This document shows positions 1 to 64,000 of a stretch of 64,000 nucleotides of DNA, piece after piece. Under the pieces are notes generated by a model, which was not told the DNA's origin, ran no database searches, and saw nothing but the letters and a program-made list of their open reading frames with translations. How positions within the stretch are numbered: position 1 is the first letter of the stretch; the number at the start of each line of letters is the position of its first letter. The stretch is from positions 23,374,001 through 23,438,000 of the forward strand of contig OX597815.1 of NCBI GenBank assembly GCA_951406725.2. The letters run 5' to 3'. The stretch comes from Octopus vulgaris (Eukaryota). The position numbers and the translations under genes are program-made.

Positions 1-158
1 ATTGTCTTCCTCCAAGTGAAATGCTTTCAATATACACCTTTTCTATCTCCCCTGCTCCCTCCTTAATGTAACGGAGAGTAATTAACTGAGCTCTAGATCC
101 CTGGTTACTCTGAACTAAAGGGATCCAGCAAGATAAGAATAGAGGTTATATATGAATA

Positions 159-555
159 CTAGCAGCTAAGCCCGGTTTCGCCCGGTCTGTTTGGATGATG
201 TGGCTGTGATCGTTTTCGGTCAAGCATAATCTATAACAGCATTTGTCAACCTTATCATTTCGGGTCCCCTGTTTCGATTGGAGTCTCCAGCTATATGAAA
301 ATTTCTTGACCCCACCCCGTCAGAAAACAGCTCCTAAGCAACTAGTTGTTTTAATGGCAGAAGAAAGAGGGAAATTCCATTAGAAAAAGTTTTAATCGAT
401 TTTTTTCAGTATGGGGGTTAGGAAAAAAATACAAACTGCATTCCAATCTATGCACTTGTCTCCACATTTTCATGCAAATCCACCCAGCCGTTTAGCTGTG
501 AACCTCAAGACAAGAAAGAATAAGACGATCGCCCATATCCAATTTATATCATAGA
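159..555 (-). mobile_element. Short non-autonomous Helitron-like element
   Basis: On the minus strand begins A|TC and ends with a GC-rich imperfect hairpin (CCGGGCGAAACCGGG) then CTAG|T. Confidence 0.65.
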
Positions 556-593
556 TTAAGGACTCTGTAGTTGAAAAGAAAATTGAACTAAAT

Positions 594-980
594 ACTCTTT
601 ACTCTTTTACTCTTTTACTTGTTTCAGTCATTTGACTGTGACCATGCTGGAGCATCGCCTTTAGTCGAGCAAATCGACCCCAGGACTTATTCTTTGTAAG
701 CCCAGTACTTATTCTATCGGTCTCTTTTGCCGAACCGCTAAGTGACGGGGACGTAAACACACCAGCATCGGTTGCCAAGCAATGCTAGGGGGACAAACAC
801 ACACACATACACATATATACAACAAGCTTCTTTCAGTTTCCGTCTACCAAATCCACTCACAAGGCATTGGTCGGCCCGGGGCTATAGCAGAAGACACTTG
901 CCCAAGATGCCACGCAGTGGGACTGAACCCGGAACTATGTGGCTGGTTAGCAAGCTACTTACCACACAGCCACTCTTGCA
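594..980 (-). mobile_element. tRNA-derived SINE family A with (AAAAGAGT)n tail
   Basis: A-box TGGCTGTGTGG and B-box GGTTCAGTCCC on the minus strand, internal (CA)n; several copies in the window. Confidence 0.85.
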
Positions 981-1163
981 TAGATGCATAAAGATTATAT
1001 ATTTCATTCCTTCCATTTCACAAACAGAAAAGAAAAAGAATGGACTTCTGGCAAGATGATTTTTTTTCTCTTGCATTAAAAATGAATGACCAAAACTAAA
1101 ATCTTTTCATATGTTTTCTTATATTAATTTCCAATTGTTTTTTTTTTTTTTTTTTTTTTTTAG

Positions 1164-1635
1164 CATGGTCAGCCAGCATCTTTTCCTTCCTCACCAAATC
1201 ATTACAGTAGTAAAAACAATGATTTCATGACAGAATCAAAAGCAGGCCAAATAGAGGCAATGCCAGATATAAAGGAAATCAGGGTAAAAAGGAATATAGC
1301 AGAAGTATCACGAGCAACAGATATACCTGCAAATGCGCAACCATTTAATGCACAAGGAAATTTAATATCATCAACTGTATCTTATGCTTCAGCATTACTT
1401 GCCGCACTTGAGAATGGAACAAAACTCAATGATTCTGAACTAACAACTCCATTCAGTGCATCTCGGAATACAATGTTAATTAACACAACTGGAGAAGACG
1501 CTTCTTATGTAACAGCATCGACCAATGACACTGAGAATGTAACACAGTTTGACACACAAACACGATCAGTGAACACATCTGAAGAAACATCAACTCCATA
1601 TGTAACCACAACACCTTTAATAACTACGACTACTA
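1164..1635 (+). CDS. RPTP exon: Ser/Thr-rich mucin-like extracellular segment (HGQPASF...PLITTTT)
   Basis: Long poly-T tract + TAG acceptor at 1161-1163; open frame shared with ORF 1227..1673; six N-x-S/T sequons; GTAAG donor at 1636, phase 1. Confidence 0.8.
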
Positions 1636-2689
1636 GTAAGGAATTATTAGTTTTTCTCTTCATCTTTTTCTGATTGCTTGATAATTTGCGCAATATACCA
1701 CATGAAATATATCAGACATGTTCTCTGATATACTTACTCTCTAACTCTCTCTTTATCTATCTATCTTATCTATCTCTCTTTATATACATACTTACATTCG
1801 TACAACATACTATATATATATTATTGATCATGCATATGCAGTGTATGTGTTTTGTTTATGTGCCAAATTTGCTGCAAGATAGCATCTGGGAAAGCTCCCT
1901 ACACAATGTTGAGTGTCAGAGAACACCTGAATGGAATGTCACAGACCAGGTAAGACAACTTGCATCAGAATGAATCTGGGAGTGATAGATACTGATATTT
2001 CACCTTTATTGTGACTTATCAACACCACACACTCAGATCATCCCGAAACAAATAGCACAATTTATCAGTAACTGCTCTTTACAGCCGTACATCCCTATCC
2101 AGTATGCTTTCTGCTCTTCTTACCTAAGCCTTTTGCTCCCTGTGGAGCACAGATCATCAACGATTTTTCTCTCCATTGCTCTTGACTCTGGGTATCCTCT
2201 CCCAGTTCTTGAAAGTCGTTTTCAAATTGTCATCAATACTTTTTTCCAGGTAGGGATGTCAACCCTACACAAACCTGTTTTTATGACTGGGAAGAGGTGG
2301 TCTATATCCCTTACCTGTCCATCTTTTGACCTTTCTAGCATGAGAGACCCTATCAGGAGCTTGCACTCCACTGGCATACCTCTCAGGGTCATTGAGGCAC
2401 GCAAATCACCACATAGCAACAAGGACTGGATCTTATGGTGACTTCTGATACGATATTATTCTCAAGGTGAATAACCAGCTTATTTTAGAGTATAGATGTG
2501 AGGGACTTTGTATAATGTTGACCAGCAAATTATGGGACTCTAGTTCATTTGGCATTCCTGGTGTTTTTGTTTTAAGAATTAATGTTCACTCAGTAGACAT
2601 TTAGATGTTCATCTTGATTTCTCACGAGTTCAATAAATGCAACTGCTACAGATTCATTTCAGGGGATTTCGCCATGAATAATAATGATC

Positions 2690-3970
2690 ATGATGACATT
2701 GGTACGTGTACAAATGAAAGATAAGATTAGGAATGAATATTATAGACAAATTAGATTAGTACTTAAAGGTGGTCCACTGTTTCAATCTCATCATTGCAGA
2801 ATTAGCACTTTGGAAATACTACAATTTTCATCACATTGACTTGGTATTTCCATGTCAGTAGGCTTTGATCTTGAGTCGCTAAAATGATGCCTTTGCTCTC
2901 TGCCTTTGGCCCTGAGCTCTGTAGCCACTTACATGTATGCTTCTGGTCAACATCAGCTTGTTTGCTATGGGCCACATATTTGCCATCTAGAGGTTTCTGC
3001 TTCTGCCTTATAAGCCAGTTGTTCATGTGCTTTTTTCCTTGCTATTAATTTCACCTTCTTTGCGGTATCAGTTACTGCACTTCTCTCCTCCTGTTCAGCC
3101 TGGGTATCATACTTGAACTCAATTATTATTATTATTATTATTATTATTGAGTGAGAGAGCAGCACATGCCATCAAAGTGACACTGGGGTACAAATATATG
3201 AAGCCCAATATGCCCATAATGATGACTACCCATCTGATAAGGCTAAAATAGAGCTCAATGCCAAAAAGAAAAAACAAGATAATAGGTATCAACACTCTCG
3301 CTGTCCCAGTTATAAGTTACAGTTACAATATTTTCATTGGACACTAAGTGAACTAGCCAAACTAGGCAGGAAAACAAGAAAAATAATGATGGAATTTAGA
3401 ATACACCACCTAAAATCTGACATAAAAAAGTTATATACACAACGAACTGAAAGTGGTAGAGGCCCTATATAACTAAAAAATTACTATAATATCCATCATA
3501 AGACTACAGAGATATCTTTTTCAGAACCAAGGAAAACTGCTACGAGTAATCTCAGAGCATGAGTAAAGTAAAAAGGAAAAACAACAAAAGGTGTAAAGCA
3601 ACTAAAATTTAAGCTAAAACTCAAACTAGAAAATATTATGATAAAACAATGGCAAGAGAGAAATGCATGAGGGAAATGCAGTAACTAATATTACAAAGAA
3701 GGTGAAATTAATGGTGAGGAATAAGTGCATGAACAATTGGTTGATAGGCAAGAAGAGAAACCTTTGCAAGGCAAATATGTGACCCATAGCAAACAGGCTG
3801 ATATTGACCAGAAGCACATGTATCAGTGGCTAAAGAGCTCAGGGTCAAAAGCAGAAAGCAGAGGCATCATCTTAGCTGCTCAAGATCAAAGCTTGCTGAT
3901 CCGGAACTACTAAGCCAATGTGATGAGAAATGGAATAGATCCAAAGTGCTAAAATTCTGGCAATGAGGAT
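2690..3970. mobile_element. Degenerate R4/Dong-like non-LTR retrotransposon fragments: + strand piece with an inverted paralogous piece at ~2770-3120
   Basis: ORFs 3725..3913(+) and 2802..3026(-) are paralogous (GKYV.HSKQAD.DQK..WL.SSG.KAES.GIILA.QDQSLL), typical of the post-RT region of RLE-type LINEs. Confidence 0.65.
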
Positions 3971-4844
3971 TAACTCTGGATTTCCCCCATATAGTTCATG
4001 AACTTAGTGGGTTTAGATTTGCGATACTATCCCTTTATTTCCCATCATAGATGGGCAAATTTGCTATCTTACTACAATGGGTGGTATGTCCATCTGTCTT
4101 TCTGTCTGTCTCTTTGTTCCCTCTTCCTGGCCAGACAGCTGGACTAATGGTTACGACATTTTTCGAGATTACAAAGAGAGTCGTCAGGAAGGTTTTTAGC
4201 ATTAAAAAATCAGAAAGTATGATTATTTTGTGGATATCGATTTTTGAATTGATAAACCACTTTCACATTTTTATTAAAAATTCACAAACTACGAATAACT
4301 CAGGATTTTCATTCCACTGAAATAAGGTGTCTTGCTCAAGAACACAACACAGCCTAGTCCAGGAATCAAACTCACTACCTTATGGTTGTGAGCCCAACAC
4401 TCTTACCACTGAGCCATGCAATATATATAGTTAATCCGACAGCATAACCTAAACTAAGATGAAATTTACCAAGAATGAGGAAAAACCTCATCAGGTGCAT
4501 GGTGATGCTGTCATGATAAAAACACACACATGCATTACCTTACCTCAGTTTATGAGACACCTGAATTTACACAGAAACTCTAGTGATAACAATATAAATG
4601 AGGCTGAACCTTTAAGGGAAGGCCTTTTGCTTGGCAGTTGTTTAGTATGGATGCAGGCTAACATCAGTTGTTATTCTAAGACAGCATCAGTAATTAACAG
4701 AATAACGAAGCGGAAATGGACAAGTGAAGGTCACAGGGTAGTGATGTAGTGCTACATGGAAAGTGAACCCAAAGTAAAAGGTTACAGGAAGTATATGTTA
4801 GCACCTTTTTTAAAGAAAGGTATGACCAATGGACCAGGCTAATA

Positions 4845-5066
4845 CCTATTTCTTTATTACCCACAAGGGGCTAAACATAGAGGGGACAAACAAAGACAGA
4901 CATAGGTATTATGTCGATTACATCGACCCCAGTGCGTAACTGGTACTTAATTTATCGACCCCGAAAGGATGAAAGGCAAAGTCGACCTCGACGGAATTTG
5001 AACTCACAACGTAACGGCAGACGAAGTACCACAAAGCATTTCGCCCGGCACGCTAACGCTTCTGCT
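4845..5066 (-). mobile_element. Short SINE-like family B (GGCGGCGAGCTGGCAGAA...GAGTTCAAATTCCGCCGAGGTCGAC)
   Basis: B-box-like GAGTTCAAATTCC; related copies at 13896, 22066, 46365, 47840 and 62900-63320. Confidence 0.75.
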
Positions 5067-5249
5067 ATTAGGAGAAATAAGTGGATGACTGAATTGGAGG
5101 TAGAAGATATCGCAAGACAATTAAAAAAAGAAAGACCAAGAAGTAGAACAGCTAAACAACACAAACCAGGATGAAACAAGATGCATAAGTGATATAGTTC
5201 AAGTCAAGGAAGAGCCTACAAGAAAAAATAATAGTCCTACCAATCAGGA

Positions 5250-8120
5250 AGGGAAAACTGACTCCGGTGACTAAAGATTTTAGGTGAGTCGAAAGAAGTA
5301 ATGAGAAGAAAGCAAAAGATTACTAGAATTAAAAGGTGTTAATAAAAGGAAGTTACTTGATATTATTATGAAAGTAGATACTATAGATATAGATGACTCT
5401 AACTTATTGAGCTATGCAGCAGGTGTGGTAGTTACTAGAAGACTAGGTATTCCACGAGGAAAGAATAGGAAGGAGCAGGTGCAGACAAGGAAATTACAAA
5501 ATAAAGTGAATATTTTAAGCCAAGATCTGAGTAGAATAGAAGCCTAGGAACAGGACAAGGTGGGAAATACAAGATTTAAATCTTCTCTTAAGAAAACATA
5601 CTTAGTTAAAGAGAAAGGGTTTAGGATAGTCGTGGAAGAGTTGAAACAATGTATCATAGCAGTATCTAGTAAGCTTTCCAGATATCAGAAAAGAATAGAT
5701 CAGTATCAACAGAATAGATTGTTAGAGACAAACCAGAGGAAATTTTATTGCCAAGTAAATAGTGTAGAAGAAACTACTGAGGATGAGGAACCTAATGTAG
5801 AAGAAACTAGAAAGTTCTGGAGTGATATTTGAGATAAACCAGTTGATCATAATGAGGATGCAACATGGTTAAAGAAAGTGAGGGAAGAAATGGTTAGCGA
5901 GAAGTGGACAGATCTAAAACTAACTAGTGCTTTAATGAATAACATGTTAGGAAGAATGCTGAATTGGAAGGAAGAGCACTGGACCAGATTTAGTTCAAGG
6001 ATATTGGTTAAAGATATTTAGAAACTTATATGGTAGAATGAGAGAACAGCTTCAGGATTGTTTGAATGGAGGAGTCATACCTATCTGGATGACTGGAGGG
6101 AGAGAGTACTCCTTATAAAAGACAAAAGTAAGGGAAATATAGCTAGTAATTATAGACCAATAATTTGCTTACCATTAGTGAGCAAAGTGTTAACAGGAAT
6201 GCTCTCATGAAGCATTTCTGAACATCTTGACAGACAGAATTTACTTCCAGAAAAAACAGAAAGATTGCAGGAAGAAGGCTAGAGGAGTGCATGATCTATT
6301 ATACATAGACAAAGCAGTTCTAAAAGAAGTGAAATCAAGAAAGAAAAATTTTATTATGGATAGATTATAAGAACACCTATGACATGATTTCATGTTCATG
6401 GATAAGCAAATGTTTGAGTATATTCAATATTACAGATAACATAAAAGATTTAGTTAGCTATAACACAAAAAAAATGGAAAGTAGACCTTTACTCAGGTCA
6501 TACAACCTTAGGGAAAGTTAATATCAAGAGAGGTAATCTTCCAAGGAGACTCATTGTCTCCTTTGATATTTATGTTACCTTTAACCACCCCTCAATTTAG
6601 TATTAAGAAAGGCAAAGGCTAGGTATCAGTTCAGAGATAGTAAAGGAAACATTAGCAATTTGCTCTACAAGGAGTATTTGAAGCTTTTTAGTAAGAATAA
6701 AAAGGAGACAGATTCTTTAATAAAAACTGTAAGACTCTTTAGCAAAGATATAAGCATGGAATTTGGCATAGATAAGTGTGCAATATTAGTCATAAAATAA
6801 GTAAAGGTAGTCAGTAGTGAAAGCATTCAAAAACCAGATGGCCAGAGATTAAAATCATTGAAAGGGGTAAGTTATAAGCATCAAGGAGTATTAGAATCTG
6901 ACAGAATACTAACTATAGAAATGAAAGAGAAAGTTGATAAGAAGTACGTCAGAAGGGTGAGGAAGTTAATGAAGTCAAAGCTAAATGGTCCGAATCTGGT
7001 GAAGGCTGTAAATATTTGGTTCAGCATCCTTACTTAGATATTCAGCAGCTTTTGTAGATTGGACAAGATCTGAATTAGCAAATCTAGACAGAAGAATGAA
7101 TTCAATATGAATGGAGGTGCAGGAGTGGCTGTGTGGTAAGTAGCTTGCTAACCAGCCACATGGTTCCAAGTTCATGCCACTGCGTGGCATCTTGGGCAAG
7201 TGTCTTCTGCTAGAGCCTTGGGCCAACCAATGCCTTATGAGTGGATTTGGTAGACATATGTATATATGTGTGTGTGTGTTTGTGTTTGTCCCCCTAGCAT
7301 TGCTTGACAACCGATACTGGTGTGTTTACGTCCCCGTCACTTATCGGTTCGGCAAAATAGACCGATAGAATAAGTACTGGGCTTACAAAGAATAAGTTCT
7401 GGGGTCGATTTGCTCGACTAAAGGCGGTGCTCCAGTATGGCCGCAGTCAAATGACTGAAACAAGTAAAAGAGTAAAAGAGAGGAGTAGCAAGATTCTATT
7501 TACCTAGAAAGAAAGGTGGTAGAGGTTTAATATCAGTAGAAGACTGTGTGGAGCTAGCTAGAGTGGATATAGCTTCCTATGTAGGTAATAGTGACAAAAT
7601 TTTAGTGTAACAGTAGGAGATAAGGAAACCAAAAAACCAAATGTCAGTAAAAGCCATAAAAAAGAAGCAAGATTATCTGACTGATAAGAGAAAGCTTTGC
7701 ATGGTAGATTTCTAAAAATAGTTGCAGAAAATAATAATAGTGAAACATGGTTGTGGTGGTAGAAAGGAAAGCTAAAAAGAGAGACAGAAAGTTTGTTAAT
7801 TGGAACATAAGATCAGGCATAGAGGAATAACTGAATAAAAGCTAAGATAGATAAAAATCAGGTAAATTCTCTATGTAGGTTACATAAATTAAAGGACGAA
7901 AGTGTAACTTATATAGTTAATGAATGTAGTATGCTAGCACAAAAGGAATGCAAAAAAGTATGACAACTTAGGGAGAATAATCCATTGGAAGTTATGTAGA
8001 AAGCTAGAAAATGACCATACTGATAAGTGGTACAAATGTGAACCTAGTCAAGTGCTAGTAAGTAAGAAGTATAAGATTTTGCAGAGTTTTAAGATTCATA
8101 CTGACAGAGTAAATAAACTT
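5250..8120 (+). mobile_element. Degenerate R4/Dong-like LINE (RT region and CCHC knuckle region), interrupted by a SINE at 7113-7480
   Basis: Translatable remnants NYRPIICLPL, FQGDSLSPL and KIL.SFKIHTD; many stops and frameshifts. Confidence 0.75.
7113..7480 (+). mobile_element. SINE family A copy nested in the LINE
   Basis: Reverse complement of 594-980. Confidence 0.85.
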
Positions 8121-8124
8121 AGTA

Positions 8125-8815
8125 AACTTGTAGAGTAGGATATGGCCTAGTCACCAGTATAGTTAATCAGATTGTCCCCTTGTAAGTCATACCCAACAAC
8201 TGGTGTAGCAACATTATAGTCAACTGTTACAAAGGTAAAGATGATGCTTTAGACAGAAATAATTACAGAGGTATCAGATCGCTGGACCAAGTGATGAAAG
8301 TTACAGAAAGGATCATAGCTCAACTAATTAGGAAGAGGGTTAGTCTAGATGAGATGCAGTTTGTGTTTGTGCCTGGAAGGAACACTACTGATGCTATCTT
8401 CTTGGACTAGCAACTGCAGGGGAAGTATTTAGCCAAAAATAAACTTCTGTACTTGGTTCTTGTCAACATGGAGAAATCCTTGGGTGGGGACACTGACTCT
8501 CTTATCTGGTGGGCAATGCTGAAGCCAGGAATAGATGAGTGGTTGGTGAGAGCTGTACAGGCCATGTACAGGATGGAGTCTGAGGTGAAAGTCGGCAATG
8601 ATATTAGCTTGGAATTTAGTGTATAGTTAGGAGTTCACCAAGGATTGGCTCACAGACCCTTCTTGTTTATCATAGTTCTCTAGGCCATAACAGAGGGATT
8701 TAAAACTGGCTGCCCACAGGAGCTCTTCTACACCGATGACCTTATTCTTATAGCTGAATGATGACCAGAACTAGGGAAGAAATTACAGGTGTGGAACAAG
8801 GTCTGGGATCAAAAG
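8125..8815 (+). mobile_element. RTE-clade LINE RT fragment, truncated at the exon-cassette junction
   Basis: Colinear with the RTE copy at ~37260-37946 (GRNTTDAIF, LFYTDDL, W.QGL.SK). Confidence 0.8.
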
Positions 8816-9659
8816 GCTAGAATAGAGATAACAGACCGCCAGCGGAATCTATTGTTCTCAACAATATCTCTATCCTTCTGGCTAGTTTTGGATAGTTATA
8901 AAAACAAGAACTCCGTAAGCCAAAGCAGTTAGTGAGAGCGACTGACAGAGAGGCGGCTGACCAGCTCAAACAAAATACTGTCTCTACTGAGATAACTTCA
9001 GAGAGTGACAACAATGTAGAAAGTGTCTCATCCCACACTCTCTCATTTTCATTAGCTCCCTTTCTTTTCTCTGCAACATCACCATATCTCTATATATATA
9101 CTACTTTGTGTACACTCATATACAGGCCAAAATTAACTCTTTTTACCTTGCATGCTTTACAAACTGTGTTATACTATTACACTAGCCTACCTGTTGTGGT
9201 ATGGTAGATATTAAAGTAACGGTAAATAAATATTTCTTTACAACCACTATCACTGTTCTCTTCCATCTTGCATACTGGCAACCAACACCTTAACAACGAA
9301 CCGTTACACTTTCTTGAGTGTTTTCCAGTGTAATTTTTCTTTATATTTTCAGTTTGTTTTGTTACCCTCCAACACATTTTGATCATAAACATTCTTGTTA
9401 AACTTGAAACTTTGATGCATGTTCTCCCAAAATGTACCTAATTCATTTTTAAAGAAAGAAATCTTTTGATATCTTCCTAAAATTATGAATAATAAATATA
9501 ATAACAATAATATATTATCATAAGAGAAAATCTAATAGCATTATCTAACAATTCAGAAATGCATTATTTCTGTTGTTGAGTTCCATAAATTTGAATATAA
9601 TAATTATTATAAGTTGGTGTACACAGTTTAATTTTTATAATTAATGTGTTTCATTGCAG

Positions 9660-9782
9660 AATCGGCACTTAATGAGAAATGTGAAAGAGATACATCCTGC
9701 ATAGATGAATTTGCCATTTGCAGAAATCAAAAGTGTGTCTGTCAAGATGATTATTTTGAAGATGAATCTAAGTGTAAAAAAA
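9660..9782 (+). CDS. RPTP exon: 6-Cys EB/EGF-like module copy 1 (SALNEKCERDTSCIDEFAICRNQKCVCQDDYFEDESKCKK)
   Basis: TTTCATTGCAG acceptor, GTAAGT donor, 123 nt phase 1-1, C-x5-C-x6-C-x4-C-x-C-x10-C. Confidence 0.85.
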
Positions 9783-9864
9783 GTAAGTTAAAAACAACAG
9801 AACTTTGACATTGAACTATAAAAAGGATTACAATTACTCTTAGAAATAATTTTAAAAAAATAGA

Positions 9865-11080
9865 GGTGTAGGTAGAAACTCTATAAGATGTACCCAGTGT
9901 AAGCTATGGACACATAAGAGGTGCAGTAATATCAAGGGAAGGCTAATTGAGAAGATAGTTTTTGTATGTGGCAGATGCTCGGGAGCGATAAACACTGAAA
10001 ATGTGCAGAGACCAACTTCTGCCACATTCCAGGGAGAAAAACTAGAAGTAGTTGATAGCTTCCGTTACTTAGGGACCAAGTCAGTAGCGGAGGCGGGTGC
10101 ACTGAAAGTGTAGCTGCTAGAATAAGAATAGCTTGGGCAAAGTTCAGAGAGCTCTTACCTCTGCTGGTGACAAAGGGCCTCTCACTCAGAGTAAAAGGTA
10201 GACTGTATGACACTTGTGTATGAACAGCCATGCTACATGGCAGTGAAACATGGGCTGTGACTGCTGAGGTCATGTGTAAGCTCGCAAGGAATGAAGCCAG
10301 TATGATCTGATGGATGTGTAATGTCAGTGTGCATACTAGACAGAGTGTAAGTACCTCGAGAGAAAAGTTGGACCTAAGAAGCATTAGATGTGATGTGCAA
10401 GAGAGACGACTGCGCTGGTATGGTCACGTGGTGAGAATGGATGAGGATAGCTGTGTGAAAAAGTGCCACACCCTAGCTGTTGAGGGAACCTGTGGAAGCA
10501 GTAGACCTGGGATGAAGTGGTGAAGTACGACCTTCGAACTTTAGGCCTCACCAAGGAAATGACTAGCGACTGAGACTTTTGGAAATATGCTGTGCTTGAG
10601 AAGACGCGGCAAGCCAAATGAGACCATAATCTGTGGCTTATGCCAGGAGCGTCACCAGCCCGCTTATGCATACCTTTTCCTTCTTTGGTCACTAAACTCT
10701 GCTTGCGAAGACCTGTTGAGGCAAGTGAAATCGAAATCAAAATCAAAATCAAATTCGATGACTGGCATCCGTGCTAGCGAGGTGCAAAGAGCACCATATA
10801 AGGGTGATCGTTGACAGAGCGGCTAACCGGCTTCCGTACCAGTGGCACATAAAAGGGCACCATTTGAGTGTGATCGTTACCAGCATCGCCTTACTGGCAC
10901 CTGTGCTGGTGGCATGTGTAAAAAGATTCGAGCGAGGTCGTTGCCAGTACCACCTGACTGGGTCCCGTGCTGGTGGCACGTAAAAAGCACCCACTTACAA
11001 TCTCAGAGTGGTTGGCATTAGGAAGGGCATCCAGCTGTAGAAACTCTTCCAGATCAAGATTGGGGCCTGGTGCAGCCATT
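9865..11080 (+). mobile_element. RTE-clade LINE 3' part plus 3' UTR repeats (duplicated at ~18019-19230)
   Basis: GVGRNSIRCTQCKLWTHKRC and ERRLRWYGHVVRM motifs; GTGGCACGTAAAAAGCACC repeats. Confidence 0.85.
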
Positions 11081-12650
11081 TGAGTAATTTCCCAAAAATC
11101 AGGGTTTTTATAACTACTCATATCCGAATTCTAAGAACTGTATTTCGTGAAAGATTTCTTTTACGAAAGTTTAGAATTCATATATGGGCAGTAATTTTAA
11201 CCATTGGGATACCAACAATTGTGCTTGTTCGGGCAAACGAACATTATGTAATATTGCCACCTTTTATGACTTGCTACATAGGTATAATGTACATATACCA
11301 CATTATGAGACTATGAGGTAATATATGTGAAATTAAGTTCCTATTTCTTGCTAATCAATCTGTATTGTTGACTTGTCGAGTAATACATTCAAAGTGTTTG
11401 TGAAAGAGACAATAAAATGAGTTTAGATTGGAATAACTGAAGACTGAAGGTTGTTTTTCATATATTAACCATAAAATTTAATTCTTCAAGTTCTCTTAGG
11501 AAGATGAAAGTGCATTAATGTTTGTTGGGAGGAAGGTGAGAGTGGGAGAAATGTGAGAGTAGGAGGATGGTAAGAGTGGGAGGAAGGTGAGTGAATGCCA
11601 CTGATCAAACTGCTTGCAAAGCAGTGAAAAGAACAACAATTATGATGCCACTACCTACAATGGTGATGATGGTGGTTAAGATGGTGTATCATACTGTATA
11701 TTAAAAAGATGGTGGTGTTTCAGTATACAGTACAGTATGTGTAGCATAATTTTAACTATTATTAGAGCACTAGTGTAGCTAGAGGGGAACAGAGGGTTTG
11801 TCTTCCCTGTACAGCACTTTTATGGGTGTGGTGCCACTTTTGGGTCTGCTGTAGGCAATATGTACTTTTTGTGACAGCCCAGGTATGGCAGACTGAAGGG
11901 CCACCCTGGATGGCAGACACGCTAGCTACACTATTGTATTAGAGTGGTGCATTGGTAGAGTGGCAGTACATCAGCCTTTGATATTTAGTTGCATATCTTT
12001 ACATTCTGAATTAAAATCTTCCCAAGATCAGCTTTACGTTTCATTTTTCTAGAGTCAATAAAATAAGTTCCAGTATTCTGCTGAACCTAGTATAAGCAAC
12101 AGTCCCTTTTCCTCATAAATATGTGGTCCTTGTGTTTCCATTATGAATGATAATTTAAATTATCAGCTAATGAGATGTGATTTATACTTTAGTTTAACTG
12201 CTCACCTCTACACATACATATGTAGCAAACCTAGGTATTCTCTGTGTCTCAACGTGATCCTGGTGCTAAACTTACAGCCATCCTAGGCTGCATCCAGAGA
12301 AACACAACCTGAATGATTGGTATGAAGTCACTCGTAATACTCCAACCTCTGGCTCATTGACATGCCGTCTCCTCTCTGCATTATCTACCACTGCTACAAT
12401 GACCTCTGCTGTCAGAACCGACAGATCTTGTGTTACTTCCATTCAGTCTTTCCTCACTTACCTCTTCCACTCTCATTACCCATAATATGTCTCCACAGGG
12501 TTCATATTAATTACTTTACCAATTCCTTTCTTGCTGAAGCGTTGGCACTCAGGAATTCTGTCCCTGTTCATGTTTCTTCTGTAGCTGTTGTCTTAAAATT
12601 GTTCAAGAAGAATATCATATGTATCTCACTAGTCTGAGAGGGGCTACTAT

Positions 12651-13035
12651 GGAGGCGCAATGGCCCAGTGGTTAGGGCAGCAGACTCGCGGTCATAGGAT
12701 CGTGGTTTCGATTCCCAGACCGGGCGTTGTGAGTGTTTATTGAGCGAAAAACACCTAAAGCTCCACGAGGCTCCGACAGGGGATGATGGTGATCCCTGCT
12801 GTACTCTTTCACCACAACTTTCTCTCACTCTTACTTCCTATTTCTGTTGTACCTGTATTTCAAAGGGCCGGCCTTGTCACTCTCTGTGTCACGCAGAATA
12901 TCCCCGAGAACTACGTTAAGGGTACACGTGTCTGTGGAGTGTTCAGCCACTTACACGTTAATTTCACGAGCAGGCTGTTCTGTTGATTCGGATCAACCGG
13001 AACCCTCGTCGTCGTAACCAACGGAGTGCTTCCAT
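12651..13035 (+). mobile_element. tRNA-derived SINE family C (GGAGGCGCAATGGCCCAGTGG...GGTTTCGATTCCC)
   Basis: A and B boxes; copies at 20801-21198 and 52782-53163. Confidence 0.85.
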
Positions 13036-13365
13036 GGCTATAAGTGCAGCTCATTTCTCCAGACCAAACCAAAAATATAAAATAGTGTTTCTGTTATCAG
13101 CAGTATAGCGTAAATTTCACCATATATGTCAAAATTGTGATGCAAGAAACCCTAACTAAATGTACAATAGCAAACATAAGCAAGCTGGAAAAGAAAAATT
13201 AACCTCAGTGTTTTAATTTTAAGAAATATACTAATAATAGTGGGCTGCTAATGGTAGCTTGTATTAAACATGTATTACAATGAAAGCTTAATTATTCCAT
13301 ACTTTATGTTGCTGCATACTAGCATGTTGTAATGTGTATGTTACCAGTAATAGTGTTTGGTTTAA

Positions 13366-13586
13366 CCCTTTAGTGTTCGCATTATTCTACCCAAATTAAT
13401 GCTTTTTCATCCTCGTAGTTTTGAACTAATCATGCATTATCTTGTAGCTATGAGATTTTGATGAGGTAGCTGTTAATTTTTAAAACGATATTGTAGGGTT
13501 GGTGTGAGAGACCAAATCTGGCCAGTTTGACCATAAAACAGGCAGAATACTTTAGGCCGGATATGGCCGGTTTAAATGCTAAAGGG
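13366..13586. mobile_element. TTAA-flanked MITE (piggyBac-like termini CCCTTTAG...CTAAAGGG)
   Basis: TTAA on both sides and terminal inverted repeats; other copies at 21531-21751, 45587-45807 and 55730-56515. Confidence 0.75.
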
Positions 13587-13895
13587 TTAAATCACCAGTG
13601 TATATGTTTGTTTTACAGTATAGATGATTGGTATTGATATGTTGTAGAGAAGGGCGGTGAATGAAGTGTTTATTAAAGGAATAATTGATGAATCTTCTCT
13701 ACGACATAAAAATATTTATTTACTTTAAACTACAAAAAATCAACAAAACAGTCTCAGCAATCGAGCGAGCGAGTGAGAGAGGGAGAGAGTTAAACAGGGT
13801 AAATTTTTAAGCTTGTTGATGTGTGTGTATGTTAGTGTCAGGCAAGCTGTGCTCTTCTGGTGATGTTGACCAGGGTTAAAGGTATGTATATGTAT

Positions 13896-14130
13896 AGGCG
13901 GCGAGCTGGCAGAAATGGTAGCACGCCGGGCGAAATGCTTTGCAGTATTTCGTCTGCCGTTACGTTCTGAGTTCAAATTCCGCCGAGGTCGACTTTGCCT
14001 TTCATCCTTTCGGGGTCGATTAATTAAGTACCAGTTACACACTGGGGTCGATATGATCGACTTAATCCGTTTGTCTGTCCTTGTTTGTCTCTTCTGTGTT
14101 TAGCCCCTTGTAGGTAGTAAAGAAATAGGT
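13896..14130 (+). mobile_element. SINE-like family B copy (duplicated at 22066-22300)
   Basis: Reverse complement of 4845-5066. Confidence 0.75.
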
Positions 14131-14429
14131 ATGTATATGGATTTGTACGACAAAGCATGGCTGGTTATGGTAGTTAATCCCTGTTGCTGCTACTGCAGTT
14201 GTGACTAACAACATATCATAGTGATGATAGTGAACATGTTTAACCATAGGATACCAATAACCTATGTTGAATAATCTCTCAGTCTCTATTTTAATAAAGG
14301 AGGTTAGAAGAATGAGTTGAGGATAGAGGGATCAGGAAATATCAAGCTGACATTTCTGGTTGACAAGAAAATACCAACAAAAGGTCTTTTCTTCATTTCC
14401 CAATGAAACAAATATCTTGAAAAATAAGG

Positions 14430-15643
14430 GTGTGACTGGTCCCTCCAGGGAGCTGGCCCTGCTCAATATATAGAAAAATAGTAGTTGAAACTCCATACAG
14501 TGTACCCAGTGCAAGCTATGGACACATAAGAAGTGCAGCAGTGTCACAGGAAGGTTAACCCTTTCGTTACTAACCCGGCCGTACCCAACCGAAAAATTAT
14601 TTTTTGGTTCATAATACCAACCCGGCCGTGAGAACCTGTTGTTATTTAAATGTAAATTTGAACCCAAATCTCACCCTTTCGTTACTAACCCGGCCGTATA
14701 GAGAAAGTAGTCTGTGTGTGTGGCAGGTGTGCAGGTACAATAAACACAAAGAATGTACAGAATATAGCTTTCCTCAAATGTCTGGTGGGTGGGGTTCCTT
14801 AGAAGTAGTAGATAACTTCTGTTACCTAGGTAACCAAGTTAACATTGGAGGAGGACGCTCTGGCAGTGTAGTTGCTAGAGTAAGAATGGGCTGACAAAGT
14901 TGGTAACAAAGGGGGTTTCCTTCAGCATGAAAGGCAGATTGTATGCTATCTGTATATGAATAGCGATGCTCCATGACAGTGAATCATGGGATGTGACTAT
15001 AGAGGATAAGTGAAGGCTTGAAAGAAATGAAGCCAGCATACACCACTGGATGGGTAATGTCACTGTGCATGTGTGACAGAGTGTAAATAATTTAAGAAAA
15101 TAACCAGGTACAAGAGGCATCAGATGTAATGTGCATGAGAGAAGACTGCGAGTGTGGTTATTGGATGTGTATGGATGAGAACAACTGCATAAAGAAGTAC
15201 CTATCTCTAAGCTGTAGAGGGAGCCTGTAGAAGGGGTAGATAGAGGAAGATGTAGGACAGAGTGGTGAGAAAGGATCTTCAGATATTGAGCCACAATGAG
15301 GGGATGACAAGGGAATGAGACTTCTGGCAATTTGGTGTGCTTGAGAAGACATGTCAAGCTAAGTAAAATTGTGGCCATCCATACATAGAGGTATGTCCTT
15401 TATGGCCATCACTCCCTCTCCTCATCAAGCACACATAATTCTGTCCTATGGCAAAACTCACCCCCAACCCATCTTACCAAAACCTCTATCACCCGCTATA
15501 TGCCCCTCCAGTTCCTCTCAATGTCACTTCTTATCTCTAAATACATCCCCTCACACTGTTATGATACATCTTTAATTCATCTGTGTGACTCATACCCTTC
15601 TACCCACTATTCCCTGTAGGTAGGCCCTCACTCTCTCTCTCTC

Positions 15644-15694
<51 letters not shown>

Positions 15695-16133
15695 GCTTTT
15701 TTATCCTATTGGGGTAGCCAAATATTTCTTGTCACAAAACAGCTATCTGTATCCTCTGATCATACCCCAACCTCTCGCCTGTCACATGACCACTTCTCTC
15801 AGCTGAGACATCTTTGTCTTGCAAGCCACTTGGTGACCTTGTGGGTACTGGCACCATGTAAAAAGCATCCATGCTGGTACTACATAGGAAGTACCTGTGC
15901 CATGCTGGTGTCACATAAAAAGCACTTGTGCCAGTACTACGTAATAAGCACCCAGTACACTCTCTGGAGTGGCTGTCATTTGGAAGGTCATCTAGCTATA
16001 AAACCCATGTTTGAACAGGCAACTGGGACCTGGTTCAGCCCTCTGGCTTGCTAACTCTTGTTGAACCATCCAGCCTATGCCGGCATGGAAAATGGATGAT
16101 AAATGATGATGATGATGACGACGATAATGATGA
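14430..16133 (+). mobile_element. Older degenerate RTE 3' fragment with (GAT)n tail (duplicated at ~22600-24297)
   Basis: WPCS...NSIQCTQCKLWTHK and LEVVDNFCYLGNQV remnants; tail CCGGCATGGAAAATGGATGATAAATGATGATG. Confidence 0.7.
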
Positions 16134-16450
16134 AGGCCTGATTTAGTAGTATTAGCAGACAAAGTGAATAGAAAGAGCCAGGTAGTTGATTTTACAGTCA
16201 CAAATGATGAGAAAGTCAACTTCAAAATATAGAAAAAATATCAAAGTACCAGGACATAGCCATTGAGTTACAGAGGTTATGGAAAATGTGGGCAAAATAC
16301 ATTCCAGCAGTTAAATGTGCATCAGGAACTATCTTTAGATATATGAACAGATGCATAGAGGAAATAGGCATAAAACTTAGTTTAGTGCAGTTCCAGAAAA
16401 CAGTATTAGTATGGTCAGCTAGGATACTTAGGAAAGGTTTCGTCATCTAA
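16134..16450 (+). mobile_element. R4/Dong-like LINE C-terminal restriction-like endonuclease remnant (duplicated at 24298-24614)
   Basis: RPDLVV...VVDFTV...KYQDIAIEL.RLW...QKTVL..SARILRK. Confidence 0.7.
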
Positions 16451-16628
16451 GGTTAGAAATTTTGGCAAAAGACTGGCAATTTGGTGGGATGGGGTAAGTC
16501 AATTACATCGACCCCAGTGTTCAACAGGTAATCCCTTATTAACATAGAAACACAGAAATTCAAAATATGAATGAGGAAATCCTGCATTCCTTCTTAGATA
16601 CAAAAAAAAAAAAACATTATTATTATTA

Positions 16629-16683
<55 letters not shown>

Positions 16684-17813
16684 AGTAATTGTTTCCAATT
16701 TTAGTACAAGGCCAGCAATTTTGGATAGGGGATAAGTTGATTACATCAACTGCAGTACTCAAGTGGTACTTATTTTATTGACCCAGGTATAGTGTGGATT
16801 CAATCCTCGATGGCCAAATTTCACTTAACAGTTCAACAGCACTTTTCTCACGGTAAAACGGTAGTTTTCCTGTGAGTGACAGCTGTTACATTTGCCAGAT
16901 GCCTTTGCTAAGCAGAATAATATCTTTGCCACTTGACCCTTCTAACCTCTTCTATTTCACCAAAAGCTAGAATAGACATAACAGACCACCAACGAAATCT
17001 ATTGTTCTCAACAATATGTCTATCCTTCTGGCTGGTTTTGGATAGTTAGAAAAACAAGAACTCCCTCTGTAAGCCAAAGCAGTTAGTGAGAGCGACTGAC
17101 AGAGAGGCGGCTGACCAGCTCAAACAAAATACTGTCTCTACTGAGATAACTTCAGAGAGTGACAACAATGTAGAAAGTGTCTCATCCCACACTCTCTCAT
17201 TTTCATTAGCTCCCTTTCTTTTCTCTGCAACATCACCATATCTCTATATATATACTACTTTGTGTACACTCATATACAGGCCAAAATTAACTCTTTTTAC
17301 CTTGCATGCTTTACAAACTGTGTTATACTATTACACTAGCCTACCTGTTGTGGTATGGTATATATTAAAGTAACGGTAAATAAATATTTCTTTACAACCA
17401 CTATCACTGTTCTCTTCCATCTTGCATACTGGCAACCAACACCTTAACAACAAACCGTTACACTTTCTTGAGTGTTTTCCAGTGTAATTTTTCTTTATAT
17501 TTTCAGTTTGTTTTGTTACCCTCCAACACATTTTGATCATAAACATTCTTGTTAAACTTGAAACTTTGATGCATGTTCTCCCAAAATGTACCTAATTCAT
17601 TTTTAAAGAAAGAAATCTTTTGATATCTTCCTAAAATTATGAATAATAAATATAATAACAATAATATATTATCATAAGAGAAAATCTAATAGCATTATCT
17701 AACAATTCAGAAATGCATTATTTCTGTTGTTGAGTTTCATAAATTTTAATATAATAATTATTATAAGTTGGTGTACACAGTTTAATTTTTATAATTAATG
17801 TGTTTCATTGCAG

Positions 17814-17936
17814 AATCGGCACTTAATGAGCATTGTGAAAGAGATACATCCTGCATAGATGAATTTGCCATTTGCAGAAATCAAAAGTGTGTCTGTCAAG
17901 ATGATTATTTTGAAGATGAATCTAAGTGTAAAAAAA
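17814..17936 (+). CDS. RPTP exon: 6-Cys module copy 2 (K>H relative to copy 1)
   Basis: Same splice sites and length as 9660-9782; codon AAA>CAT. Confidence 0.8.
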
Positions 17937-20800
17937 GTAAGTTAAAAACAACAGAACTTTGACATTGAACTATAAAAAGGATTACAATTACTCTTAGAAA
18001 TAATAAAAAAAAAAATAGAGGTGTAGGTAGAAACTCTATAAGATGTACCCAGTGTAAGCTATGGACACATAAGAGGTGCAGTAATATCAAGGGAAGGCTA
18101 ATTGAGAAGATAGTTTTTGTGGCAGATGCTCGGGAGCGATAAACACTGAAAATGTGCAGAGACCAACTTCTGCCACATTCCAGGGAGAAAAACTAGAAGT
18201 AGTTGATAGCTTCCGTTACTTAGGGACCAAGTCAGTAGCGGAGGCGGGTGCACTGAAAGTGTAGCTGCTAGAATAAGAATAGCTTGGGCAAAGTTCAGAG
18301 AGCTCTTACCTCTGCTGGTGACAAAGGGCCTCTCACTCAGAGTAAAAGGTAGACTGTATGACACTTGTGTATGAACAGCCATGCTACATGGCAGTGAAAC
18401 ATGGGCTGTGACTGCTGAGGTCATGTGTAAGCTCGCAAGGAATGAAGCCAGTATGATCTGATGGATGTGTAATGTCAGTGTGCATACTAGACAGAGTGTA
18501 AGTACCTCGAGAGAAAAGTTGGACCTAAGAAGCATTAGATGTGATGTGCAAGAGAGACGACTGCGCTGGTATGGTCACGTGGTGAGAATGGATGAGGATA
18601 GCTGTGTGAAAAAGTGCCACACCCTAGCTGTTGAGGGAACCTGTGGAAGCAGTAGACCTGGGATGAAGTGGTGAAGTACGACCTTCGAACTTTAGGCCTC
18701 ACCAAGGAAATGACTAGCGACTGAGACTTTTGGAAATATGCTGTGCTTGAGAAGACGCGGCAAGCCAAATGAGACCATAATCTGTGGCTTATGCCAGGAG
18801 CGTCACCAGCCCGCTTATGCATACCTTTCCTTCTTTGGTCACTAAACTCTGCTTGCGAAGACCTGTTGAGGCAAGTGAAATCGAAATCAAAATCAAAATC
18901 AAATTCGATGACTGGCATCCGTGCTAGCGAGGTGCAAAGAGCACCATATAAGGGTGATCGTTGACAGAGCGGCTAACCGGCTTCCGTACCAGTGGCACAT
19001 AAAAGGGCACCATTTGAGTGTGATCGTTACCAGCATCGCCTTACTGGCACCTGTGCTGGTGGCATGTGTAAAAAGATTCGAGCGAGGTCGTTGCCAGTAC
19101 CACCTGACTGGGTCCCGTGCTGGTGGCACGTAAAAAGCACCCACTTACAATCTCAGAGTGGTTGGCATTAGGAAGGGCATCCAGCTGTAGAAACTCTTCC
19201 AGATCAAGATTGGGGCCTGGTGCAGCCATTTGAGTAATTTCCCAAAAATCAGGGTTTTTATAACTACTCATATCTGAATTCTAAGAACTGTATTTCGTGA
19301 AAGATTTCTTTTACGAAAGTTTAGAATTCATATATGGGCAGTAATTTTAACCATTGGGATACCAACAATTGTGCTTGTTCGGGCAAACGAACATTATGTA
19401 ATATTGCCACCTTTTATGACTTGCTACATAGGTATAATGTACATATACCACATTATGAGACTATGAGGTAATTTATGTGAAATTAAGTTCCTATTTCTTG
19501 CTAATCAATCTGTATTGTTGACTTGTCGAGTAATACATTCAAAGTGTTTGTGAAAGAGACAATAAAATGAGTTTAGATTGGAATAACTGAAGACTGAAGG
19601 TTGTTTTTCATATATTAACCATAAAATTTAATTCTTCAAGTTCTCTTAGGAAGATGAAAGTGCATTAATGTTTGTTGGGAGGAAGGTGAGAGTGGGAGAA
19701 ATGTGAGAGTAGGAGGATGGTAAGAGTGGGAGGAAGGTGAGTGAATGCCACTGATCAAACTGCTTGCAAAGCTGTGAAAAGAACAACAATTATGATGCCA
19801 CTACCTACAATGGTGATGATGGTGGTTAAGATGGTGTATCATACTGTATATTAAAAAGATGATAGTGTTTCAGTATACATTACAGTATGTGTAGCATAAT
19901 TTTAACTATTATTAGAGCACTAGTGTAGCTAGAGGGGAACAGAGGGTTTGTCTTCCCTGTACAGCACTTTTATGGGTGTGGTGCCACTTTTGGGTCTGCT
20001 GTAGGCAATATGTACTTTTTGTGACAGCCCAGGTATGGCAGACTGAAGGGCCACCCTGGATGGCAGACACGCTAGCTACACTATTGTATTAGAGTGGTGC
20101 ATTGGTAGAGTGGCAGTACATCAGCCTTTGATATTTAGTTGCATATCTTTACATTCTGAATTAAAATCTTCCCAAGATCAGCTTTACGTTTCATTTTTCT
20201 AGAGTCAATAAAATAAGTTCCAGTATTCTGCTGAACCTAGTATAAGCAACAGTCCCTTTTCCTCATAAATATGTGGTCCTTGTGTTTCCATTATGAATGA
20301 TAATTTAAATTATCAGCTAATGAGATGTGATTTATACTTTAGTTTAACTGCTCACCTCTACACATACATATGTAGCAAACCTAGGTATTCTCTGTGTCTC
20401 AACGTGATCCTGGTGCTAAACTTACAGCCATCCTAGGCTGCATCCAGAGAAACACAACCTGAATGATTGGTATGAAGTCACTCGTAATACTCCAACCTCT
20501 GGCTCATTGACATGCCGTCTCCTCTCTGCATTATCTACCACTGCTACAATGACCTCTGCTGTCAGAACCGACAGATCTTGTGTTACTTCCATTCAGTCTT
20601 TCCTCACTTACCTCTTCCACTCTCATTACCCATAATATGTCTCCACAGGGTTCATATTAATTACTTTACCAATTCCTTTCTTGCTGAAGCGTTGGCACTC
20701 AGGAATTCTGTCCCTGTTCATGTTTCTTCTGTAGCTGTTGTCTTAAAATTGTTCAAGAAGAATATCATATGTATCTCACTAGTCTGAGAGGGGCTACTAT

Positions 20801-21198
20801 GGAGGCGCAATGGCCCAGTGGTTAGGGCAGCAGACTCGCGGTCATAGGATCGCGGTCATAGGATCGTGGTTTCGATTCCCAGACCGGGCGTTGTGAGTGT
20901 TTATTGAGCGAAAAACACCTAAAGCTCCACGAGGCTCCGACAGGGGATGATGGTGATCCCTGCTGTACTCTTTCACCACAACTTTCTCTCACTCTTACTT
21001 CCTATTTCTGTTGTACCTGTATTTCAAAGGGCCGGCCTTGTCACTCTCTCTGTCACGCTGAATATCCCCGAGAACTACGTTAAGGGTACACGTGTCTGTG
21101 GAGTGTTCAGCCACTTACACGTTAATTTCACGAGCAGGCTGTTCTGTTGATTCGGATCAACCGGAACCCTCGTCGTCGTAACCAACGAAGTGCTTCTA
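20801..21198 (+). mobile_element. SINE family C copy with a private 14-bp tandem duplication
   Basis: Matches 12651-13035 except for an extra TCGCGGTCATAGGA. Confidence 0.85.
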
Positions 21199-23812
21199 TG
21201 GCTATAAGTGCAGCTCATTTCTCCAGACCAAACCAAAAATATAAAATAGTGTTTCTGTTATCAGCAGTATAGCGTAAATTTCACCATATATGTCAAAATT
21301 GTGATGCAAGAAACCCTAACTAAATGTACAATAGCAAACATAAGCAAGCTGGAAAAAAAAAAATTAACCTCAGTGTTTTAATTTTAAGAAATATACTAAT
21401 AATAGTGGGCTGCTAATGGTAGCTTGTATTAAACATGTATTACAATGAAAGCTTAATTATTCCATACTTTATGTTGCTGCATACTAGCATGTTGTAATGT
21501 GTATGTTACCAGTAATAGTGTTTGGTTTAACCCTTTAGTGTTCGCATTATTCTACCCAAATTAATGCTTTTTCATCCTCGTAGTTTTGAACTAATCATGC
21601 ATTATCTTGTAGCTATGAGATTTTGATGAGGTAGCTGTTAATTTTTAAAACGATATTGTAGGGTTGGTGTGAGAGACCAGATCTGGCCAGTTTGACCATA
21701 AAACAGGCAGAATACTTTTGGCCGGATATGGCCGGTTTAAATGCTAAAGCGTTAAATCACCAGTGTATATGTTTGTTTTACAGTATAGATGATTGGTATT
21801 GATATGTTGTAGAGAAGGGCGGTGAATGAAGTGTTTATTAAAGGAATAATTGATGAATCTTCTCTACGACATAAAAATATTTATTTACTTTAAACTACAA
21901 AAAATCAACAAAACAGTCTCAGCAATCGAGCGAGCGAGCGAGGGAGAGAGGGAGAGAGTTAAACAGGGTAAATTTTTAAGCTTGTTGATGTGTGTGTATG
22001 TTAGTGTCAGGCAAGCTGTGCTCTTCTGGTGATGTTGACCAGGGTTAAAGGTATGTATATGTATAGGCGGCGAGCTGGCAGAAATGGTAGCACGCCGGGC
22101 GAAATGCTTTGCAGTATTTCGTCTGCCGTTACGTTCTGAGTTCAAATTCCGCCGAGGTCGACTTTGCCTTTCATCCTTTCGGGGTCGATTAATTAAGTAC
22201 CAGTTACACACTGGGGTCGATATGATCGACTTAATCCGTTTGTCTGTCCTTGTTTGTCTCTTCTGTGTTTAGCCCCTTGTAGGTAGTAAAGAAATAGGTA
22301 TGTATATGGATTTGTACGACAAAGCATGGCTGGTTATGGTAGCTAATCCCTGTTGCTGCTACTGCAGTTGTGACTAACAACATATCATAGTGATGATGGT
22401 GAACATGTTTAACCATAGGATACCAATAACCTATGTTGAATAATCTCTCAGTCTCTATTTTAATAAAGGAGGTTAGAAGAATGAGTTGAGGATAGAGGGA
22501 TCAGGAAATATCAAGCTGACATTTCTGGTTGACAGGAAAATACCAACAAAAGGTCTTTTCTTCATTTCCCAATGAAACAAATATCTTGAAAAATAAGGGT
22601 GTGACTGGTCCCTCCAGGGAGCTGGCCCTGCTCAATATATAGAAAAATAGTAGTTGAAACTCCATACAGTGTACCCAGTGCAAGCTATGGACACATAAGA
22701 AGTGCAGCAGTGTCACAGGAAGGTTAACCCTTTCGTTACTAACCCGGCCGTACCCAACCGAAAAATTATTTTTTGGTTCATAATACCAACCCGGCCGTGA
22801 GAACCTGTTGTTATTTAAATGTAAATTTGAACCCAAATCTCACCCTTTCGTTACTAACCCGGCCGTATAGAGAAAGTAGTCTGTGTGTGTGGCAGGTGTG
22901 CAGGTACAATAAACACAAAGAATGTACAGAATATAGCTTTCCTCAAATGTCTGGTGGGTGGGGTTCCTTAGAAGTAGTAGATAACTTCTGTTACCTAGGT
23001 AACCAAGTTAACATTGGAGGAGGACGCTCTGGCAGTGTAGTTGCTAGAGTAAGAATGGGCTGACAAAGTTGGTAACAAAGGGGTTTCCTTCAGCATGAAA
23101 GGCAGATTGTATGCTATCTGTATATGAATAGCGATGCTCCATGACAGTGAATCATGGGATGTGACTATAGAGGATAAGTGAAGGCTTGAAAGAAATGAAG
23201 CCAGCATACACCACTGGATGGGTAATGTCACTGTGCATGTGTGACAGAGTGTAAATAATTTAAGAAAATAACCAGGTACAAGAGGCATCAGATGTAATGT
23301 GCATGAGAGAAGACTGCGAGTGTGGTTATTGGATGTGTATGGATGAGAACAACTGCATAAAGAAGTACCTATCTCTAAGCTGTAGAGGGAGCCTGTAGAA
23401 GGGGTAGATAGAGGAAGATGTAGGACAGAGTGGTGAGAAAGGATCTTCAGATATTGAGCCACAATGAGGGGATGACAAGGGAATGAGACTTCTGGCAATT
23501 TGGTGTGCTTGAGAAGACATGTCAAGCTAAGTAAAATTGTGGCCATCCATACATAGAGGTATGTCCTTTATGGCCATCACTCCCTCTCCTCATCAAGCAC
23601 ACATAATTCTGTCCTATGGCAAAACTCACCCCCAACCCATCTTACCAAAACCTCTATCACCCGCTATATGCCCCTCCAGTTCCTCTCAATGTCACTTCTT
23701 ATCTCTAAATACATCCCCTCACACTGTTATGATACATCTTTAATTCATCTGTGTGACTCATACCCTTCTACCCACTATTCCCTGTAGGTAGGCCCTCACT
23801 CTCTCTCTCTCA

Positions 23813-23858
<46 letters not shown>

Positions 23859-24793
23859 ACTTTTTTATCCTATTGGGGTAGCCAAATATTTCTTGTCACA
23901 AAACAGCTATCTGTATCCTCTGATCATACCCCAACCTCTCGCCTGTCACATGACCACTTCTCTCAGCTGAGACATCTTTGTCTTGCAAGCCACTTGGTGA
24001 CCTTGTGGGTACTGGCACCATGTAAAAAGCATCCATGCTGGTACTACATAGGAAGTACCTGTGCCATGCTGGTGTCACATAAAAAGCACTTGTGCCAGTA
24101 CTACGTAATAAGCACCCAGTACACTCTCTGGAGTGGCTGTCATTTGGAAGGTCATCTAGCTATAAAACCCATGTTTGAACAGGCAACTGGGACCTGGTTC
24201 AGCCCTCTGGCTTGCTAACTCTTGTTGAACCATCCAGCCTATGCCGGCATGGAAAATGGATGATAAATGATGATGATGATGACGACGATAATGATGAAGG
24301 CCTGATTTAGTAGTATTAGCAGACAAAGTGAATAGAAAGAGCCAGGTAGTTGATTTTACAATCACAAATGATGAGAAAGTCAACTTCAAAATATAGAAAA
24401 AATATCAAAGTACCAGGACATAGCCATTGAGTTACAGAGGTTATGGAAAATGTGGGCAAAATACATTCCAGCAGTTAAATGTGCATCAGGAACTATCTTT
24501 AGATATATGAACAGATGCATAGAGGAAATAGGCATAAAACTTAGTTTAGTGCAGTTCCAGAAAACAGTATTAGTATGGTCAGCTAGGATACTTAGGAAAG
24601 GTTTCGTCATCTAAGGTTAGAAATTTTGGCAAAAGACTGGCAATTTGGTGGGATGGGGTAAGTCAATTACATCGACCCCAGTGTTCAACAGGTAATCCCT
24701 TATTAACATAGAAACACAGAAATTCAAAATATGAATGAGGAAATCCTGCATTCCTTCTTAGATACAAAAAAAAAAAAAACATTATTATTATTA

Positions 24794-24851
<58 letters not shown>

Positions 24852-25981
24852 AGTAATTGTTTCCAATTTTAGTACAAGGCCAGCAATTTTGGATAGGGGA
24901 TAAGTTGATTACATCAACTGCAGTACTCAAGTGGTACTTATTTTATTGACCCAGGTATAGTGTGGATTCAATCCTCGATGGCCAAATTTCACTTAACAGT
25001 TCAACTGCACTTTTCTCACGGTAAAACAGTAGTTTTCCTGTGAGTGACAGCTGTTACATTTGCCAGATGCCTTTGCTAAGCAGAATAATATCTTTGCCAC
25101 TTGACCCTTCTAACCTCTTCTATTTCACCAAAAGCTAGAATAGACATAACAGACCGCCAACAAAATCTATTGTTCTCAACAATATGTCTATCCTTCTGGC
25201 TGGTTTTGGATAGTTATAAAAACAAGAACTCCCTCTGTAAGCCAAAGCAGTTAGTGAGAGCGACTGACAGAGAGGCGGCTGACCAGCTCAAACAAAATAC
25301 TGTCTCTACTGAGATAACTTCAGAGAGTGACAACAATGTAGAAAGTGTCTCATCCCACACTCTCTCATTTTCATTAGCTCCCTTTCTTTTCTCTGCAACA
25401 TCACCATATCTCTATATATATACTACTTTGTGTACACTCATATACAGGCCAAAATTAACTCTTTTTACCTTGCATGCTTTACAAACTGTGTTATACTATT
25501 ACACTAGCCTACCAGTTGTGGTATGGTAGATATTAAAGTAACGGTAAATAAATATTTCTTTACAACCACTATCACTGTTCTCTTCCATCTTGCATACTGG
25601 CAACCAACACCTTAACAACAAACCATTACACTTTCTTGAGTGTTTTCCAGTGTAATTTTTCTTTATATTTTCAGTTTGTTTTGTTACCCTCCAACACATT
25701 TTGATCATAAACATTCTTGTTAAACTTGAAACTTTGATGCATGTTCTCCCAAAATGTACCTAATTCATTTTTAAAGAAAGAAATCTTTTGATATCTTCCT
25801 AAAATTATGAATAATAAATATAATAACAATAATATATTATCATAAGAGAAAATCTAATAGCATTATCTAACAATTCAGAAATGCATTATTTCTGTTGTTG
25901 AGTTCCATAAATTTGAATATAATAATTATTATAAGTTGGTGTACACAGTTTAATTTTTATAATTAATGTGTTTCATTGCAG

Positions 25982-26104
25982 AATCGGCACTTAATGAGAA
26001 ATGTGAAAGAGATACATCCTGCATAAATGAATTTGCCATTTGCAGAAATCAAAAGTGTGTCTGTGAAGATAAATATTTTCGTCTTCGAACTAAGTGTGAA
26101 AAAA
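25982..26104 (+). CDS. RPTP exon: 6-Cys module copy 3 (SALNEKCERDTSCINEFAICRNQKCVCEDKYFRLRTKCEK)
   Basis: Same acceptor and donor, 123 nt phase 1-1, all Cys retained. Confidence 0.85.
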
Positions 26105-26210
26105 GTAAGTTAAAAACAACGGAACATTGACATTGAACTACAGAAAGGACTACAATTACTCTTAGAAATAATTTTTTAAAAATAGATAAAAGTTACAGAT
26201 ATATTGAAAG

Positions 26211-26499
26211 TACTGTATTTGATGGCATAAAAATGCACAGGCATATTAGATGCATCCCAATTTCAGCATCACATATTCAGGAAAAAGTTTTAGTGTATTA
26301 ACACTTTAGCATTTCAACCAGATATATCCTGTCAACAATATTCTCCTTGTTTTATGTTCAAAACATGCCAGTCCTGACCTCTCACACTTACCCACTGTAC
26401 AATGTTATTCGAAAAACATCATCATAATCTCAAGTGGAACTTTTTTGAGACATTGTTTTTCAAAAAATAGATGCATCTTATATGCCATCAAATGCAATA
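26211..26499. mobile_element. Degenerate TIR element (MITE) containing part of the TTAA-MITE family
   Basis: TACTGTATTTGATGGCATA at the left vs TATGCCATCAAATGCAATA at the right. Confidence 0.5.
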
Positions 26500-27059
26500 G
26501 ATAATTTTTTATCCGTTATTGTTTTAAAGTTTTTTTACAGTGTTTCATTTTTGTATTTTTCTGTATGAACCAAACTGAAAATATATGTTATTGACAAATG
26601 AATGCCTTTATGGGGATCTGCTGAATGTTATAGAGAAGATCAGGCAAAGACAACTGTGACTATCTGGTCACTGCATACACCACCATGAACTGGAGGCATC
26701 CAAATTAGTCTTGCAGAACCAATTTCATGGTGAAGCAAGAAAAGGAAAACGTCATCACACATCAACAATTTGATTGTAGACACTGGCCTGAAATGTATCC
26801 AGGACCTTGAGGCTGTGATGATGGACTGAGAAATGTGGCTGGTAAACTTTGTTGTTGCAGCCCAGGCTGGAATTCAGCCAAAATAATAAATAAATCATGT
26901 TACTTCATGCTTCAAAAGTAAAGGATGGACAAAAACCTGTATAAAGAGAGAGAGAGAACTTATGAGGAAAATACACTAATATGTGAGCAAAATGGAAACA
27001 CTTGTGCATCATCATCATAATTTAATGCTTGTTATCCATACTGGAATGAGAAGTCAATA

Positions 27060-27810
27060 CTTCTACTTGGAGTTGTTTACTGCACCCACCCCAACAAATT
27101 ACCATCAGGACACACAACTTTGTAATATCCTCAGAACTGCCACAAGGTAAACAATCTCTTATGTTTTTATTGCAGATGACTTCAATCACCCTGAGATTGA
27201 TTGGGAAACCTCCATTGGCCGCTAAGTGCAAATGATTTCCTCGAGCTACTGCTGGACTCAAACTGGTTCCAAGTAGTCATCTCTCCAACAAGAGGTGACA
27301 AGCCTTTGGATCTTCTCTTTGCCACTACTCCTGAAATGGTTATTAGTGTTACTACTGAGGAACCTTTAGGCGACTCTGAACATGCTATGATCATTGCCAA
27401 TCTGTCCCTTTTGGGTAGCAACAAAAACCACAGCCATCTCCAAACAGCTCACTTTGATTGGAATAAAGCAGTCTGGAACTCTTACTGCACCAAGCTACAA
27501 TGCCCAAACTGGCTAGAATTTTACGACTCTGGAGATGTGAGCACTATACTTCAGAACATCCTGAATATGGACAGCATATGCGACATTGGTACCATGTAAG
27601 CACAAAAAACATCCAAAGAGTGCAAATTGGGAGACTGCAGCAGTCAGACTTGTCAGGAAAGAATGTCACAATGCTGAATGGGAATACAAACTGCATAAAT
27701 CAGATATAGATAGAAAAAAGCACAATAAATCATCCAACCATCTCAAGGAGGTGGCAAAAAGAGCAGTGCATAGCAATTGACCCTGACAGTAAGGTGTTCT
27801 GGAAATATTT
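27060..27810 (+). mobile_element. CR1/Jockey-like LINE ORF2 APE endonuclease remnant
   Basis: DDFNHPEIDW and PTRGDKPLDLLF...PLGDSEH motifs (DFN and SDH-like), frameshifted. Confidence 0.7.
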
Positions 27811-28207
27811 ATGTGTATGTATATACATATATATATATCAAATGTGAGGATAAAATTCTTTTCGAAAAAAAATATTTTCTCGAAAAAATTTTATCAATGG
27901 CCAGCATATTAAAAAATACCATTAACGGTTAAATTTATAAACAATTCATAAATGAGGGCAAAGGAAAAAATTCTAATGCCAAATATGCCGAAAAATTGGA
28001 CATATTGTCCATTAACCATATAATTTTTTCACAATACGCACACTACTCGAAAAAAGGTCGACAGAAATTTCTAAAAAATTTCATTCGGACCGATTTCAGA
28101 GTTAGCTACTAAGAGCCCTCTCTTTGTCAGTGATACATGTGGCAAAAGAAATAAATGAGATACTTACTCATATGGTTAATAGACAATATTTCGGCATATT
28201 TGGCATA

Positions 28208-28247
<40 letters not shown>

Positions 28248-28249
28248 GT

Positions 28250-28560
28250 ATAGAATTTAACATAAAATATAAATTACAAAGTGGGACAAGAACGCAAAAA
28301 CACACAAGGAGACGACACAAAAAACAGCCGGGTCACTCGAAGCCTCTAATCTTCAGTCGGGAACCGGATCATCTTAGTGATTTCGGCTGTTTAATCTCGA
28401 TATCACTCCGATCCGGCCAGCCCCAAGGAAAAACCAAGCCACAGGCATTGGATTTCTTGGAAAGAGGGTCGAACGTATACGGAACAAAGACAGGATGCCA
28501 CACGAATGTAAATACAAGAAACAAAATTATATATAAAACAAAAATAAAAATAAAAAACAC
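28250..28560 (-). repeat. Unclassified interspersed repeat; near-identical inverted copy at ~50435-50745
   Basis: ORFs 28369..28560(-) and 50220..50594(+) share FVWHPVFVPYTFDPLSKKSNACGLVF. Confidence 0.8.
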
Positions 28561-28714
28561 GAAGGTGGACAGTACAAAGGACAGGAGCGTCTTACGACTT
28601 TAGACAATTATTGACTTATCTTGGCTGGCGTACATACACTTAAATATTTGTGACCACGTGTGTATCATTGGTGATTTTCTTTCTCTGTCTTCTTTGGACC
28701 TTTCCTTTTTCTAT

Positions 28715-28750
28715 GTTTCTGATGAAGAGCTCCGCTCGAAACGTTAAATC
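28715..28750 (+). ncRNA. Minimal hammerhead-ribozyme-like motif (Penelope-type) in a repeat spanning ~28650-28850
   Basis: GTTT-CTGATGA-A-GAGC-TCC-GCTC-GAAA-CGTTA: conserved core boxes flanking a 4-bp stem II. Confidence 0.55.
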
Positions 28751-28846
28751 CTCCTTCTTTCTTTCCTTTTCTGAACCTCCAATGATACTATACTTGTTTC
28801 ACGTCCTCGTGTTGTTGTGTTTTCTCTTTGTTCATGTTTGGATTAA

Positions 28847-28881
<35 letters not shown>

Positions 28882-28883
<2 letters not shown>

Positions 28884-29733
28884 TCAATTTAGGGTAGCAA
28901 AAAATTCAATAGAAATTTATCGCTACCAGTGGTCTAGTGGGAAAGAGAAAATAGTCAAAGACTAAATATATAAAATTAAACAATTTAGGAATGGCCTTAA
29001 TAGGCCATTCGTCCACTAGAAAGAGCAGCCATAACTCAAACCGCTAAGTAGTAATTCAGAAATTAGGTGAAAATTTAAAAACGTTTACCCTAATTCATCT
29101 TTATACGATGTATTATTTCGGTGTTTTTAATGGTAAACTAGCTTAATTAAATTAAATTAAGTCAATCTACCATGGGTTACACTTCATCAGTAAAGAAACC
29201 GGGAGAGACAAATATACACGAGGCCTCTGTATCAATGCCTTCGGAATATCTGTCTTAAAATTTTCAAGACCATCGTATTCGCGCCAACTTATCAGCAGTA
29301 AATATAAACTGCCGATTCAATCTCAGAATTAGTCAGAAAATTATCAATTAATCAATTTAGGGTAGCAAAAAATTCAATAGAAATTTATCGCTACCAGCAG
29401 TCTAGTGGGAAAGAGAAAATAGTCAAAGACTAAATATATAAAATTAAACAATTTAGGAATGGCCTTAATAGGCCATTCGTAGCGATAAATTTGTATTGAA
29501 TTTTTTTGCTACCCTAAATTGATTAATTGATAATTTTCTGACTAATTCTGAGATTGAATCGGCAGTTTATATTTACTGCTGATAAGTTGGCGCGAATACG
29601 ATGGTCTTGAAAATTTTAAGACAGATATTCCGAAGGCATTGATACAGACGCCTCGTGTATATTTGTCTCTCCCGGTTTCTTTACTGATGAAGTGTAACCT
29701 ATGGTAGATTGACTTAATTTAATTTAATTAAGC

Positions 29734-29735
<2 letters not shown>
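28882..29735. repeat. Direct plus inverted repeat structure (Penelope pseudo-LTR-like)
   Basis: ~130-bp direct repeat at 28882-29011 and 29351-29480; ~255-bp inverted arms at 29139-29394 and 29479-29735. Confidence 0.85.
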
Positions 29736-29773
<38 letters not shown>

Positions 29774-29779
29774 TGTGTA

Positions 29780-30850
29780 ATACAATTTCCTCCTGAGTGA
29801 AGGGAAGATTGTATGATGCTTGTATATGAACTGCAATGCTGCATGATAGTGAGACATGGGCCCTGAATGCAGAGGGCATGCAAAAGCTGAAAAGGAATGA
29901 AGTTGGTATGCTCCACTGAGTGTGCAAGAGCGGAGACTACACTTATTTGATCCTGTGACGAGAATGAATAAGGACAGTTGCATAAAGAAGTGCTAATCAT
30001 TTAAAGTGGAATAAAGTTGTGGAAGAGGGAGACCCTGGAAGACATAGAATGAAGTATTGAAGGCTGATCTCAAAATGCTGAACCCTACAAAGGAGATGAC
30101 AGAGGACTGAGCTATGTGGCACATTGCTGTACTCAAGAAGACCATCCACCACAACAAAATTGAGTCTTAAATCCAAGGTGCCATGTAAAGAGCATTGGTG
30201 TGGGTGCTGGTACAATGTAAAAAGCACATCCGTGATGGCACCACATAAAAAGCACCTAGTACACTCTGTGGAATGGTTGGCATTTGGAAGGGCATCTAGC
30301 CATAGAAATCAAGTGAAAACAGACTATGTAACCGGGTGTGACCCCTAGCCTTGCCAGTTTCTGTCAAGCTGTCCAACCCATGCCGGCATGGAAAACAGAT
30401 ATTAAATCATCATCATTATCATCGTTTAACGTCCGTTTTCCATGCTAGCATGGGTTGGACGGTTCAACTGGGGTCTGGGAAGCTAGAAGGCTGCGCTAGG
30501 CCCAGTCTGATCTGGCAGTGTTTCTACAGCTGGATGCCCTTCCTAACGCCAACCACTCCGTGAGTGTAGTGGGTGCTTTTTACGTGCCACCTGCACAGGT
30601 GCCAGACGATGCTGGCAAACGGCCACGATCGGATGGTGCTTTTTACGTGCCACTGGTACAGGGGCCAGACAAGGCTGGCAACGGCCACAATCGGATGGTA
30701 ATTTTTACATGCCACCGGCACGGAGGCCAGTCGGGGCAGCGCTGGCAACGGCCTCGTTCGGATGGTTCTCTTACGTGCCACCGGCACTGGTATCACAGCT
30801 ACAATTTCCATTGATGTTAATCGATTTCGATTTTGATTTTGATTTGATGA
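29780..30850. mobile_element. RTE 3' fragment and tail (+, 29780-30410) tail-to-tail with an RTE-tail/SINE copy (-, 30405-30850)
   Basis: CCAACCCATGCCGGCATGGAAAACAGA on + followed by TCCGTTTTCCATGCTAGCATGGGTTGG. Confidence 0.75.
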
Positions 30851-31334
30851 TGATGATGGCGGTGACAACGATGGCGATGATGAAAGCAACAATAATGGTG
30901 ATAATGTTTTTCATTTCTATATATCAGTTGTGTCATAATCTTCAACATCAAACTGACAATTTATCATTTATTTGAATGTATAAAAATCAGTATAACAATA
31001 ATTTAATTTCTCTAGTTTGATTGTCCTAATAACTTTTGACTCTTCACAGAGCTAGCCTATGGTAAAAACTGTTCCGTGGAAGAGTGTCTTGATAAAAGGG
31101 CCCACTGTAATGAGCAACACAGGTGTGATTGTTTTGAGGTCTATTTTTGGAAACACGGAAAATGTGTAGACAGTAAGTAAACGTGTTATGATTGATTGAT
31201 TCTAGTTTCAGCTCACGAGCTGTGGCCATGCTGGGGCACTGCCATATGAGGACATTAAATTTTCTTCTTGTCAACTCTCTTTTAATTTAAGTTCAAAAAT
31301 AGAAAACCTTGAGGATATATTCCGTGTATTCTTT

Positions 31335-33330
31335 TATTCATTAACTTGTTTCAGTCATTTGACTGCTACCATGCTGGAGTACTGCCTTTTAGTCAAAGAA
31401 ATAAATCCCGGGATTTATTCTTTGTAAGCTTGGTACTTATTCTAATGGTCTCTTTTGCTGAACTGCTAAGTTACAGGGACATAAACACACCAATACTGGC
31501 CGTCAAGCAATGGTGGGGGTGAGGGGCAAACACAGACATAAAGACAACATAAATACACATGCACACACACGCACACACACACACACAGACACACACACAC
31601 ACACATACCTATGACAGGCTTCTTTTCAGTTTCTGCCCACTAAATCCACTCACAAGGCTTTGGTTGGCCTAAGGTGCCACACAGTGTGACTGAACCTGAA
31701 ACCATGTGGATGGGAAGCAAGCTTCTTACCACTTAGCCACACCTGCACTTATATGCATGTCCAAAGTGTTATTTAAAAAATAATACTAATCAGAACTGCC
31801 TGAAATTTCTTTGCCCATTACTAACCACAGGTAATGGATAGATGGTTCAAGGTAAAACCAACAAGCAGAACCACCTGTAATTACCTTTATTTCAAATTAG
31901 GAAGGGTTTAGAAATGATTTTAGGCCTTCCATGAGAATGCTGAACCTCACATGAAATAACAATCAAAACAGATAAAGTTGTTTTGCTGATCTGTTCTAAA
32001 GTTAGCATTGAACAGTCTTAAATATTGAAGGTGATGCTGAGAATATTGACGTTGATCTAAATTTGTGAGTTTTTATGTCAGGTTTTCACTGCTTATTTGT
32101 GATGTGCACTTGCATTTCAGATTATCAGTCAGTTTGCAAGAGATACCACTGCAGTCTTTAGGCTTAACCTAATTTGATAGGTTTATAGATAACTTCCATC
32201 TGCTTAATAGATCTACATAAAATCCCATATTTTTTTCAAGAATTATTATCTATCTTTTATCTTTTCACTTACTTCAGTTGTTGAACTGCAATCATGCTAG
32301 GGTACATTCTTGAAGAGTTTTAGTCAAGTAAATTGACCCCAATATTTATTTTCTTAAAAATCTGGTACTTATTTTGTTGGTCAATTTTGCGAAATTGCTA
32401 AGTTATATGGATGAAAACAAACCAACACCAGCTGTCAAACAGTGGTTGAAAAAGCAAATATAGACAACAACACACATGCACACACACACACATACACACT
32501 CACACACACACACACATATGTAACAGGTTTCCACACAGTTTCCATCTACCAAATTCACTCACAAGGTATTGGTCAACTTGGAGATATAGTAATAAACACT
32601 AACCCAAGATGCCGCACAGTAGGGCTGAACCTGAAACTATGTGGTTACAAAGAGAGCTTCTAAACCATACAGCTGTACCTGCACATCTTCATCATTTAAC
32701 GTCCATTGTCCATGCTGGCATGGGTTGGATGGCTAGACCAAAGCTGGAAAGCTGAGGAGTTGCACCAGATTCCAGTCTGATTTGGCATGGTTTCTATGGC
32801 TAGATGCCCTTCCAAACACCAGCCACTCCGAGAGTGTAATGGGTGCTTTTACATGCCACCAGCATGTGTGTCAGGTGCGTAACACCAGTATCTGCCATGA
32901 CTATGATTTGACTTGGCTTGATGAGTCTTCTACTCAAGTACAGCATATCGCCAAGGGCCTCGGTCATTTGTCTTTGCTTCCATGAGGCCCAACACCTGAC
33001 AGGTGCTTTTTATGTGCCACCAGCATGGGTGATAGTTATGTGAGATTGGCATTGGCCACAACTACGATTTCACTTGGCTTGATGTGTTTCCTCATACACA
33101 GCATATTTCCAAAGATCTTGGTCACTACTCATTGCTTCCAAGAGGCCCAATGTTTCAAGATCATGCTTCACCATCTCGTATCATGTCTTTCTGGGTCTAC
33201 CTTTACCACAAGTTCCTTCCACAGTTAGAGATCAGCACTTCTTTACACAGCTGTCTTCATCCATATGCACCACATGACCATACCAGTCGGCTCTTTTGCA
33301 TACCACATTTGATACCTCTTATGCCCACCC
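31335..33330 (-). mobile_element. Cluster of degenerate SINE A copies (31335-31748, 32255-32685) and an RTE 3' end (32690-33330)
   Basis: Similarity to 594-980 and to the RTE tail motifs. Confidence 0.65.
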
Positions 33331-33494
33331 TATGTAATTAATGATTATCTAATGATCAATCCTGTTACTTAGTCTGTATATAAGGAAATATTATTATGGA
33401 AATTTCTTTGAATTTTACCTGTATAGCCCTATTTTGTAATGTTTATTATATCAGTTTAACATGAATTTCAATAACCAAAGAATCTATATTTCAG

Positions 33495-33623
33495 AGAAAG
33501 GTTTTGATGAAAAATGTGAAGAAGGGGATCAGTGTAAGGCTCGTAATGCCTATTGTTCCACTGAAACAAAGAGATGTACTTGCTCTGACAATTACAAGCA
33601 AAGTGAAACCATCTGTGTAAAAA
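33495..33623 (+). CDS. RPTP exon: divergent 6-Cys module 4 (KGFDEKCEEGDQCKARNAYCSTETKRCTCSDNYKQSETICVK)
   Basis: TTTCAG acceptor, GTAAGT donor, 129 nt phase 1-1, same Cys pattern with a 2-residue longer loop. Confidence 0.85.
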
Positions 33624-33789
33624 GTAAGTAAAAAGTGGAGCTCTTAATCAATGTCCATGTGTTCATCAAGTATGCTTTTGTAAGGACAGCCATATAGTGC
33701 AATATAGTTGTTTAACTTGAGGCCAACCCTGATTCAACAAACTAGTGATCAATGGTATTCTAGCCATGACAAGCCTGCCTTCTTTTCAG

Positions 33790-34539
33790 GAATAATGTAC
33801 ATATACCACATTATGAGACTATGAGGTAATTTGTGTGAAATTCGGTTCCTATTTCTTGCTAATCAATCTGTATTGCTGACTTGTCGAGTAATACATTCCA
33901 TGTGTTTGTGAAAGAGACGATAAAATGAGTTTAGATTGGAATAACTGAGGACTGAAGGTTGCTTTTTATATTTTAACCAAAAAATTTAATTCTTCAAGTT
34001 CTCTTAGGAAGATGAAAGTGCATTGATCTTTGTTGGGAGGAAGGTGAGAGTGGGAGAAATGTGAGAGTAGGAGGAAGGTAAGAGTGGGAGGAAGGTGAGA
34101 GAATGCTGCTTGCAAAGCTGTGAAAAGAACAACAATTATGATGCCACTACCTACAATGGTGATGATAGTGGTTAAGATGGTGTATCATACTGTATATTAA
34201 AAAGATGATAGTGTTTCAGTATACATTACAGTATGTGTAGCATAATTTTAACTATTATTAGAGCACTAGTGTAGCTAGAGGGGAACAGAGGGGTTGTCTG
34301 CCCTGTGCAGTACTTTTATGGGTGTGGTGCCATTTTTGGGTCTGCTTTAGGCAATATGTACTTTTTGTGGCAGCCCAGGTGTGGCAGACTGAAGGGCCAC
34401 CCCGGATGGCAGATACGCTAGCTACACTATTGTATTAGAGTAGTGCATTGGTAGAGTGGCAGTACATCAGCCTTTGATATTTAGTTGCATATCTTTACGT
34501 TCTGAATTGAAATATTCCCAAGATCAGCTTTACGTTTCA
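33790..34539 (+). repeat. Dispersed copy of intronic block 11281-12042 / 19431-20192
   Basis: Colinear match from ATAATGTACATATACCACATT to CAGCTTTACGTTTCA with scattered substitutions. Confidence 0.92.
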
Positions 34540-35505
34540 GCCAGCATCTTTTCCTTTCCCACCAAATCATCACATTAGTAAAAACAATGATTTCATGACA
34601 GACTCAAAAGCAGGCCAAATAGAGGCAATGCCAGATATAAAGGAAATCAGTGTAAAAAGGAATATAGCAGAAGTATCACGAGCAACAGATATACCTGCAA
34701 ATGCGCAACCATTTAATGCACAAGGAAATTTAATATCATCAACTGTATCTTATGCTTCAGCATTACTTGCCGCACTTGAGAATGGAACAAAACTCAATGA
34801 TTCTGAACTAACAACTCCATTCAGTGCATCTCGGAATACAATGTTAATTAACACAACTGGAGAAGACACTTCTTATATATAATAATAAACATTGTGTACA
34901 GTGCTCAGGTGCACTACAACTCATCTAAAGTGTATATATAATCAGGTGTAGTTTTGGCGGATTTCGGAAAGCATGAGGGCCTTAAAGGATGCAGTGTCAT
35001 GGCAGTCAACAACTGACGCAGGCAGTTTATTCCATGCTTCAGCAACTCTGAGCGTGAAAAAATGTTTCCGAAAGTCATGGGAGCTGTGTTGTTTTCTGAC
35101 TTTGTAGGCATGTCCACGTGTGTTAGACACATGGAGATCAAAAAGGTGTTCAGTGTTGTTGTTGGTGAGGTGGTTGATAACTTTGTGGGTGTTTACCAAA
35201 TCCGTCGCCAGACGCCGGAGCTTCAGTGAATCCATGCCCAGGGAAACAAGGCGCTCAGAATATGGTAGGTGTCTGATGGAGGGTATGCGTTTGGTTGCAC
35301 GTCTCTGGACAGATTCCAGGAGGTCAATGTTCTGAGCAAGATAGGGATTCCAAACTGATGATGCGAATTCCAAGTGTTATGTAACAGCATCGACCAGTTA
35401 CACAGTTTGACACACAAACACGATCAATGAACACATCTGAAGAAACATCAACTCAATATGCAATCACAACACCTTTAATAACTACGACTACTCGTAAAGA
35501 ATTAT
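34538..35505 (+). pseudogene. Pseudo-exon: duplicate of the Ser/Thr-rich exon (1169-~1645), interrupted by a CR1-like LINE fragment
   Basis: ORF 34595..34882 is nearly identical to the start of ORF 1227..1673; stop at the insertion; homology resumes at ~35377 (TTATGTAACAGCATCGACCA) with a small deletion and a mutated donor. Confidence 0.9.
34880..35374 (-). mobile_element. CR1-like LINE 3' fragment inserted in the pseudo-exon
   Basis: ORF 34942..35373: LESVQRRATKRIP...YSERL...TRGHAYK...FFTLRVAEAWNKLP; TTAT on both sides as a possible TSD. Confidence 0.88.
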
Positions 35506-36414
35506 AATTGTTTAAGAAGGATATTACATGGATCATCTTCCATTTGATCAACTTCCATCATATCATCTTCTGTTTGATTGGAACCTTCCATAGATCATGT
35601 TTGTTGCTCCCAGCAAATTATCTCATAATTGTCTTTTATGTTATAGGTTGGTTCCTCCTTCTTTGAACTCATAGATTGCTGAGATATCTTTCAGTTTCAT
35701 GTCTCTCTTTTTCAAATTATCTTCTGCGTCTGGGACTACTTTGGTATATTAGTATTCAAATCATCTGTCTATTCTGTTTTCTTGTCAGTCTAAAGTGAAT
35801 TGGGCTTGTATGTTTGCCCAAGTGATTGGTATGCAAGGTAGCTGACGTGTTTTCTAATGTTAGTGTTATAAAATGGTTAGATCACTTGTGCCACAAATCT
35901 CCAAGAGTCTTGATCTTTCATTCTGTATTCCATAACGTACTCTCTGTCTTCATTGGAGTACCCAACATCACATTGTCCAATATATCCATTAGAGTCACCA
36001 GCCATGGCAGCAAGATCAAGAAAACTAGACATAAATATAGGTGGAAAAAAAAAATCACCTGAATTTCACATGGTATTCAATCTCACCATTATATTTTTTT
36101 CTGATCAAGTTAAATAATAGTATTCTAGATTTGTAAACTCAATAGAGATGGTCAAGACAATAATGTGTAGCGCTTGATATATTGCCATATTTAACTTTGC
36201 TCTTCTTGATTCTGACTCCAAATCTCATAGTGATTGAACTTATCATCTTTCTTATCCTCCAAGATTGATGAATAAATATATCAAGGTAATCCAGTCCTAA
36301 AAACATTTGGCCTTTTATCTAATGAAAAAAAATTACCAACATTCTAAATATCTAAATACTATAAGCCTTTATTACTGATATGTTACATAAATTGATTCTA
36401 TTCTATATTTACAG

Positions 36415-36508
36415 TTGTTTTTCCCTATTGGTGGCTTGGAATTATCATTGCTATTCTCATTCTGGTCATATTAGTTTTCATTTATTTATTCCTCCGTCAG
36501 TTGAAACA
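36415..36508 (+). CDS. RPTP exon: transmembrane helix (IVFPYWWLGIIIAILILVILVFIYLFLRQLK)
   Basis: TTTACAG acceptor, GTAAGT donor; ~21 hydrophobic residues followed by basic residues; phase 1-2. Confidence 0.88.
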
Positions 36509-36963
36509 GTAAGTATCCAATTAAATTGTAGACTTTTATCATTGCTGAATCTCATACTGTTATTTTTAAAAGTAACTAATTATAGCATAAAATACTGTGT
36601 ATGTTAAAGGATATTGTAATGTAATATTACACTCTGAATGTCATCATTATCAACATCATCATCATCATCATCATCATCATATGGTTGTTGTCCATGCTGG
36701 CATGGATGGTGGCACGTAAAAAGCACCAACCGATCGGGGCCGTTGCCAGCTTCGCCTGGCACATAAAATGCACCCACTACACTCACAGAGTGGTTGGCAT
36801 TAGGAAGGGCATCCAGCTGTAGAAACACTGCCAGATCAGACTGGGCCAGGTGCAGCCTCCTGGCTTCCCAGACCCCAGTCAAACCGTCCAGCCCATGCTA
36901 GCATGGAAAGGGGACGTTAAATGATGATGATATATATTCTGTTGTATCTGGGGAGAATCATTT

Positions 36964-37196
36964 TCTTTTTGTGCCTTATAATTTAACACACTCACCGGTA
37001 AAATTTCCACTTATTCCTTATTTTTATTTTCCTAAAATTTTCATTGTGTCTTGCAACCTTTTCAATAGTCTTGAAAATAGTCTCTTCAATAGTCTTGAAA
37101 ATGTTGCAAGACGCAATGAAAATTTTAGGAAAATAAAAATAAGGAATAAGTGGAAATTTTATCGGTGAGTGTGTTAAATTATAAGGCACAAAAAGA
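36964..37196. repeat. Near-perfect ~230-bp palindrome (foldback MITE-like)
   Basis: TCTTTTTGTGCCTTATAATTTAACAC... / ...GTGTTAAATTATAAGGCACAAAAAGA; the ORF track gives near-identical peptides on both strands. Confidence 0.9.
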
Positions 37197-37204
37197 TAGC
37201 ATGC

Positions 37205-39282
37205 CAGCAGAAAGCTCCCATCAGGAATCACTGCTGAGATGCTTAAAATATTTGGTGGTGTGGGCTATGGCCTAGTCGCCCGCATTGTAAACCAGGTAGT
37301 TCATGATGGAGTCGTACCCAATGATTGGCATAGCTGCACCATAGTCAACTGCTACAAGGGTAAAGGTGATACTCTAGATAGAAATAACTACAGAAGTATC
37401 AAACTGCTGGAAAAGGTAATGAAGATCACAGAGAGGGTTATAGCCCATCTCATTAGGGAAAGAGTCTGCTTAGATGTGATGCAGTTCAGTTTTGTGCCAA
37501 GTAGAAGCACCACTGATGCTATATTCCTGGTTTGACAACTGCGCAGGAGAAATGCCTAGCTAAAGATAAAACCCTCTACTTAGCTTTTGTGGACTTGGAG
37601 AAAGCCTTTGACAGGGTCCCCCGATCCCTTATCTGGTGGGCGATGCGGAAACTGGGGATTGACGAATGGCTAATAAGGGCTGTACAGGCCCTATGTAGAG
37701 AGGCCATTAGTAAGGTTAGGATTGGAAATGAGTATAGTGAAGTATTCCAGGTAGAAGTAGGGTCCACCAAGGATCAGCCCTCAGTCCCTTTTTATTCATC
37801 ATAGTTCTCCAGGCAATTATAGAGGAATTCCAGATGGGTTTCCCCTGTGAGCTCCACTATGCTGATGACCTGGCCCTCATAGCAGAATCACTACTAGAAC
37901 TAGAGAATAAATTTTAGATGTGGAAGCAAGGTTTAGAATCAAAAGGCCTTAGAGTTAATGTAGAAAAGACCAAAGTTCTAGTAAGTAGGAAGGCGAACTC
38001 ATCACACACCCACTCAGGTAGGTGGCCCTGCTCGATCTGTAGAAAAGGTGTAAGTAGAAACTCCATAAAATGTACCCAGTGTAAGCTATGGACACATAAG
38101 AGGTGCAGCAACGTCAAAGGAAGATTAACCAGGAAGATAGCTTTCGTGTGCGGCACATGCACAGGGGCAATAGAACCACTGATGCTCCGAAAACAGATTC
38201 CATCACACTCCAGGGGGAGAAACTCAAAGTAGTTGATAGCTTCCGCTACCTAGGTAACCAAGTTAGTAGTTGGGGGTGGATGCTCTGAGAGTGTTACCAC
38301 TAGAATAAGAATAGCCTGGGAAAAGTTTAGAAAGCTTCTGCCCTTACTGGTGATAAAGGGTCTCTTGCTCAGAGTGAAAGGTAGATTGTATGATGCATGT
38401 GTGCGAACTGCCATGCTTCACAGCAGTGAAATATGGTCCATGTCTGCGGAGGAATGCGTAGGCCCGAAAGAAATGAAGCTAGCATGATCCACTGGATGTG
38501 TAATGTCAGTGTGCACACACGACAGAGTGTAAGCTCCCTGAGAGAAATGTTGGACATAAGAAGCATTGGATGTGGCATGCAAGAGAGATGTTTGCACTGG
38601 TATGGTCGTGTACTATGGATGGATGAGGAGAGATGTGTGAAGAAGTGCCACTCCCAAACAGTTTAAGGAATCTGGGGTAGAGGTGGACCCAGGAAGAAAT
38701 GGGATGAGGTGGTGAAGCATGACCTTCGAATGTTGGGCCTCACAGAGGCAATGACGAAAGACCGAGACCTCTGGAGATATGCTGTGACTGCAAAGACCTG
38801 ACAAATAATGTGAGTTCATGGCTGTATCCTACACCAGTTTCGCATAACCAGCTCCAGCCCATTCAAAAGTACCTTGGATCATGGGGTGACCTGCTGTGCT
38901 TGAGGAGTCCTATTGAGTCAAGAACATCAACATCAAAATGAAAATCAAATGGAAATTGTAGTTGTGCCAGTGGCACATAAAAAGCACCATCTGAACATGG
39001 CCGATGCCAGTGCCGCCTTGATTGGCCTCCATGCCGGTGGCACGTAAAAAGCATCAATTGTTTGTGGCTGTTGCCAGCCTCCTCTGGCCCCTGTGCTGGT
39101 GGCACGTAAAATGCACCCACTACACACACGGAGTGGTTGGCATTAGAAAGGGCATCCAGCTGTAGAAACACTACCAGATCAGACTGGAGCCTGGTGCAGT
39201 CTCCTGGCTTTCCAGACCCCAGTTGAACTGTCCAACCCATGCTAGCATGGAAAACGAATGTTAAATGATGATGATGATGATG
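37205..39282 (+). mobile_element. 5'-truncated RTE-clade LINE (RT, PHD-like Cys cluster, 3' UTR, (GAT)n tail)
   Basis: NNYRSIKLL, STTDAIF, AFVDLEKAFDRVP and YADDL motifs; frameshifted. Confidence 0.9.
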
Positions 39283-39350
39283 AAACCGAGGTTTATATAT
39301 ATATTTAAGAAAAATAATTATTAATTTATCCATCTCTATATCATTATATG

Positions 39351-39354
<4 letters not shown>

Positions 39355-39388
<34 letters not shown>

Positions 39389-39403
39389 GCATACATATAT
39401 ATA

Positions 39404-39485
<82 letters not shown>

Positions 39486-39537
39486 TATACATACATATAT
39501 CATATATACATATATATATGTACATACATATATATGG

Positions 39538-39575
<38 letters not shown>
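39355..39575. repeat. (TA)n-rich microsatellite
   Basis: Direct reading. Confidence 0.95.
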
Positions 39576-39578
<3 letters not shown>

Positions 39579-40676
39579 GCATTCCATAAAACATTTCGTT
39601 TAACACTGTTATGGCCTTCTTTTGCTGAAAACTATGTAGTTATATGCATACTTCTAACCTGATTTTGAATTTCAGTTTTTTTATTAATAAACTTCGTAAC
39701 CAAGTCGTTGGTGTGAATTTAAAACATATTTTTAAATTTAAAAAATAGTTTGGTGAGATTGACACAGTTAATATGCCTTTTGAACTGTTGTAAGTTGATA
39801 GCTGCATGAAAACATGGGCAAAGAAGGAACATATGGGAATCAAATGTTCTGAGCTGGAAGGCCTGAGAAAAGAATTTATTGTAGGGTATGGGAAGAGTAA
39901 ACACAATATGGGTTAGGAGAAGAGGAGAGAGAGAGAGATGAATGAGGTTGGTACAAAATCAGCCAGCTCTGAGGAGCAGAAGCCACAGAAGTGGTGATAA
40001 GAAAAGTAGAGAGAAGAGATAGTAGCTCCATGCCAATCAGTCAGGTAGTCCTATTGTGAATGTGGTCTAAGGAGTCTGCATGTCTAGTAGAGCACCATCT
40101 CTGAGTTGGAGCATTATAGCATTTCTGTATTGTATTTCATTTGAGCTTTGTAAAGAGTTTGTAGTTGCTGAAAACTGAAGTATTTTCTGTGCATTTAAGT
40201 ATTACATTATATATTATCTATCATAACTGGATTTTTGTATTTATCATATCATATACCTTATTCTCATTAAAAATAAATCATATTTAAATATAAAATATAT
40301 TATATTGCATTATGTCATTAAGCATCATACTTAATTCCTATCTTCTTGGAAAACATTTTCAGAATTAAAATATTGTATTAAAAGATTGACATTGGAAAAA
40401 TATTCCAAGGCTGCCTTTTGTATGAATGATGTGTTGTTAAATGTCTGCTATCATTCCTGATATGGTGAACCTCAAATAATTTTAATCAACTGAAATTATA
40501 ATCATAATTGAAAGAAAATTAAATAGCATTAACAAAATATTATTCTGATAAGCATCATGAGGAAGAACTTCCAAAGTTTCCATTGACCAAGCATTAAATT
40601 AAGCTGTGCATAAAATTGTTTGACATTAAACGATGATGATGATTATGATATCAATCTTGTTTTGATAATCTTTCAG

Positions 40677-40736
40677 GACAACTGGCAACGTTAATTTCTT
40701 GAAATTAAGACCTTTTAAAACACTATCACATAAAAG
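40677..40736 (+). CDS. RPTP exon: juxtamembrane (TTGNVNFLKLRPFKTLSHK)
   Basis: CTTTCAG acceptor, AG/GTTGGT donor, 60 nt phase 2-2, open and phase-compatible with neighbours. Skippable in frame, so it is not required by the model. Confidence 0.65.
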
Positions 40737-42004
40737 GTTGGTTCCTTCCTTTGTTTTCTTCTTTTCTTTTGTACTAACTTGTGGTTTGTTATGGACAATA
40801 TTGTATATAGAGTGAGTTTGTTAGACCTGCTAAGCAATTATTTTGCTAACATAGAATAAGTCAGCCAATATTGTCTGACTTAAATGTTATATGTTTATAA
40901 TACACTAACACTATTTGATAATTCAAACAGGTTATTTTTTTTCTGATATTATAATTCAGTAAGGTGTGTATGATTTTAGCTTGTTGAAGCCCTTTCATTG
41001 GTAATAATATATGTGAAACTGGAGCTGTTAATCAAAAATATAGTTTCAATTTCGATGAAGTCCACAGCACCTTATTTGCCGAACCATTATTTTTTTGTCA
41101 TATAATCTGAAATTGATTTGACCAATTTTGAAGTTGTACTTGACAAATATGTGACTTGATCTGAGGATATATATTGAAACTGTAGCAATTGCACTTCAGA
41201 AGAACCATTCTAGACATTTAGATACTCATGAAACCTGTTAAATTTACTTTTAATTTATTTCACAAGGTTTCAAAATTTTGTCATCCAGCTGTGATCTAGG
41301 CGTTGACACAATTCTACTGCCTCTGATCCCATCACCCTACTTCATTTTTTTGTAAATAAATTATAGATTTTGTAGCATGGTAAAGAAATGTTCTACTTTA
41401 ATATAGCATACATTCAAAATTAACTGTCAAGAAAACAAAGAAGAAATTGTTAGAATGACAATAATATATGTAATGTTGTAAACAAGCAAATAAATGCATA
41501 AATGAATAAAACAGAAACTAAATGTGACTAATGATGATTGACTGAAGACTGATGTTATAGACTCAAGAAAATCTTCATGGTTATAGCAAGTTCATATATC
41601 CCTATATAAATTTCAACATGAAAGGAAAAAAAGAAAAAGACACACAAAAAAAAAAGAACTGCTGCCTATAATAACTTGCTATTGTCAGTCTTTCCAAGAA
41701 TTACAGTGGAGTTGCATCAGTAACCAGGTCACAGTTGGGCAAAAGAAATTTTTTTGACTTCTCATGAAATAATTTGAAAGTGAATTTCACCGTTTTTAAT
41801 GGGTTATTAAATTGATAAAATGACTCTTCTACAATGTTATTGCATTAGCATAATATTTACTAGTAATTAAAAAAGATATATGGGGTTTTCTAAGAAGAAA
41901 ATGTGCTTGCTTGATGAAACTTTTTAGATGACAGCCAATGTTGATTTTGAAAATCTAAATTTTACTATAGAATAACATTTGTAGATTCTGTAGACTCTTA
42001 GAAA

Positions 42005-42177
42005 GATTTTTTTCACGCTCAGAGTTGCTGAAGCATAGAATAAACTGCCTGCGTCAGTTGTTGACTGCCATGACACTGCATCTTTTAAGGCCCTCATGCT
42101 TTCCGAAATCCGCCGAAACTACACCTGATTATATATACACTTTAGATGAGTTGTAGTGCACCTGAGCACTGTACACA

Positions 42178-42216
<39 letters not shown>

Positions 42217-43235
42217 GATCAAGGAAAATGAGCTTTTGAGATATAGGAAGTAGTTTTAACCTCAGTGATTTCTTAATTTCTTTTTTCCAAGTTATCATTT
42301 CAAGTTCTTAAAACATAATCCTATGGACTCATTTTCTGCAAGTGGGGCAAAGCTAATACCACATATATCAGGAATCATCACAAAATTAGAGTTATTGTAA
42401 TTTTAATGTCATAACTCAATATTTTAAAGCTTCAACATTTGTTAACATGAGTGTTTAATTTCCTGCAGACCATACAAAATCAAGAATTTTCTACATATGG
42501 ATTCAAAAACTTTTATCCAAGATTATAAGGTAATCCACTTTAAATCATTTGATTGTTTACATTTAATCTCTTAGGTTAAGAGAATAAGAAAAATGTTTGG
42601 CATGTATCTCAAAAGTGAAAAAAAAAAAAAGGAAAATATCTTGTTTAAAAGTTCATCAACCAACTGAAATTTAGATAGTTTTGATAAACAGAAGAGATAA
42701 AAAGATGAGATTGGTAAGATTGGGAGAATACAGACATCTATAATGAAATAATTGGGTGATTTTACTATGATATATGATGTTATACATACAAAAAGCTGCA
42801 GCAGGTTGAGTAGGGATGGAAATGGATTACAAACACCCACAAAATTATTAACCATTGTGCCAACAACCACCTTGAGCAACTTTTTGAGCTTCATGTGTCT
42901 AACACACATGGGCATGCCTACAAAGTCAGAAAGCAGCACAGCTCCCATGACTTTTGGAAACATTTTTTCACACTCAGAGTTGTCAAAGAATGGAACAAAC
43001 TATCTGCATCGGTTATTAGTTGCAGAGACATTGCATCCTTTAAAACCTCCATGTTTCCTAAAATTCACCAACACTACACCTGATATCCCCTGCTCCATAT
43101 GCATGTACACATGTGTATCATAATTCATACACTGTTCACTTTCCTGACTTTTGTACATAATTGTATGTACTGTACATACACCTCTGATGAGGTGTAAGTG
43201 CACCTGAGCACTATAAACAGTAATTTCATTATTAT
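42005..43235 (+). mobile_element. Two CR1-like 3' fragments (42005-42215 with (ATT)n tail; 42790-43235) flanking exon 42469-42529
   Basis: Reverse complement of parts of 34880-35374. Confidence 0.8.
42469..42529 (+). CDS. RPTP exon: pre-PTP helix (RPYKIKNFLHMDSKTFIQDYK)
   Basis: TCCTGCAG acceptor, AAG/GTAATC donor, phase 2-0; resembles the RP..I..F...F..EY segment that precedes RPTP domains. Confidence 0.8.
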
Positions 43236-43703
43236 ATATAATATTTATATGTCACCACGAATGTGATGCCTTCCTGAGAAGGACAGGGAGAAAGAAAGCA
43301 CTCTCAAAATTCTAGTTTTTGTTCCTTTATGATGAGTGCATTTGGATAACAAACTGCTTGAGATTTCTGCAATGGATGACACACTTTGTAAGTTCTTGTT
43401 TCCCATAGTTATAAATAGGTTGTTTTCCAAGTGAAGCTCATAACAAATTGCTTATTTCAGTAGCAGGAAATACACCAAAGCAACGAAAGAACTGCCATTA
43501 ATTATATCTGGGCCAAAACACGCCTTAGATATTTGTGTGCTAACTTAAGAATATTCTTTTGATAAATAATAATTGGGACATATTAACGAAACTGGAATTT
43601 GATGTTTTTCTTTTTCTTATCAGGAGATTGGTGATGGCAATTTATAATGATAAAACCAGATAATGAACAGTAAAACAAACAATAATTACACGTTTCATTT
43701 CAG

Positions 43704-43836
43704 ATTATAGGCAAAGTGAATCCATTTATTCTTACTGAGGAATCTGACCAGACCTCAAATGATACATTCCTACCCTGTACTGAAGCTCAAAAGCTTCAAA
43801 ATAAAAAGAAGAATCGATTTTTGAATGTGTTACCAT
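43704..43836 (+). CDS. RPTP exon: PTP motif 1 (...NKKKNRFLNVLP)
   Basis: TTTCAG acceptor, GTACGT donor, phase 0-1; KNR(Y/F) pTyr-recognition loop. Confidence 0.9.
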
Positions 43837-43859
43837 GTACGTAGATCTTTATTCTTCCT

Positions 43860-44072
43860 TTCTTTTCTTTTACTTGTTTCAGTCATATGACTGTGGCCAT
43901 GCTGGATCACCGCCTTTAATCGAGCAACTTGACCCCGGGACTTATTTTTGTAAGCCCAGTACTTATTCTATCGGTCTCTTTTGCCGAACCGCTAAGTGAC
44001 GGGGACGTAAACACACCAGCATCGGTTGTCAAGCAATTCTAGGGGGACAAACACAGACACACAAACACACAC

Positions 44073-44137
<65 letters not shown>

Positions 44138-44300
44138 TACGACAGGCTTCTTTCAGTTTCCGTCTACCAAATCCACTCACAAGGCATTGGTCGGCCCGAG
44201 GCTATAGCAGAAGACACTTGCCCAAAATGCCATGCAGTGGGACTGAACCCAGAACCATGTGGTTGGTAGGTAAGCTACTTACCACACAGCCACTCCTGCA
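43860..44300 (-). mobile_element. SINE family A copy
   Basis: Matches 594-980. Confidence 0.85.
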
Positions 44301-44774
44301 GAATAATTCAGCACTGAAAATATTCCGGTTAAATTTAAAATTTAAAAATAGGATAAAATCTTTATAAGAAATTTATCAATTTATCAAAAAAAAAATGACT
44401 GAAGTAGTCAGGGAAGATCATGCTTGACCACCTTGTCTCATGTCTTCCTGAATCTATCTCTTCTACGGATCCCCTCCATCGTCAGAGATCAGCACTTCTT
44501 TGCACAACTGTCCTGTGCCATTGTTAGGGTTGATTCAAGTATGTACGTAGATACAGATGTAATGGATTAGATTCATATAGGAGCATAGGTTAAAGATAGG
44601 TCAAAAATAGGTAAAACTTAGTACTTTTGATTGAATTGTTGCCTCTGAGAAAGTCCTCAAATGGCTTTGTAAACAAAGATCAGTATTACTGTTTGATATT
44701 AATAAAGTTTTTAAATACATTTTTCCCATCGCTATTTGTGTTTCTGATAGAAACATATCTGTATGTACTTAGAT

Positions 44775-45142
44775 GTAAAAAGCACCATCCGAATCGTGGC
44801 CGATGCCAGCGCCGCCTCGACTGGCTTCCGTGTCGGTGGCACGTAAAAAGCACTATCCAAATCGTGGCCGAAGCCAGTGCCGCCTCGACTGGCTTCCGTG
44901 CAGGTGGCACGTAAAATGCACCAATCCGACCTTGGCCATTGCCAACCTCGCCTGACACCAGTGCAGGTGGCACGTAAAAAGCACCCACTACACTCACGGA
45001 GTGGTTGGCATTAGGAAGGGCATCCAGCTGTAGAAACATTGCCAGATAAGACCGGAGCCTGGTGCAGCCTTCTGGCTTCCCAGATCCCCGGTCGAACCGT
45101 CCAACCCATGCTAGCATGGAGAGCGGACGTTAAACGATGATG
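44775..45142 (+). mobile_element. RTE-tail-derived repeat; further copies at 36690-36930, 53570-53950, 57010-57295(-), 58465-58690(-), 62625-62845
   Basis: Tandem GTGGCACGTAAAA(A/T)GCAC units and a CATGCTAGCATG-(GAT)n tail. Confidence 0.8.
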
Positions 45143-45405
45143 TAGGCATCTAAACATTTACACACACACACTCACACACATGCACAGACACATGCACGCA
45201 CACACGCATGCACACACATATGAAAATCTAGAAGTTAAGTTGTTATTAGAAGTAATTTACATATGTTTCTAGCTTATTCAAAACTCATCCTTTAAACCCC
45301 AAGTGACCTTCTGTCATAAAATAAAGACGTTCCTAGAGATTATAAATTTATACCACTCCCTGTACTCCCTTTGTTGTTTCATATATGTTATATTCATTTT
45401 TCAAG

Positions 45406-45482
45406 TTGACCATAGCCGAGTGCAACTAGATGTAATTGATGATGACCCTTTCACAGATTATATCAATGCCAACTATATCACG
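45406..45482 (+). CDS. RPTP exon: FDHSRVQL...DYINANYIT
   Basis: PTP motifs DxxRVxL and DYINA; AAG acceptor after a T-rich tract, GTAAGT donor, phase 1-0. Confidence 0.93.
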
Positions 45483-45586
45483 GTAAGTATTGGCTCATCC
45501 ACAACACAGTGCTTTGCTTTTTCTTAATCATCCTTTCATTTCATTGAATGTCATTGTAATGATATGTTCTTCTGGTCTGTCTTTAA

Positions 45587-45807
45587 CCCTTTAGTGTTTA
45601 AACTGGCCAAATCCGGCCCAATATATTCTACATGTTTTATATTCAAACTGGCTAGATCTGGCCTCCCACACCTAACCTACATTGACATTCTAAAAATAAA
45701 CAATCACATGATTGAAACCTCAAAGCTATAACATAATGCATGATTAATTCAAAACAATTTAAATAAAAAAGCATTACATTTAACAGAGTAATCTGATCAC
45801 TAAAGGG
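45587..45807. mobile_element. TTAA-flanked MITE
   Basis: TTAA-CCCTTTAGTG...CACTAAAGGG-TTAA. Confidence 0.75.
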
Positions 45808-48335
45808 TTAAATATATCTATCAAGAAAACATTGTTTCTTTTAAGATGAAGTAGACCTGGGCCTACAACATAATTCTGTGATTGTTAGAAACTCATTTAC
45901 TTTACGTTTATCTTATTCAATGTTAATAAAATATAGTGTAAAGATTCAGTTTTAACTTGGTTCACAAAGACCTAAAATCTAGGAATCTGCTGTTATCTCA
46001 ATATTTATTTAGCATTTTTTTTATTTTTTAGCAGTCCTCACCTTCCACTTGCAACAATTACCATTGTGACTGTAAAGAGTTTTTCAATAACATTGCATAC
46101 AAAAGTGTTTATAACTCTTGTGACACACAAATGATTAGATACCTCTCCATGTGCTAATCACTGTAAAATGATGGAAAAAATGTAGCCTTACTGGGAGAAA
46201 AAGCAGTTTTGATGGCAACTGTAATTTTGTACCATAAAGATTTGTAGGAAACAGATATTGTATGACATTCAAATGCTGCCAAAGACTGGCTCATGAATTA
46301 TGCTTATGGAAAGATTATTTCTACTCTGTGCTAAATGTTCTATAAATTCTCTGATTATTGGTTTCAAATTTTGGCTCAAGGTCTGCAATTTTAGAGAAGC
46401 AGGCAAGTCAATTACATCAACCCCAATAATCAACTGGTACTTATTTTATCTACCCTGAAAAGATGAAAGGCAAAGTCAACTTTGGTGCAATTTGAACTCA
46501 GAACGTAAAGACAAACAAAATGCCACTAAGCATTTTACCTGGTGTGTTAACAATTCTGGCAGCTTACCACCTTAAACTTTCTGAATAGAAAGGAAATATG
46601 CAATGCATGGTCCATCAACCATGTCTGTAGCTCTTACTATCTCAAAGCAATCCTCTCATAAACCATAAGACATAGGGCTGGGATTTAAATCAGTTTTCTG
46701 TAGCATTATGTTAACCAAAGAAACGGCCTGTTTCTTTGGTTAAGTTGAAATCATAAAAATTCTTCAACTGAACATATCGTTGCTATTATGCAAAAGTGTT
46801 GTAAGTCCAAAACATTGCTTTTTCAGAAAATGAAAAAAAAAAAAAATAGTTTCACCATTCCATAGCAAAAGTGTTGTACTACACTTTGACAATTTTTCAT
46901 AGCTTGCCATCTGAAGCAGCTGGGGATATGACAGTTTGACCAAAAGAACTGGCTATTGCAAGCAAAAATAGATACTGAAAAAAATGCATTTGGCCAAATT
47001 TGGATGTACGACAGTTTAACATAATAGCAGCAATATGCAAACAACTTCTCCAGTTCTTGAATTTATCCTTCTCACCTAGAATAGTCACCACAGGCTTATA
47101 AATAGTGAAAATAATCCCAGTATTCAAAAATATTACCACTGTGATGCAATAACTATAGGCCTATTTTTGCAACCATTAAGAAGATAATGTATTCATATCT
47201 AACAACTTTACTTCAGAAATTTCAGTACCTGTATTCTATGTAACTGTAGTTTCCGAAAGATCCATTTGGCAATGTATGCCCTAATGAATATTACACAGAG
47301 CTTTAATCAATTCAAGGCTTTGATAAAAGGCAGATATCTAAGGTACTGTGCAGTGAAATCAGGACAAGACTCCAAACCATGAGGCTGCAAAGCAACCTTC
47401 TAAACCATACAGCCATGTCTGCCTCTCTTGTCTTCTGAGGTTCTAACAAGACTCAGGCATTTTGTGAAAGAACAAATCCTTATCCCTATTATATTAGGTA
47501 TTGTTTTACTCACACATATCTTACCTCAATGAAATACAGGGGAAATACGAGACATTATTTGCCCCGTAAATAATGTTCTTTTTCTCTCGCTTATCTTTTA
47601 TTTAAAGCTTATTTTTCATCGATGGAAGATTTTAAAATCCTCAGATCTAGTAAAATGTTTAAAGACTAGCAAAATGTTTATGCAGATATTCATAAATGTG
47701 ATGGCTCAACTGGAACTCTTATTGTCTTGACCTGAAATACCTCTATCTTTCAATTCAATTCATGTACACAGACACGGATGTACACATAGACACACATGCA
47801 TACACGCACACTGTTTCTACATGGTTGCACAAACCATAAGGTGGTGAGCTGGCAGAAACGTTAGTATGCCGGGCGAAATGCTTAGCAGTATTTCGTCTGC
47901 CACTGCGTTCTGAGTTTAAATTCCACCGAGGTTGACTTTGTCTTTCATCCCTTCAGGGTCGATTAAATAAGTACCAGTTACACACTGGGGTCGATGTAAC
48001 TGACTTAATCCATTTGTCCTTGTTTGTCCCCTTGTGGGTGTGTAGTAAAGAAACAGGTTGCACAAACTGCTTGAAATATCAACTAAATCTCCTTTGACAA
48101 TTTATTTTTAAAAACATTGGATAATATAAACTTTAATCTACAAAAAAGATGAGATGATTATGTTTAGAATACCTTTGATCATAAGTTTGCTCGGTCAGAC
48201 ATGACCTGGGGCTAAACAACAAGATATGAATAAATTTCACTCAATGTCGGCTCGGTTTCAAATAATATAAATTAAAATTAAGATACAGTGCTAATGATGT
48301 CTAATCGTCTTCTTTTTTTTTTTTTCCACTTGCAG

Positions 48336-48470
48336 GGCTACAACCAAGAAAAGGAATATATTGCATGCCAAGGCCCTTTGATTCACACAGTTGATGACTT
48401 CTGGAGAATGGTCTGGCAGGAAAATATCAACCTTATAGTAATGTTAACCCTCTGTGAAGAGAATGGAAAA
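48336..48470 (+). CDS. RPTP exon: [14 protein letters not shown]...DFWRMVWQE...IVMLT
   Basis: PTP motifs YIAxQGP, FWxMxW and IVMxT; strong acceptor and donor; 135 nt phase 0-0. Confidence 0.96.
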
Positions 48471-49728
48471 GTAAGTCTTCTGTCACTGATCCATTAACAA
48501 CAATATGACTTCCTTTCTCATTCCACCTACATTCTCTCTCTCTCTTCCACCCTTGCCCTTTCCCTCTCTTTCTCTCCTCTCTCTCTCTCTCTTTTCCTCG
48601 CTTTCAGATATGAAAGGCAAAGGACAAATACATTAGATCCTTTACCCCGTATTGCAGCTGACTGTGAAAGCAAAGTGTAATTGCATGTGAATGCATGAAT
48701 GGGTCAGCAAATGTGAAAATGGTTTTGCAGATGAAACGAAGGGCCTTTGTATTTGTTGTAGTTAAAATAAGGTTTATTGTATGAATGCTTATAAAAGTTA
48801 ATATGGAATCATCTCAGTTCAAATGTATCTATATGTGTAGTAATATATGCGCAAATGTCTAAAGTATGTGAGCATATTAATTTATCGGGAATTCGGATGA
48901 TTGTATGTGTAATTGCGACACATGGGTTGGCTGAGCAGTTAGTAGTAATCACTGAATGACTAGGAAGTGAAACTTGATTTTAGGAATTACAACCATGTTT
49001 CGTGGTCTGCTACCACAACAGCTCCTTTATAGGATCCAGTTAGCTCAAGACATCATCAGGAGGAACCACATTCGGTTTCGGCCCCTACTCCTCTACCGTT
49101 TTGACGTGGCGCTCCCCCCCCTTTCGGAGGTGTCTTCAGCTCTGGTGTTGAGTGCATGTCTTCTTTCTTCTGTTCCCTGGCCTCTTCGATGTGATGTATC
49201 GTTAGCGAGTGTCAGCCAGTGACTGACTGTGTTGTCAAATTTCTCCCTTTAAATACCTGCCGCATAGGCTCCAGCAGGCAGCCCCAGCAAGTTGTCACAT
49301 GACACTGTCTCACCTTGAAATGAAAATAGTAGCAACAGAAAGCATTGTCTCATGTGGAAGAGAGGTATTTTAGCCCAAGGCTAGCTTGAGCAAGATCTAA
49401 AGGATTTCTTCTGTCCTGAGGGAGCTAGTTGAAAGTAAGACATGAAGTATTCCAATGGTGTATATATATATATATATATGTATGTATCAGAAAAGTAGGT
49501 CACTAATTACTGGAAAGAATGCTATTTCTGTATACATTTGAGGCTAGCAGATGAATAATGAGACAGAAGTTACTAAGATGAAGAGTTGCTTACAATAACA
49601 ATGGGAAAGCAAGCCAAGATCCACCATATAAGAATCAAAAGTTTAACAAGTTGAATCTCAGTGATTTTTTTTTTTTTTTGTTATATATATATATCCAACT
49701 CTTTAATGAATTCTCTTAGGGATTAATT

Positions 49729-50145
49729 GGAATCTTTTCGGTTTGAACGGCAGTTTTTAACATAATTTCTAGGAAACTAAAAAAATTTTAAACTTCGTAT
49801 ACTGGTAGAATGTGTTTATAAAACATCTTTTTCTCTCGGCTTTATTGAGAAAATTCTATAGTTTGTAAGATATTTGTTGTTGTTTTTTTCTTCAACTTCT
49901 GCAATTTCAACCAATCACTGACATCTGTTGAGGTAAAAAACATTCTGTGCCGTATGAATATGTCGCTCATTTAAGAAACAGATTGGGTTTATTTACATTT
50001 GTGAAGAAGAAAAGATACCCTTCCCCCCCACCCCTAACCCTAACCCAGATTGAAATGCAATAGATCGATATTAGGGTTATAATTATGGGTGACAATTTCA
50101 TATGACACCGCTAGAAAAAACTGCTCTTTCAAACTGAAAAGATCC
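49729..50145. mobile_element. MITE with ~30-bp imperfect TIRs
   Basis: GGAATCTTTTCGGTTTGAACGGCAGTTTTT / AAAAACTGCTCTTTCAAACTGAAAAGATCC; ATTAATT on both flanks; internal (CCCTAA)2. Confidence 0.75.
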
Positions 50146-50225
50146 ATTAATTGTTGCCAACTTAGCCCCGTCACCAGCTTCCAGATATATCCTAGTCATA
50201 TAACTTCTGTTCTATTATTTTGCAG

Positions 50226-50351
50226 CACAAGTGTTACCCATACTGGCCGAAGAAAGAGAAATTAAAAGTTATCAGCCGTGATTTATTGCTTGAAACCGAT
50301 GTAGTCATCAATCATGAATACTACAACGAGAGTAGCATTCTTGTGAATATG
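50226..50351 (+). CDS. RPTP exon: HKCYPYWP...
   Basis: KCxxYWP motif; TTTTGCAG acceptor, GTACAG donor, 126 nt phase 0-0. Confidence 0.9.
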
Positions 50352-50762
50352 GTACAGTCAAATTGCTTTTTTGATCTCTTATATCTCACACATAATAAAT
50401 ATTTACACACACACACACACATACACACACACACCATTCGTGTTTTTTATTTCTGTTTTTTATATATATTTTTGTTTCTTGTATTTATATTCGTGTGGCA
50501 TCCTGTCTTTGTTCCGTATACGTTCGACCCTCTTTCCAAGAAATCCAATGCCTGTGGCTTGGTTTTTTCCTTGGGGCTGGCCGGGTCGGAGTGATATCGA
50601 GATTAAACAGCTGAAATCACTAAGATGATCCGGTTCCCGACTGAAGATTAGAGGCTTCGAGTGACCCGGCTGTTTTTTTGTGTCGTCTCCTTGTGTGTTT
50701 TTGCGTTCTTGTCCCACTTTGTAATTTATATTTTATATTTAATTTCCATACATATATATATA

Positions 50763-51208
50763 CTAGCAGCATAGCCCGGCATTGCCCGGGTATGTAAGAG
50801 CCCCTAGTAGGCAACGATTAATCCCAATCTAGTCCTTTCCCTCTAGGGAACGAAGGCGCATGTGTAGGTTGCAATGTCTCCTCTTCACTCAAATACTTCT
50901 GTGTATACTATGTTCCTAGCTGTCCCTTTGGGCGAAAACATGAAAACATCATTGCGCCTCCCAACGCGTGAACAGCCGACGTACAGTCCAGAAAATGTGT
51001 TGCATATAAAAAGCTGAGATTCTTGACCCCATGTCGAATCTATCGATTTTTTTCAAAACTGGGGGAACTTTTCAAAATTTTCGCTGCGTTAGTTTTGAAT
51101 TATGACATTGGGCTATGTGTGTGTCAAGTTTCATCAGAATCGGTTGAAAGCCGTGGTCAGGGTGAGGGTACAACCTAACAGACAAACTGCCGTTTATATA
51201 TAGAGAGA
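50763..51208 (-). mobile_element. Short non-autonomous Helitron-like element
   Basis: Minus strand A|TC...CCCGGGCAATGCCGGG-CTATGCTGCTAG|T. Confidence 0.7.
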
Positions 51209-51629
51209 TATATACATACACATATACACACATGCATACACATACACATGCACACACACACACACATACGTCAGGAAAATATACTTATCTTTTGTGTTTT
51301 ATTCTTATTTCCTTTATAAACACAATGGGTGTCAGTTTAGCTTCAAAGTTCAAACCTTGCTGTCACAATTGTATTATTATCCTATTCCAGGCACATTATT
51401 TCATTTACTTCAGTTGACTCAACAAAACAACAGAGGTTCCACTCCTTGTGGAAAACAGTCATTTGAAAATTTCTAGATTTGCAGCGGAAAAAAAATAAAT
51501 AAACAAAACCTATCCCCAGTCGTTTTAGTGTGAAAAAGGAATGTAAAACATTGGAAGTGGACGTTAAAATAAATAAAATTCCAAATGGTCACTAGGGGAA
51601 TTGGGGAATAATCTATAGAAAATGGTAAA

Positions 51630-52047
51630 ATGTTTCAAGAAAGGCTGAGGACGCTTGACCTTTATTCTCTTGAAAAACGCCGCCGCCGTGGTGATCTCAT
51701 TCTCGCCCACAACATCATAAGCGGAAAGTGTAACCTCTCGAAAGAGCTGTTCTTCACTCCCGCTCCAGAGCGTCGGCTGCGGGGTCATTCCGAAAAGCTC
51801 TACCTGCGACGATTTCATCTCAATCGAAGGAGAGGAGCTTTCTCTGTCCGGGTTGCGGATCCGTGGAACAAGCTGCCAGACGAGATGGTGAAGATGCCGA
51901 CGACCGCTTTGTTCAAAGCCTCCCTGGACCTCAAGTGGCCTGAACTCTTTACATGAACACCACCCTGTACTTAACTCCATGTCCCCCTACATGGCCTTGC
52001 TATTTGCTTTTGAGCCAAATTAACTAACTAACTAACTAACTAACTAA
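51630..52047 (+). mobile_element. CR1-like LINE 3' end (second family) with (TAAC)n tail
   Basis: ORF 51630..51956 ERLRTLDLYSLEKRRRRGDLI...LRGHSEKL...FSVRVADPWNKLP; GC-rich and undisrupted. Confidence 0.88.
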
Positions 52048-52781
52048 GTTAAATTTCCTAATAAATTAAAACTGCAAAATTTTATTAAAGAAGTAAAAAG
52101 ATAGCATTTTACCATCATTATTTTTTAACTTGTTCATAGGAGGAAGGATGGTGTCATGACCCTTTTCAAGACTTCTGAGACCGGTGTGAGGAAATGAGTT
52201 AGTTATCTGCATTTCCTCTCACTAAATGTTTGCAAGAGAGTGGCTTCTACATGGTCGTTTAACCTGCTAGAAATAGCAGCCAGATCTCTTTTAAATCATA
52301 TCCTGTTCTCATAAATAAGGAAGGACACATTGAACAATATAGTCCTTTATATTCATAAAATGATGGGTTGTCACAACTGGAAATCCTTTCATCATAGGTT
52401 TTTATCTGCCAGGACTGACCTGGAGATAAGCAACAATAGATAGCATTCTAGACTACATAAAGAATAAATAATTCACCTAATTTAGAAACTCTTACTAATT
52501 AATGCTCAGCCAATGAAGAAATATATAGACTCCTTTTGACTCACAAAAAAAAATAGCAGCCACATTTTCCTCAAATCATACTCAGCCATCTTATAAAAAG
52601 GAAGGGCATACTGATCAATATAGTCATAGATACACTCTTTAAGAATAAGGAAGTTCTTCTTACTGACATATACTGACTTATACTTTGTTCTGTTGTTACT
52701 ACAATGATAATAGATTCTGTGGAGGCATATGACCTAGTGCTTAGGGTGTTGCACTCACAATTGCAATATTGTGGTTTTAGT

Positions 52782-53163
52782 AGAGGCGCAATGGCCCAGT
52801 GGTTAGGGCAGCGGACTCGCGGTCGTAGGATCGCGGTTTCGATTCCCAGACCGGGCGTCGTGAGCGTTTATTGAGCGAAAATACCTAAAGCTTCACGAGG
52901 CTCCAACAGGGATGGTGGTGATCCCTGCTGTACTCTTTCACCACAACTTTCTCTCACTCTTACTTCCTGTTTCTGTTGTACCTGTATTTCAAAGGGCCGG
53001 CCTTGTCACTCTCTGTGTCACGCTGAATATCCCCGAGAACTACGTTAAGGGTACACGTGTCTGTGGAGTGCTCAGCCACTTACACGTTAATTTCACGAGC
53101 AGGCTGTTCCGTTGATCGGATCAACCGGAACCCTCGTCTTCGTAACCGACGGAGTGCTTCCAT
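52782..53163 (+). mobile_element. SINE family C copy nested in an older related SINE (52720-52780 / 53170-53420)
   Basis: Matches 12651-13035; TATTGTGGTTT occurs on both sides. Confidence 0.8.
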
Positions 53164-54604
53164 CCATCTATTGTGGTTTCAATTTCCAGACCAGGCAGTG
53201 TGTTGTGCTCTTGAGCAAAACACTTCATTTCACATCACTTTGACATCTGACATGTTGCACACTGTGCACCTGTGCTGGCAATGTCGATTTGATGGAAGGA
53301 ATGAGATAAGACGTAGTACAAACAGTTGATCACCATAAACAATTCATCTGAGCAGGTTGTTCAGCAAGAAATTACATATCATTCATCTCACATTTACAAC
53401 AGGAGAATCCATAAACAGATTGTTTTCAGAACTTGCTGGCTGCATTTAAACTCCCCACGCACCTAATTAGATGATTACTATGTATACATTACTCATCTAA
53501 TTAATACCCACCACTTCTGTTCTCTCTGTTGCGCTCTCTCAAAATCAAACATTACATATCAAAATGAAAAATCAAAATCGAAATCGAAATCTCTCAACAT
53601 CAATGGAAATTGTAGCTGAGATACCAGTGCTGGTGGCACGTAAGAGAACCGTCCGAACGTGGCCGTTGCCAGCGCCGCCCCGACTGGCCTCCGTGCCGGT
53701 GGCACGTAAAAAGCACCATCCAATTGTGGCCGTTTGCCAGCCTTGTCTGGCACCTGTGCAGGTGGCACATAAAAAGCACCCACTACACTCATGGAGTGGT
53801 TGGCGTTAGGAAGGGCATCCAGCTGTAGAAACACTGCCAGATCAGACTGGGCCTGGCACAGCCTCCTGGCTTCCCAGACCCCAGTTGAACCGTCCAACCC
53901 ATGCTAGCATGGAAAGCGGACGCTAAACGATGATGATGATGATGATGATGACATACAGTCTTCAATGTTTCCCTTTAATACAGCAATGTCCAACGCATGA
54001 AGCTCCATGTTCACAAATTCAATTTCACCCACCCCTCACTTTTATGGCCCATTAGAGTCCTCAACTGATATATATGATAATCATCCATATGACAGTGGAG
54101 GTACAGGGCTTAGTGGTCGGGATGTTGGACTCATAATTGTAAGACTGTGATTTTGATACCTGTACCAGGCAACATGTGTTCTTGGGCAAAACACTTCATT
54201 TCACATTACTCCAGTTCACTCAGCTGGCAAAAATGGATTATCCTACGACAGACCAGTGTCCCATCTAGATGGGGAATATATATGTCATAGCAGCTGAGAA
54301 ACTGGCCCTGTATGACTTGGGAATGCACCATCCATAGTCAACAGCTATGATTAAAAAATACTGTTTTATTTCTTCAGGCATTAAATCTTCCCCTTTATTT
54401 ACCAAACTTAAAACTATAAGCACTTTCCAATTCATTCTTGAATGGTTGTTGTTAGGAAAAATATCTTATAGTAAAATCTTTATGTGAACAATTTATGCAT
54501 TTCAGACCAGAGAACCGTTTAGTTAACAAAGAATAACAAAACATTTCATTTTGTATGTATTAAGTCAGCTGTAACTGACACATAATACCTTTCTCTGCTC
54601 TTAG

Positions 54605-54747
54605 GATGAAGAATCTCGCATAGTAAAGCACCTGCACTTCCAGAAATGGCCTGACTTTAGTGCCACAGTCGACCCTACAGTATTGATTAACTTCATCAAA
54701 ATCATCCGCTCACATTTTACCCAATCACCAATTCTGGTCCACTGCAG
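54605..54747 (+). CDS. RPTP exon: WPD loop to PILVHC
   Basis: DEESRIVKHLHFQKWPDF...SPILVHC(S); AG/GTAAGT donor, phase 2. Confidence 0.96.
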
Positions 54748-55081
54748 GTAAGTGAAGAAAGTATCACTCTTTAAGTTTAAATTAATGTAATTTCCAGTCT
54801 TCTGTGAAAATAAATTCCAACCATAACTTGGAAAGAGGTGAGATTTGGTCACAGACAGGGCATTCGACCACAGAAAATCTGCCACACCAAATTCTGTCAT
54901 CTGACCCATGCAAATATGGAAGGACATTAAAACAATGATGATAACAGTGGTGGTGGCGGCAGTGGTGGTGTTGGCAGCATCGATATATGTGTATGGTGAT
55001 GTGTACAGAGTAGCATTTTTGTAAACAAGTTTCATACTTCTACTATAACAAGACCATACAATAACAGTCTGGTCTTAGACA

Positions 55082-55467
55082 TCTTTATATATAAAAGTCA
55101 AGTTGTGTGTCTGTCTCCTACGATTTAGATTCCTAACTACTCCCACATTTTGCGGTGCAGTTTAACCAAAACCAGGTATCTTATAGTCGTGATTCATATC
55201 GAGCCCTTCTGGGTATTAGCGCGCGTCTACGATGAGTCTACGATTCAAAAAAAATTTACCATCATTTTTTTCCATTTTAATGCATTTTTTTGCTATTATA
55301 TAAGGGAAGTAACTCTCTAAAAATGTCTACGATGAGTCAACGAATTTTTTTAAAATTTACCATAATTTTTTTTACATTTTTAATGCATTTTTTTGCTATT
55401 TTTTCGCTATAACTCTCTAAAAATGCTTTCCCTTACAAACCCGAGCAACGCCGGGCGATACTGCTAG
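55082..55467 (+). mobile_element. Short non-autonomous Helitron-like element
   Basis: A|TCTTTATATATAAA...CCCGAGCAACGCCGGG-CGATACTGCTAG|T; internal ~100-bp tandem duplication. Confidence 0.7.
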
Positions 55468-55511
55468 TCTATATTATTTCTTCTTTATTTTACCAAATTT
55501 ATAACTTTCAG

Positions 55512-55656
55512 TGCTGGCGTCGGTCGTACTGGAACTTTGATCGCTGTTGACTACATGATGCAATATGTGAGAGACCATACCTTAGATGACAGTGTTGATC
55601 TGTTCTCATTTGTTTATAAGATGAGGGAAAACAGACCACAAATGGTACAAAACCAA
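55512..55656 (+). CDS. RPTP exon: (S)AGVGRTG...MRENRPQMVQNQ
   Basis: Completes the HCSAGVGRTG signature and starts the Q loop; TTTCAG acceptor, GTAAGT donor. Confidence 0.96.
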
Positions 55657-55819
55657 GTAAGTTTAATTTTTCTTTCTTTCCAGATTTGATTGCGAAATAA
55701 GCATCAAGGCTTATAGAAGTGGTCCTTGAACCCTTTAATACTCTACTGCATTATGTTCAAACTGGTCAGATGTAGCCCCTCATATCAATCCTAAAATAGT
55801 ATTCAAAAAATTAACAGTT

Positions 55820-56218
55820 AGGCGCAGGAGTGGCTGTGTGGTAAGTAGCTTGCTAACCAACCACATGGTTCCGGGTTCAGTCCCACTGCGTGGCATCTTG
55901 GGCAAGTGTCTCCTGCTATAGCCCCGGGCCGACCAATGCCTTGTGAGTGGATTTGGTAGACGGAAACTGAAAGAAGCCCGTCGTATATATATATATATAT
56001 ATGTGTGTGTATGTGTGTGTGTTTGTCCCCCTAGCATTGCTTGACAACCGATACTGGTGTGTTAACGTCCCCGTCACTTAGCGGTTCGGCAAAAGAGACC
56101 GATAGAATAAGTACTGGGCTTACAAAGAATAAGTCCCGGGGTCGATTTGCTTGACTAAAGGCGGTGCTCCAGCATGACCGCAGTCAAATGACTGAAACAA
56201 GTAAAAGAGTAAAAGAGT
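55820..56218 (+). mobile_element. SINE family A copy inserted into a TTAA-MITE-family element
   Basis: Full head, boxes and (AAAAGAGT)2 tail; MITE halves at ~55730-55819 and ~56219-56325. Confidence 0.85.
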
Positions 56219-56689
56219 TACCTCATCAAAATCTCAAAACTACAAGATAATGCATGATTAATTCTAAACAATGTGACTAAATAAGAATTGCTTTTGGCAG
56301 AATAATGTGAACACTAAAGTGTTAAAGTTGAACCCTTTAGCATTCAATCTGGCCATATCCGGCCCCAAATATTCTACCTGTTTTATGTTAAAACTGAACA
56401 GATCCAACCTCTTGTACCTACCCTACAATGTCATTCTAAAAATATACAAACACATGAAAATGATATGAATAAATAAACATTAAATTTGACAGTGTAATCT
56501 GAATGCTAAAGGGTCAGCTGCTTGTATCTAGTCCCTACACTGAACCAGTCCTTCAAGTTAGAATATGGATTGCCAATACTGAATTTATTGAATAAACCAA
56601 CTAAAAGTGGACGAGTTTAACTCATTGGAGCCCTGTGTTCTAAATTGATGAGTGTTTGATTAGTTATTGTCTATCAGTGAGATGCTCAT

Positions 56690-56867
56690 CTTTTACTTGT
56701 GTCAGTCACACATGCACACACACACACATGCACACACACACATACACATGCACACACACACATAACTTTTACTTGTGTCAGTCACGCACACATGCACGCA
56801 CACATGCACACACACATGCACACACACACACATGCACACACACACACACATGCACACACACACATGC

Positions 56868-56898
<31 letters not shown>

Positions 56899-57010
56899 TC
56901 TTTTACTTGTGTCAGTCACACATGCACACACACACACACACACATGCACACACGTGCACATGCACACACACACACATACACACACACATGCACACACACA
57001 CACACACACT
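56690..57010. repeat. (CA)n/ACATGC compound microsatellite with three CTTTTACTTGTGTCAGTCAC anchors
   Basis: Direct reading. Confidence 0.9.
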
Positions 57011-57358
57011 ATCATCATCATCGCTTAATGTCTGCCTTCCATGCTGGCATGGGTGGGACGGTTTAACAGGAGCCAGCCAGACAGAAGCCTGCATCAGACT
57101 TCGGTAACAATTTTGGCAGGATTTTTACAGCTGGATGATCCTCCTATGACCAACCACTCAGCAAAGTAGACTTAGTGCTTTTTACATGGCACAAGCACAG
57201 GTGAGGTCAGTTTTGGCAAGGTTTTTACAGCTGGATGCCCTTCCAAACACCAACCGCTTTACAGTGTGGACTGGGTGCTTTTTAAGTGGCACTCAGATTA
57301 GGAAATGATTATATATTTATTTTGGTGTAAAGAAATTTTTCTTTTGTTTTAATTTCAG

Positions 57359-57811
57359 GACCAGTACCTTCTAATTAATACTTGTATTAGAAAAGCAATA
57401 ATGGATAAATTTAATCTGAAAGACACCCAAATCAACAAAGAGGAAGAAAATAAGAAAAATGAAGTTAGAGTGGATGTAGAAGAGGGAGGGGACACAGAAA
57501 ACTGCACAGAAACAGATGAAGATGATGCAGATGATGTTGAAGATAGTGCCAAAATTCTTACAAATAAAGTTGAAGAAAAAGAAGATGATACCAAAGAACC
57601 TATAGTAAAAGTTGAAGCAAATGTTGCAGCTGAAAACACCAATAAAGTTGAAAATGCAAAAACGGATGTGACTCAGGATGCAAAAGATGATGGAGAAAAT
57701 GTGGATGAAGCTACAGGTGATACAGGTGAAGATAAGGATGCAAATAGTAACATGTATACAAATGACTACCAGGAAGATGCTGACGAAACAGTACCCTTAA
57801 CACAAGTGTAA
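57359..57811 (+). CDS. RPTP terminal exon: DQYLLI..., acidic tail, ends ETVPLTQV-stop
   Basis: TTTCAG acceptor; QY of the Q loop; continues in frame into ORF 57401..57811. Confidence 0.92.
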   Translation, partial: DQYLLINTCIRKAIMDKFNLKDTQINKEEENKKNEVRVDVEEGGDTENCTETDEDDADDVEDSAKILTNKVEEKEDDTKEPIVKVEANVAAENTNKVENAKTDVTQDAKDDGENVDEATGDTGEDKDANSNMYTNDYQEDADETVPLTQV

Positions 57812-59159
57812 GATGAATTTTATTTGGAATTTGCCTTTTAGAAATATGCAAAAATTCTCTCTCTCATTCACACACACACACACCATCATCATCATCATCA
57901 TTATTATTATTATTGTCATTATCATTTACCAATTGATCTGCATTTTATTTCATCTTCTGACCGGGTCTTGACCAGAGACCTAAGGCATATATAAATTAGA
58001 TGTAGAGAAACTTCTGTCAACACAATTTTAAGGGTCTCATAGATTGTTGGTTTCCCAGGAATCTAGTCAAAAAATTTGTCACTACCTTTCTTGATCATTC
58101 CCAGTCCATTTTCTGTACCTTCCTAGTGTTTATCATACCTGCACATCTGCCACACACAAAGACCACTTTCTCTGTTAACCCTCTTCTGATACTGCTGCAC
58201 TTCTTATGTGCACTGGGTACACCTTATGGAGTTTCTACCAACACCTTTTCTACACATCAAGCAGGGCTGTCTCCTTGAAAGAGTTTGTAATTTGCCTATT
58301 TTCCTAATTACAAGGATGTTGATCTTTGCTAAATTAACTCTAAGGCCTTTGATTCCAGACCTTGCTTCCACACCTGAATTGTGTGTGTGTGTGCACACAT
58401 ACACACACATGCATATATATATATGCAGAGATAAATAGAGAGAGAGGCAAGCAGATGAATACACATCATCATTATTTTACACCTGTTTTCCATGTTAGTA
58501 TGGGTATGACAGTTCAACAGGATTTTATGGTTTAGAGAACCACATCTTACTACAATGGCTCATTTTTGGAATGATTTCTACAATTGGATGCCATTTCTCA
58601 CACCAACTGGTACAAACTTTACAGGGAGTACTGGGTGCTTTACACGACACCAGCACTGTTGGAATTGCCTTGCAACTTGCAAAGCAAAAGGGATCTTCCA
58701 AAATGGAAGGAGCAAATTTAATATGAAAGGAAAGATTAACAGCAGGGACATTGCTGAGTTTGGAGTAAGGGAAACAGAATAGGGAGGAGGGGTTAGTGTG
58801 AAAGAAAGATGGGATGATGTAGTAATGATAATGGGGTGGGAGTTTGAGTAGTTGGCCCTAGTGAATGGATGGGTCAGTCTCTTATGGTCCACAGCAGTTC
58901 TTGTTGGAGTTAGACATTCATTTACACATTGTTATTCACACATAATACTGACATGGCACATTCAGTGAAGCATACTCACCGTGCTTCTTTCAAGCCTTCA
59001 TTTGTCTTCTGCATTCAGGTCTTGTGCTACACTCTCACAAGGCACGAACATCATTATCATCATCATCATCACCATTTAATGTCTGTTTTCCATTCTGGTA
59101 TGGGTTGGATGGTTTGACAGGGGCTGGCTAAGCAGAAGACTTCATCAGGCTTCACTGCC

Positions 59160-59582
59160 TGTTTTGGCAGGGTTTTACATGGCATCAGCACCAGCAAGGC
59201 CTGTTTTGACAGGGTTTTTATGGCTGGATGCTCTTCCAAGCCTCATCCACCTTACAGAGTGGACTGAATGCCTTTTACATGGCATCAGTACCATAAAAGT
59301 CTATTTTGGCAGGGTTTTTATGGCTGGATGCCCTTCCAAACATCAACCACCTTACAGAATGGACTGAGTGCATTTTACATGGCATCAGCACCAGCAAGGC
59401 CTGTTTTGACAAGGTTTTTATGGCAGGATGCTCTTCCAAGCCTCATCCACCTTACAGAGTGGACTGAATGCTTTTTACATGGCATCAGTACCATAAAAGC
59501 CTGTTTTGGCAGGGTTTTTATGGCTGGATGCCCTTCCAAACACCAACCACCTTACAGAATGGACTGAGTGCATTTTACATGG
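59160..59582 (-). repeat. Tandem repeat (~200-bp unit x2, made of ~100-bp subunits) within an RTE-tail-like element
   Basis: CATGGCATCAGCACCAGCAAGGCCTG at 59178 and 59378. Confidence 0.85.
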
Positions 59583-60139
59583 CTCTTACAATCTCTCATG
59601 GTGATCTCATGTATTTTCATGTCAAATGCTCAGTTTCCTCTACAGGCCCAGCTTGGATCAACTATTGTCTCTCTATAAAGCTCAAGTATGTCCCACTTTG
59701 AATTAACAACCTCAGTACCACTCCCCTACTGCAATTTACTTTCTTTTACTCTCATCATCCCTGTAGTGTCCCATCTACCCCAAATCAAACACTTTACCCA
59801 ATCCTTCCTCCCTAGAACTACAAGCTTCTGGAACTAACACTTCCTCCGACTCATGTTTTTCCATGCTGGTTTCACCCTACAAAAATTCAAACTGAGCATC
59901 ATCTGCATTATTGTCAAGAAGGGGCTACAAAGGTCACCAATACCAGCCATTTCTTCTAACTAACTAACAAAAAAAGAAATAAAAAGGCTAAAAGTAACAT
60001 TAATAAAGAGTTTGGGAATCAGGTGATTGTTCACTATTAATCTGTCTTCATCCCTCTTTACCTCTTAACATCTGGATCTCAAATTAGATGCTTATGTGGA
60101 CTAGTTGTGAAAAAAAATTAAAATGGGGAATAAATAGAT

Positions 60140-60848
60140 AATAATAATAATAATGATGAAATTATTGTATACAGTGCTCAGGTGCACCACAACTTGTCAA
60201 AAGTGCGTATAAAGCATATGCAGTAATGTACAAATGTCTGGAGAGTGAACAGTGTATGAGTCAGATACATGCTTGCGTGTGTATGGAGGGGAGAAAATCG
60301 GGTGTAATGTTGGCGAATCTCAGGAAGCATGGAAGTTTTGAAGGATGCTGTGCTCCGACAACAAACAACTGATGCCGGCAGTTTGTTCCATGCTTCAGCA
60401 ACTCTTAGTGTGAAAAAAATGTGCTGTTTTCTGACTTTGTAAACATCTTCTGTGTTAGACAGATGGAGTTTGAAAAGGTGCTCAGAGTTATTGTTTGTAA
60501 GATGGCTAATAATTTTATGGGTGTCTGCCAAGTCAGCTGCCAGATGTTGAAGTTTCAATGTGTCCAGGCCCAGGGAAGTAAGGCGTTCAGAATATGGCAA
60601 ATGCCTGATGGAGGGTATTCTCTTGGTTGCACGTCGCTGAACGGTTTCCAGACAATTAATACCCTGGGCAAGATAGAGGTTCCAGACCGGTGATGCAAAT
60701 TCCAGGTGATGCCGCACCATAGCTATATAAAGCCTCAGATATATAGCCGGAGAGCCGCTCACAAAGGACTTGGTAAGTGATACCATGACACCCTCAGCCT
60801 TCTTGGCAATTTTAGCAATGTGTTTTGTCCAACGCAAATCGCTGTGAA
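60140..60848 (-). mobile_element. CR1-like LINE 3' fragment
   Basis: ORF 60178..60837 (LYIAMVRHHLEFASPVWN...LETVQRRATKRIP). Confidence 0.88.
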
Positions 60849-61439
60849 CTAATTGGTGAACTAATTCTGAGATTAATTGACTAATTAATAGTATGAGTTT
60901 CCAAAATAGAGGAAATGATGATACTCAGTATATTAAAAATATAGTAGACAGCAGCTTCATAATGTGCTATTTAGGACATTATTTTCCAGCCCATAAATAA
61001 ACTACCTCAGATAGCGTCGACAATTTGTAATGACTAATGTTTGTATGAGAGTACATCATGCAAAATACTATTACTGCTATATCGACAACTGTATGAAAAG
61101 ATAACAATGATTTCCATTAGAATTGTATATTTTTATAACCTTTTTTCTTTTTCTCTTTTTCATCAAATTTTAGGACCAGTGAATTATGAGACATTAGTGG
61201 TGGTTTACTGGATATTACTCCTATAATGTTTGTTAATCGTAACTTTCCTGCTGAGCTGTGAAGAATAACAGCACCCATTTCAGGTTAAAAGTATTTATGT
61301 GTGTCCATCACTGAGTTTCATCAAATCTATACAAACAAATGAACATACTCTCTGTTTCTTAAACAGTCATTAATGTTAGAATTTTTAAATATTGGAGAAG
61401 ATGCTTTATATATGTACGCGTGCGTGCGTATATACTGCT

Positions 61440-61674
61440 ACTACTATTACCACCACCACCACATCCACCACCACTACCACCACCAAAACCACTACCACCA
61501 CCACATCCACCACCACCACCTCATCCACCACCACCACAACCACCACCACATCCACCACCACTACCACCACCACCACATCCACCACCACTACCACCACCAC
61601 CACCACCACCACCACCACCACCACCACCACCACCACCACCACCACTACCACCACCACTGTATATATATGTGTTT

Positions 61675-61720
<46 letters not shown>
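61440..61720. repeat. (CAC)n trinucleotide repeat followed by (TG)n/(TA)n
   Basis: Direct reading; source of spurious poly-His/Thr/Pro ORFs. Confidence 0.95.
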
Positions 61721-61728
<8 letters not shown>

Positions 61729-62161
61729 TCACACTCACATCCACACACATATACATATATATATCATTATCATCATCATCACTTGTTCATGCCATGTATA
61801 TATATATATAACTTAGATCTTCATAGTCTTACAGACACAATCAAGCATGTCTCTGACTATTCAGATCTGTATATAGTGCACTTAAATGTTATTTTTCATC
61901 AATGAATGAAGAGAGTGCTAAATGCATTTTGAAAATACCTAGAGTATTAAAACTAAATTCCTTTCTTGCAACACATAATTCACTCTGTAGTGGTCTTGCC
62001 TGATGATTCCTGTAACATGAAACTAAAGTCATGGGAACAGAATTCAATTTAATTAATATGTGTGTGCATATTTGTGTATATATATATATGTGACCTTGTC
62101 TGTATCACTAGCGATTTTTTTTTCCCCTGTCTTCCCTTCTCGGGATCTTTCCTTCTCCTAT

Positions 62162-62196
62162 GTTTCTGACGAAGAGCTCCGCTCGAAACATCAAAC
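62162..62196 (+). ncRNA. Minimal hammerhead-ribozyme-like motif (Penelope-type) in a repeat spanning ~62090-62295
   Basis: GTTT-CTGACGA-A-GAGC-TCC-GCTC-GAAA-CATC-AAAC; stem I GTTT/AAAC; same repeat family as 28650-28850. Confidence 0.55.
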
Positions 62197-62289
62197 CCTC
62201 CTTCTTCCCTTCTTTCCTGAGCGTCCAATAATACTTTATTTGTTCCATGTCCTTGCGTTGTTTTTTTGTTTTTGTTTTCTTGTTTGGAT

Positions 62290-62347
<58 letters not shown>

Positions 62348-64000
62348 TGTGTGTGATTATTTGTGTGTGCTTGTATGTATGTGTACATTTGAAATGCTAG
62401 TTATAAACTAGAAGTTACACCCACCTTTTTCTTCACCCAGGTTCCACCTCATCATTACTGTTTTTGTCTCTATTTCCAGCTTTACATTGATTACTTCTAT
62501 CCATTCCAGTATAATGCGTCAGCAAGAAATCTATTCCAGCTCCTTCCTTCATACTTAAACCTTTCATCATTAAGAATGAACATGCCTCCTTCTCTATGGT
62601 AGTCTCACTCTCTCAAAGGGGGATCTTAGTCTTGTGAGCTACATGGCAACCTCACAAGTGCTGGTGCCATGAAAAAAGTATCCAGTACACTCTGTAAAGT
62701 GGTTGGTGTTAGGAAGGGCATGCAACTGTACAAACCATACCAAAGCAGACCTTCAAGCACAAAGCAGTCCTTTGACCTGTTGGATCCTGTCAAATCATCC
62801 AATCCATACTTGCATGGAAGATGGATGTTAAAAAAATGATGATTATTGTAATTAATAATTATGATATTAATGCTTTCTGATAAAGGCACAAGGTTAAGAG
62901 TTTTGGGGGAAGGGAATTAGCCAATACCATTGGCCCTCATTACTTTATCTTATCAACTCTCTGAGAAGTTGCGAAGTAAATTGGCCTCTGCAGGATTTGA
63001 GCACAGAATATAGGAGCCAGAACAAATGCCAACCACAAAGCAGTTTTCCAATATTCTAAGAATTCTGCCAGCTCACCACTTTAACAATAAAGATTTCAAA
63101 TTTTGGCACAAGGCCAGCAATTTCAGAGCAGGGGTTGGGGGTGAGGGTAAATTGGTTACATCGAGTCCAGTTCGCAGCTGGTACTTCTTTTATAGACCAC
63201 AAAAAAAAATAAAAGGCAAAGTGGACTTCAGCAGAATTTGAACTCAGAATGTAAAGACCGATGAAATACTATTAAGCATTTTACCCGGTGTGCTGATGAA
63301 TCTTCCAGCTTGCTGCCTTAACAACAACAACAACAATAAAACCAAATAATGATAATAATTATAATTATAATAATAATAATATAAGTATATTTTGAACATG
63401 TACTGAATATATAACTGTTCTAATTTTACTATTTTTATTTTATTTTTTTTCCTATTTGTATATGTTTCTTGAAGTTTGTTTATAACTGTAAAAATATATT
63501 CCTAAATCCTATCATCCATGTTTCAATCCCTTCATACCTCATCTTCAGAGGATGTAGTGATGTTGGCATGAAGAGGGAGAAACAATAGATACCATATTAT
63601 ATAAGGTATCCAAACACTAAAGAATAAAACCATCTGTGAAATCAGCATACATAAGAATGATATTACTCACCATTCTGTTCAATTATTTTGTTATCTTATA
63701 TCTGAAATTGCAAAAATTGCTTTTTGATACATTTGTTGGTTGTTTATTTTATCTACTTCATAAATTTTTTATGATTAAACTTTAAGATCATTTTGATATA
63801 TTCTCACATGAACGTTATTATATCTAAATTCTAATTCATTTTTCTCATCAATGAGATTTGATTTATTATTCCATTAGTATTGGCATTGTTAGGCATCCAA
63901 ATGCCTTATTTCTGTTTTTTTTTCTCTTCCTTTTCATTGTTGGTTGTTTAAGTTGCCTGTGTTTTGAACTAATTTTTTAAAATGAATTTGCTCTTGTGCC

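Follow-up and report, generated by a model that had tools for sequence, protein, structure and literature searches.

An exon cassette of ~1.05 kb (8816..9864) lies among LINE fragments in a 64,000-nucleotide stretch of Octopus vulgaris DNA (contig OX597815.1, positions 23,374,001-23,438,000; hereafter the window), and it raises the questions of how the exon came to lie there and whether it is a new part of the protein. The initial annotation had described it as copied into one RTE LINE, creating a new ectodomain module. The reading we favor, with a probability of roughly 0.68, is that DNA of the EB2 region was copied between different LINEs before the split from O. bimaculoides, was later remixed, and is under apparent positive selection.

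The receptor gene and its three cassettes

The exons of the window match NCBI protein P0001 (receptor-type tyrosine-protein phosphatase C, Octopus vulgaris) at 100%, and the layout of P0001 is a signal peptide, a mucin-like stalk, EB modules, a transmembrane helix and one PTP domain. A Pfam search of the protein returned no FN3 domain (E <= 0.01) and no second PTP domain, and a single Y_phosphatase stretch was found in all four receptor proteins. We take the NCBI name 'PTPRC' to be a label only for the octopus receptor. The mucin-like stalk exon (1164..1635, + strand; tblastn with P0001 residues 19-165, 100%) lies upstream of the EB exons, which are symmetric, measure 123-129 nt, have AG/GT ends and start at 9660, 17814, 25982, 31050 and 33495, the last two being EB3 (31050..31172, +) and EB4 (33495..33623, +). 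Against Pfam EB (PF01683) the exons of cassettes X1, X2 and X3 scored 28.3, 28.7 and 27.0 bits, all above the 24.3 cut-off; EB4 scored 22.5 bits, below it, and EB3 alone gave no match. NCBI models contain one, two or three copies of the cassette exon (P0002, P0004 and P0001, respectively), and the models P0008 and P0003 are with or without EB1; as annotations, these models suggest exon skipping in the EB array. The model P0006 has a SENP8-like protein fused upstream of the receptor, probably by annotation read-through. Introns of the gene also hold a 600-bp palindrome (29139-29735, 91%), tied to a 134-bp direct repeat (28879-29012 = 29347-29480), and a 233-bp palindrome (36964-37196, 93%); a tandem array with a period of 100 bp lies at 59173-59583, 3' of the last large coding exon.

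The flagged cassette X1 (8816..9864, +) comprises a truncated repeat T (8816-9310), an intron, exon EB1 (9660-9782; 123 nt, AG/GT) and 82 bp of downstream intron. Cassette X3 (24952..26186, +), the donor, comprises repeat T, an intron and exon EB2 (25982-26104), and runs on into the ancestral intron 3' of it. The recurrence of 8812-18004 as 16962-26172 (98.8% identity) brings the number of cassettes to three. Unit 1 of this 8.15-kb tandem repeat spans 8812..16961 (+; 98.8%) and unit 2 spans 16962-25129, with 0.2-0.3% substitutions between them in two interior stretches; cassette X2 (16784..18018, +; homology span 16966-18018) holds a longer repeat T and an exon at 17814-17936.

The left end of X2 is of X3 type and its right end of X1 type, a structure that would be expected as the product of one unequal crossover. 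We consider it fairly probable that a recent single unequal crossover between X1 and X3 generated X2 and with it a five-module receptor allele. Contigs of 7 of the 24 listed sequencing runs were compared with the window. X2 was not seen in the contigs of sequencing runs X1 or X3, which come from other animals. One contig of sequencing run X1 had a depth of 87.7 (expected, 86 for two cassettes and 116 for three), and in sequencing run X3 the unit interior had a depth of 18.5-24.1 versus 13.8-19 in the flank; contigs drop variants, and their depth is a hint only, not a copy number. A possibility to be taken seriously is that the assembly created X2 and the 8.15-kb repeat by placing two haplotypes in tandem, the gene then having four EB modules as it does in relatives. 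The divergence of the units (0.2-0.5%) lies inside the species heterozygosity (>1.1%; PMC6472339), the repeat adds no new junction, and both of these runs fit two cassettes. Against an artefact, the 2.8-Gb assembly consists of 227 contigs, suggesting that its reads probably span a 1-kb repeat, X2 shows exactly the structure expected of a crossover, and interior pieces in sequencing run X4 reached 75-98 versus 29 for the copy of segment P (see below), depths that weakly hint at a copy-number change in organism C. In the O. vulgaris genome it is X2, not X1, that represents a new module.

Junctions, LINE flanks and the source of X1

The immediate anatomy of X1 was as first described. RTE-like sequence stops at 8815 (8135-8817 aligns to 37260-37947) and switches at 8816 to homology with 25134-26185, 8812-9864 being 96.8% identical to 25130-26186. 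The microhomology with the donor claimed for both junctions was recovered, as CAAAAG on the left, with one extra G after it, and as TAGA on the right, where it is common to the donor and the young LINE family; the cassette bears no poly-A tail and retains its intron. The rough chance of an overlap of at least 6 bp on the left is 0.004, and of at least 4 bp on the right 0.03. The left overlap is partly inferred, since most members of the LINE family read CAAAGG or GAAGGG there. The template lies 16 kb downstream, and a template this near, with CAAAAG and TAGA microhomology at the junctions, is as expected of template switching (FoSTeS/MMBIR); the proposed DNA-level copying from 25134-26186, flanked by microhomology and with splice signals intact, is upheld. 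LINE-mediated transduction or retrocopy was ruled out, as splice sites and intron are kept and the A/T tract at the right end of X1 is also present in the donor. Rfam gave 0 matches over 8000-18100. No remnant of an older EB1 exon was found in the window, and a genome search for one returned 3 matches among 7 candidates, all inside the window.

The LINE pieces on the two sides, provisionally labelled RTE, do not belong together. R5 (8135..8815, +), whose 3' side is cut by the cassette, is an old RTE-like fragment with a terminal branch of 0.158 in an old clade; R3a (9865..11077, +; branch 0.037) is a young 5'-truncated copy of a distinct element; and R3b (14440..15370, +; branch 0.144) is an old fragment and a candidate for the other half of R5. 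The nearest genome copies of R5 reach at most 80% identity (best of 39 other scored copies) and those of R3b (14740-15380) at most 76% over full length and 79% over shorter stretches, while those of R3a reach 91-93% (92.6% to the nearest 20). When these nearest 20 copies of R3a were compared with R5, 13 aligned over at least 300 bp at 73.0 +/- 1.5%, 4 aligned at 70-75% over shorter stretches and 3 were unaligned. A FastTree analysis of those fetched loci that cover both parts (27 of 60), together with the long copy of the window (loci picked by likeness to the three fragments), placed R5 and R3b in one old clade (support 0.957) and R3a in a young clade. The long RTE-like copy contains a PHD finger and an RVT_1 match below the cut-off (E = 7e-4). 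Young and old copies side by side are in keeping with recent RTE activity, such families being listed as recently active in O. vulgaris (PMC13282606).

It is practically certain that the left and right LINE pieces are different elements. Comparison of 8125-8815, 9865-10620 and 14430-15370, which the initial annotation had put forward as a check, groups R5 with R3b and away from R3a. RTE-like sequence does restart at 9864/9865 (~38046), as claimed, and the element positions are offset by ~100 bp, but what restarts is not the same LINE, and the offset is not a loss from a single RTE, the flanks being unlike in age and subfamily. The alternative already raised in the initial annotation, that the left RTE continues at ~14430 (with a block put there at ~5.5 kb, here ~5.6 kb), fits the age and tree tests and is plausible. 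R3b starts ~60 bp beyond the R5 stop on the element, and continuation of R5 at ~14440 in R3b is more likely than in R3a. The 60-bp closeness may be due to chance, because the loci were chosen by likeness and several RTE pieces of the window start within ~130 bp of one element position; R5 and R3b are of the same subfamily, as are many copies. The LINEs have no proven role as a target.

To establish the direction of copying, repeat T was informative. The first ~495 bp of the cassette are this dispersed repeat, for which 43 of the 46 listed matches lie outside the window and span query positions 1-500 only (best 40 of 1565 candidates scored). When aligned to X2, all 20 fetched copies reach further left than the X1 junction, and in 18 the alignment begins at 16784-16789; X1 starts ~180 bp inside T, and X2 and X3 hold the longer element. 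The start of X1 within repeat T fixes the copying direction. A 336-bp contig of run X16 (organism E) spans 25897-26233, exon included, which takes it past the end of cassette homology, and it carries the EB2 residue of P0010 at 18 of 18 changed codons (among listed exon differences). The longer T in X2 and X3 and this contig indicate that the context of X3 is ancestral and that the flanks of X1 are derived. Copying went, with high confidence, from the X3 position to X1 at the DNA level with splice sites kept. X1 and X3 have 0 derived sites in common in their first 99 bp versus 20/346 beyond, and the former value would also fit two independent copies of T. As an observation on the repeat itself, T (16784-17462; loci L001-L020) is a ~720-bp dispersed family with sharp ends and an internal inverted repeat, often tailed by (TA)n or (CA)n and without an Rfam match. 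Repeat T as the mobilising agent, or transposon capture, was ruled out because the junction lies ~180 bp inside T and not at its terminus.

X1 is not the only local duplicate. Segment P (11280..12043, +), a low-copy intron piece, occurs also at 33788-34539 with 4.3-4.9% substitutions (32-37/749 differences), and gave three matches only among the best 40 of 1618 candidates scored. The downstream P lies just 3' of EB4, with strand and order relative to the cassette unchanged, and joins a partial mucin-exon copy over a TCA overlap; together they form a second duplicate (33788..35513, +) whose mucin part (34537-34879 and 35377-35513) is interrupted at 34880-35376. The ends of the mucin copy differ from the expressed exon at 6/115 and 10/136 sites (5-7%), and 216 bases are identical to it (1284-1499). 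From 216 identical bases between ends 5-7% apart, conversion between the mucin exon and this pseudo-exon appears to have occurred, in either direction. Divergence is similar (4-7%) across the ends of the X cassettes (6/99 and 5/68), P and the mucin ends. Comparison of 11323-11730 with 19473-19880 showed that unit 2 matches the 33788 copy at all five unit differences within P (37 versus 32 differences). No downstream counterpart was found for the block beyond P (12040-14460), a result that speaks against a simple single copy; the six short matches obtained lie at or close to known repeats. The end of the 5.6-kb block was also compared with the intron that precedes the transmembrane exon, and no homology was found; both of these stretches are near-unique, without a third copy that could show them adjacent.

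One complex template-switch event, or a short series, may accordingly be pictured as having copied the downstream ectodomain region into R5/R3b. A switch at CAAAAG would have departed from the old LINE R5, taken up DNA from further downstream in the gene and rejoined the element ~60 bp along, at R3b, creating a block now ~5.6 kb long; the arrival of the young R3a was probably accompanied or followed by loss of the middle of this block, so that X1 and P are left in donor order. We give even odds to this particular course, with the switch from R5 to R3b and the loss around R3a.

The chief alternative for the origin of X1 dispenses with templated insertion. EB1 would be an older tandem paralogue, and unequal crossover inside the exons would have produced an EB2/EB1 chimera carrying the upstream intron of EB2; a later microhomology deletion from R5 to repeat T would have removed the original EB1, R3a would be an ordinary truncated insertion and R3b would be unrelated to R5. 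EB1 (9660..9782, +) is indeed chimeric, its 5' two-thirds being common to EB2 and its EB1-type 3' tail occurring also in P0008 and P0010. The tails of EB1 and EB2 differ at 12/40 bases and the next intron at 5/68, which this history would account for, as it would for the lack of shared derived sites in the first 99 bp, and it needs only one non-homologous junction on the left side. It does not account, however, for the copy of P, which is alike in age and order, or for the agreement of R5 with R3b in age, clade and position, and we regard it as unlikely. The original proposal, one RTE copy split by a 1.05-kb templated insertion that lost ~100 bp and made a new module, can be dismissed: flanks collinear on the element, microhomology at both junctions and an R3a branch near half of the cassette end divergence speak for it, but R5 and R3a fall in separate clades, the nearest copies of R3a match R5 at 73% instead of ~92%, R5 alone would have to mutate ~4x faster than adjacent DNA, and relatives already possess the exon slot.

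Exchange between the copies and age of the event

Copying was followed by exchange. X1 and X3 differ at 11/167 end sites versus 4/828 middle sites (Fisher p = 1.6e-6), and the contrast between ends at 6-7% and a middle at 0.5% indicates that conversion homogenised the two. Cassette X3 carries residues that P0008 has in EB1 only, at positions 1, 9, 10, 21 and 22 (EB2 of P0008 differs), and the EB1 exon of sequencing run X3 carries P0008 EB2-type residues at positions 9 and 10; the exchange is therefore both-way and polymorphic. The paralogues are more alike within than between species, in patches, as in concerted evolution. The mosaic is directly visible, and the 1-kb direct repeat very probably served as the substrate of conversion in both directions. 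Conversion has likely remixed the copies and unequal crossing-over multiplied them, under apparent positive selection on the EB modules.

In run X16 a single tail contig (depth 18.4) is matched by two different EB1-type 5' halves (12.4 and 8.4), which the tabulated depths most simply suggest to be two alleles. Record 23 of this run was rejected as a plain EB1 orthologue, as it is EB2-like at codons 1, 11, 21 and 26 and EB1-like at codons 28-29; a converted allele or an additional copy is the better reading. In this genome the tail differences between 9758-9767 and 26080-26089 read almost as a 10-bp inversion. A micro-inversion of 10 bp as their source is weakened by the letter of the relatives at 26086 and is a possibility only.

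The claim that the insertion created a new ectodomain module fails on the relatives. The four EB modules of P0008 (O. sinensis) include one exon of X1 type and one of X3 type, and P0010 (O. bimaculoides) also has four, the first two with distinct X1-type and X3-type tails; since the exon slot is present in both, EB1 is not new. In run X16 of organism E, the 82-bp downstream intron is covered by a second contig that agrees with X1 at 26141 and 26143, and there are two versions of the upstream intron, so this lineage also has the duplicated flanks. Among the contigs of organism E none was seen to carry the left junction. A contig of sequencing run X3 crosses the left junction by 24 letters and the right by 26, below the threshold of 31 letters. 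From these relatives, the X1 event in all likelihood predates the split from the P0010 lineage. O. vulgaris and O. bimaculoides diverged 13-34 million years ago with a mean autosomal dS of 0.123 (PMC10925132), and genome-wide divergence of O. bimaculoides is given as ~8% (PMC6472339). The flagged cassette is likely many millions of years old. The end divergence of X1 and X3 (6-7%) is below the published neutral divergence of 8-12% to O. bimaculoides; conversion has therefore probably reached the ends as well, and they would time the latest exchange, not the origin. In Argonauta, the stalk of the homologue P0011 is rich in repeats and an EB module is absent; either Octopus gained the EB exons, Argonauta lost them, or the P0011 gene model fails to include them.

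Apparent selection on the EB modules and comparison with known systems

Use of the flagged exon is indicated by run X17 from a relative (organism C; presumed to be RNA). One of its contigs, 2128 nt long, has EB2 immediately preceded by the last 27 bases of the X1-type exon and immediately followed by the start of EB3; EB1 is thus spliced in series in at least one run. Run X13 had no contig across the exon, which is not evidence in either direction.

The four EB exons show 78 amino-acid differences over 389 non-synonymous sites relative to P0010 (p = 5e-7), counting one change per residue against an expectation of 0.113 derived from the published dS of 0.123, a genome-wide value and not a codon model. 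EB3 and EB4 lack a close paralogue that could act as a conversion donor, and the two by themselves gave 38/195 (p = 6e-4). Compared with P0010, every EB exon has 18-20 changed residues out of 40-41, an amino-acid divergence of ~2x the neutral rate in all four, and the PTP domain is 94.7% identical over 226 residues. All six cysteines are retained in every EB copy; in EB3 (20/40 residues different from P0010) and EB4 (18/41) likewise all cysteines are kept. In the contig of organism E, 24 of 24 listed exon differences fall in residue-changing codons, though silent changes may be unlisted, and five intron pieces differ at 24/517 sites (4.6%). These counts make diversifying selection on the ectodomain probable, exerted by some external binding partner for which a pathogen or a self/non-self ligand is the likeliest candidate. 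An immune cause is a tentative suggestion.

We find it improbable that the EB modules are instead a spacer under relaxed constraint, shaped by drift and conversion and not by selection. The absence of the module from P0011 and the near-identity of EB3 to that of P0008 (1/40 residues different) would suit a spacer; non-synonymous divergence above both the published dS and the local intron divergence, conservation of the six cysteines in all copies, and the fast change of EB3 and EB4 without a close paralogue as a conversion source argue against it.

Literature searches by topic listed nothing on the octopus receptor gene, and a search with the locus tag returned 0 papers. In a study of gene-level dN/dS in two sibling octopuses the word 'phosphatase' is absent from the main text; its gene-level values may bear on the selection claim and on novelty (PMC13669787).

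As a rearrangement the event is ordinary. What it illustrates is how a small intragenic duplication can become a lasting source of variation in domain number and domain sequence, with steps that are readable in introns, and it supplies a candidate arms-race receptor in cephalopods, in which, to our knowledge, few immune or recognition receptors are established. We regard as doubtful the far-reaching idea of an immune or self-recognition receptor with a built-in diversifier, composed of a cassette accordion, a silent mucin-copy donor and an ectodomain arms race. If it were true, the 1-kb cassette would alter the number of EB modules between animals and swap module halves, and the silent downstream mucin-exon copy would act as a conversion donor for the expressed stalk exon.

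Among known systems, FoSTeS/MMBIR events resemble the octopus case in short junction microhomology, a nearby template and the lack of target-site duplication or poly-A (PMC4229983). LINE insertion with flanking deletion and template switching is known, and retrotransposon insertion-associated deletions are alike in tying a LINE insertion to loss of flanking DNA (PMC4229983). Unlike the events described there, the octopus case is fixed, old and coding, and involves several templates of similar age from the same gene; FoSTeS/MMBIR and tandem duplication plus deletion are not separable here without outgroup introns.

Dscam also has tandem ectodomain exons in an invertebrate receptor, but these are mutually exclusive and without conversion (PMC3236188), whereas the octopus exons are serial and converted. 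Abalone VERL is a mollusc surface receptor whose repeats are homogenised by conversion or unequal crossing-over, with length polymorphism and positive selection (PMC2704960); the octopus gene differs in that each repeat is its own exon, 8 kb apart, that two of the four modules exchange, and that exon tails escape homogenisation.

CD45/PTPRC is likewise a type I receptor PTP with a mucin-like N-terminus and a Cys-rich part, and its ectodomain exons diverge faster than an intron in primates (PMC4379584). The two are alike in combining a fast ectodomain with a conserved phosphatase, the octopus result being based on counts and not on codon models. The octopus receptor has one PTP domain instead of two, no FN3 domain where CD45 has three, and EB modules; assignment to the CD45/PTPRC subtype, which has two PTP domains and three FN3 domains, was rejected on this composition. 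Variation in module copy number and conversion come in addition, and the ligand or pathogen is putative. Templated duplication, concerted evolution and a CD45-like fast ectodomain are known mechanisms, met here in an apparently unstudied octopus receptor.

Follow-up and report, generated by a model that had tools for sequence, protein, structure and literature searches.

The human gene DMBT1 is one of the closest described counterparts of the locus analysed here: it has at least 7 SRCR domains per molecule through allelic variation, a CNV1 mutation rate of 0.7-2.7% per generation and, like our locus, tandem exon-plus-intron units, each of which contributes one in-frame extracellular domain rich in cysteine (PMC4851238). 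An intragenic exon duplication that lengthens the protein is also shared with human haptoglobin HP2, where 1.7 kb with exons 3-4 are duplicated (PMC7426911). Our locus is a receptor tyrosine phosphatase gene of Octopus vulgaris, located in a stretch of 64,000 nucleotides (the window; contig OX597815.1, positions 23,374,001 to 23,438,000) and encoding a mucin-like stalk, EB modules and one PTP domain. DMBT1 is secreted, with many units and proven polymorphism, whereas the octopus gene has one expansion (five vs four modules); and while HP2 reportedly arose by a non-homologous event, the break in the octopus gene falls within a paralogous cassette that was already there. We assign a probability of roughly 80% to the reading that an 8.15-kb duplication in this gene is real and likely goes back to one unequal crossover between two homogenised exon cassettes, A1 and A3, so that the receptor would have five EB modules instead of four.

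All features lie on the forward strand. Exon 2 (1164..1635), which encodes the Ser/Thr-rich mucin-like stalk and ends in phase 1, was located by tblastn of the gene model P0002 and by its AG/GT ends. By tblastn we also placed the EB exons A1 (9660..9782, 41 codons), A2 (17814..17936, the added module), A3 (25982..26104), 4 (31050..31172) and 5 (33495..33623, approximate start), as well as the exons for the transmembrane and juxtamembrane parts, the single PTP domain and the acidic tail (36440..57820, approximate start). The exons of A1, A2 and A3 are each 123 bp long, bounded by AG...GT and in phase 1-1, and Pfam scored them at 28.3, 28.7 and 27.0 bits as EB (PF01683), all above the curated cut-off of 24.3; the gain of one in-frame 41-aa module, claimed in the preliminary description, is thus supported at the DNA level. 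Since splice sites and phase of A2 are intact, transcripts are predicted to be able to carry five modules. In run X12, RNA by our guess, depth was 55.5 over exon 2 (contig over 1208-1635), 27-111 over the EB exon and ~5 over introns; the EB exon is covered, and A2 letters or a usable joint were absent among the pieces listed.

The PTP domain, found once in the protein (PF00102), contains the WPD, VHCSAGVGRTG and Q-loop motifs, with KNRF replacing KNRY. In having one such domain the protein resembles R3-type receptor PTPs (Drosophila Ptp10D, PTPRO, PTPRJ, PTPRB), and Ptp10D was its best single-domain PDB match (233 bits). The ectodomains of R3 receptors are FN3 arrays, whereas the octopus ectodomain has EB modules and no FN3 by Pfam at E up to 0.1. 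A mucin-like stalk and ectodomain isoforms produced by exon skipping are shared with PTPRC/CD45; CD45, however, has tandem PTP domains (D1-D2) and FN3 repeats, unlike the one PF00102 stretch found here, and the database name PTPRC/CD45 for the octopus protein is a best-hit label. Word-index protein searches matched four Octopus proteins only. A Pfam EB search of the genome (G000) gave two matches on C18 and missed the gene's own exons, and is no family census. A literature search for LOC106876748 found nothing, and searches on octopus receptor tyrosine phosphatase, EB module or hemocyte tyrosine-protein phosphatase returned only unrelated matches; a search on crossover gave no papers. The duplication is of a familiar type, and the gene has been studied little.

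By self-BLAST, 8812-18004 aligns with 16962-26172 at 98.84% identity over 9,221 columns and an offset of 8,150, which bears out the tandem duplication of 8.15 kb proposed earlier. Unit 1 (8812..16961, 8,150 bp; self-BLAST and unit alignment) and unit 2 (16962..25129, 8,168 bp; the same and depth) differ by 64 substitutions and 15 indel events, the 7.1 kb between the cassettes contributing 22 mismatches and 11 gap openings. Cassette A1 (8812..9863) consists of a truncated dispersed repeat (8812-9311), an intron, the EB exon and 80 bp of intron; A2 (16962..18018) is the junction copy, and A3 (25130..26185) the likely donor of A1 (8812-9864 vs 25130-26186, 96.8% identity by self-BLAST). Three left-hand motifs are common to cassettes 2 and 3 and different in cassette 1, while the 3' half of the exon and the RTE flank are common to cassettes 1 and 2. 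Among 22 informative sites (the 9758-9767 cluster taken as one site, sites from 9850 onward excluded), A2 joins A3 at 7/8 of the first eight and A1 at 12/12 of the last twelve (max-chi2 15.1, permutation p = 0.0003), so that motif sharing and site statistics agree with the preliminary description of cassette 2 as cassette 3 type on its left and cassette 1 type on its right. Seven substitutions left of 9850 occur in A2 alone, and two of these fall in the same codon of the exon (K to H). The putative crossover interval (17069..17896) starts after a 4-bp insertion common to A2 and A3 and ends before the first exon 3' site common to A2 and A1; sites inside it are private or variable between runs. 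This hybrid structure, with its switch in a near-identical tract, supports the suggested unequal crossover of cassette 1 with cassette 3. Any A-B-A-B-A array gives a middle cassette with mixed flanks; those of A2 indicate a crossover only in view of the greater age and the divergence of the paralogues A1 and A3.

Differences between A1 and A3 number 8 in 103 bp at the left end (8812-8914), 4 in 828 bp in the centre (8915-9742; 0.5%), 12 in 40 bp in the 3' part of the exon and 5 in 67 bp of the intron to its right. Non-coding ends and central intron are clearly distinct (13/170 vs 3/745, p = 7e-8), and the length of the low-difference tract was reached in 0/100,000 permutations, in line with the near-identical central ~800 bp and more diverged ends noted before. 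Because the non-coding ends differ by 7.6% (95% CI 4-13%) and the central 828 bp by 0.5%, A1 and A3 are old paralogues whose centre was likely homogenised by conversion, supplying the substrate for the crossover; the prior homogenisation by gene conversion that had been assumed is supported by this contrast. Across species, the 3' parts of the modules cluster by position, with vulgaris A1 matching bimaculoides A1 at 11/15 and A3 at 7/15; the 5' parts cluster by species, vulgaris A1 agreeing with A3 at 25/26 and with bimaculoides A1 at 10/26. The divergence of the ends matches the ~8% between O. vulgaris and O. bimaculoides (PMC6472339), which would date A1 to about that split. At letters 9755-9767, A1 agrees with A3 26077-26089 at 10/13 positions when the latter is reverse-complemented, vs 5/13 directly, and the cluster of differences in the exon 3' part may represent one micro-inversion; since this could explain the cluster, positive selection is not claimed from A1/A3 exon differences alone.

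Judging from its flanks, A1 interrupts the remnant of an RTE-type LINE, likely as a pasted copy of A3. The left part of the remnant (8135..8811), a reverse-transcriptase region with stops, and the right part (9864..10917) are colinear after a gap of ~100 bp. In 8/12 RTE copies colinearity extends across A1 with a gap of 79-120 bp, and both A1/RTE joins have 4-6 bp of microhomology. A dispersed repeat of ~680 bp, present also before A2, is whole upstream of exon A3 (24952..25633) and cut at A1: 15/17 genomic copies align from 24952-24957 on the A3 side, vs 17/17 that align only from 8807-8819 at A1. Against a pasted A1, the RTE colinearity could stem from two separate insertions, and 4/12 copies did not show it; furthermore, a distant homologue (P0012) has four modules of which the first is acidic, so that A1 could predate the proposed pasting.

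The preliminary description had left room for a haplotype-derived false duplication, in which the assembler joined two haplotypes of a single-copy region via the near-identical cassette core. The 22 mismatches in 7.1 kb fall within the 1.1% heterozygosity of O. vulgaris (PMC6472339), relatives have four modules, and no spanning read was seen, the longest contig pieces being <1 kb and none spanning cassette A2. In false duplications depth falls to the haploid level and a gap is frequent (PMC9516828), yet the window is free of N letters and a scaffold gap between the units is therefore absent. Depths, which are means of assembled contigs and not copy number, were taken from the best 8 of >100,000 pieces per run, in two mappings with different likeness thresholds (90, 97). 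In run X3, flank contigs had depths of 75.3, 52, 59.4, 59.2, 51.9 and 59.4 (median 59.3) and unit contigs of 143.8, 120.3, 127.3, 105.9, 101.1, 123.8 and 107.7 (median 120.3), a ratio of 2.03 (p = 0.0017). X3 carries letters of both units, with changes from unit-1 to unit-2 letters or back inside its contigs. For unit, shared core and A2-only letters, a homozygous duplication predicts depths of 119, 178 and 59 in X3 and a false duplication 59, 119 and 30; observed were 120, 197 and 56-57, the A2-only letters thus being at flank depth. The unit/flank ratio was 1.94 in X2 and 1.62 in X1. With the unit at 2.0x and not 1x the flank, X3 contradicts the false duplication, which we regard as very improbable; the duplication most likely did not arise in the assembly. 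The core/unit ratio of X3 (1.64) is nearer that of a heterozygous duplication (1.67) than of a homozygous one (1.5), but heterozygosity is disfavoured, as it needs a flank depth of 80 (seen 59) and A2-only letters at 40 (seen 56-57). Flank contigs of X3 carry other letters, and the flank is thus diploid if X3 is one animal. X3 is possibly the source animal, and would then be uninformative on duplication frequency. Flank pieces had a higher AT content than those of the unit. In X1, a flank piece at GC 0.42 and a unit piece at GC 0.41 had equal depths (24.5 and 24.1), so this run may be single-copy for the unit.

A real duplication could instead have formed on one chromatid by replication template switching or break repair, using the same homology and followed by drift of the units. 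That such repair acts here is indicated by two likely templated insertions with microhomology in the gene, A1 in the RTE and a second one at 33788-35513; the breakpoint, however, falls in 828 bp at 99.5% identity and leaves no scar, the usual mark of homologous exchange, and although sequence alone fits both routes, we consider template switching unlikely. A true accordion would involve recurrent gain and loss, in which alleles with 3, 4 and 5 modules segregate and the near-identical core is a trace of this cycle and not of plain conversion. Unit/flank ratios do vary between runs (2.03, 1.94, 1.62), X4 has a core/unit ratio of 1.82, near the single-copy value of 2, and X1 shows a further mosaic exon; but X4, at a depth of ~4, lacks a flank value, GC content confounds X1, and only one expansion and no deletion allele was seen in the runs. 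The 1.6x of X1 and the 1.8 of X4 are only hints of length differences between alleles, and we entertain recurrence as a tentative idea, one that is compatible with, not opposed to, the unequal crossover. From the accordion-like expansion proposed initially, one expansion can be retained, but not its repetition.

EB modules number four in the O. sinensis (P0009) and O. bimaculoides (P0004) proteins, both of which have A1 and A3, and five in the O. vulgaris gene model; annotated isoforms by exon skipping have 3, 4 or 5 modules in O. vulgaris and 3 or 4 in O. sinensis. The PTP domain is identical to that of O. sinensis (231/231) and nearly so to that of O. bimaculoides (218/231), vs only 21/41 to 26/44 for the EB modules in the latter comparison. 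In the preferred reading, an unequal crossover, events would have begun roughly when vulgaris and bimaculoides separated: 1.05 kb of DNA containing the A3 exon may then have been pasted into the RTE remnant 8 kb upstream, replacing ~100 bp and giving rise to A1. Conversion then presumably brought A1 and A3 to 99.5% identity over their central 828 bp, a pattern that is seen directly, and a misaligned A3 x A1 crossover in this tract, probably between homologous chromosomes, would have doubled the interval and created the hybrid A2. Transcripts with five modules would become possible, with three or four by skipping, and module number is predicted to affect how far the ectodomain reaches or how avidly it binds.

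The mechanism is textbook and the gene is the more interesting part. New here are the unusually fast divergence of the EB modules, A1 in the RTE and the mosaic exon of X1. The locus offers a compact, datable case of module gain, with pasted exon, homogenisation and crossover readable in 18 kb, and shows that a 99%-identical tandem repeat in this assembly should not be purged as a haplotig. It is speculative, and in our judgement rather unlikely, that the protein serves the octopus in immune or self/non-self recognition, with a frozen PTP domain and an ectodomain diversified at three levels at once: recurrent unequal crossover would vary module number, short conversion tracts under positive selection would vary module sequence, and exon skipping would act on top of both. 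Should number and sequence of the modules prove polymorphic, the gene would be a candidate for a recognition receptor.

The window, which holds no N, carries an array of the order A1-B1-A2-B2-A3, in which three cassettes of ~1.05 kb (A1 to A3) alternate with two 7.1-kb spacers (B1 and B2). Self-BLAST of the window bore out the tandem duplication claimed in a preliminary description: 8812-18004 recurs at 16962-26172 with 98.84% identity and an offset of 8,150, and 25130-26186 matches 8812-9864 at 96.8%. Between unit 1 (8812-16961) and unit 2 (16962-25129) there are 64 substitutions and 15 indel events; a comparison restricted to the spacers gives 22 mismatches and 11 gap openings. The middle cassette A2 (16962-18018) had been described as a recombinant of cassettes 3 and 1, and its informative sites agree, joining it to A3 at 7 of the 8 leftmost and to A1 at all of the last 12 (n = 22; permutation p = 0.0003); the three left-hand motifs named in support follow the pattern reported, and 7 substitutions left of 9850 are private to A2. 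Since mixed flanks of the middle cassette are expected in any A-B-A-B-A array, the argument for a crossover hinges on A1 and A3 being the older paralogues.

Exon 2 of the host gene matches four proteins of O. vulgaris, O. sinensis and O. bimaculoides named receptor-type tyrosine phosphatase. The exons of the gene model P0002 (861 aa) were each placed on the + strand; the first lies 2.6 kb ahead of the window, and the alignment reaches 57820. The protein comprises a signal peptide, a stalk (28% Ser/Thr), EB modules, a transmembrane helix, a single PTP domain bearing the WPD, signature and Q-loop motifs, and an acidic tail. The name PTPRC/CD45 is a label only: the octopus protein has just one PTP domain, and among single-domain PDB entries Drosophila Ptp10D matches it best. 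In all three Octopus species the phosphotyrosine-recognition loop (P0002 residue 490) reads KNRF, not KNRY. Each cassette contains one 123-bp EB exon of phase 1-1 with AG/GT ends, scoring above the Pfam EB cut-off. Five modules are present in P0002, four in P0005 and three in P0001 (all O. vulgaris models), four or three in O. sinensis, and four each in O. bimaculoides and the distant homologue P0012; none was found in the Argonauta hians orthologue P0011, whose ectodomain carries tandem 10-residue Asn/Thr-rich repeats instead. Two more EB-module matches lie on another contig (G000:C18:52837545-52841052). A further model, P0007, joins a SENP8-like protease to this receptor, a fusion that may be an annotation artefact because its first 185 residues were unmatched within 100 kb upstream.

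An assembly artefact had been proposed for checking by depth. Of 24 sequencing runs, all available as assembled contigs, we used five: contigs of X1-X4 were aligned to 16700-23700, and those of X1, X2, X3 and X12 to 1165-12700, with different likeness thresholds; depths are means of assembled contigs, not copy numbers, and are based on the contigs listed, 8 pieces per run. In the listed unit contigs of X3, every difference from the window is a unit-1 letter, and the contigs alternate between the units; X3 therefore contains units of both types, and it may represent the source animal. Its median depth is 59.3 in the flank (6 listed contigs) and 120.3 in the unit (7 contigs), a ratio of 2.03 (p = 0.0017). 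At this flank depth a false duplication predicts 59 for the unit, 119 for the near-identical cassette core and 30 for A2-only letters, a heterozygous duplication 89, 148 and 30, and a homozygous one 119, 178 and 59; observed were 120, 197 and 56-57. A false duplication, for which the available text of PMC9516828 gives haploid-level depth and gaps as marks, failed on the unit and on the A2-only letters. The searched flank pieces are old repeats, with listed copies mostly 70-84% identical. Flank pieces are more AT-rich than the unit pieces; a GC-matched pair in X1 gave no unit excess. The searched genome contains unit piece 20225-20799 in two exact copies, and for one unit piece the depth is raised by a third copy at 33788-34539. 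The unit/flank ratio of contig means is 1.94 in X2 and 1.62 in X1, and core/unit depth in X4, without a flank measure, is 1.82. By contig mean depths the duplication is real in X3 and probably in X2; the X1 and X4 values may hint at a multi-allelic locus whose module number differs between animals.

A homogenised cassette centre with diverged ends, also part of the preliminary description, was recovered: A1 and A3 differ at 8/103 bp on the left, 4/828 in the centre, 12/40 in the exon 3' part and 5/67 in the following intron (non-coding ends vs central intron, p = 7e-8). The first 26 module residues group by species (vulgaris A1 vs A3 25/26, vs bimaculoides A1 10/26), the last 15 by position (vulgaris A1 vs bimaculoides A1 11/15, vs A3 7/15). 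An A1-like X1 contig (9279-9890) has five changes in 31 exon bases and one in the remaining 581 (p = 1.4e-6); all five alter residues, four as in O. sinensis A3. This suggests a short conversion tract, but the mosaic can also be a chimera of a collapsed contig. Further exon variants occur in X2. Between exons A1 and A3, 9755-9767 and 26077-26089 match at 10/13 positions in reverse complement and 5/13 directly, likely a 13-bp micro-inversion; both residue types also occur in O. bimaculoides.

A ~680-bp dispersed repeat is whole upstream of A3 (alignments begin at 24952-24957 in 15/17 copies) and cut at 8812 before A1, where alignments begin only at 8807-8819 (17/17). When the RTE pieces to the left and right of A1 were compared with 12 RTE copies, 8 showed them to be colinear apart from a gap of 79-120 bp; microhomology of 4-6 bp is seen at both A1/RTE joins. 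The simplest reading is that one RTE received a pasted copy of the A3 region, which became A1; alternatively, the flanks of A1 may represent two separate RTE insertions. The A1/A3 end divergence of 7.6% (95% CI 4-13%) fits the vulgaris-bimaculoides divergence of ~8% in alignable regions, as given in the available part of PMC6472339, and A1 is present in both species. A1 might be older than a pasted copy of A3 implies, as the distant homologue P0012 hints.

Within 33788-35513, copies of intron 11280-12043 (94%) and of exon 2 (1169-1655, 97.7%) meet at a 3-bp microhomology; a LINE fragment at 34880-35376, marked by a 4-bp target duplication, interrupted the segment afterwards. The joined copies are likely a second templated insertion in the gene, and the exon 2 copy likely a pseudo-exon because it is out of phase with the preceding exon. 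Across 11323-11730 vs 19473-19880, unit 2 agrees with the intron copy (33831-34226) at all five unit 1/unit 2 substitutions; a 12-bp piece present in both units is absent from the copy and from the X1 and X2 contigs. Exon 2 of X12, vulgaris-like in all else, has a 6-bp deletion at 1375, where O. sinensis is without two residues; the two species may share this polymorphism. Elsewhere lie short arrays of 100-bp period (59173-59583, 57111-57292, 55225-55425) and a dispersed repeat, old and at least 2 kb long (5069-7094; full-length copies ~76% identical, strong strand skew).

The further EB exons EB4 and EB5, both outside the converted cassettes, differ from O. bimaculoides at 38/85 residues and at least 20% of non-synonymous sites, compared with 2.5% for the PTP domain and 7% for the tail. 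This exceeds neutral divergences of 7.6% (p = 4e-8), 12% (p = 0.001) and 15% (p = 0.04) and suggests positive selection on EB4/EB5, as far as sequence comparison goes, the neutral levels being assumed and the 8% figure coming from alignable regions.

The array, hybrid A2, homogenised tract, depth excess and intact splice sites were observed, and the tested features of a duplication by homologous recombination are present. A3 would have misaligned with A1 and crossed over between 17069 and 17896. The spacer divergence of 0.3% lies within the heterozygosity of 1.1% stated for O. vulgaris in the available text of PMC6472339, and exchange between homologues would yield such divergence at once, so that it cannot date the event. 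In X12, taken by guess as RNA, exon 2 and the EB exon are covered well above introns; A2 letters were not seen in its contigs, aligned to 1165-12700. Nothing on this gene was found in the literature searched, most subscription journals falling outside it. As far as the available texts describe them, the DMBT1 SRCR copy-number change (PMC4851238) and the haptoglobin exon duplication (PMC7426911) work alike. The event is likely a duplication by homologous recombination, and a receptor with a five-module ectodomain is predicted.

Follow-up and report, generated by a model that had tools for sequence, protein, structure and literature searches.

Why two tandem exons of one octopus gene should be nearly identical over most of their length and yet end in loops of opposite charge is the question raised by this locus. 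In the window (the whole stretch of 64,000 nucleotides analysed here, positions 23,374,001 to 23,438,000 of contig OX597815.1 of Octopus vulgaris), an 8.15-kb tandem repeat holds exon copies at 9660, 17814 and 25982; exons, homology blocks and repeat copies are given below in window coordinates, and those listed all lie on the + strand. An earlier note on this DNA had attributed the charge reversal to diversifying selection on a ligand-contact loop. The tail difference is real and not an artefact, but it is older than the recent duplication, and it has likely outlasted repeated gene conversion around it.

EB modules in a receptor tyrosine phosphatase

The exon copies encode EB modules. These belong to the ectodomain of an Octopus receptor tyrosine phosphatase that has a single PTP domain. 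Each copy is 123 nt long with AG/GT borders in phase 1-1: c1 (9660..9782; A1, acidic tail) is the orthologue of module 1, c3 (25982..26104; A2, basic tail) is that of module 2 of O. sinensis and O. bimaculoides, and c2 (17814..17936) has a tail of the A1 type. A genome search for other close copies gave three matches and none beyond these. In profile searches two modules with six Cys scored 27 bits (c3) and 28.3 bits against a PF01683 cut-off of 24.3; EB exon 4 (33495..33623) falls below it at 22.5 bits, EB-like exon 3 (31050..31172) has no Pfam match by itself, and five EB stretches were found in the whole protein, P0001.

P0001 is labelled in the database as a receptor-type PTP of Octopus vulgaris and carries the name PTPRC. 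It runs from a signal peptide (exon ~2.6 kb upstream of the window) through a Ser/Thr-rich stalk (1164..1635; Ser or Thr at 44 of 157 residues, six N-glycan sequons), the EB modules and a transmembrane helix (36415..36508) to a juxtamembrane part, one PTP domain and an acidic tail ending in TSEL (exons within 40675..57820). The PTP domain forms one stretch at residues 487-717 (PF00102, E=3e-72), in which the KNRF, WPD, HCSAGVGRTG and Q-loop motifs are present. Judged from sequence, the predicted signal peptide, transmembrane helix and PTP domain with its catalytic motifs identify the protein as a classical receptor PTP. A contig of run X19, which we guessed to be RNA, bounds c3 exactly at 25982-26104 with 0 differences and runs 152 and 55 nt past it, like a spliced transcript; a contig of run X16 matched an intron piece only. 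Annotated database isoforms exist with and without module 1. Another database model, P0006, joins a SENP8-like ORF (L048 and upstream) to the phosphatase, probably by annotation read-through. The intron between c3 and EB-like exon 3 contains an inverted repeat (29139-29735) with 234-nt arms, 99% complementary, and a 129-nt spacer.

Differences between c1 and c3 along the homology block

Our recount agrees with the earlier note that 13 nt separate c1 from c3, that these fall in 8 codons (D>N, Q>E, D>K, E>R, D>L, E>R, S>T, K>E; positions 26026, 26065, 26071, 26073, 26080-84, 26086, 26087, 26089 and 26098), that zero codons differ purely synonymously, that the Cys residues are kept in all copies, and that c2 adds K>H through 2 nt (17831 and 17833). 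Its figure of ~7 differences in the adjacent downstream intron also holds when a T/A run is counted, the aligned part having 5 in 68 nt; a 286-nt alignment has 20 mismatches. The upstream intron, omitted at the time, differs at only 3 of 745 nt. Along homology block A (~1,050 nt; 25129..26186, also 8810-9864 and 16961-18018), c1 and c3 differ at 6 of 104 nt at the 5' edge and at 4 of 825 nt in the centre, which comprises the upstream intron and the first part of the exon, with a single difference in its first 80 nt. The remaining 12 of the 13 exon changes fall within the last 43 nt (12/43).

Taken alone, the absence of synonymous differences argues only weakly for selection. In simulations with Cys fixed (5000 runs each, kappa 1-4), 12 changes placed in the last 42 nt left no purely synonymous codon with a probability of 0.11-0.33; for 13 changes spread over the exon, the value was 0.03-0.10. 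By Nei-Gojobori counting, the tail has a pN of 0.33-0.37 and a pS of 0.045-0.066 (pN/pS about 5-8), which is borderline in Fisher's test (0.013-0.075, with Sd 0.5 rounded to 0). The exon tail also differs more than the downstream intron (12/43 vs 5/68, p=0.004), but the two segments compared differ in age, conversion having likely reached the intron at a later date. Comparing an exon with flanking intron among tandem copies can thus mimic positive selection when conversion has reset the intron clock.

The charge contrast predates the split from O. bimaculoides

The tails of O. sinensis read QDDYFEDESK (acidic, first module) and EDKYFRLGTK (basic, second), and those of O. bimaculoides, compared as protein, read KDDYFEDKST (module 1) and NNKYFRRGSM (module 2). 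With both tails in O. bimaculoides, the duplication behind modules 1 and 2 predates the split from that species, which the available part of 10.1101/2023.05.16.540928 places at ~34 My, and that from O. sinensis at 2.5 My. The recent 8-kb duplication therefore did not create the contrast, which resides in codons 30-35, a divergence island that reads KYFRLR in the basic module (26071..26088) and DYFEDE in c1 (9749-9766) and c2 (17903-17920). Within it, orthologues are identical at 5/6 and 5/6 residues and paralogues at 2/6 in all three species. Its surroundings cluster by species instead: over codons 1-29, paralogues agree at 27/29 residues in O. vulgaris, 23/29 in O. sinensis and 13/29 in O. 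bimaculoides, and orthologues at 11/29 and 12/29, and the upstream intron follows suit. Among 22 informative sites, four of the five paralogue-type ones stand in one run (P=0.012, permutation of site order), and codons 29, 37 and 40, to either side of the island, are species-type. The C5-C6 loop as a whole exceeds other non-Cys sites in conservation by a modest margin only (23/40 vs 41/102, p=0.09), and in part for structural reasons, which counts against selective maintenance. It is possible that the module pair is much older still, since the distant homologue P0127 has four modules, of which the first has an acidic loop (charge -4) and the first two share 7/22 residues with each other vs 1-3/22 with the Octopus modules.

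Conservation of the contrast in orthologues points to a maintained difference rather than to ongoing diversification of the loop. That recent diversifying selection reversed the charge after the exon had duplicated, as first proposed, thus appears improbable. The pN/pS of the tail would favour such a scenario, as would the rates of the third and fourth modules and the exon variability in the vulgaris group described below. However, the contrast arose before the O. bimaculoides split and has been conserved since, fast change lies mostly outside the island, the simulated probabilities are not low, and exon and intron have unequal conversion age. The other part of the proposal, that selection acts on a loop exposed on a cell-surface receptor, is still likely. 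In an AF2 model of the module (25 sequences, mean pLDDT 87.6), strands 32-34 and 37-39 form a C-terminal beta-hairpin with its tip at 35-36, so that the island coincides with a predicted hairpin strand and tip. This hairpin is a plausible contact surface. Fold searches with the module were uninformative (Foldseek without a match at E<=0.001; best VIA Z 3.6), and a model of the full-length protein (pLDDT 39.8) was set aside.

Probable gene conversion on both sides of the island

The intron flanks are too similar for the age of the island. They differ at 5/68 and 11/172 nt against 0.21 expected at 34 My (P=0.002 and 1e-7; under 25 My, P=0.03 and 1e-4), by a clock of 0.0036 per My as quoted in the accessible portions of PMC13282606 and 10.1101/573493; for the 3' side this rests on that borrowed clock (0.0036 per My, 34 My), 68 nt and two protein sites, and the 2.5-My date of O. 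sinensis uses the same rate and is not an independent check. Gene conversion therefore likely homogenised both sides. On the 5' side, comparison of c3 with the orthologous A2 contig from run X11 gives, among the 17 of 19 differences listed, at least 8 in the exon, all non-synonymous and in agreement with the O. sinensis protein, and at least 9 in 448 intron nt. Seven of the exon differences are in the 5' half, in which c3 is the same as c1 or almost so. A1 sequence has therefore probably replaced this half of c3 during the last 2.5 My or so. Run X8 carries the same species label as the best-matching runs, but sinensis-like alleles at 4 exon codons.

On the 3' side, homology ends ~78 nt behind c1 at a young 5'-truncated repeat copy (9861..11082), which from its motifs we take to be an RTE-type LINE. 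It is 5.1-6.8% from 10 sister copies, an age that fits conversion downstream of c1 stopping some 8-10 My ago. A homology search of the c3 downstream intron against intron B, which follows c1, gave repeats only. The idea that block A lies inside one LINE was rejected: the flanking pieces are 76-80% (upstream) vs 92-94% (downstream) like their best kin (40 scored matches for each piece), and they are therefore two insertions.

It is appealing to propose, and we hold it to be somewhat better than an even chance, that an old acidic/basic difference survived repeated conversion, because selection retains a hairpin of each charge. Gene conversion would have copied sequence between the 1-kb blocks, which lie 8 kb from each other. 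This would have wiped out upstream differences, most recently in the vulgaris line (less than 2.5 My ago), and those of the 75 nt that flank the exon downstream up to some 8-10 My ago, when the LINE cut the homology. Selection would remove conversion tracts crossing codons 30-35 and leave the 18-nt island, and the two hairpins would make different contacts, with a ligand, a partner or a neighbouring module, that control the phosphatase. Such a divergence peak is described as a signature of selection against conversion that erases a functional difference (in the parts available of PMC3924837 and PMC2588116).

Perhaps, though this seems a good deal less probable, the same conversion left the island merely sheltered, with dense mismatches, the nearby block edge and the LINE stopping the tracts and the charge being incidental. 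Decay of conversion near edges is documented in what is accessible of PMC2588116, divergence is raised at the 5' edge as well, and the LINE lies ~78 nt downstream at 5-7% from its sisters. By the same token, selective maintenance is weakened by the position of the island 75-100 nt from the block edge, where that source leads one to expect rarer conversion, by its ten mismatches in 18 nt, which could stop repair without selection, and by the small number of independent conversions (about 3 inferred). However, divergence drops again between island and edge, from 28% to 7%, the LINE is far younger than the island, and orthologues share 5/6 residues in the island vs ~50% over the modules.

The earlier note had also allowed that a single complex mutation explains part of the cluster. 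For the copies as they stand today, an in-place inversion of 26077-26089 cuts 8 differences to 1+3 events (P=0.009, 1500 randomisations), and micro-inversions or template switches of this kind are known (PMC5453318, seen in part). However, the base at 26086 is recent, since G stands there in runs X11 and X8 and the residue is Gly in both outgroup proteins, and with the outgroup base the saving falls to 2 (P=0.43). S>T arose after the O. bimaculoides split, and D>K and the long retention would be left unexplained. That one such event made most of the cluster is thus unlikely, and it is not needed as an explanation. With its vulgaris-specific base, position 26086 makes a 4-bp inverted repeat perfect (26078-26089), and G>R could be a quasi-palindrome correction.

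Copy 2 and the reality of the tails

The second copy is a recombinant, its 5' side derived from an allele of the c3 block and its 3' side from c1. By site patterns, c2 agrees with c3 at its 5' edge but with c1 in the tail, the switch lying between 17833 and 17897, and it has 7 private changes before 17834. Its K>H probably passed through N: other runs contain two of the private c2 changes, one of them the T that produces Asn, so that codon 6 likely went from K through N to H in single steps. Intron B (9865-16960) and its recent copy B' (18019-25128), together spanning 9865..25128, differ by 27 substitutions in 7086 nt and 9 indels, which is within the allelic range (species heterozygosity 1.22% in the available text of 10.1101/2023.05.16.540928). 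Either unequal crossover or a haplotype mis-join predicts this one structure for c2. Contig depth gives conflicting tests: one ratio is 1.40, where 2.21 is expected for three copies and 1.5-1.6 for two, and a second segment gave 3.14, and 2.71 in a second organism. Assembly error is thus a doubt that attaches to c2 alone. As the source of the tail differences, sequencing or assembly error, which the earlier note had named as a refutation, is scarcely credible, since both tails recur in the database proteins of three species as well as in contigs from independent runs.

Rates of the modules and the stalk

All four modules are 51-57% identical to those of O. bimaculoides; the stalk reaches 74% and the PTP domain 94%. 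For EB3 and EB4, which have no conversion partner, the minimum dN is 0.23-0.31 where the clock predicts 0.245 (P 0.004-0.63, depending on how changes are counted), and without Cys codons 0.29-0.39, against 0.14 for the stalk and 0.03 for the PTP domain. A near-neutral rate in all EB modules despite fixed Cys hints, as far as sequence goes, at positive selection. In the 5' half of the exon, at least 11 of 84 nt vary in the vulgaris group (10 non-synonymous) vs at least 10 of 342 intron nt among the differences listed (p=0.0006, or 0.013 when each cluster counts as one). The ectodomain may plausibly be under positive selection, mostly outside the island, with borderline pairwise values for the tail, simulated ones compatible with chance, and rates for EB3 and EB4 that exceed the clock under some counting rules.

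The stalk (1164-1635) differs between O. vulgaris and O. sinensis at 24 of 155 residues, mostly in one stretch, which is well above the ~2% neutral divergence; the PTP domain differs at 0 of 242. Conversion from a pseudo-exon, old alleles or selection could account for this excess. A broken second copy of the stalk exon lies in the intron before the transmembrane exon (34537..35513; split by a ~500-nt insert, with 97.7% identity across 343 nt). It matches the working exon without a difference in the middle, whereas at the 5' end it retains NHHISK, the state seen in O. sinensis and O. bimaculoides; the pattern suggests conversion between the two copies.

Relation to known systems

The signature has precedents in human LW/MW opsin exon 5 and Drosophila CG18281/CG17637 (Teshima and Innan, 2008, as reported in the accessible parts of PMC3924837 and PMC2588116), where old duplicates of low divergence likewise retain a narrow ortholog-shared block between paralog-shared sites, with a non-synonymous excess. 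Unlike those peaks, the one described here spans 18 nt near a block edge, in tandem exons of one gene that both enter one protein. If selection holds the island, its six codons would mark a functional difference between two EB modules of the phosphatase, and the locus would be a compact intragenic example of an opsin-type divergence peak.

The modules resemble PF01683 in their six Cys, ~41 residues and scores above the curated cut-off, but are joined here to a receptor PTP, an architecture that our searches found only in three Octopus species and the homologue P0127. CD45/PTPRC is similar in its Ser/Thr-rich stalk and Cys-rich ectodomain, in evolving fast outside and being conserved inside, and in annotated isoforms with fewer ectodomain exons. 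However, CD45 has tandem D1-D2 PTP domains and FN3 domains, whereas the octopus protein has one PTP domain and, in a profile search at E up to 1, no FN3. The PTPRC label, a best-hit name, thus does not denote orthology. R3 receptor PTPs (PTPRJ, Ptp10D) share the single PTP domain and a YxN motif in the tail, which we take to be a mark of that group, but have FN3 repeats in place of EB modules.

A more speculative scenario, to which we would give little weight, is a cephalopod-restricted recognition receptor with a combinatorial ectodomain, caught in a host-pathogen or self/non-self arms race upstream of the phosphatase. Conversion would shuffle N-terminal halves that evolve fast onto fixed acidic and basic hairpins, unequal crossover along with exon skipping would vary the number of modules, and the broken stalk copy would serve as a template. 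While the evolutionary signature appears to be a known one, the literature searched yielded no description of this gene, which supplements of cephalopod transcriptome papers could list. The Argonauta hians orthologue P0011 has a model without EB modules and with a stalk of 9-residue tandem repeats, reflecting either loss or an annotation gap. Two more clusters of EB-module exons lie elsewhere in the O. vulgaris genome, at G000:C18:52826441-52854856 and C3:74574432-74628651.
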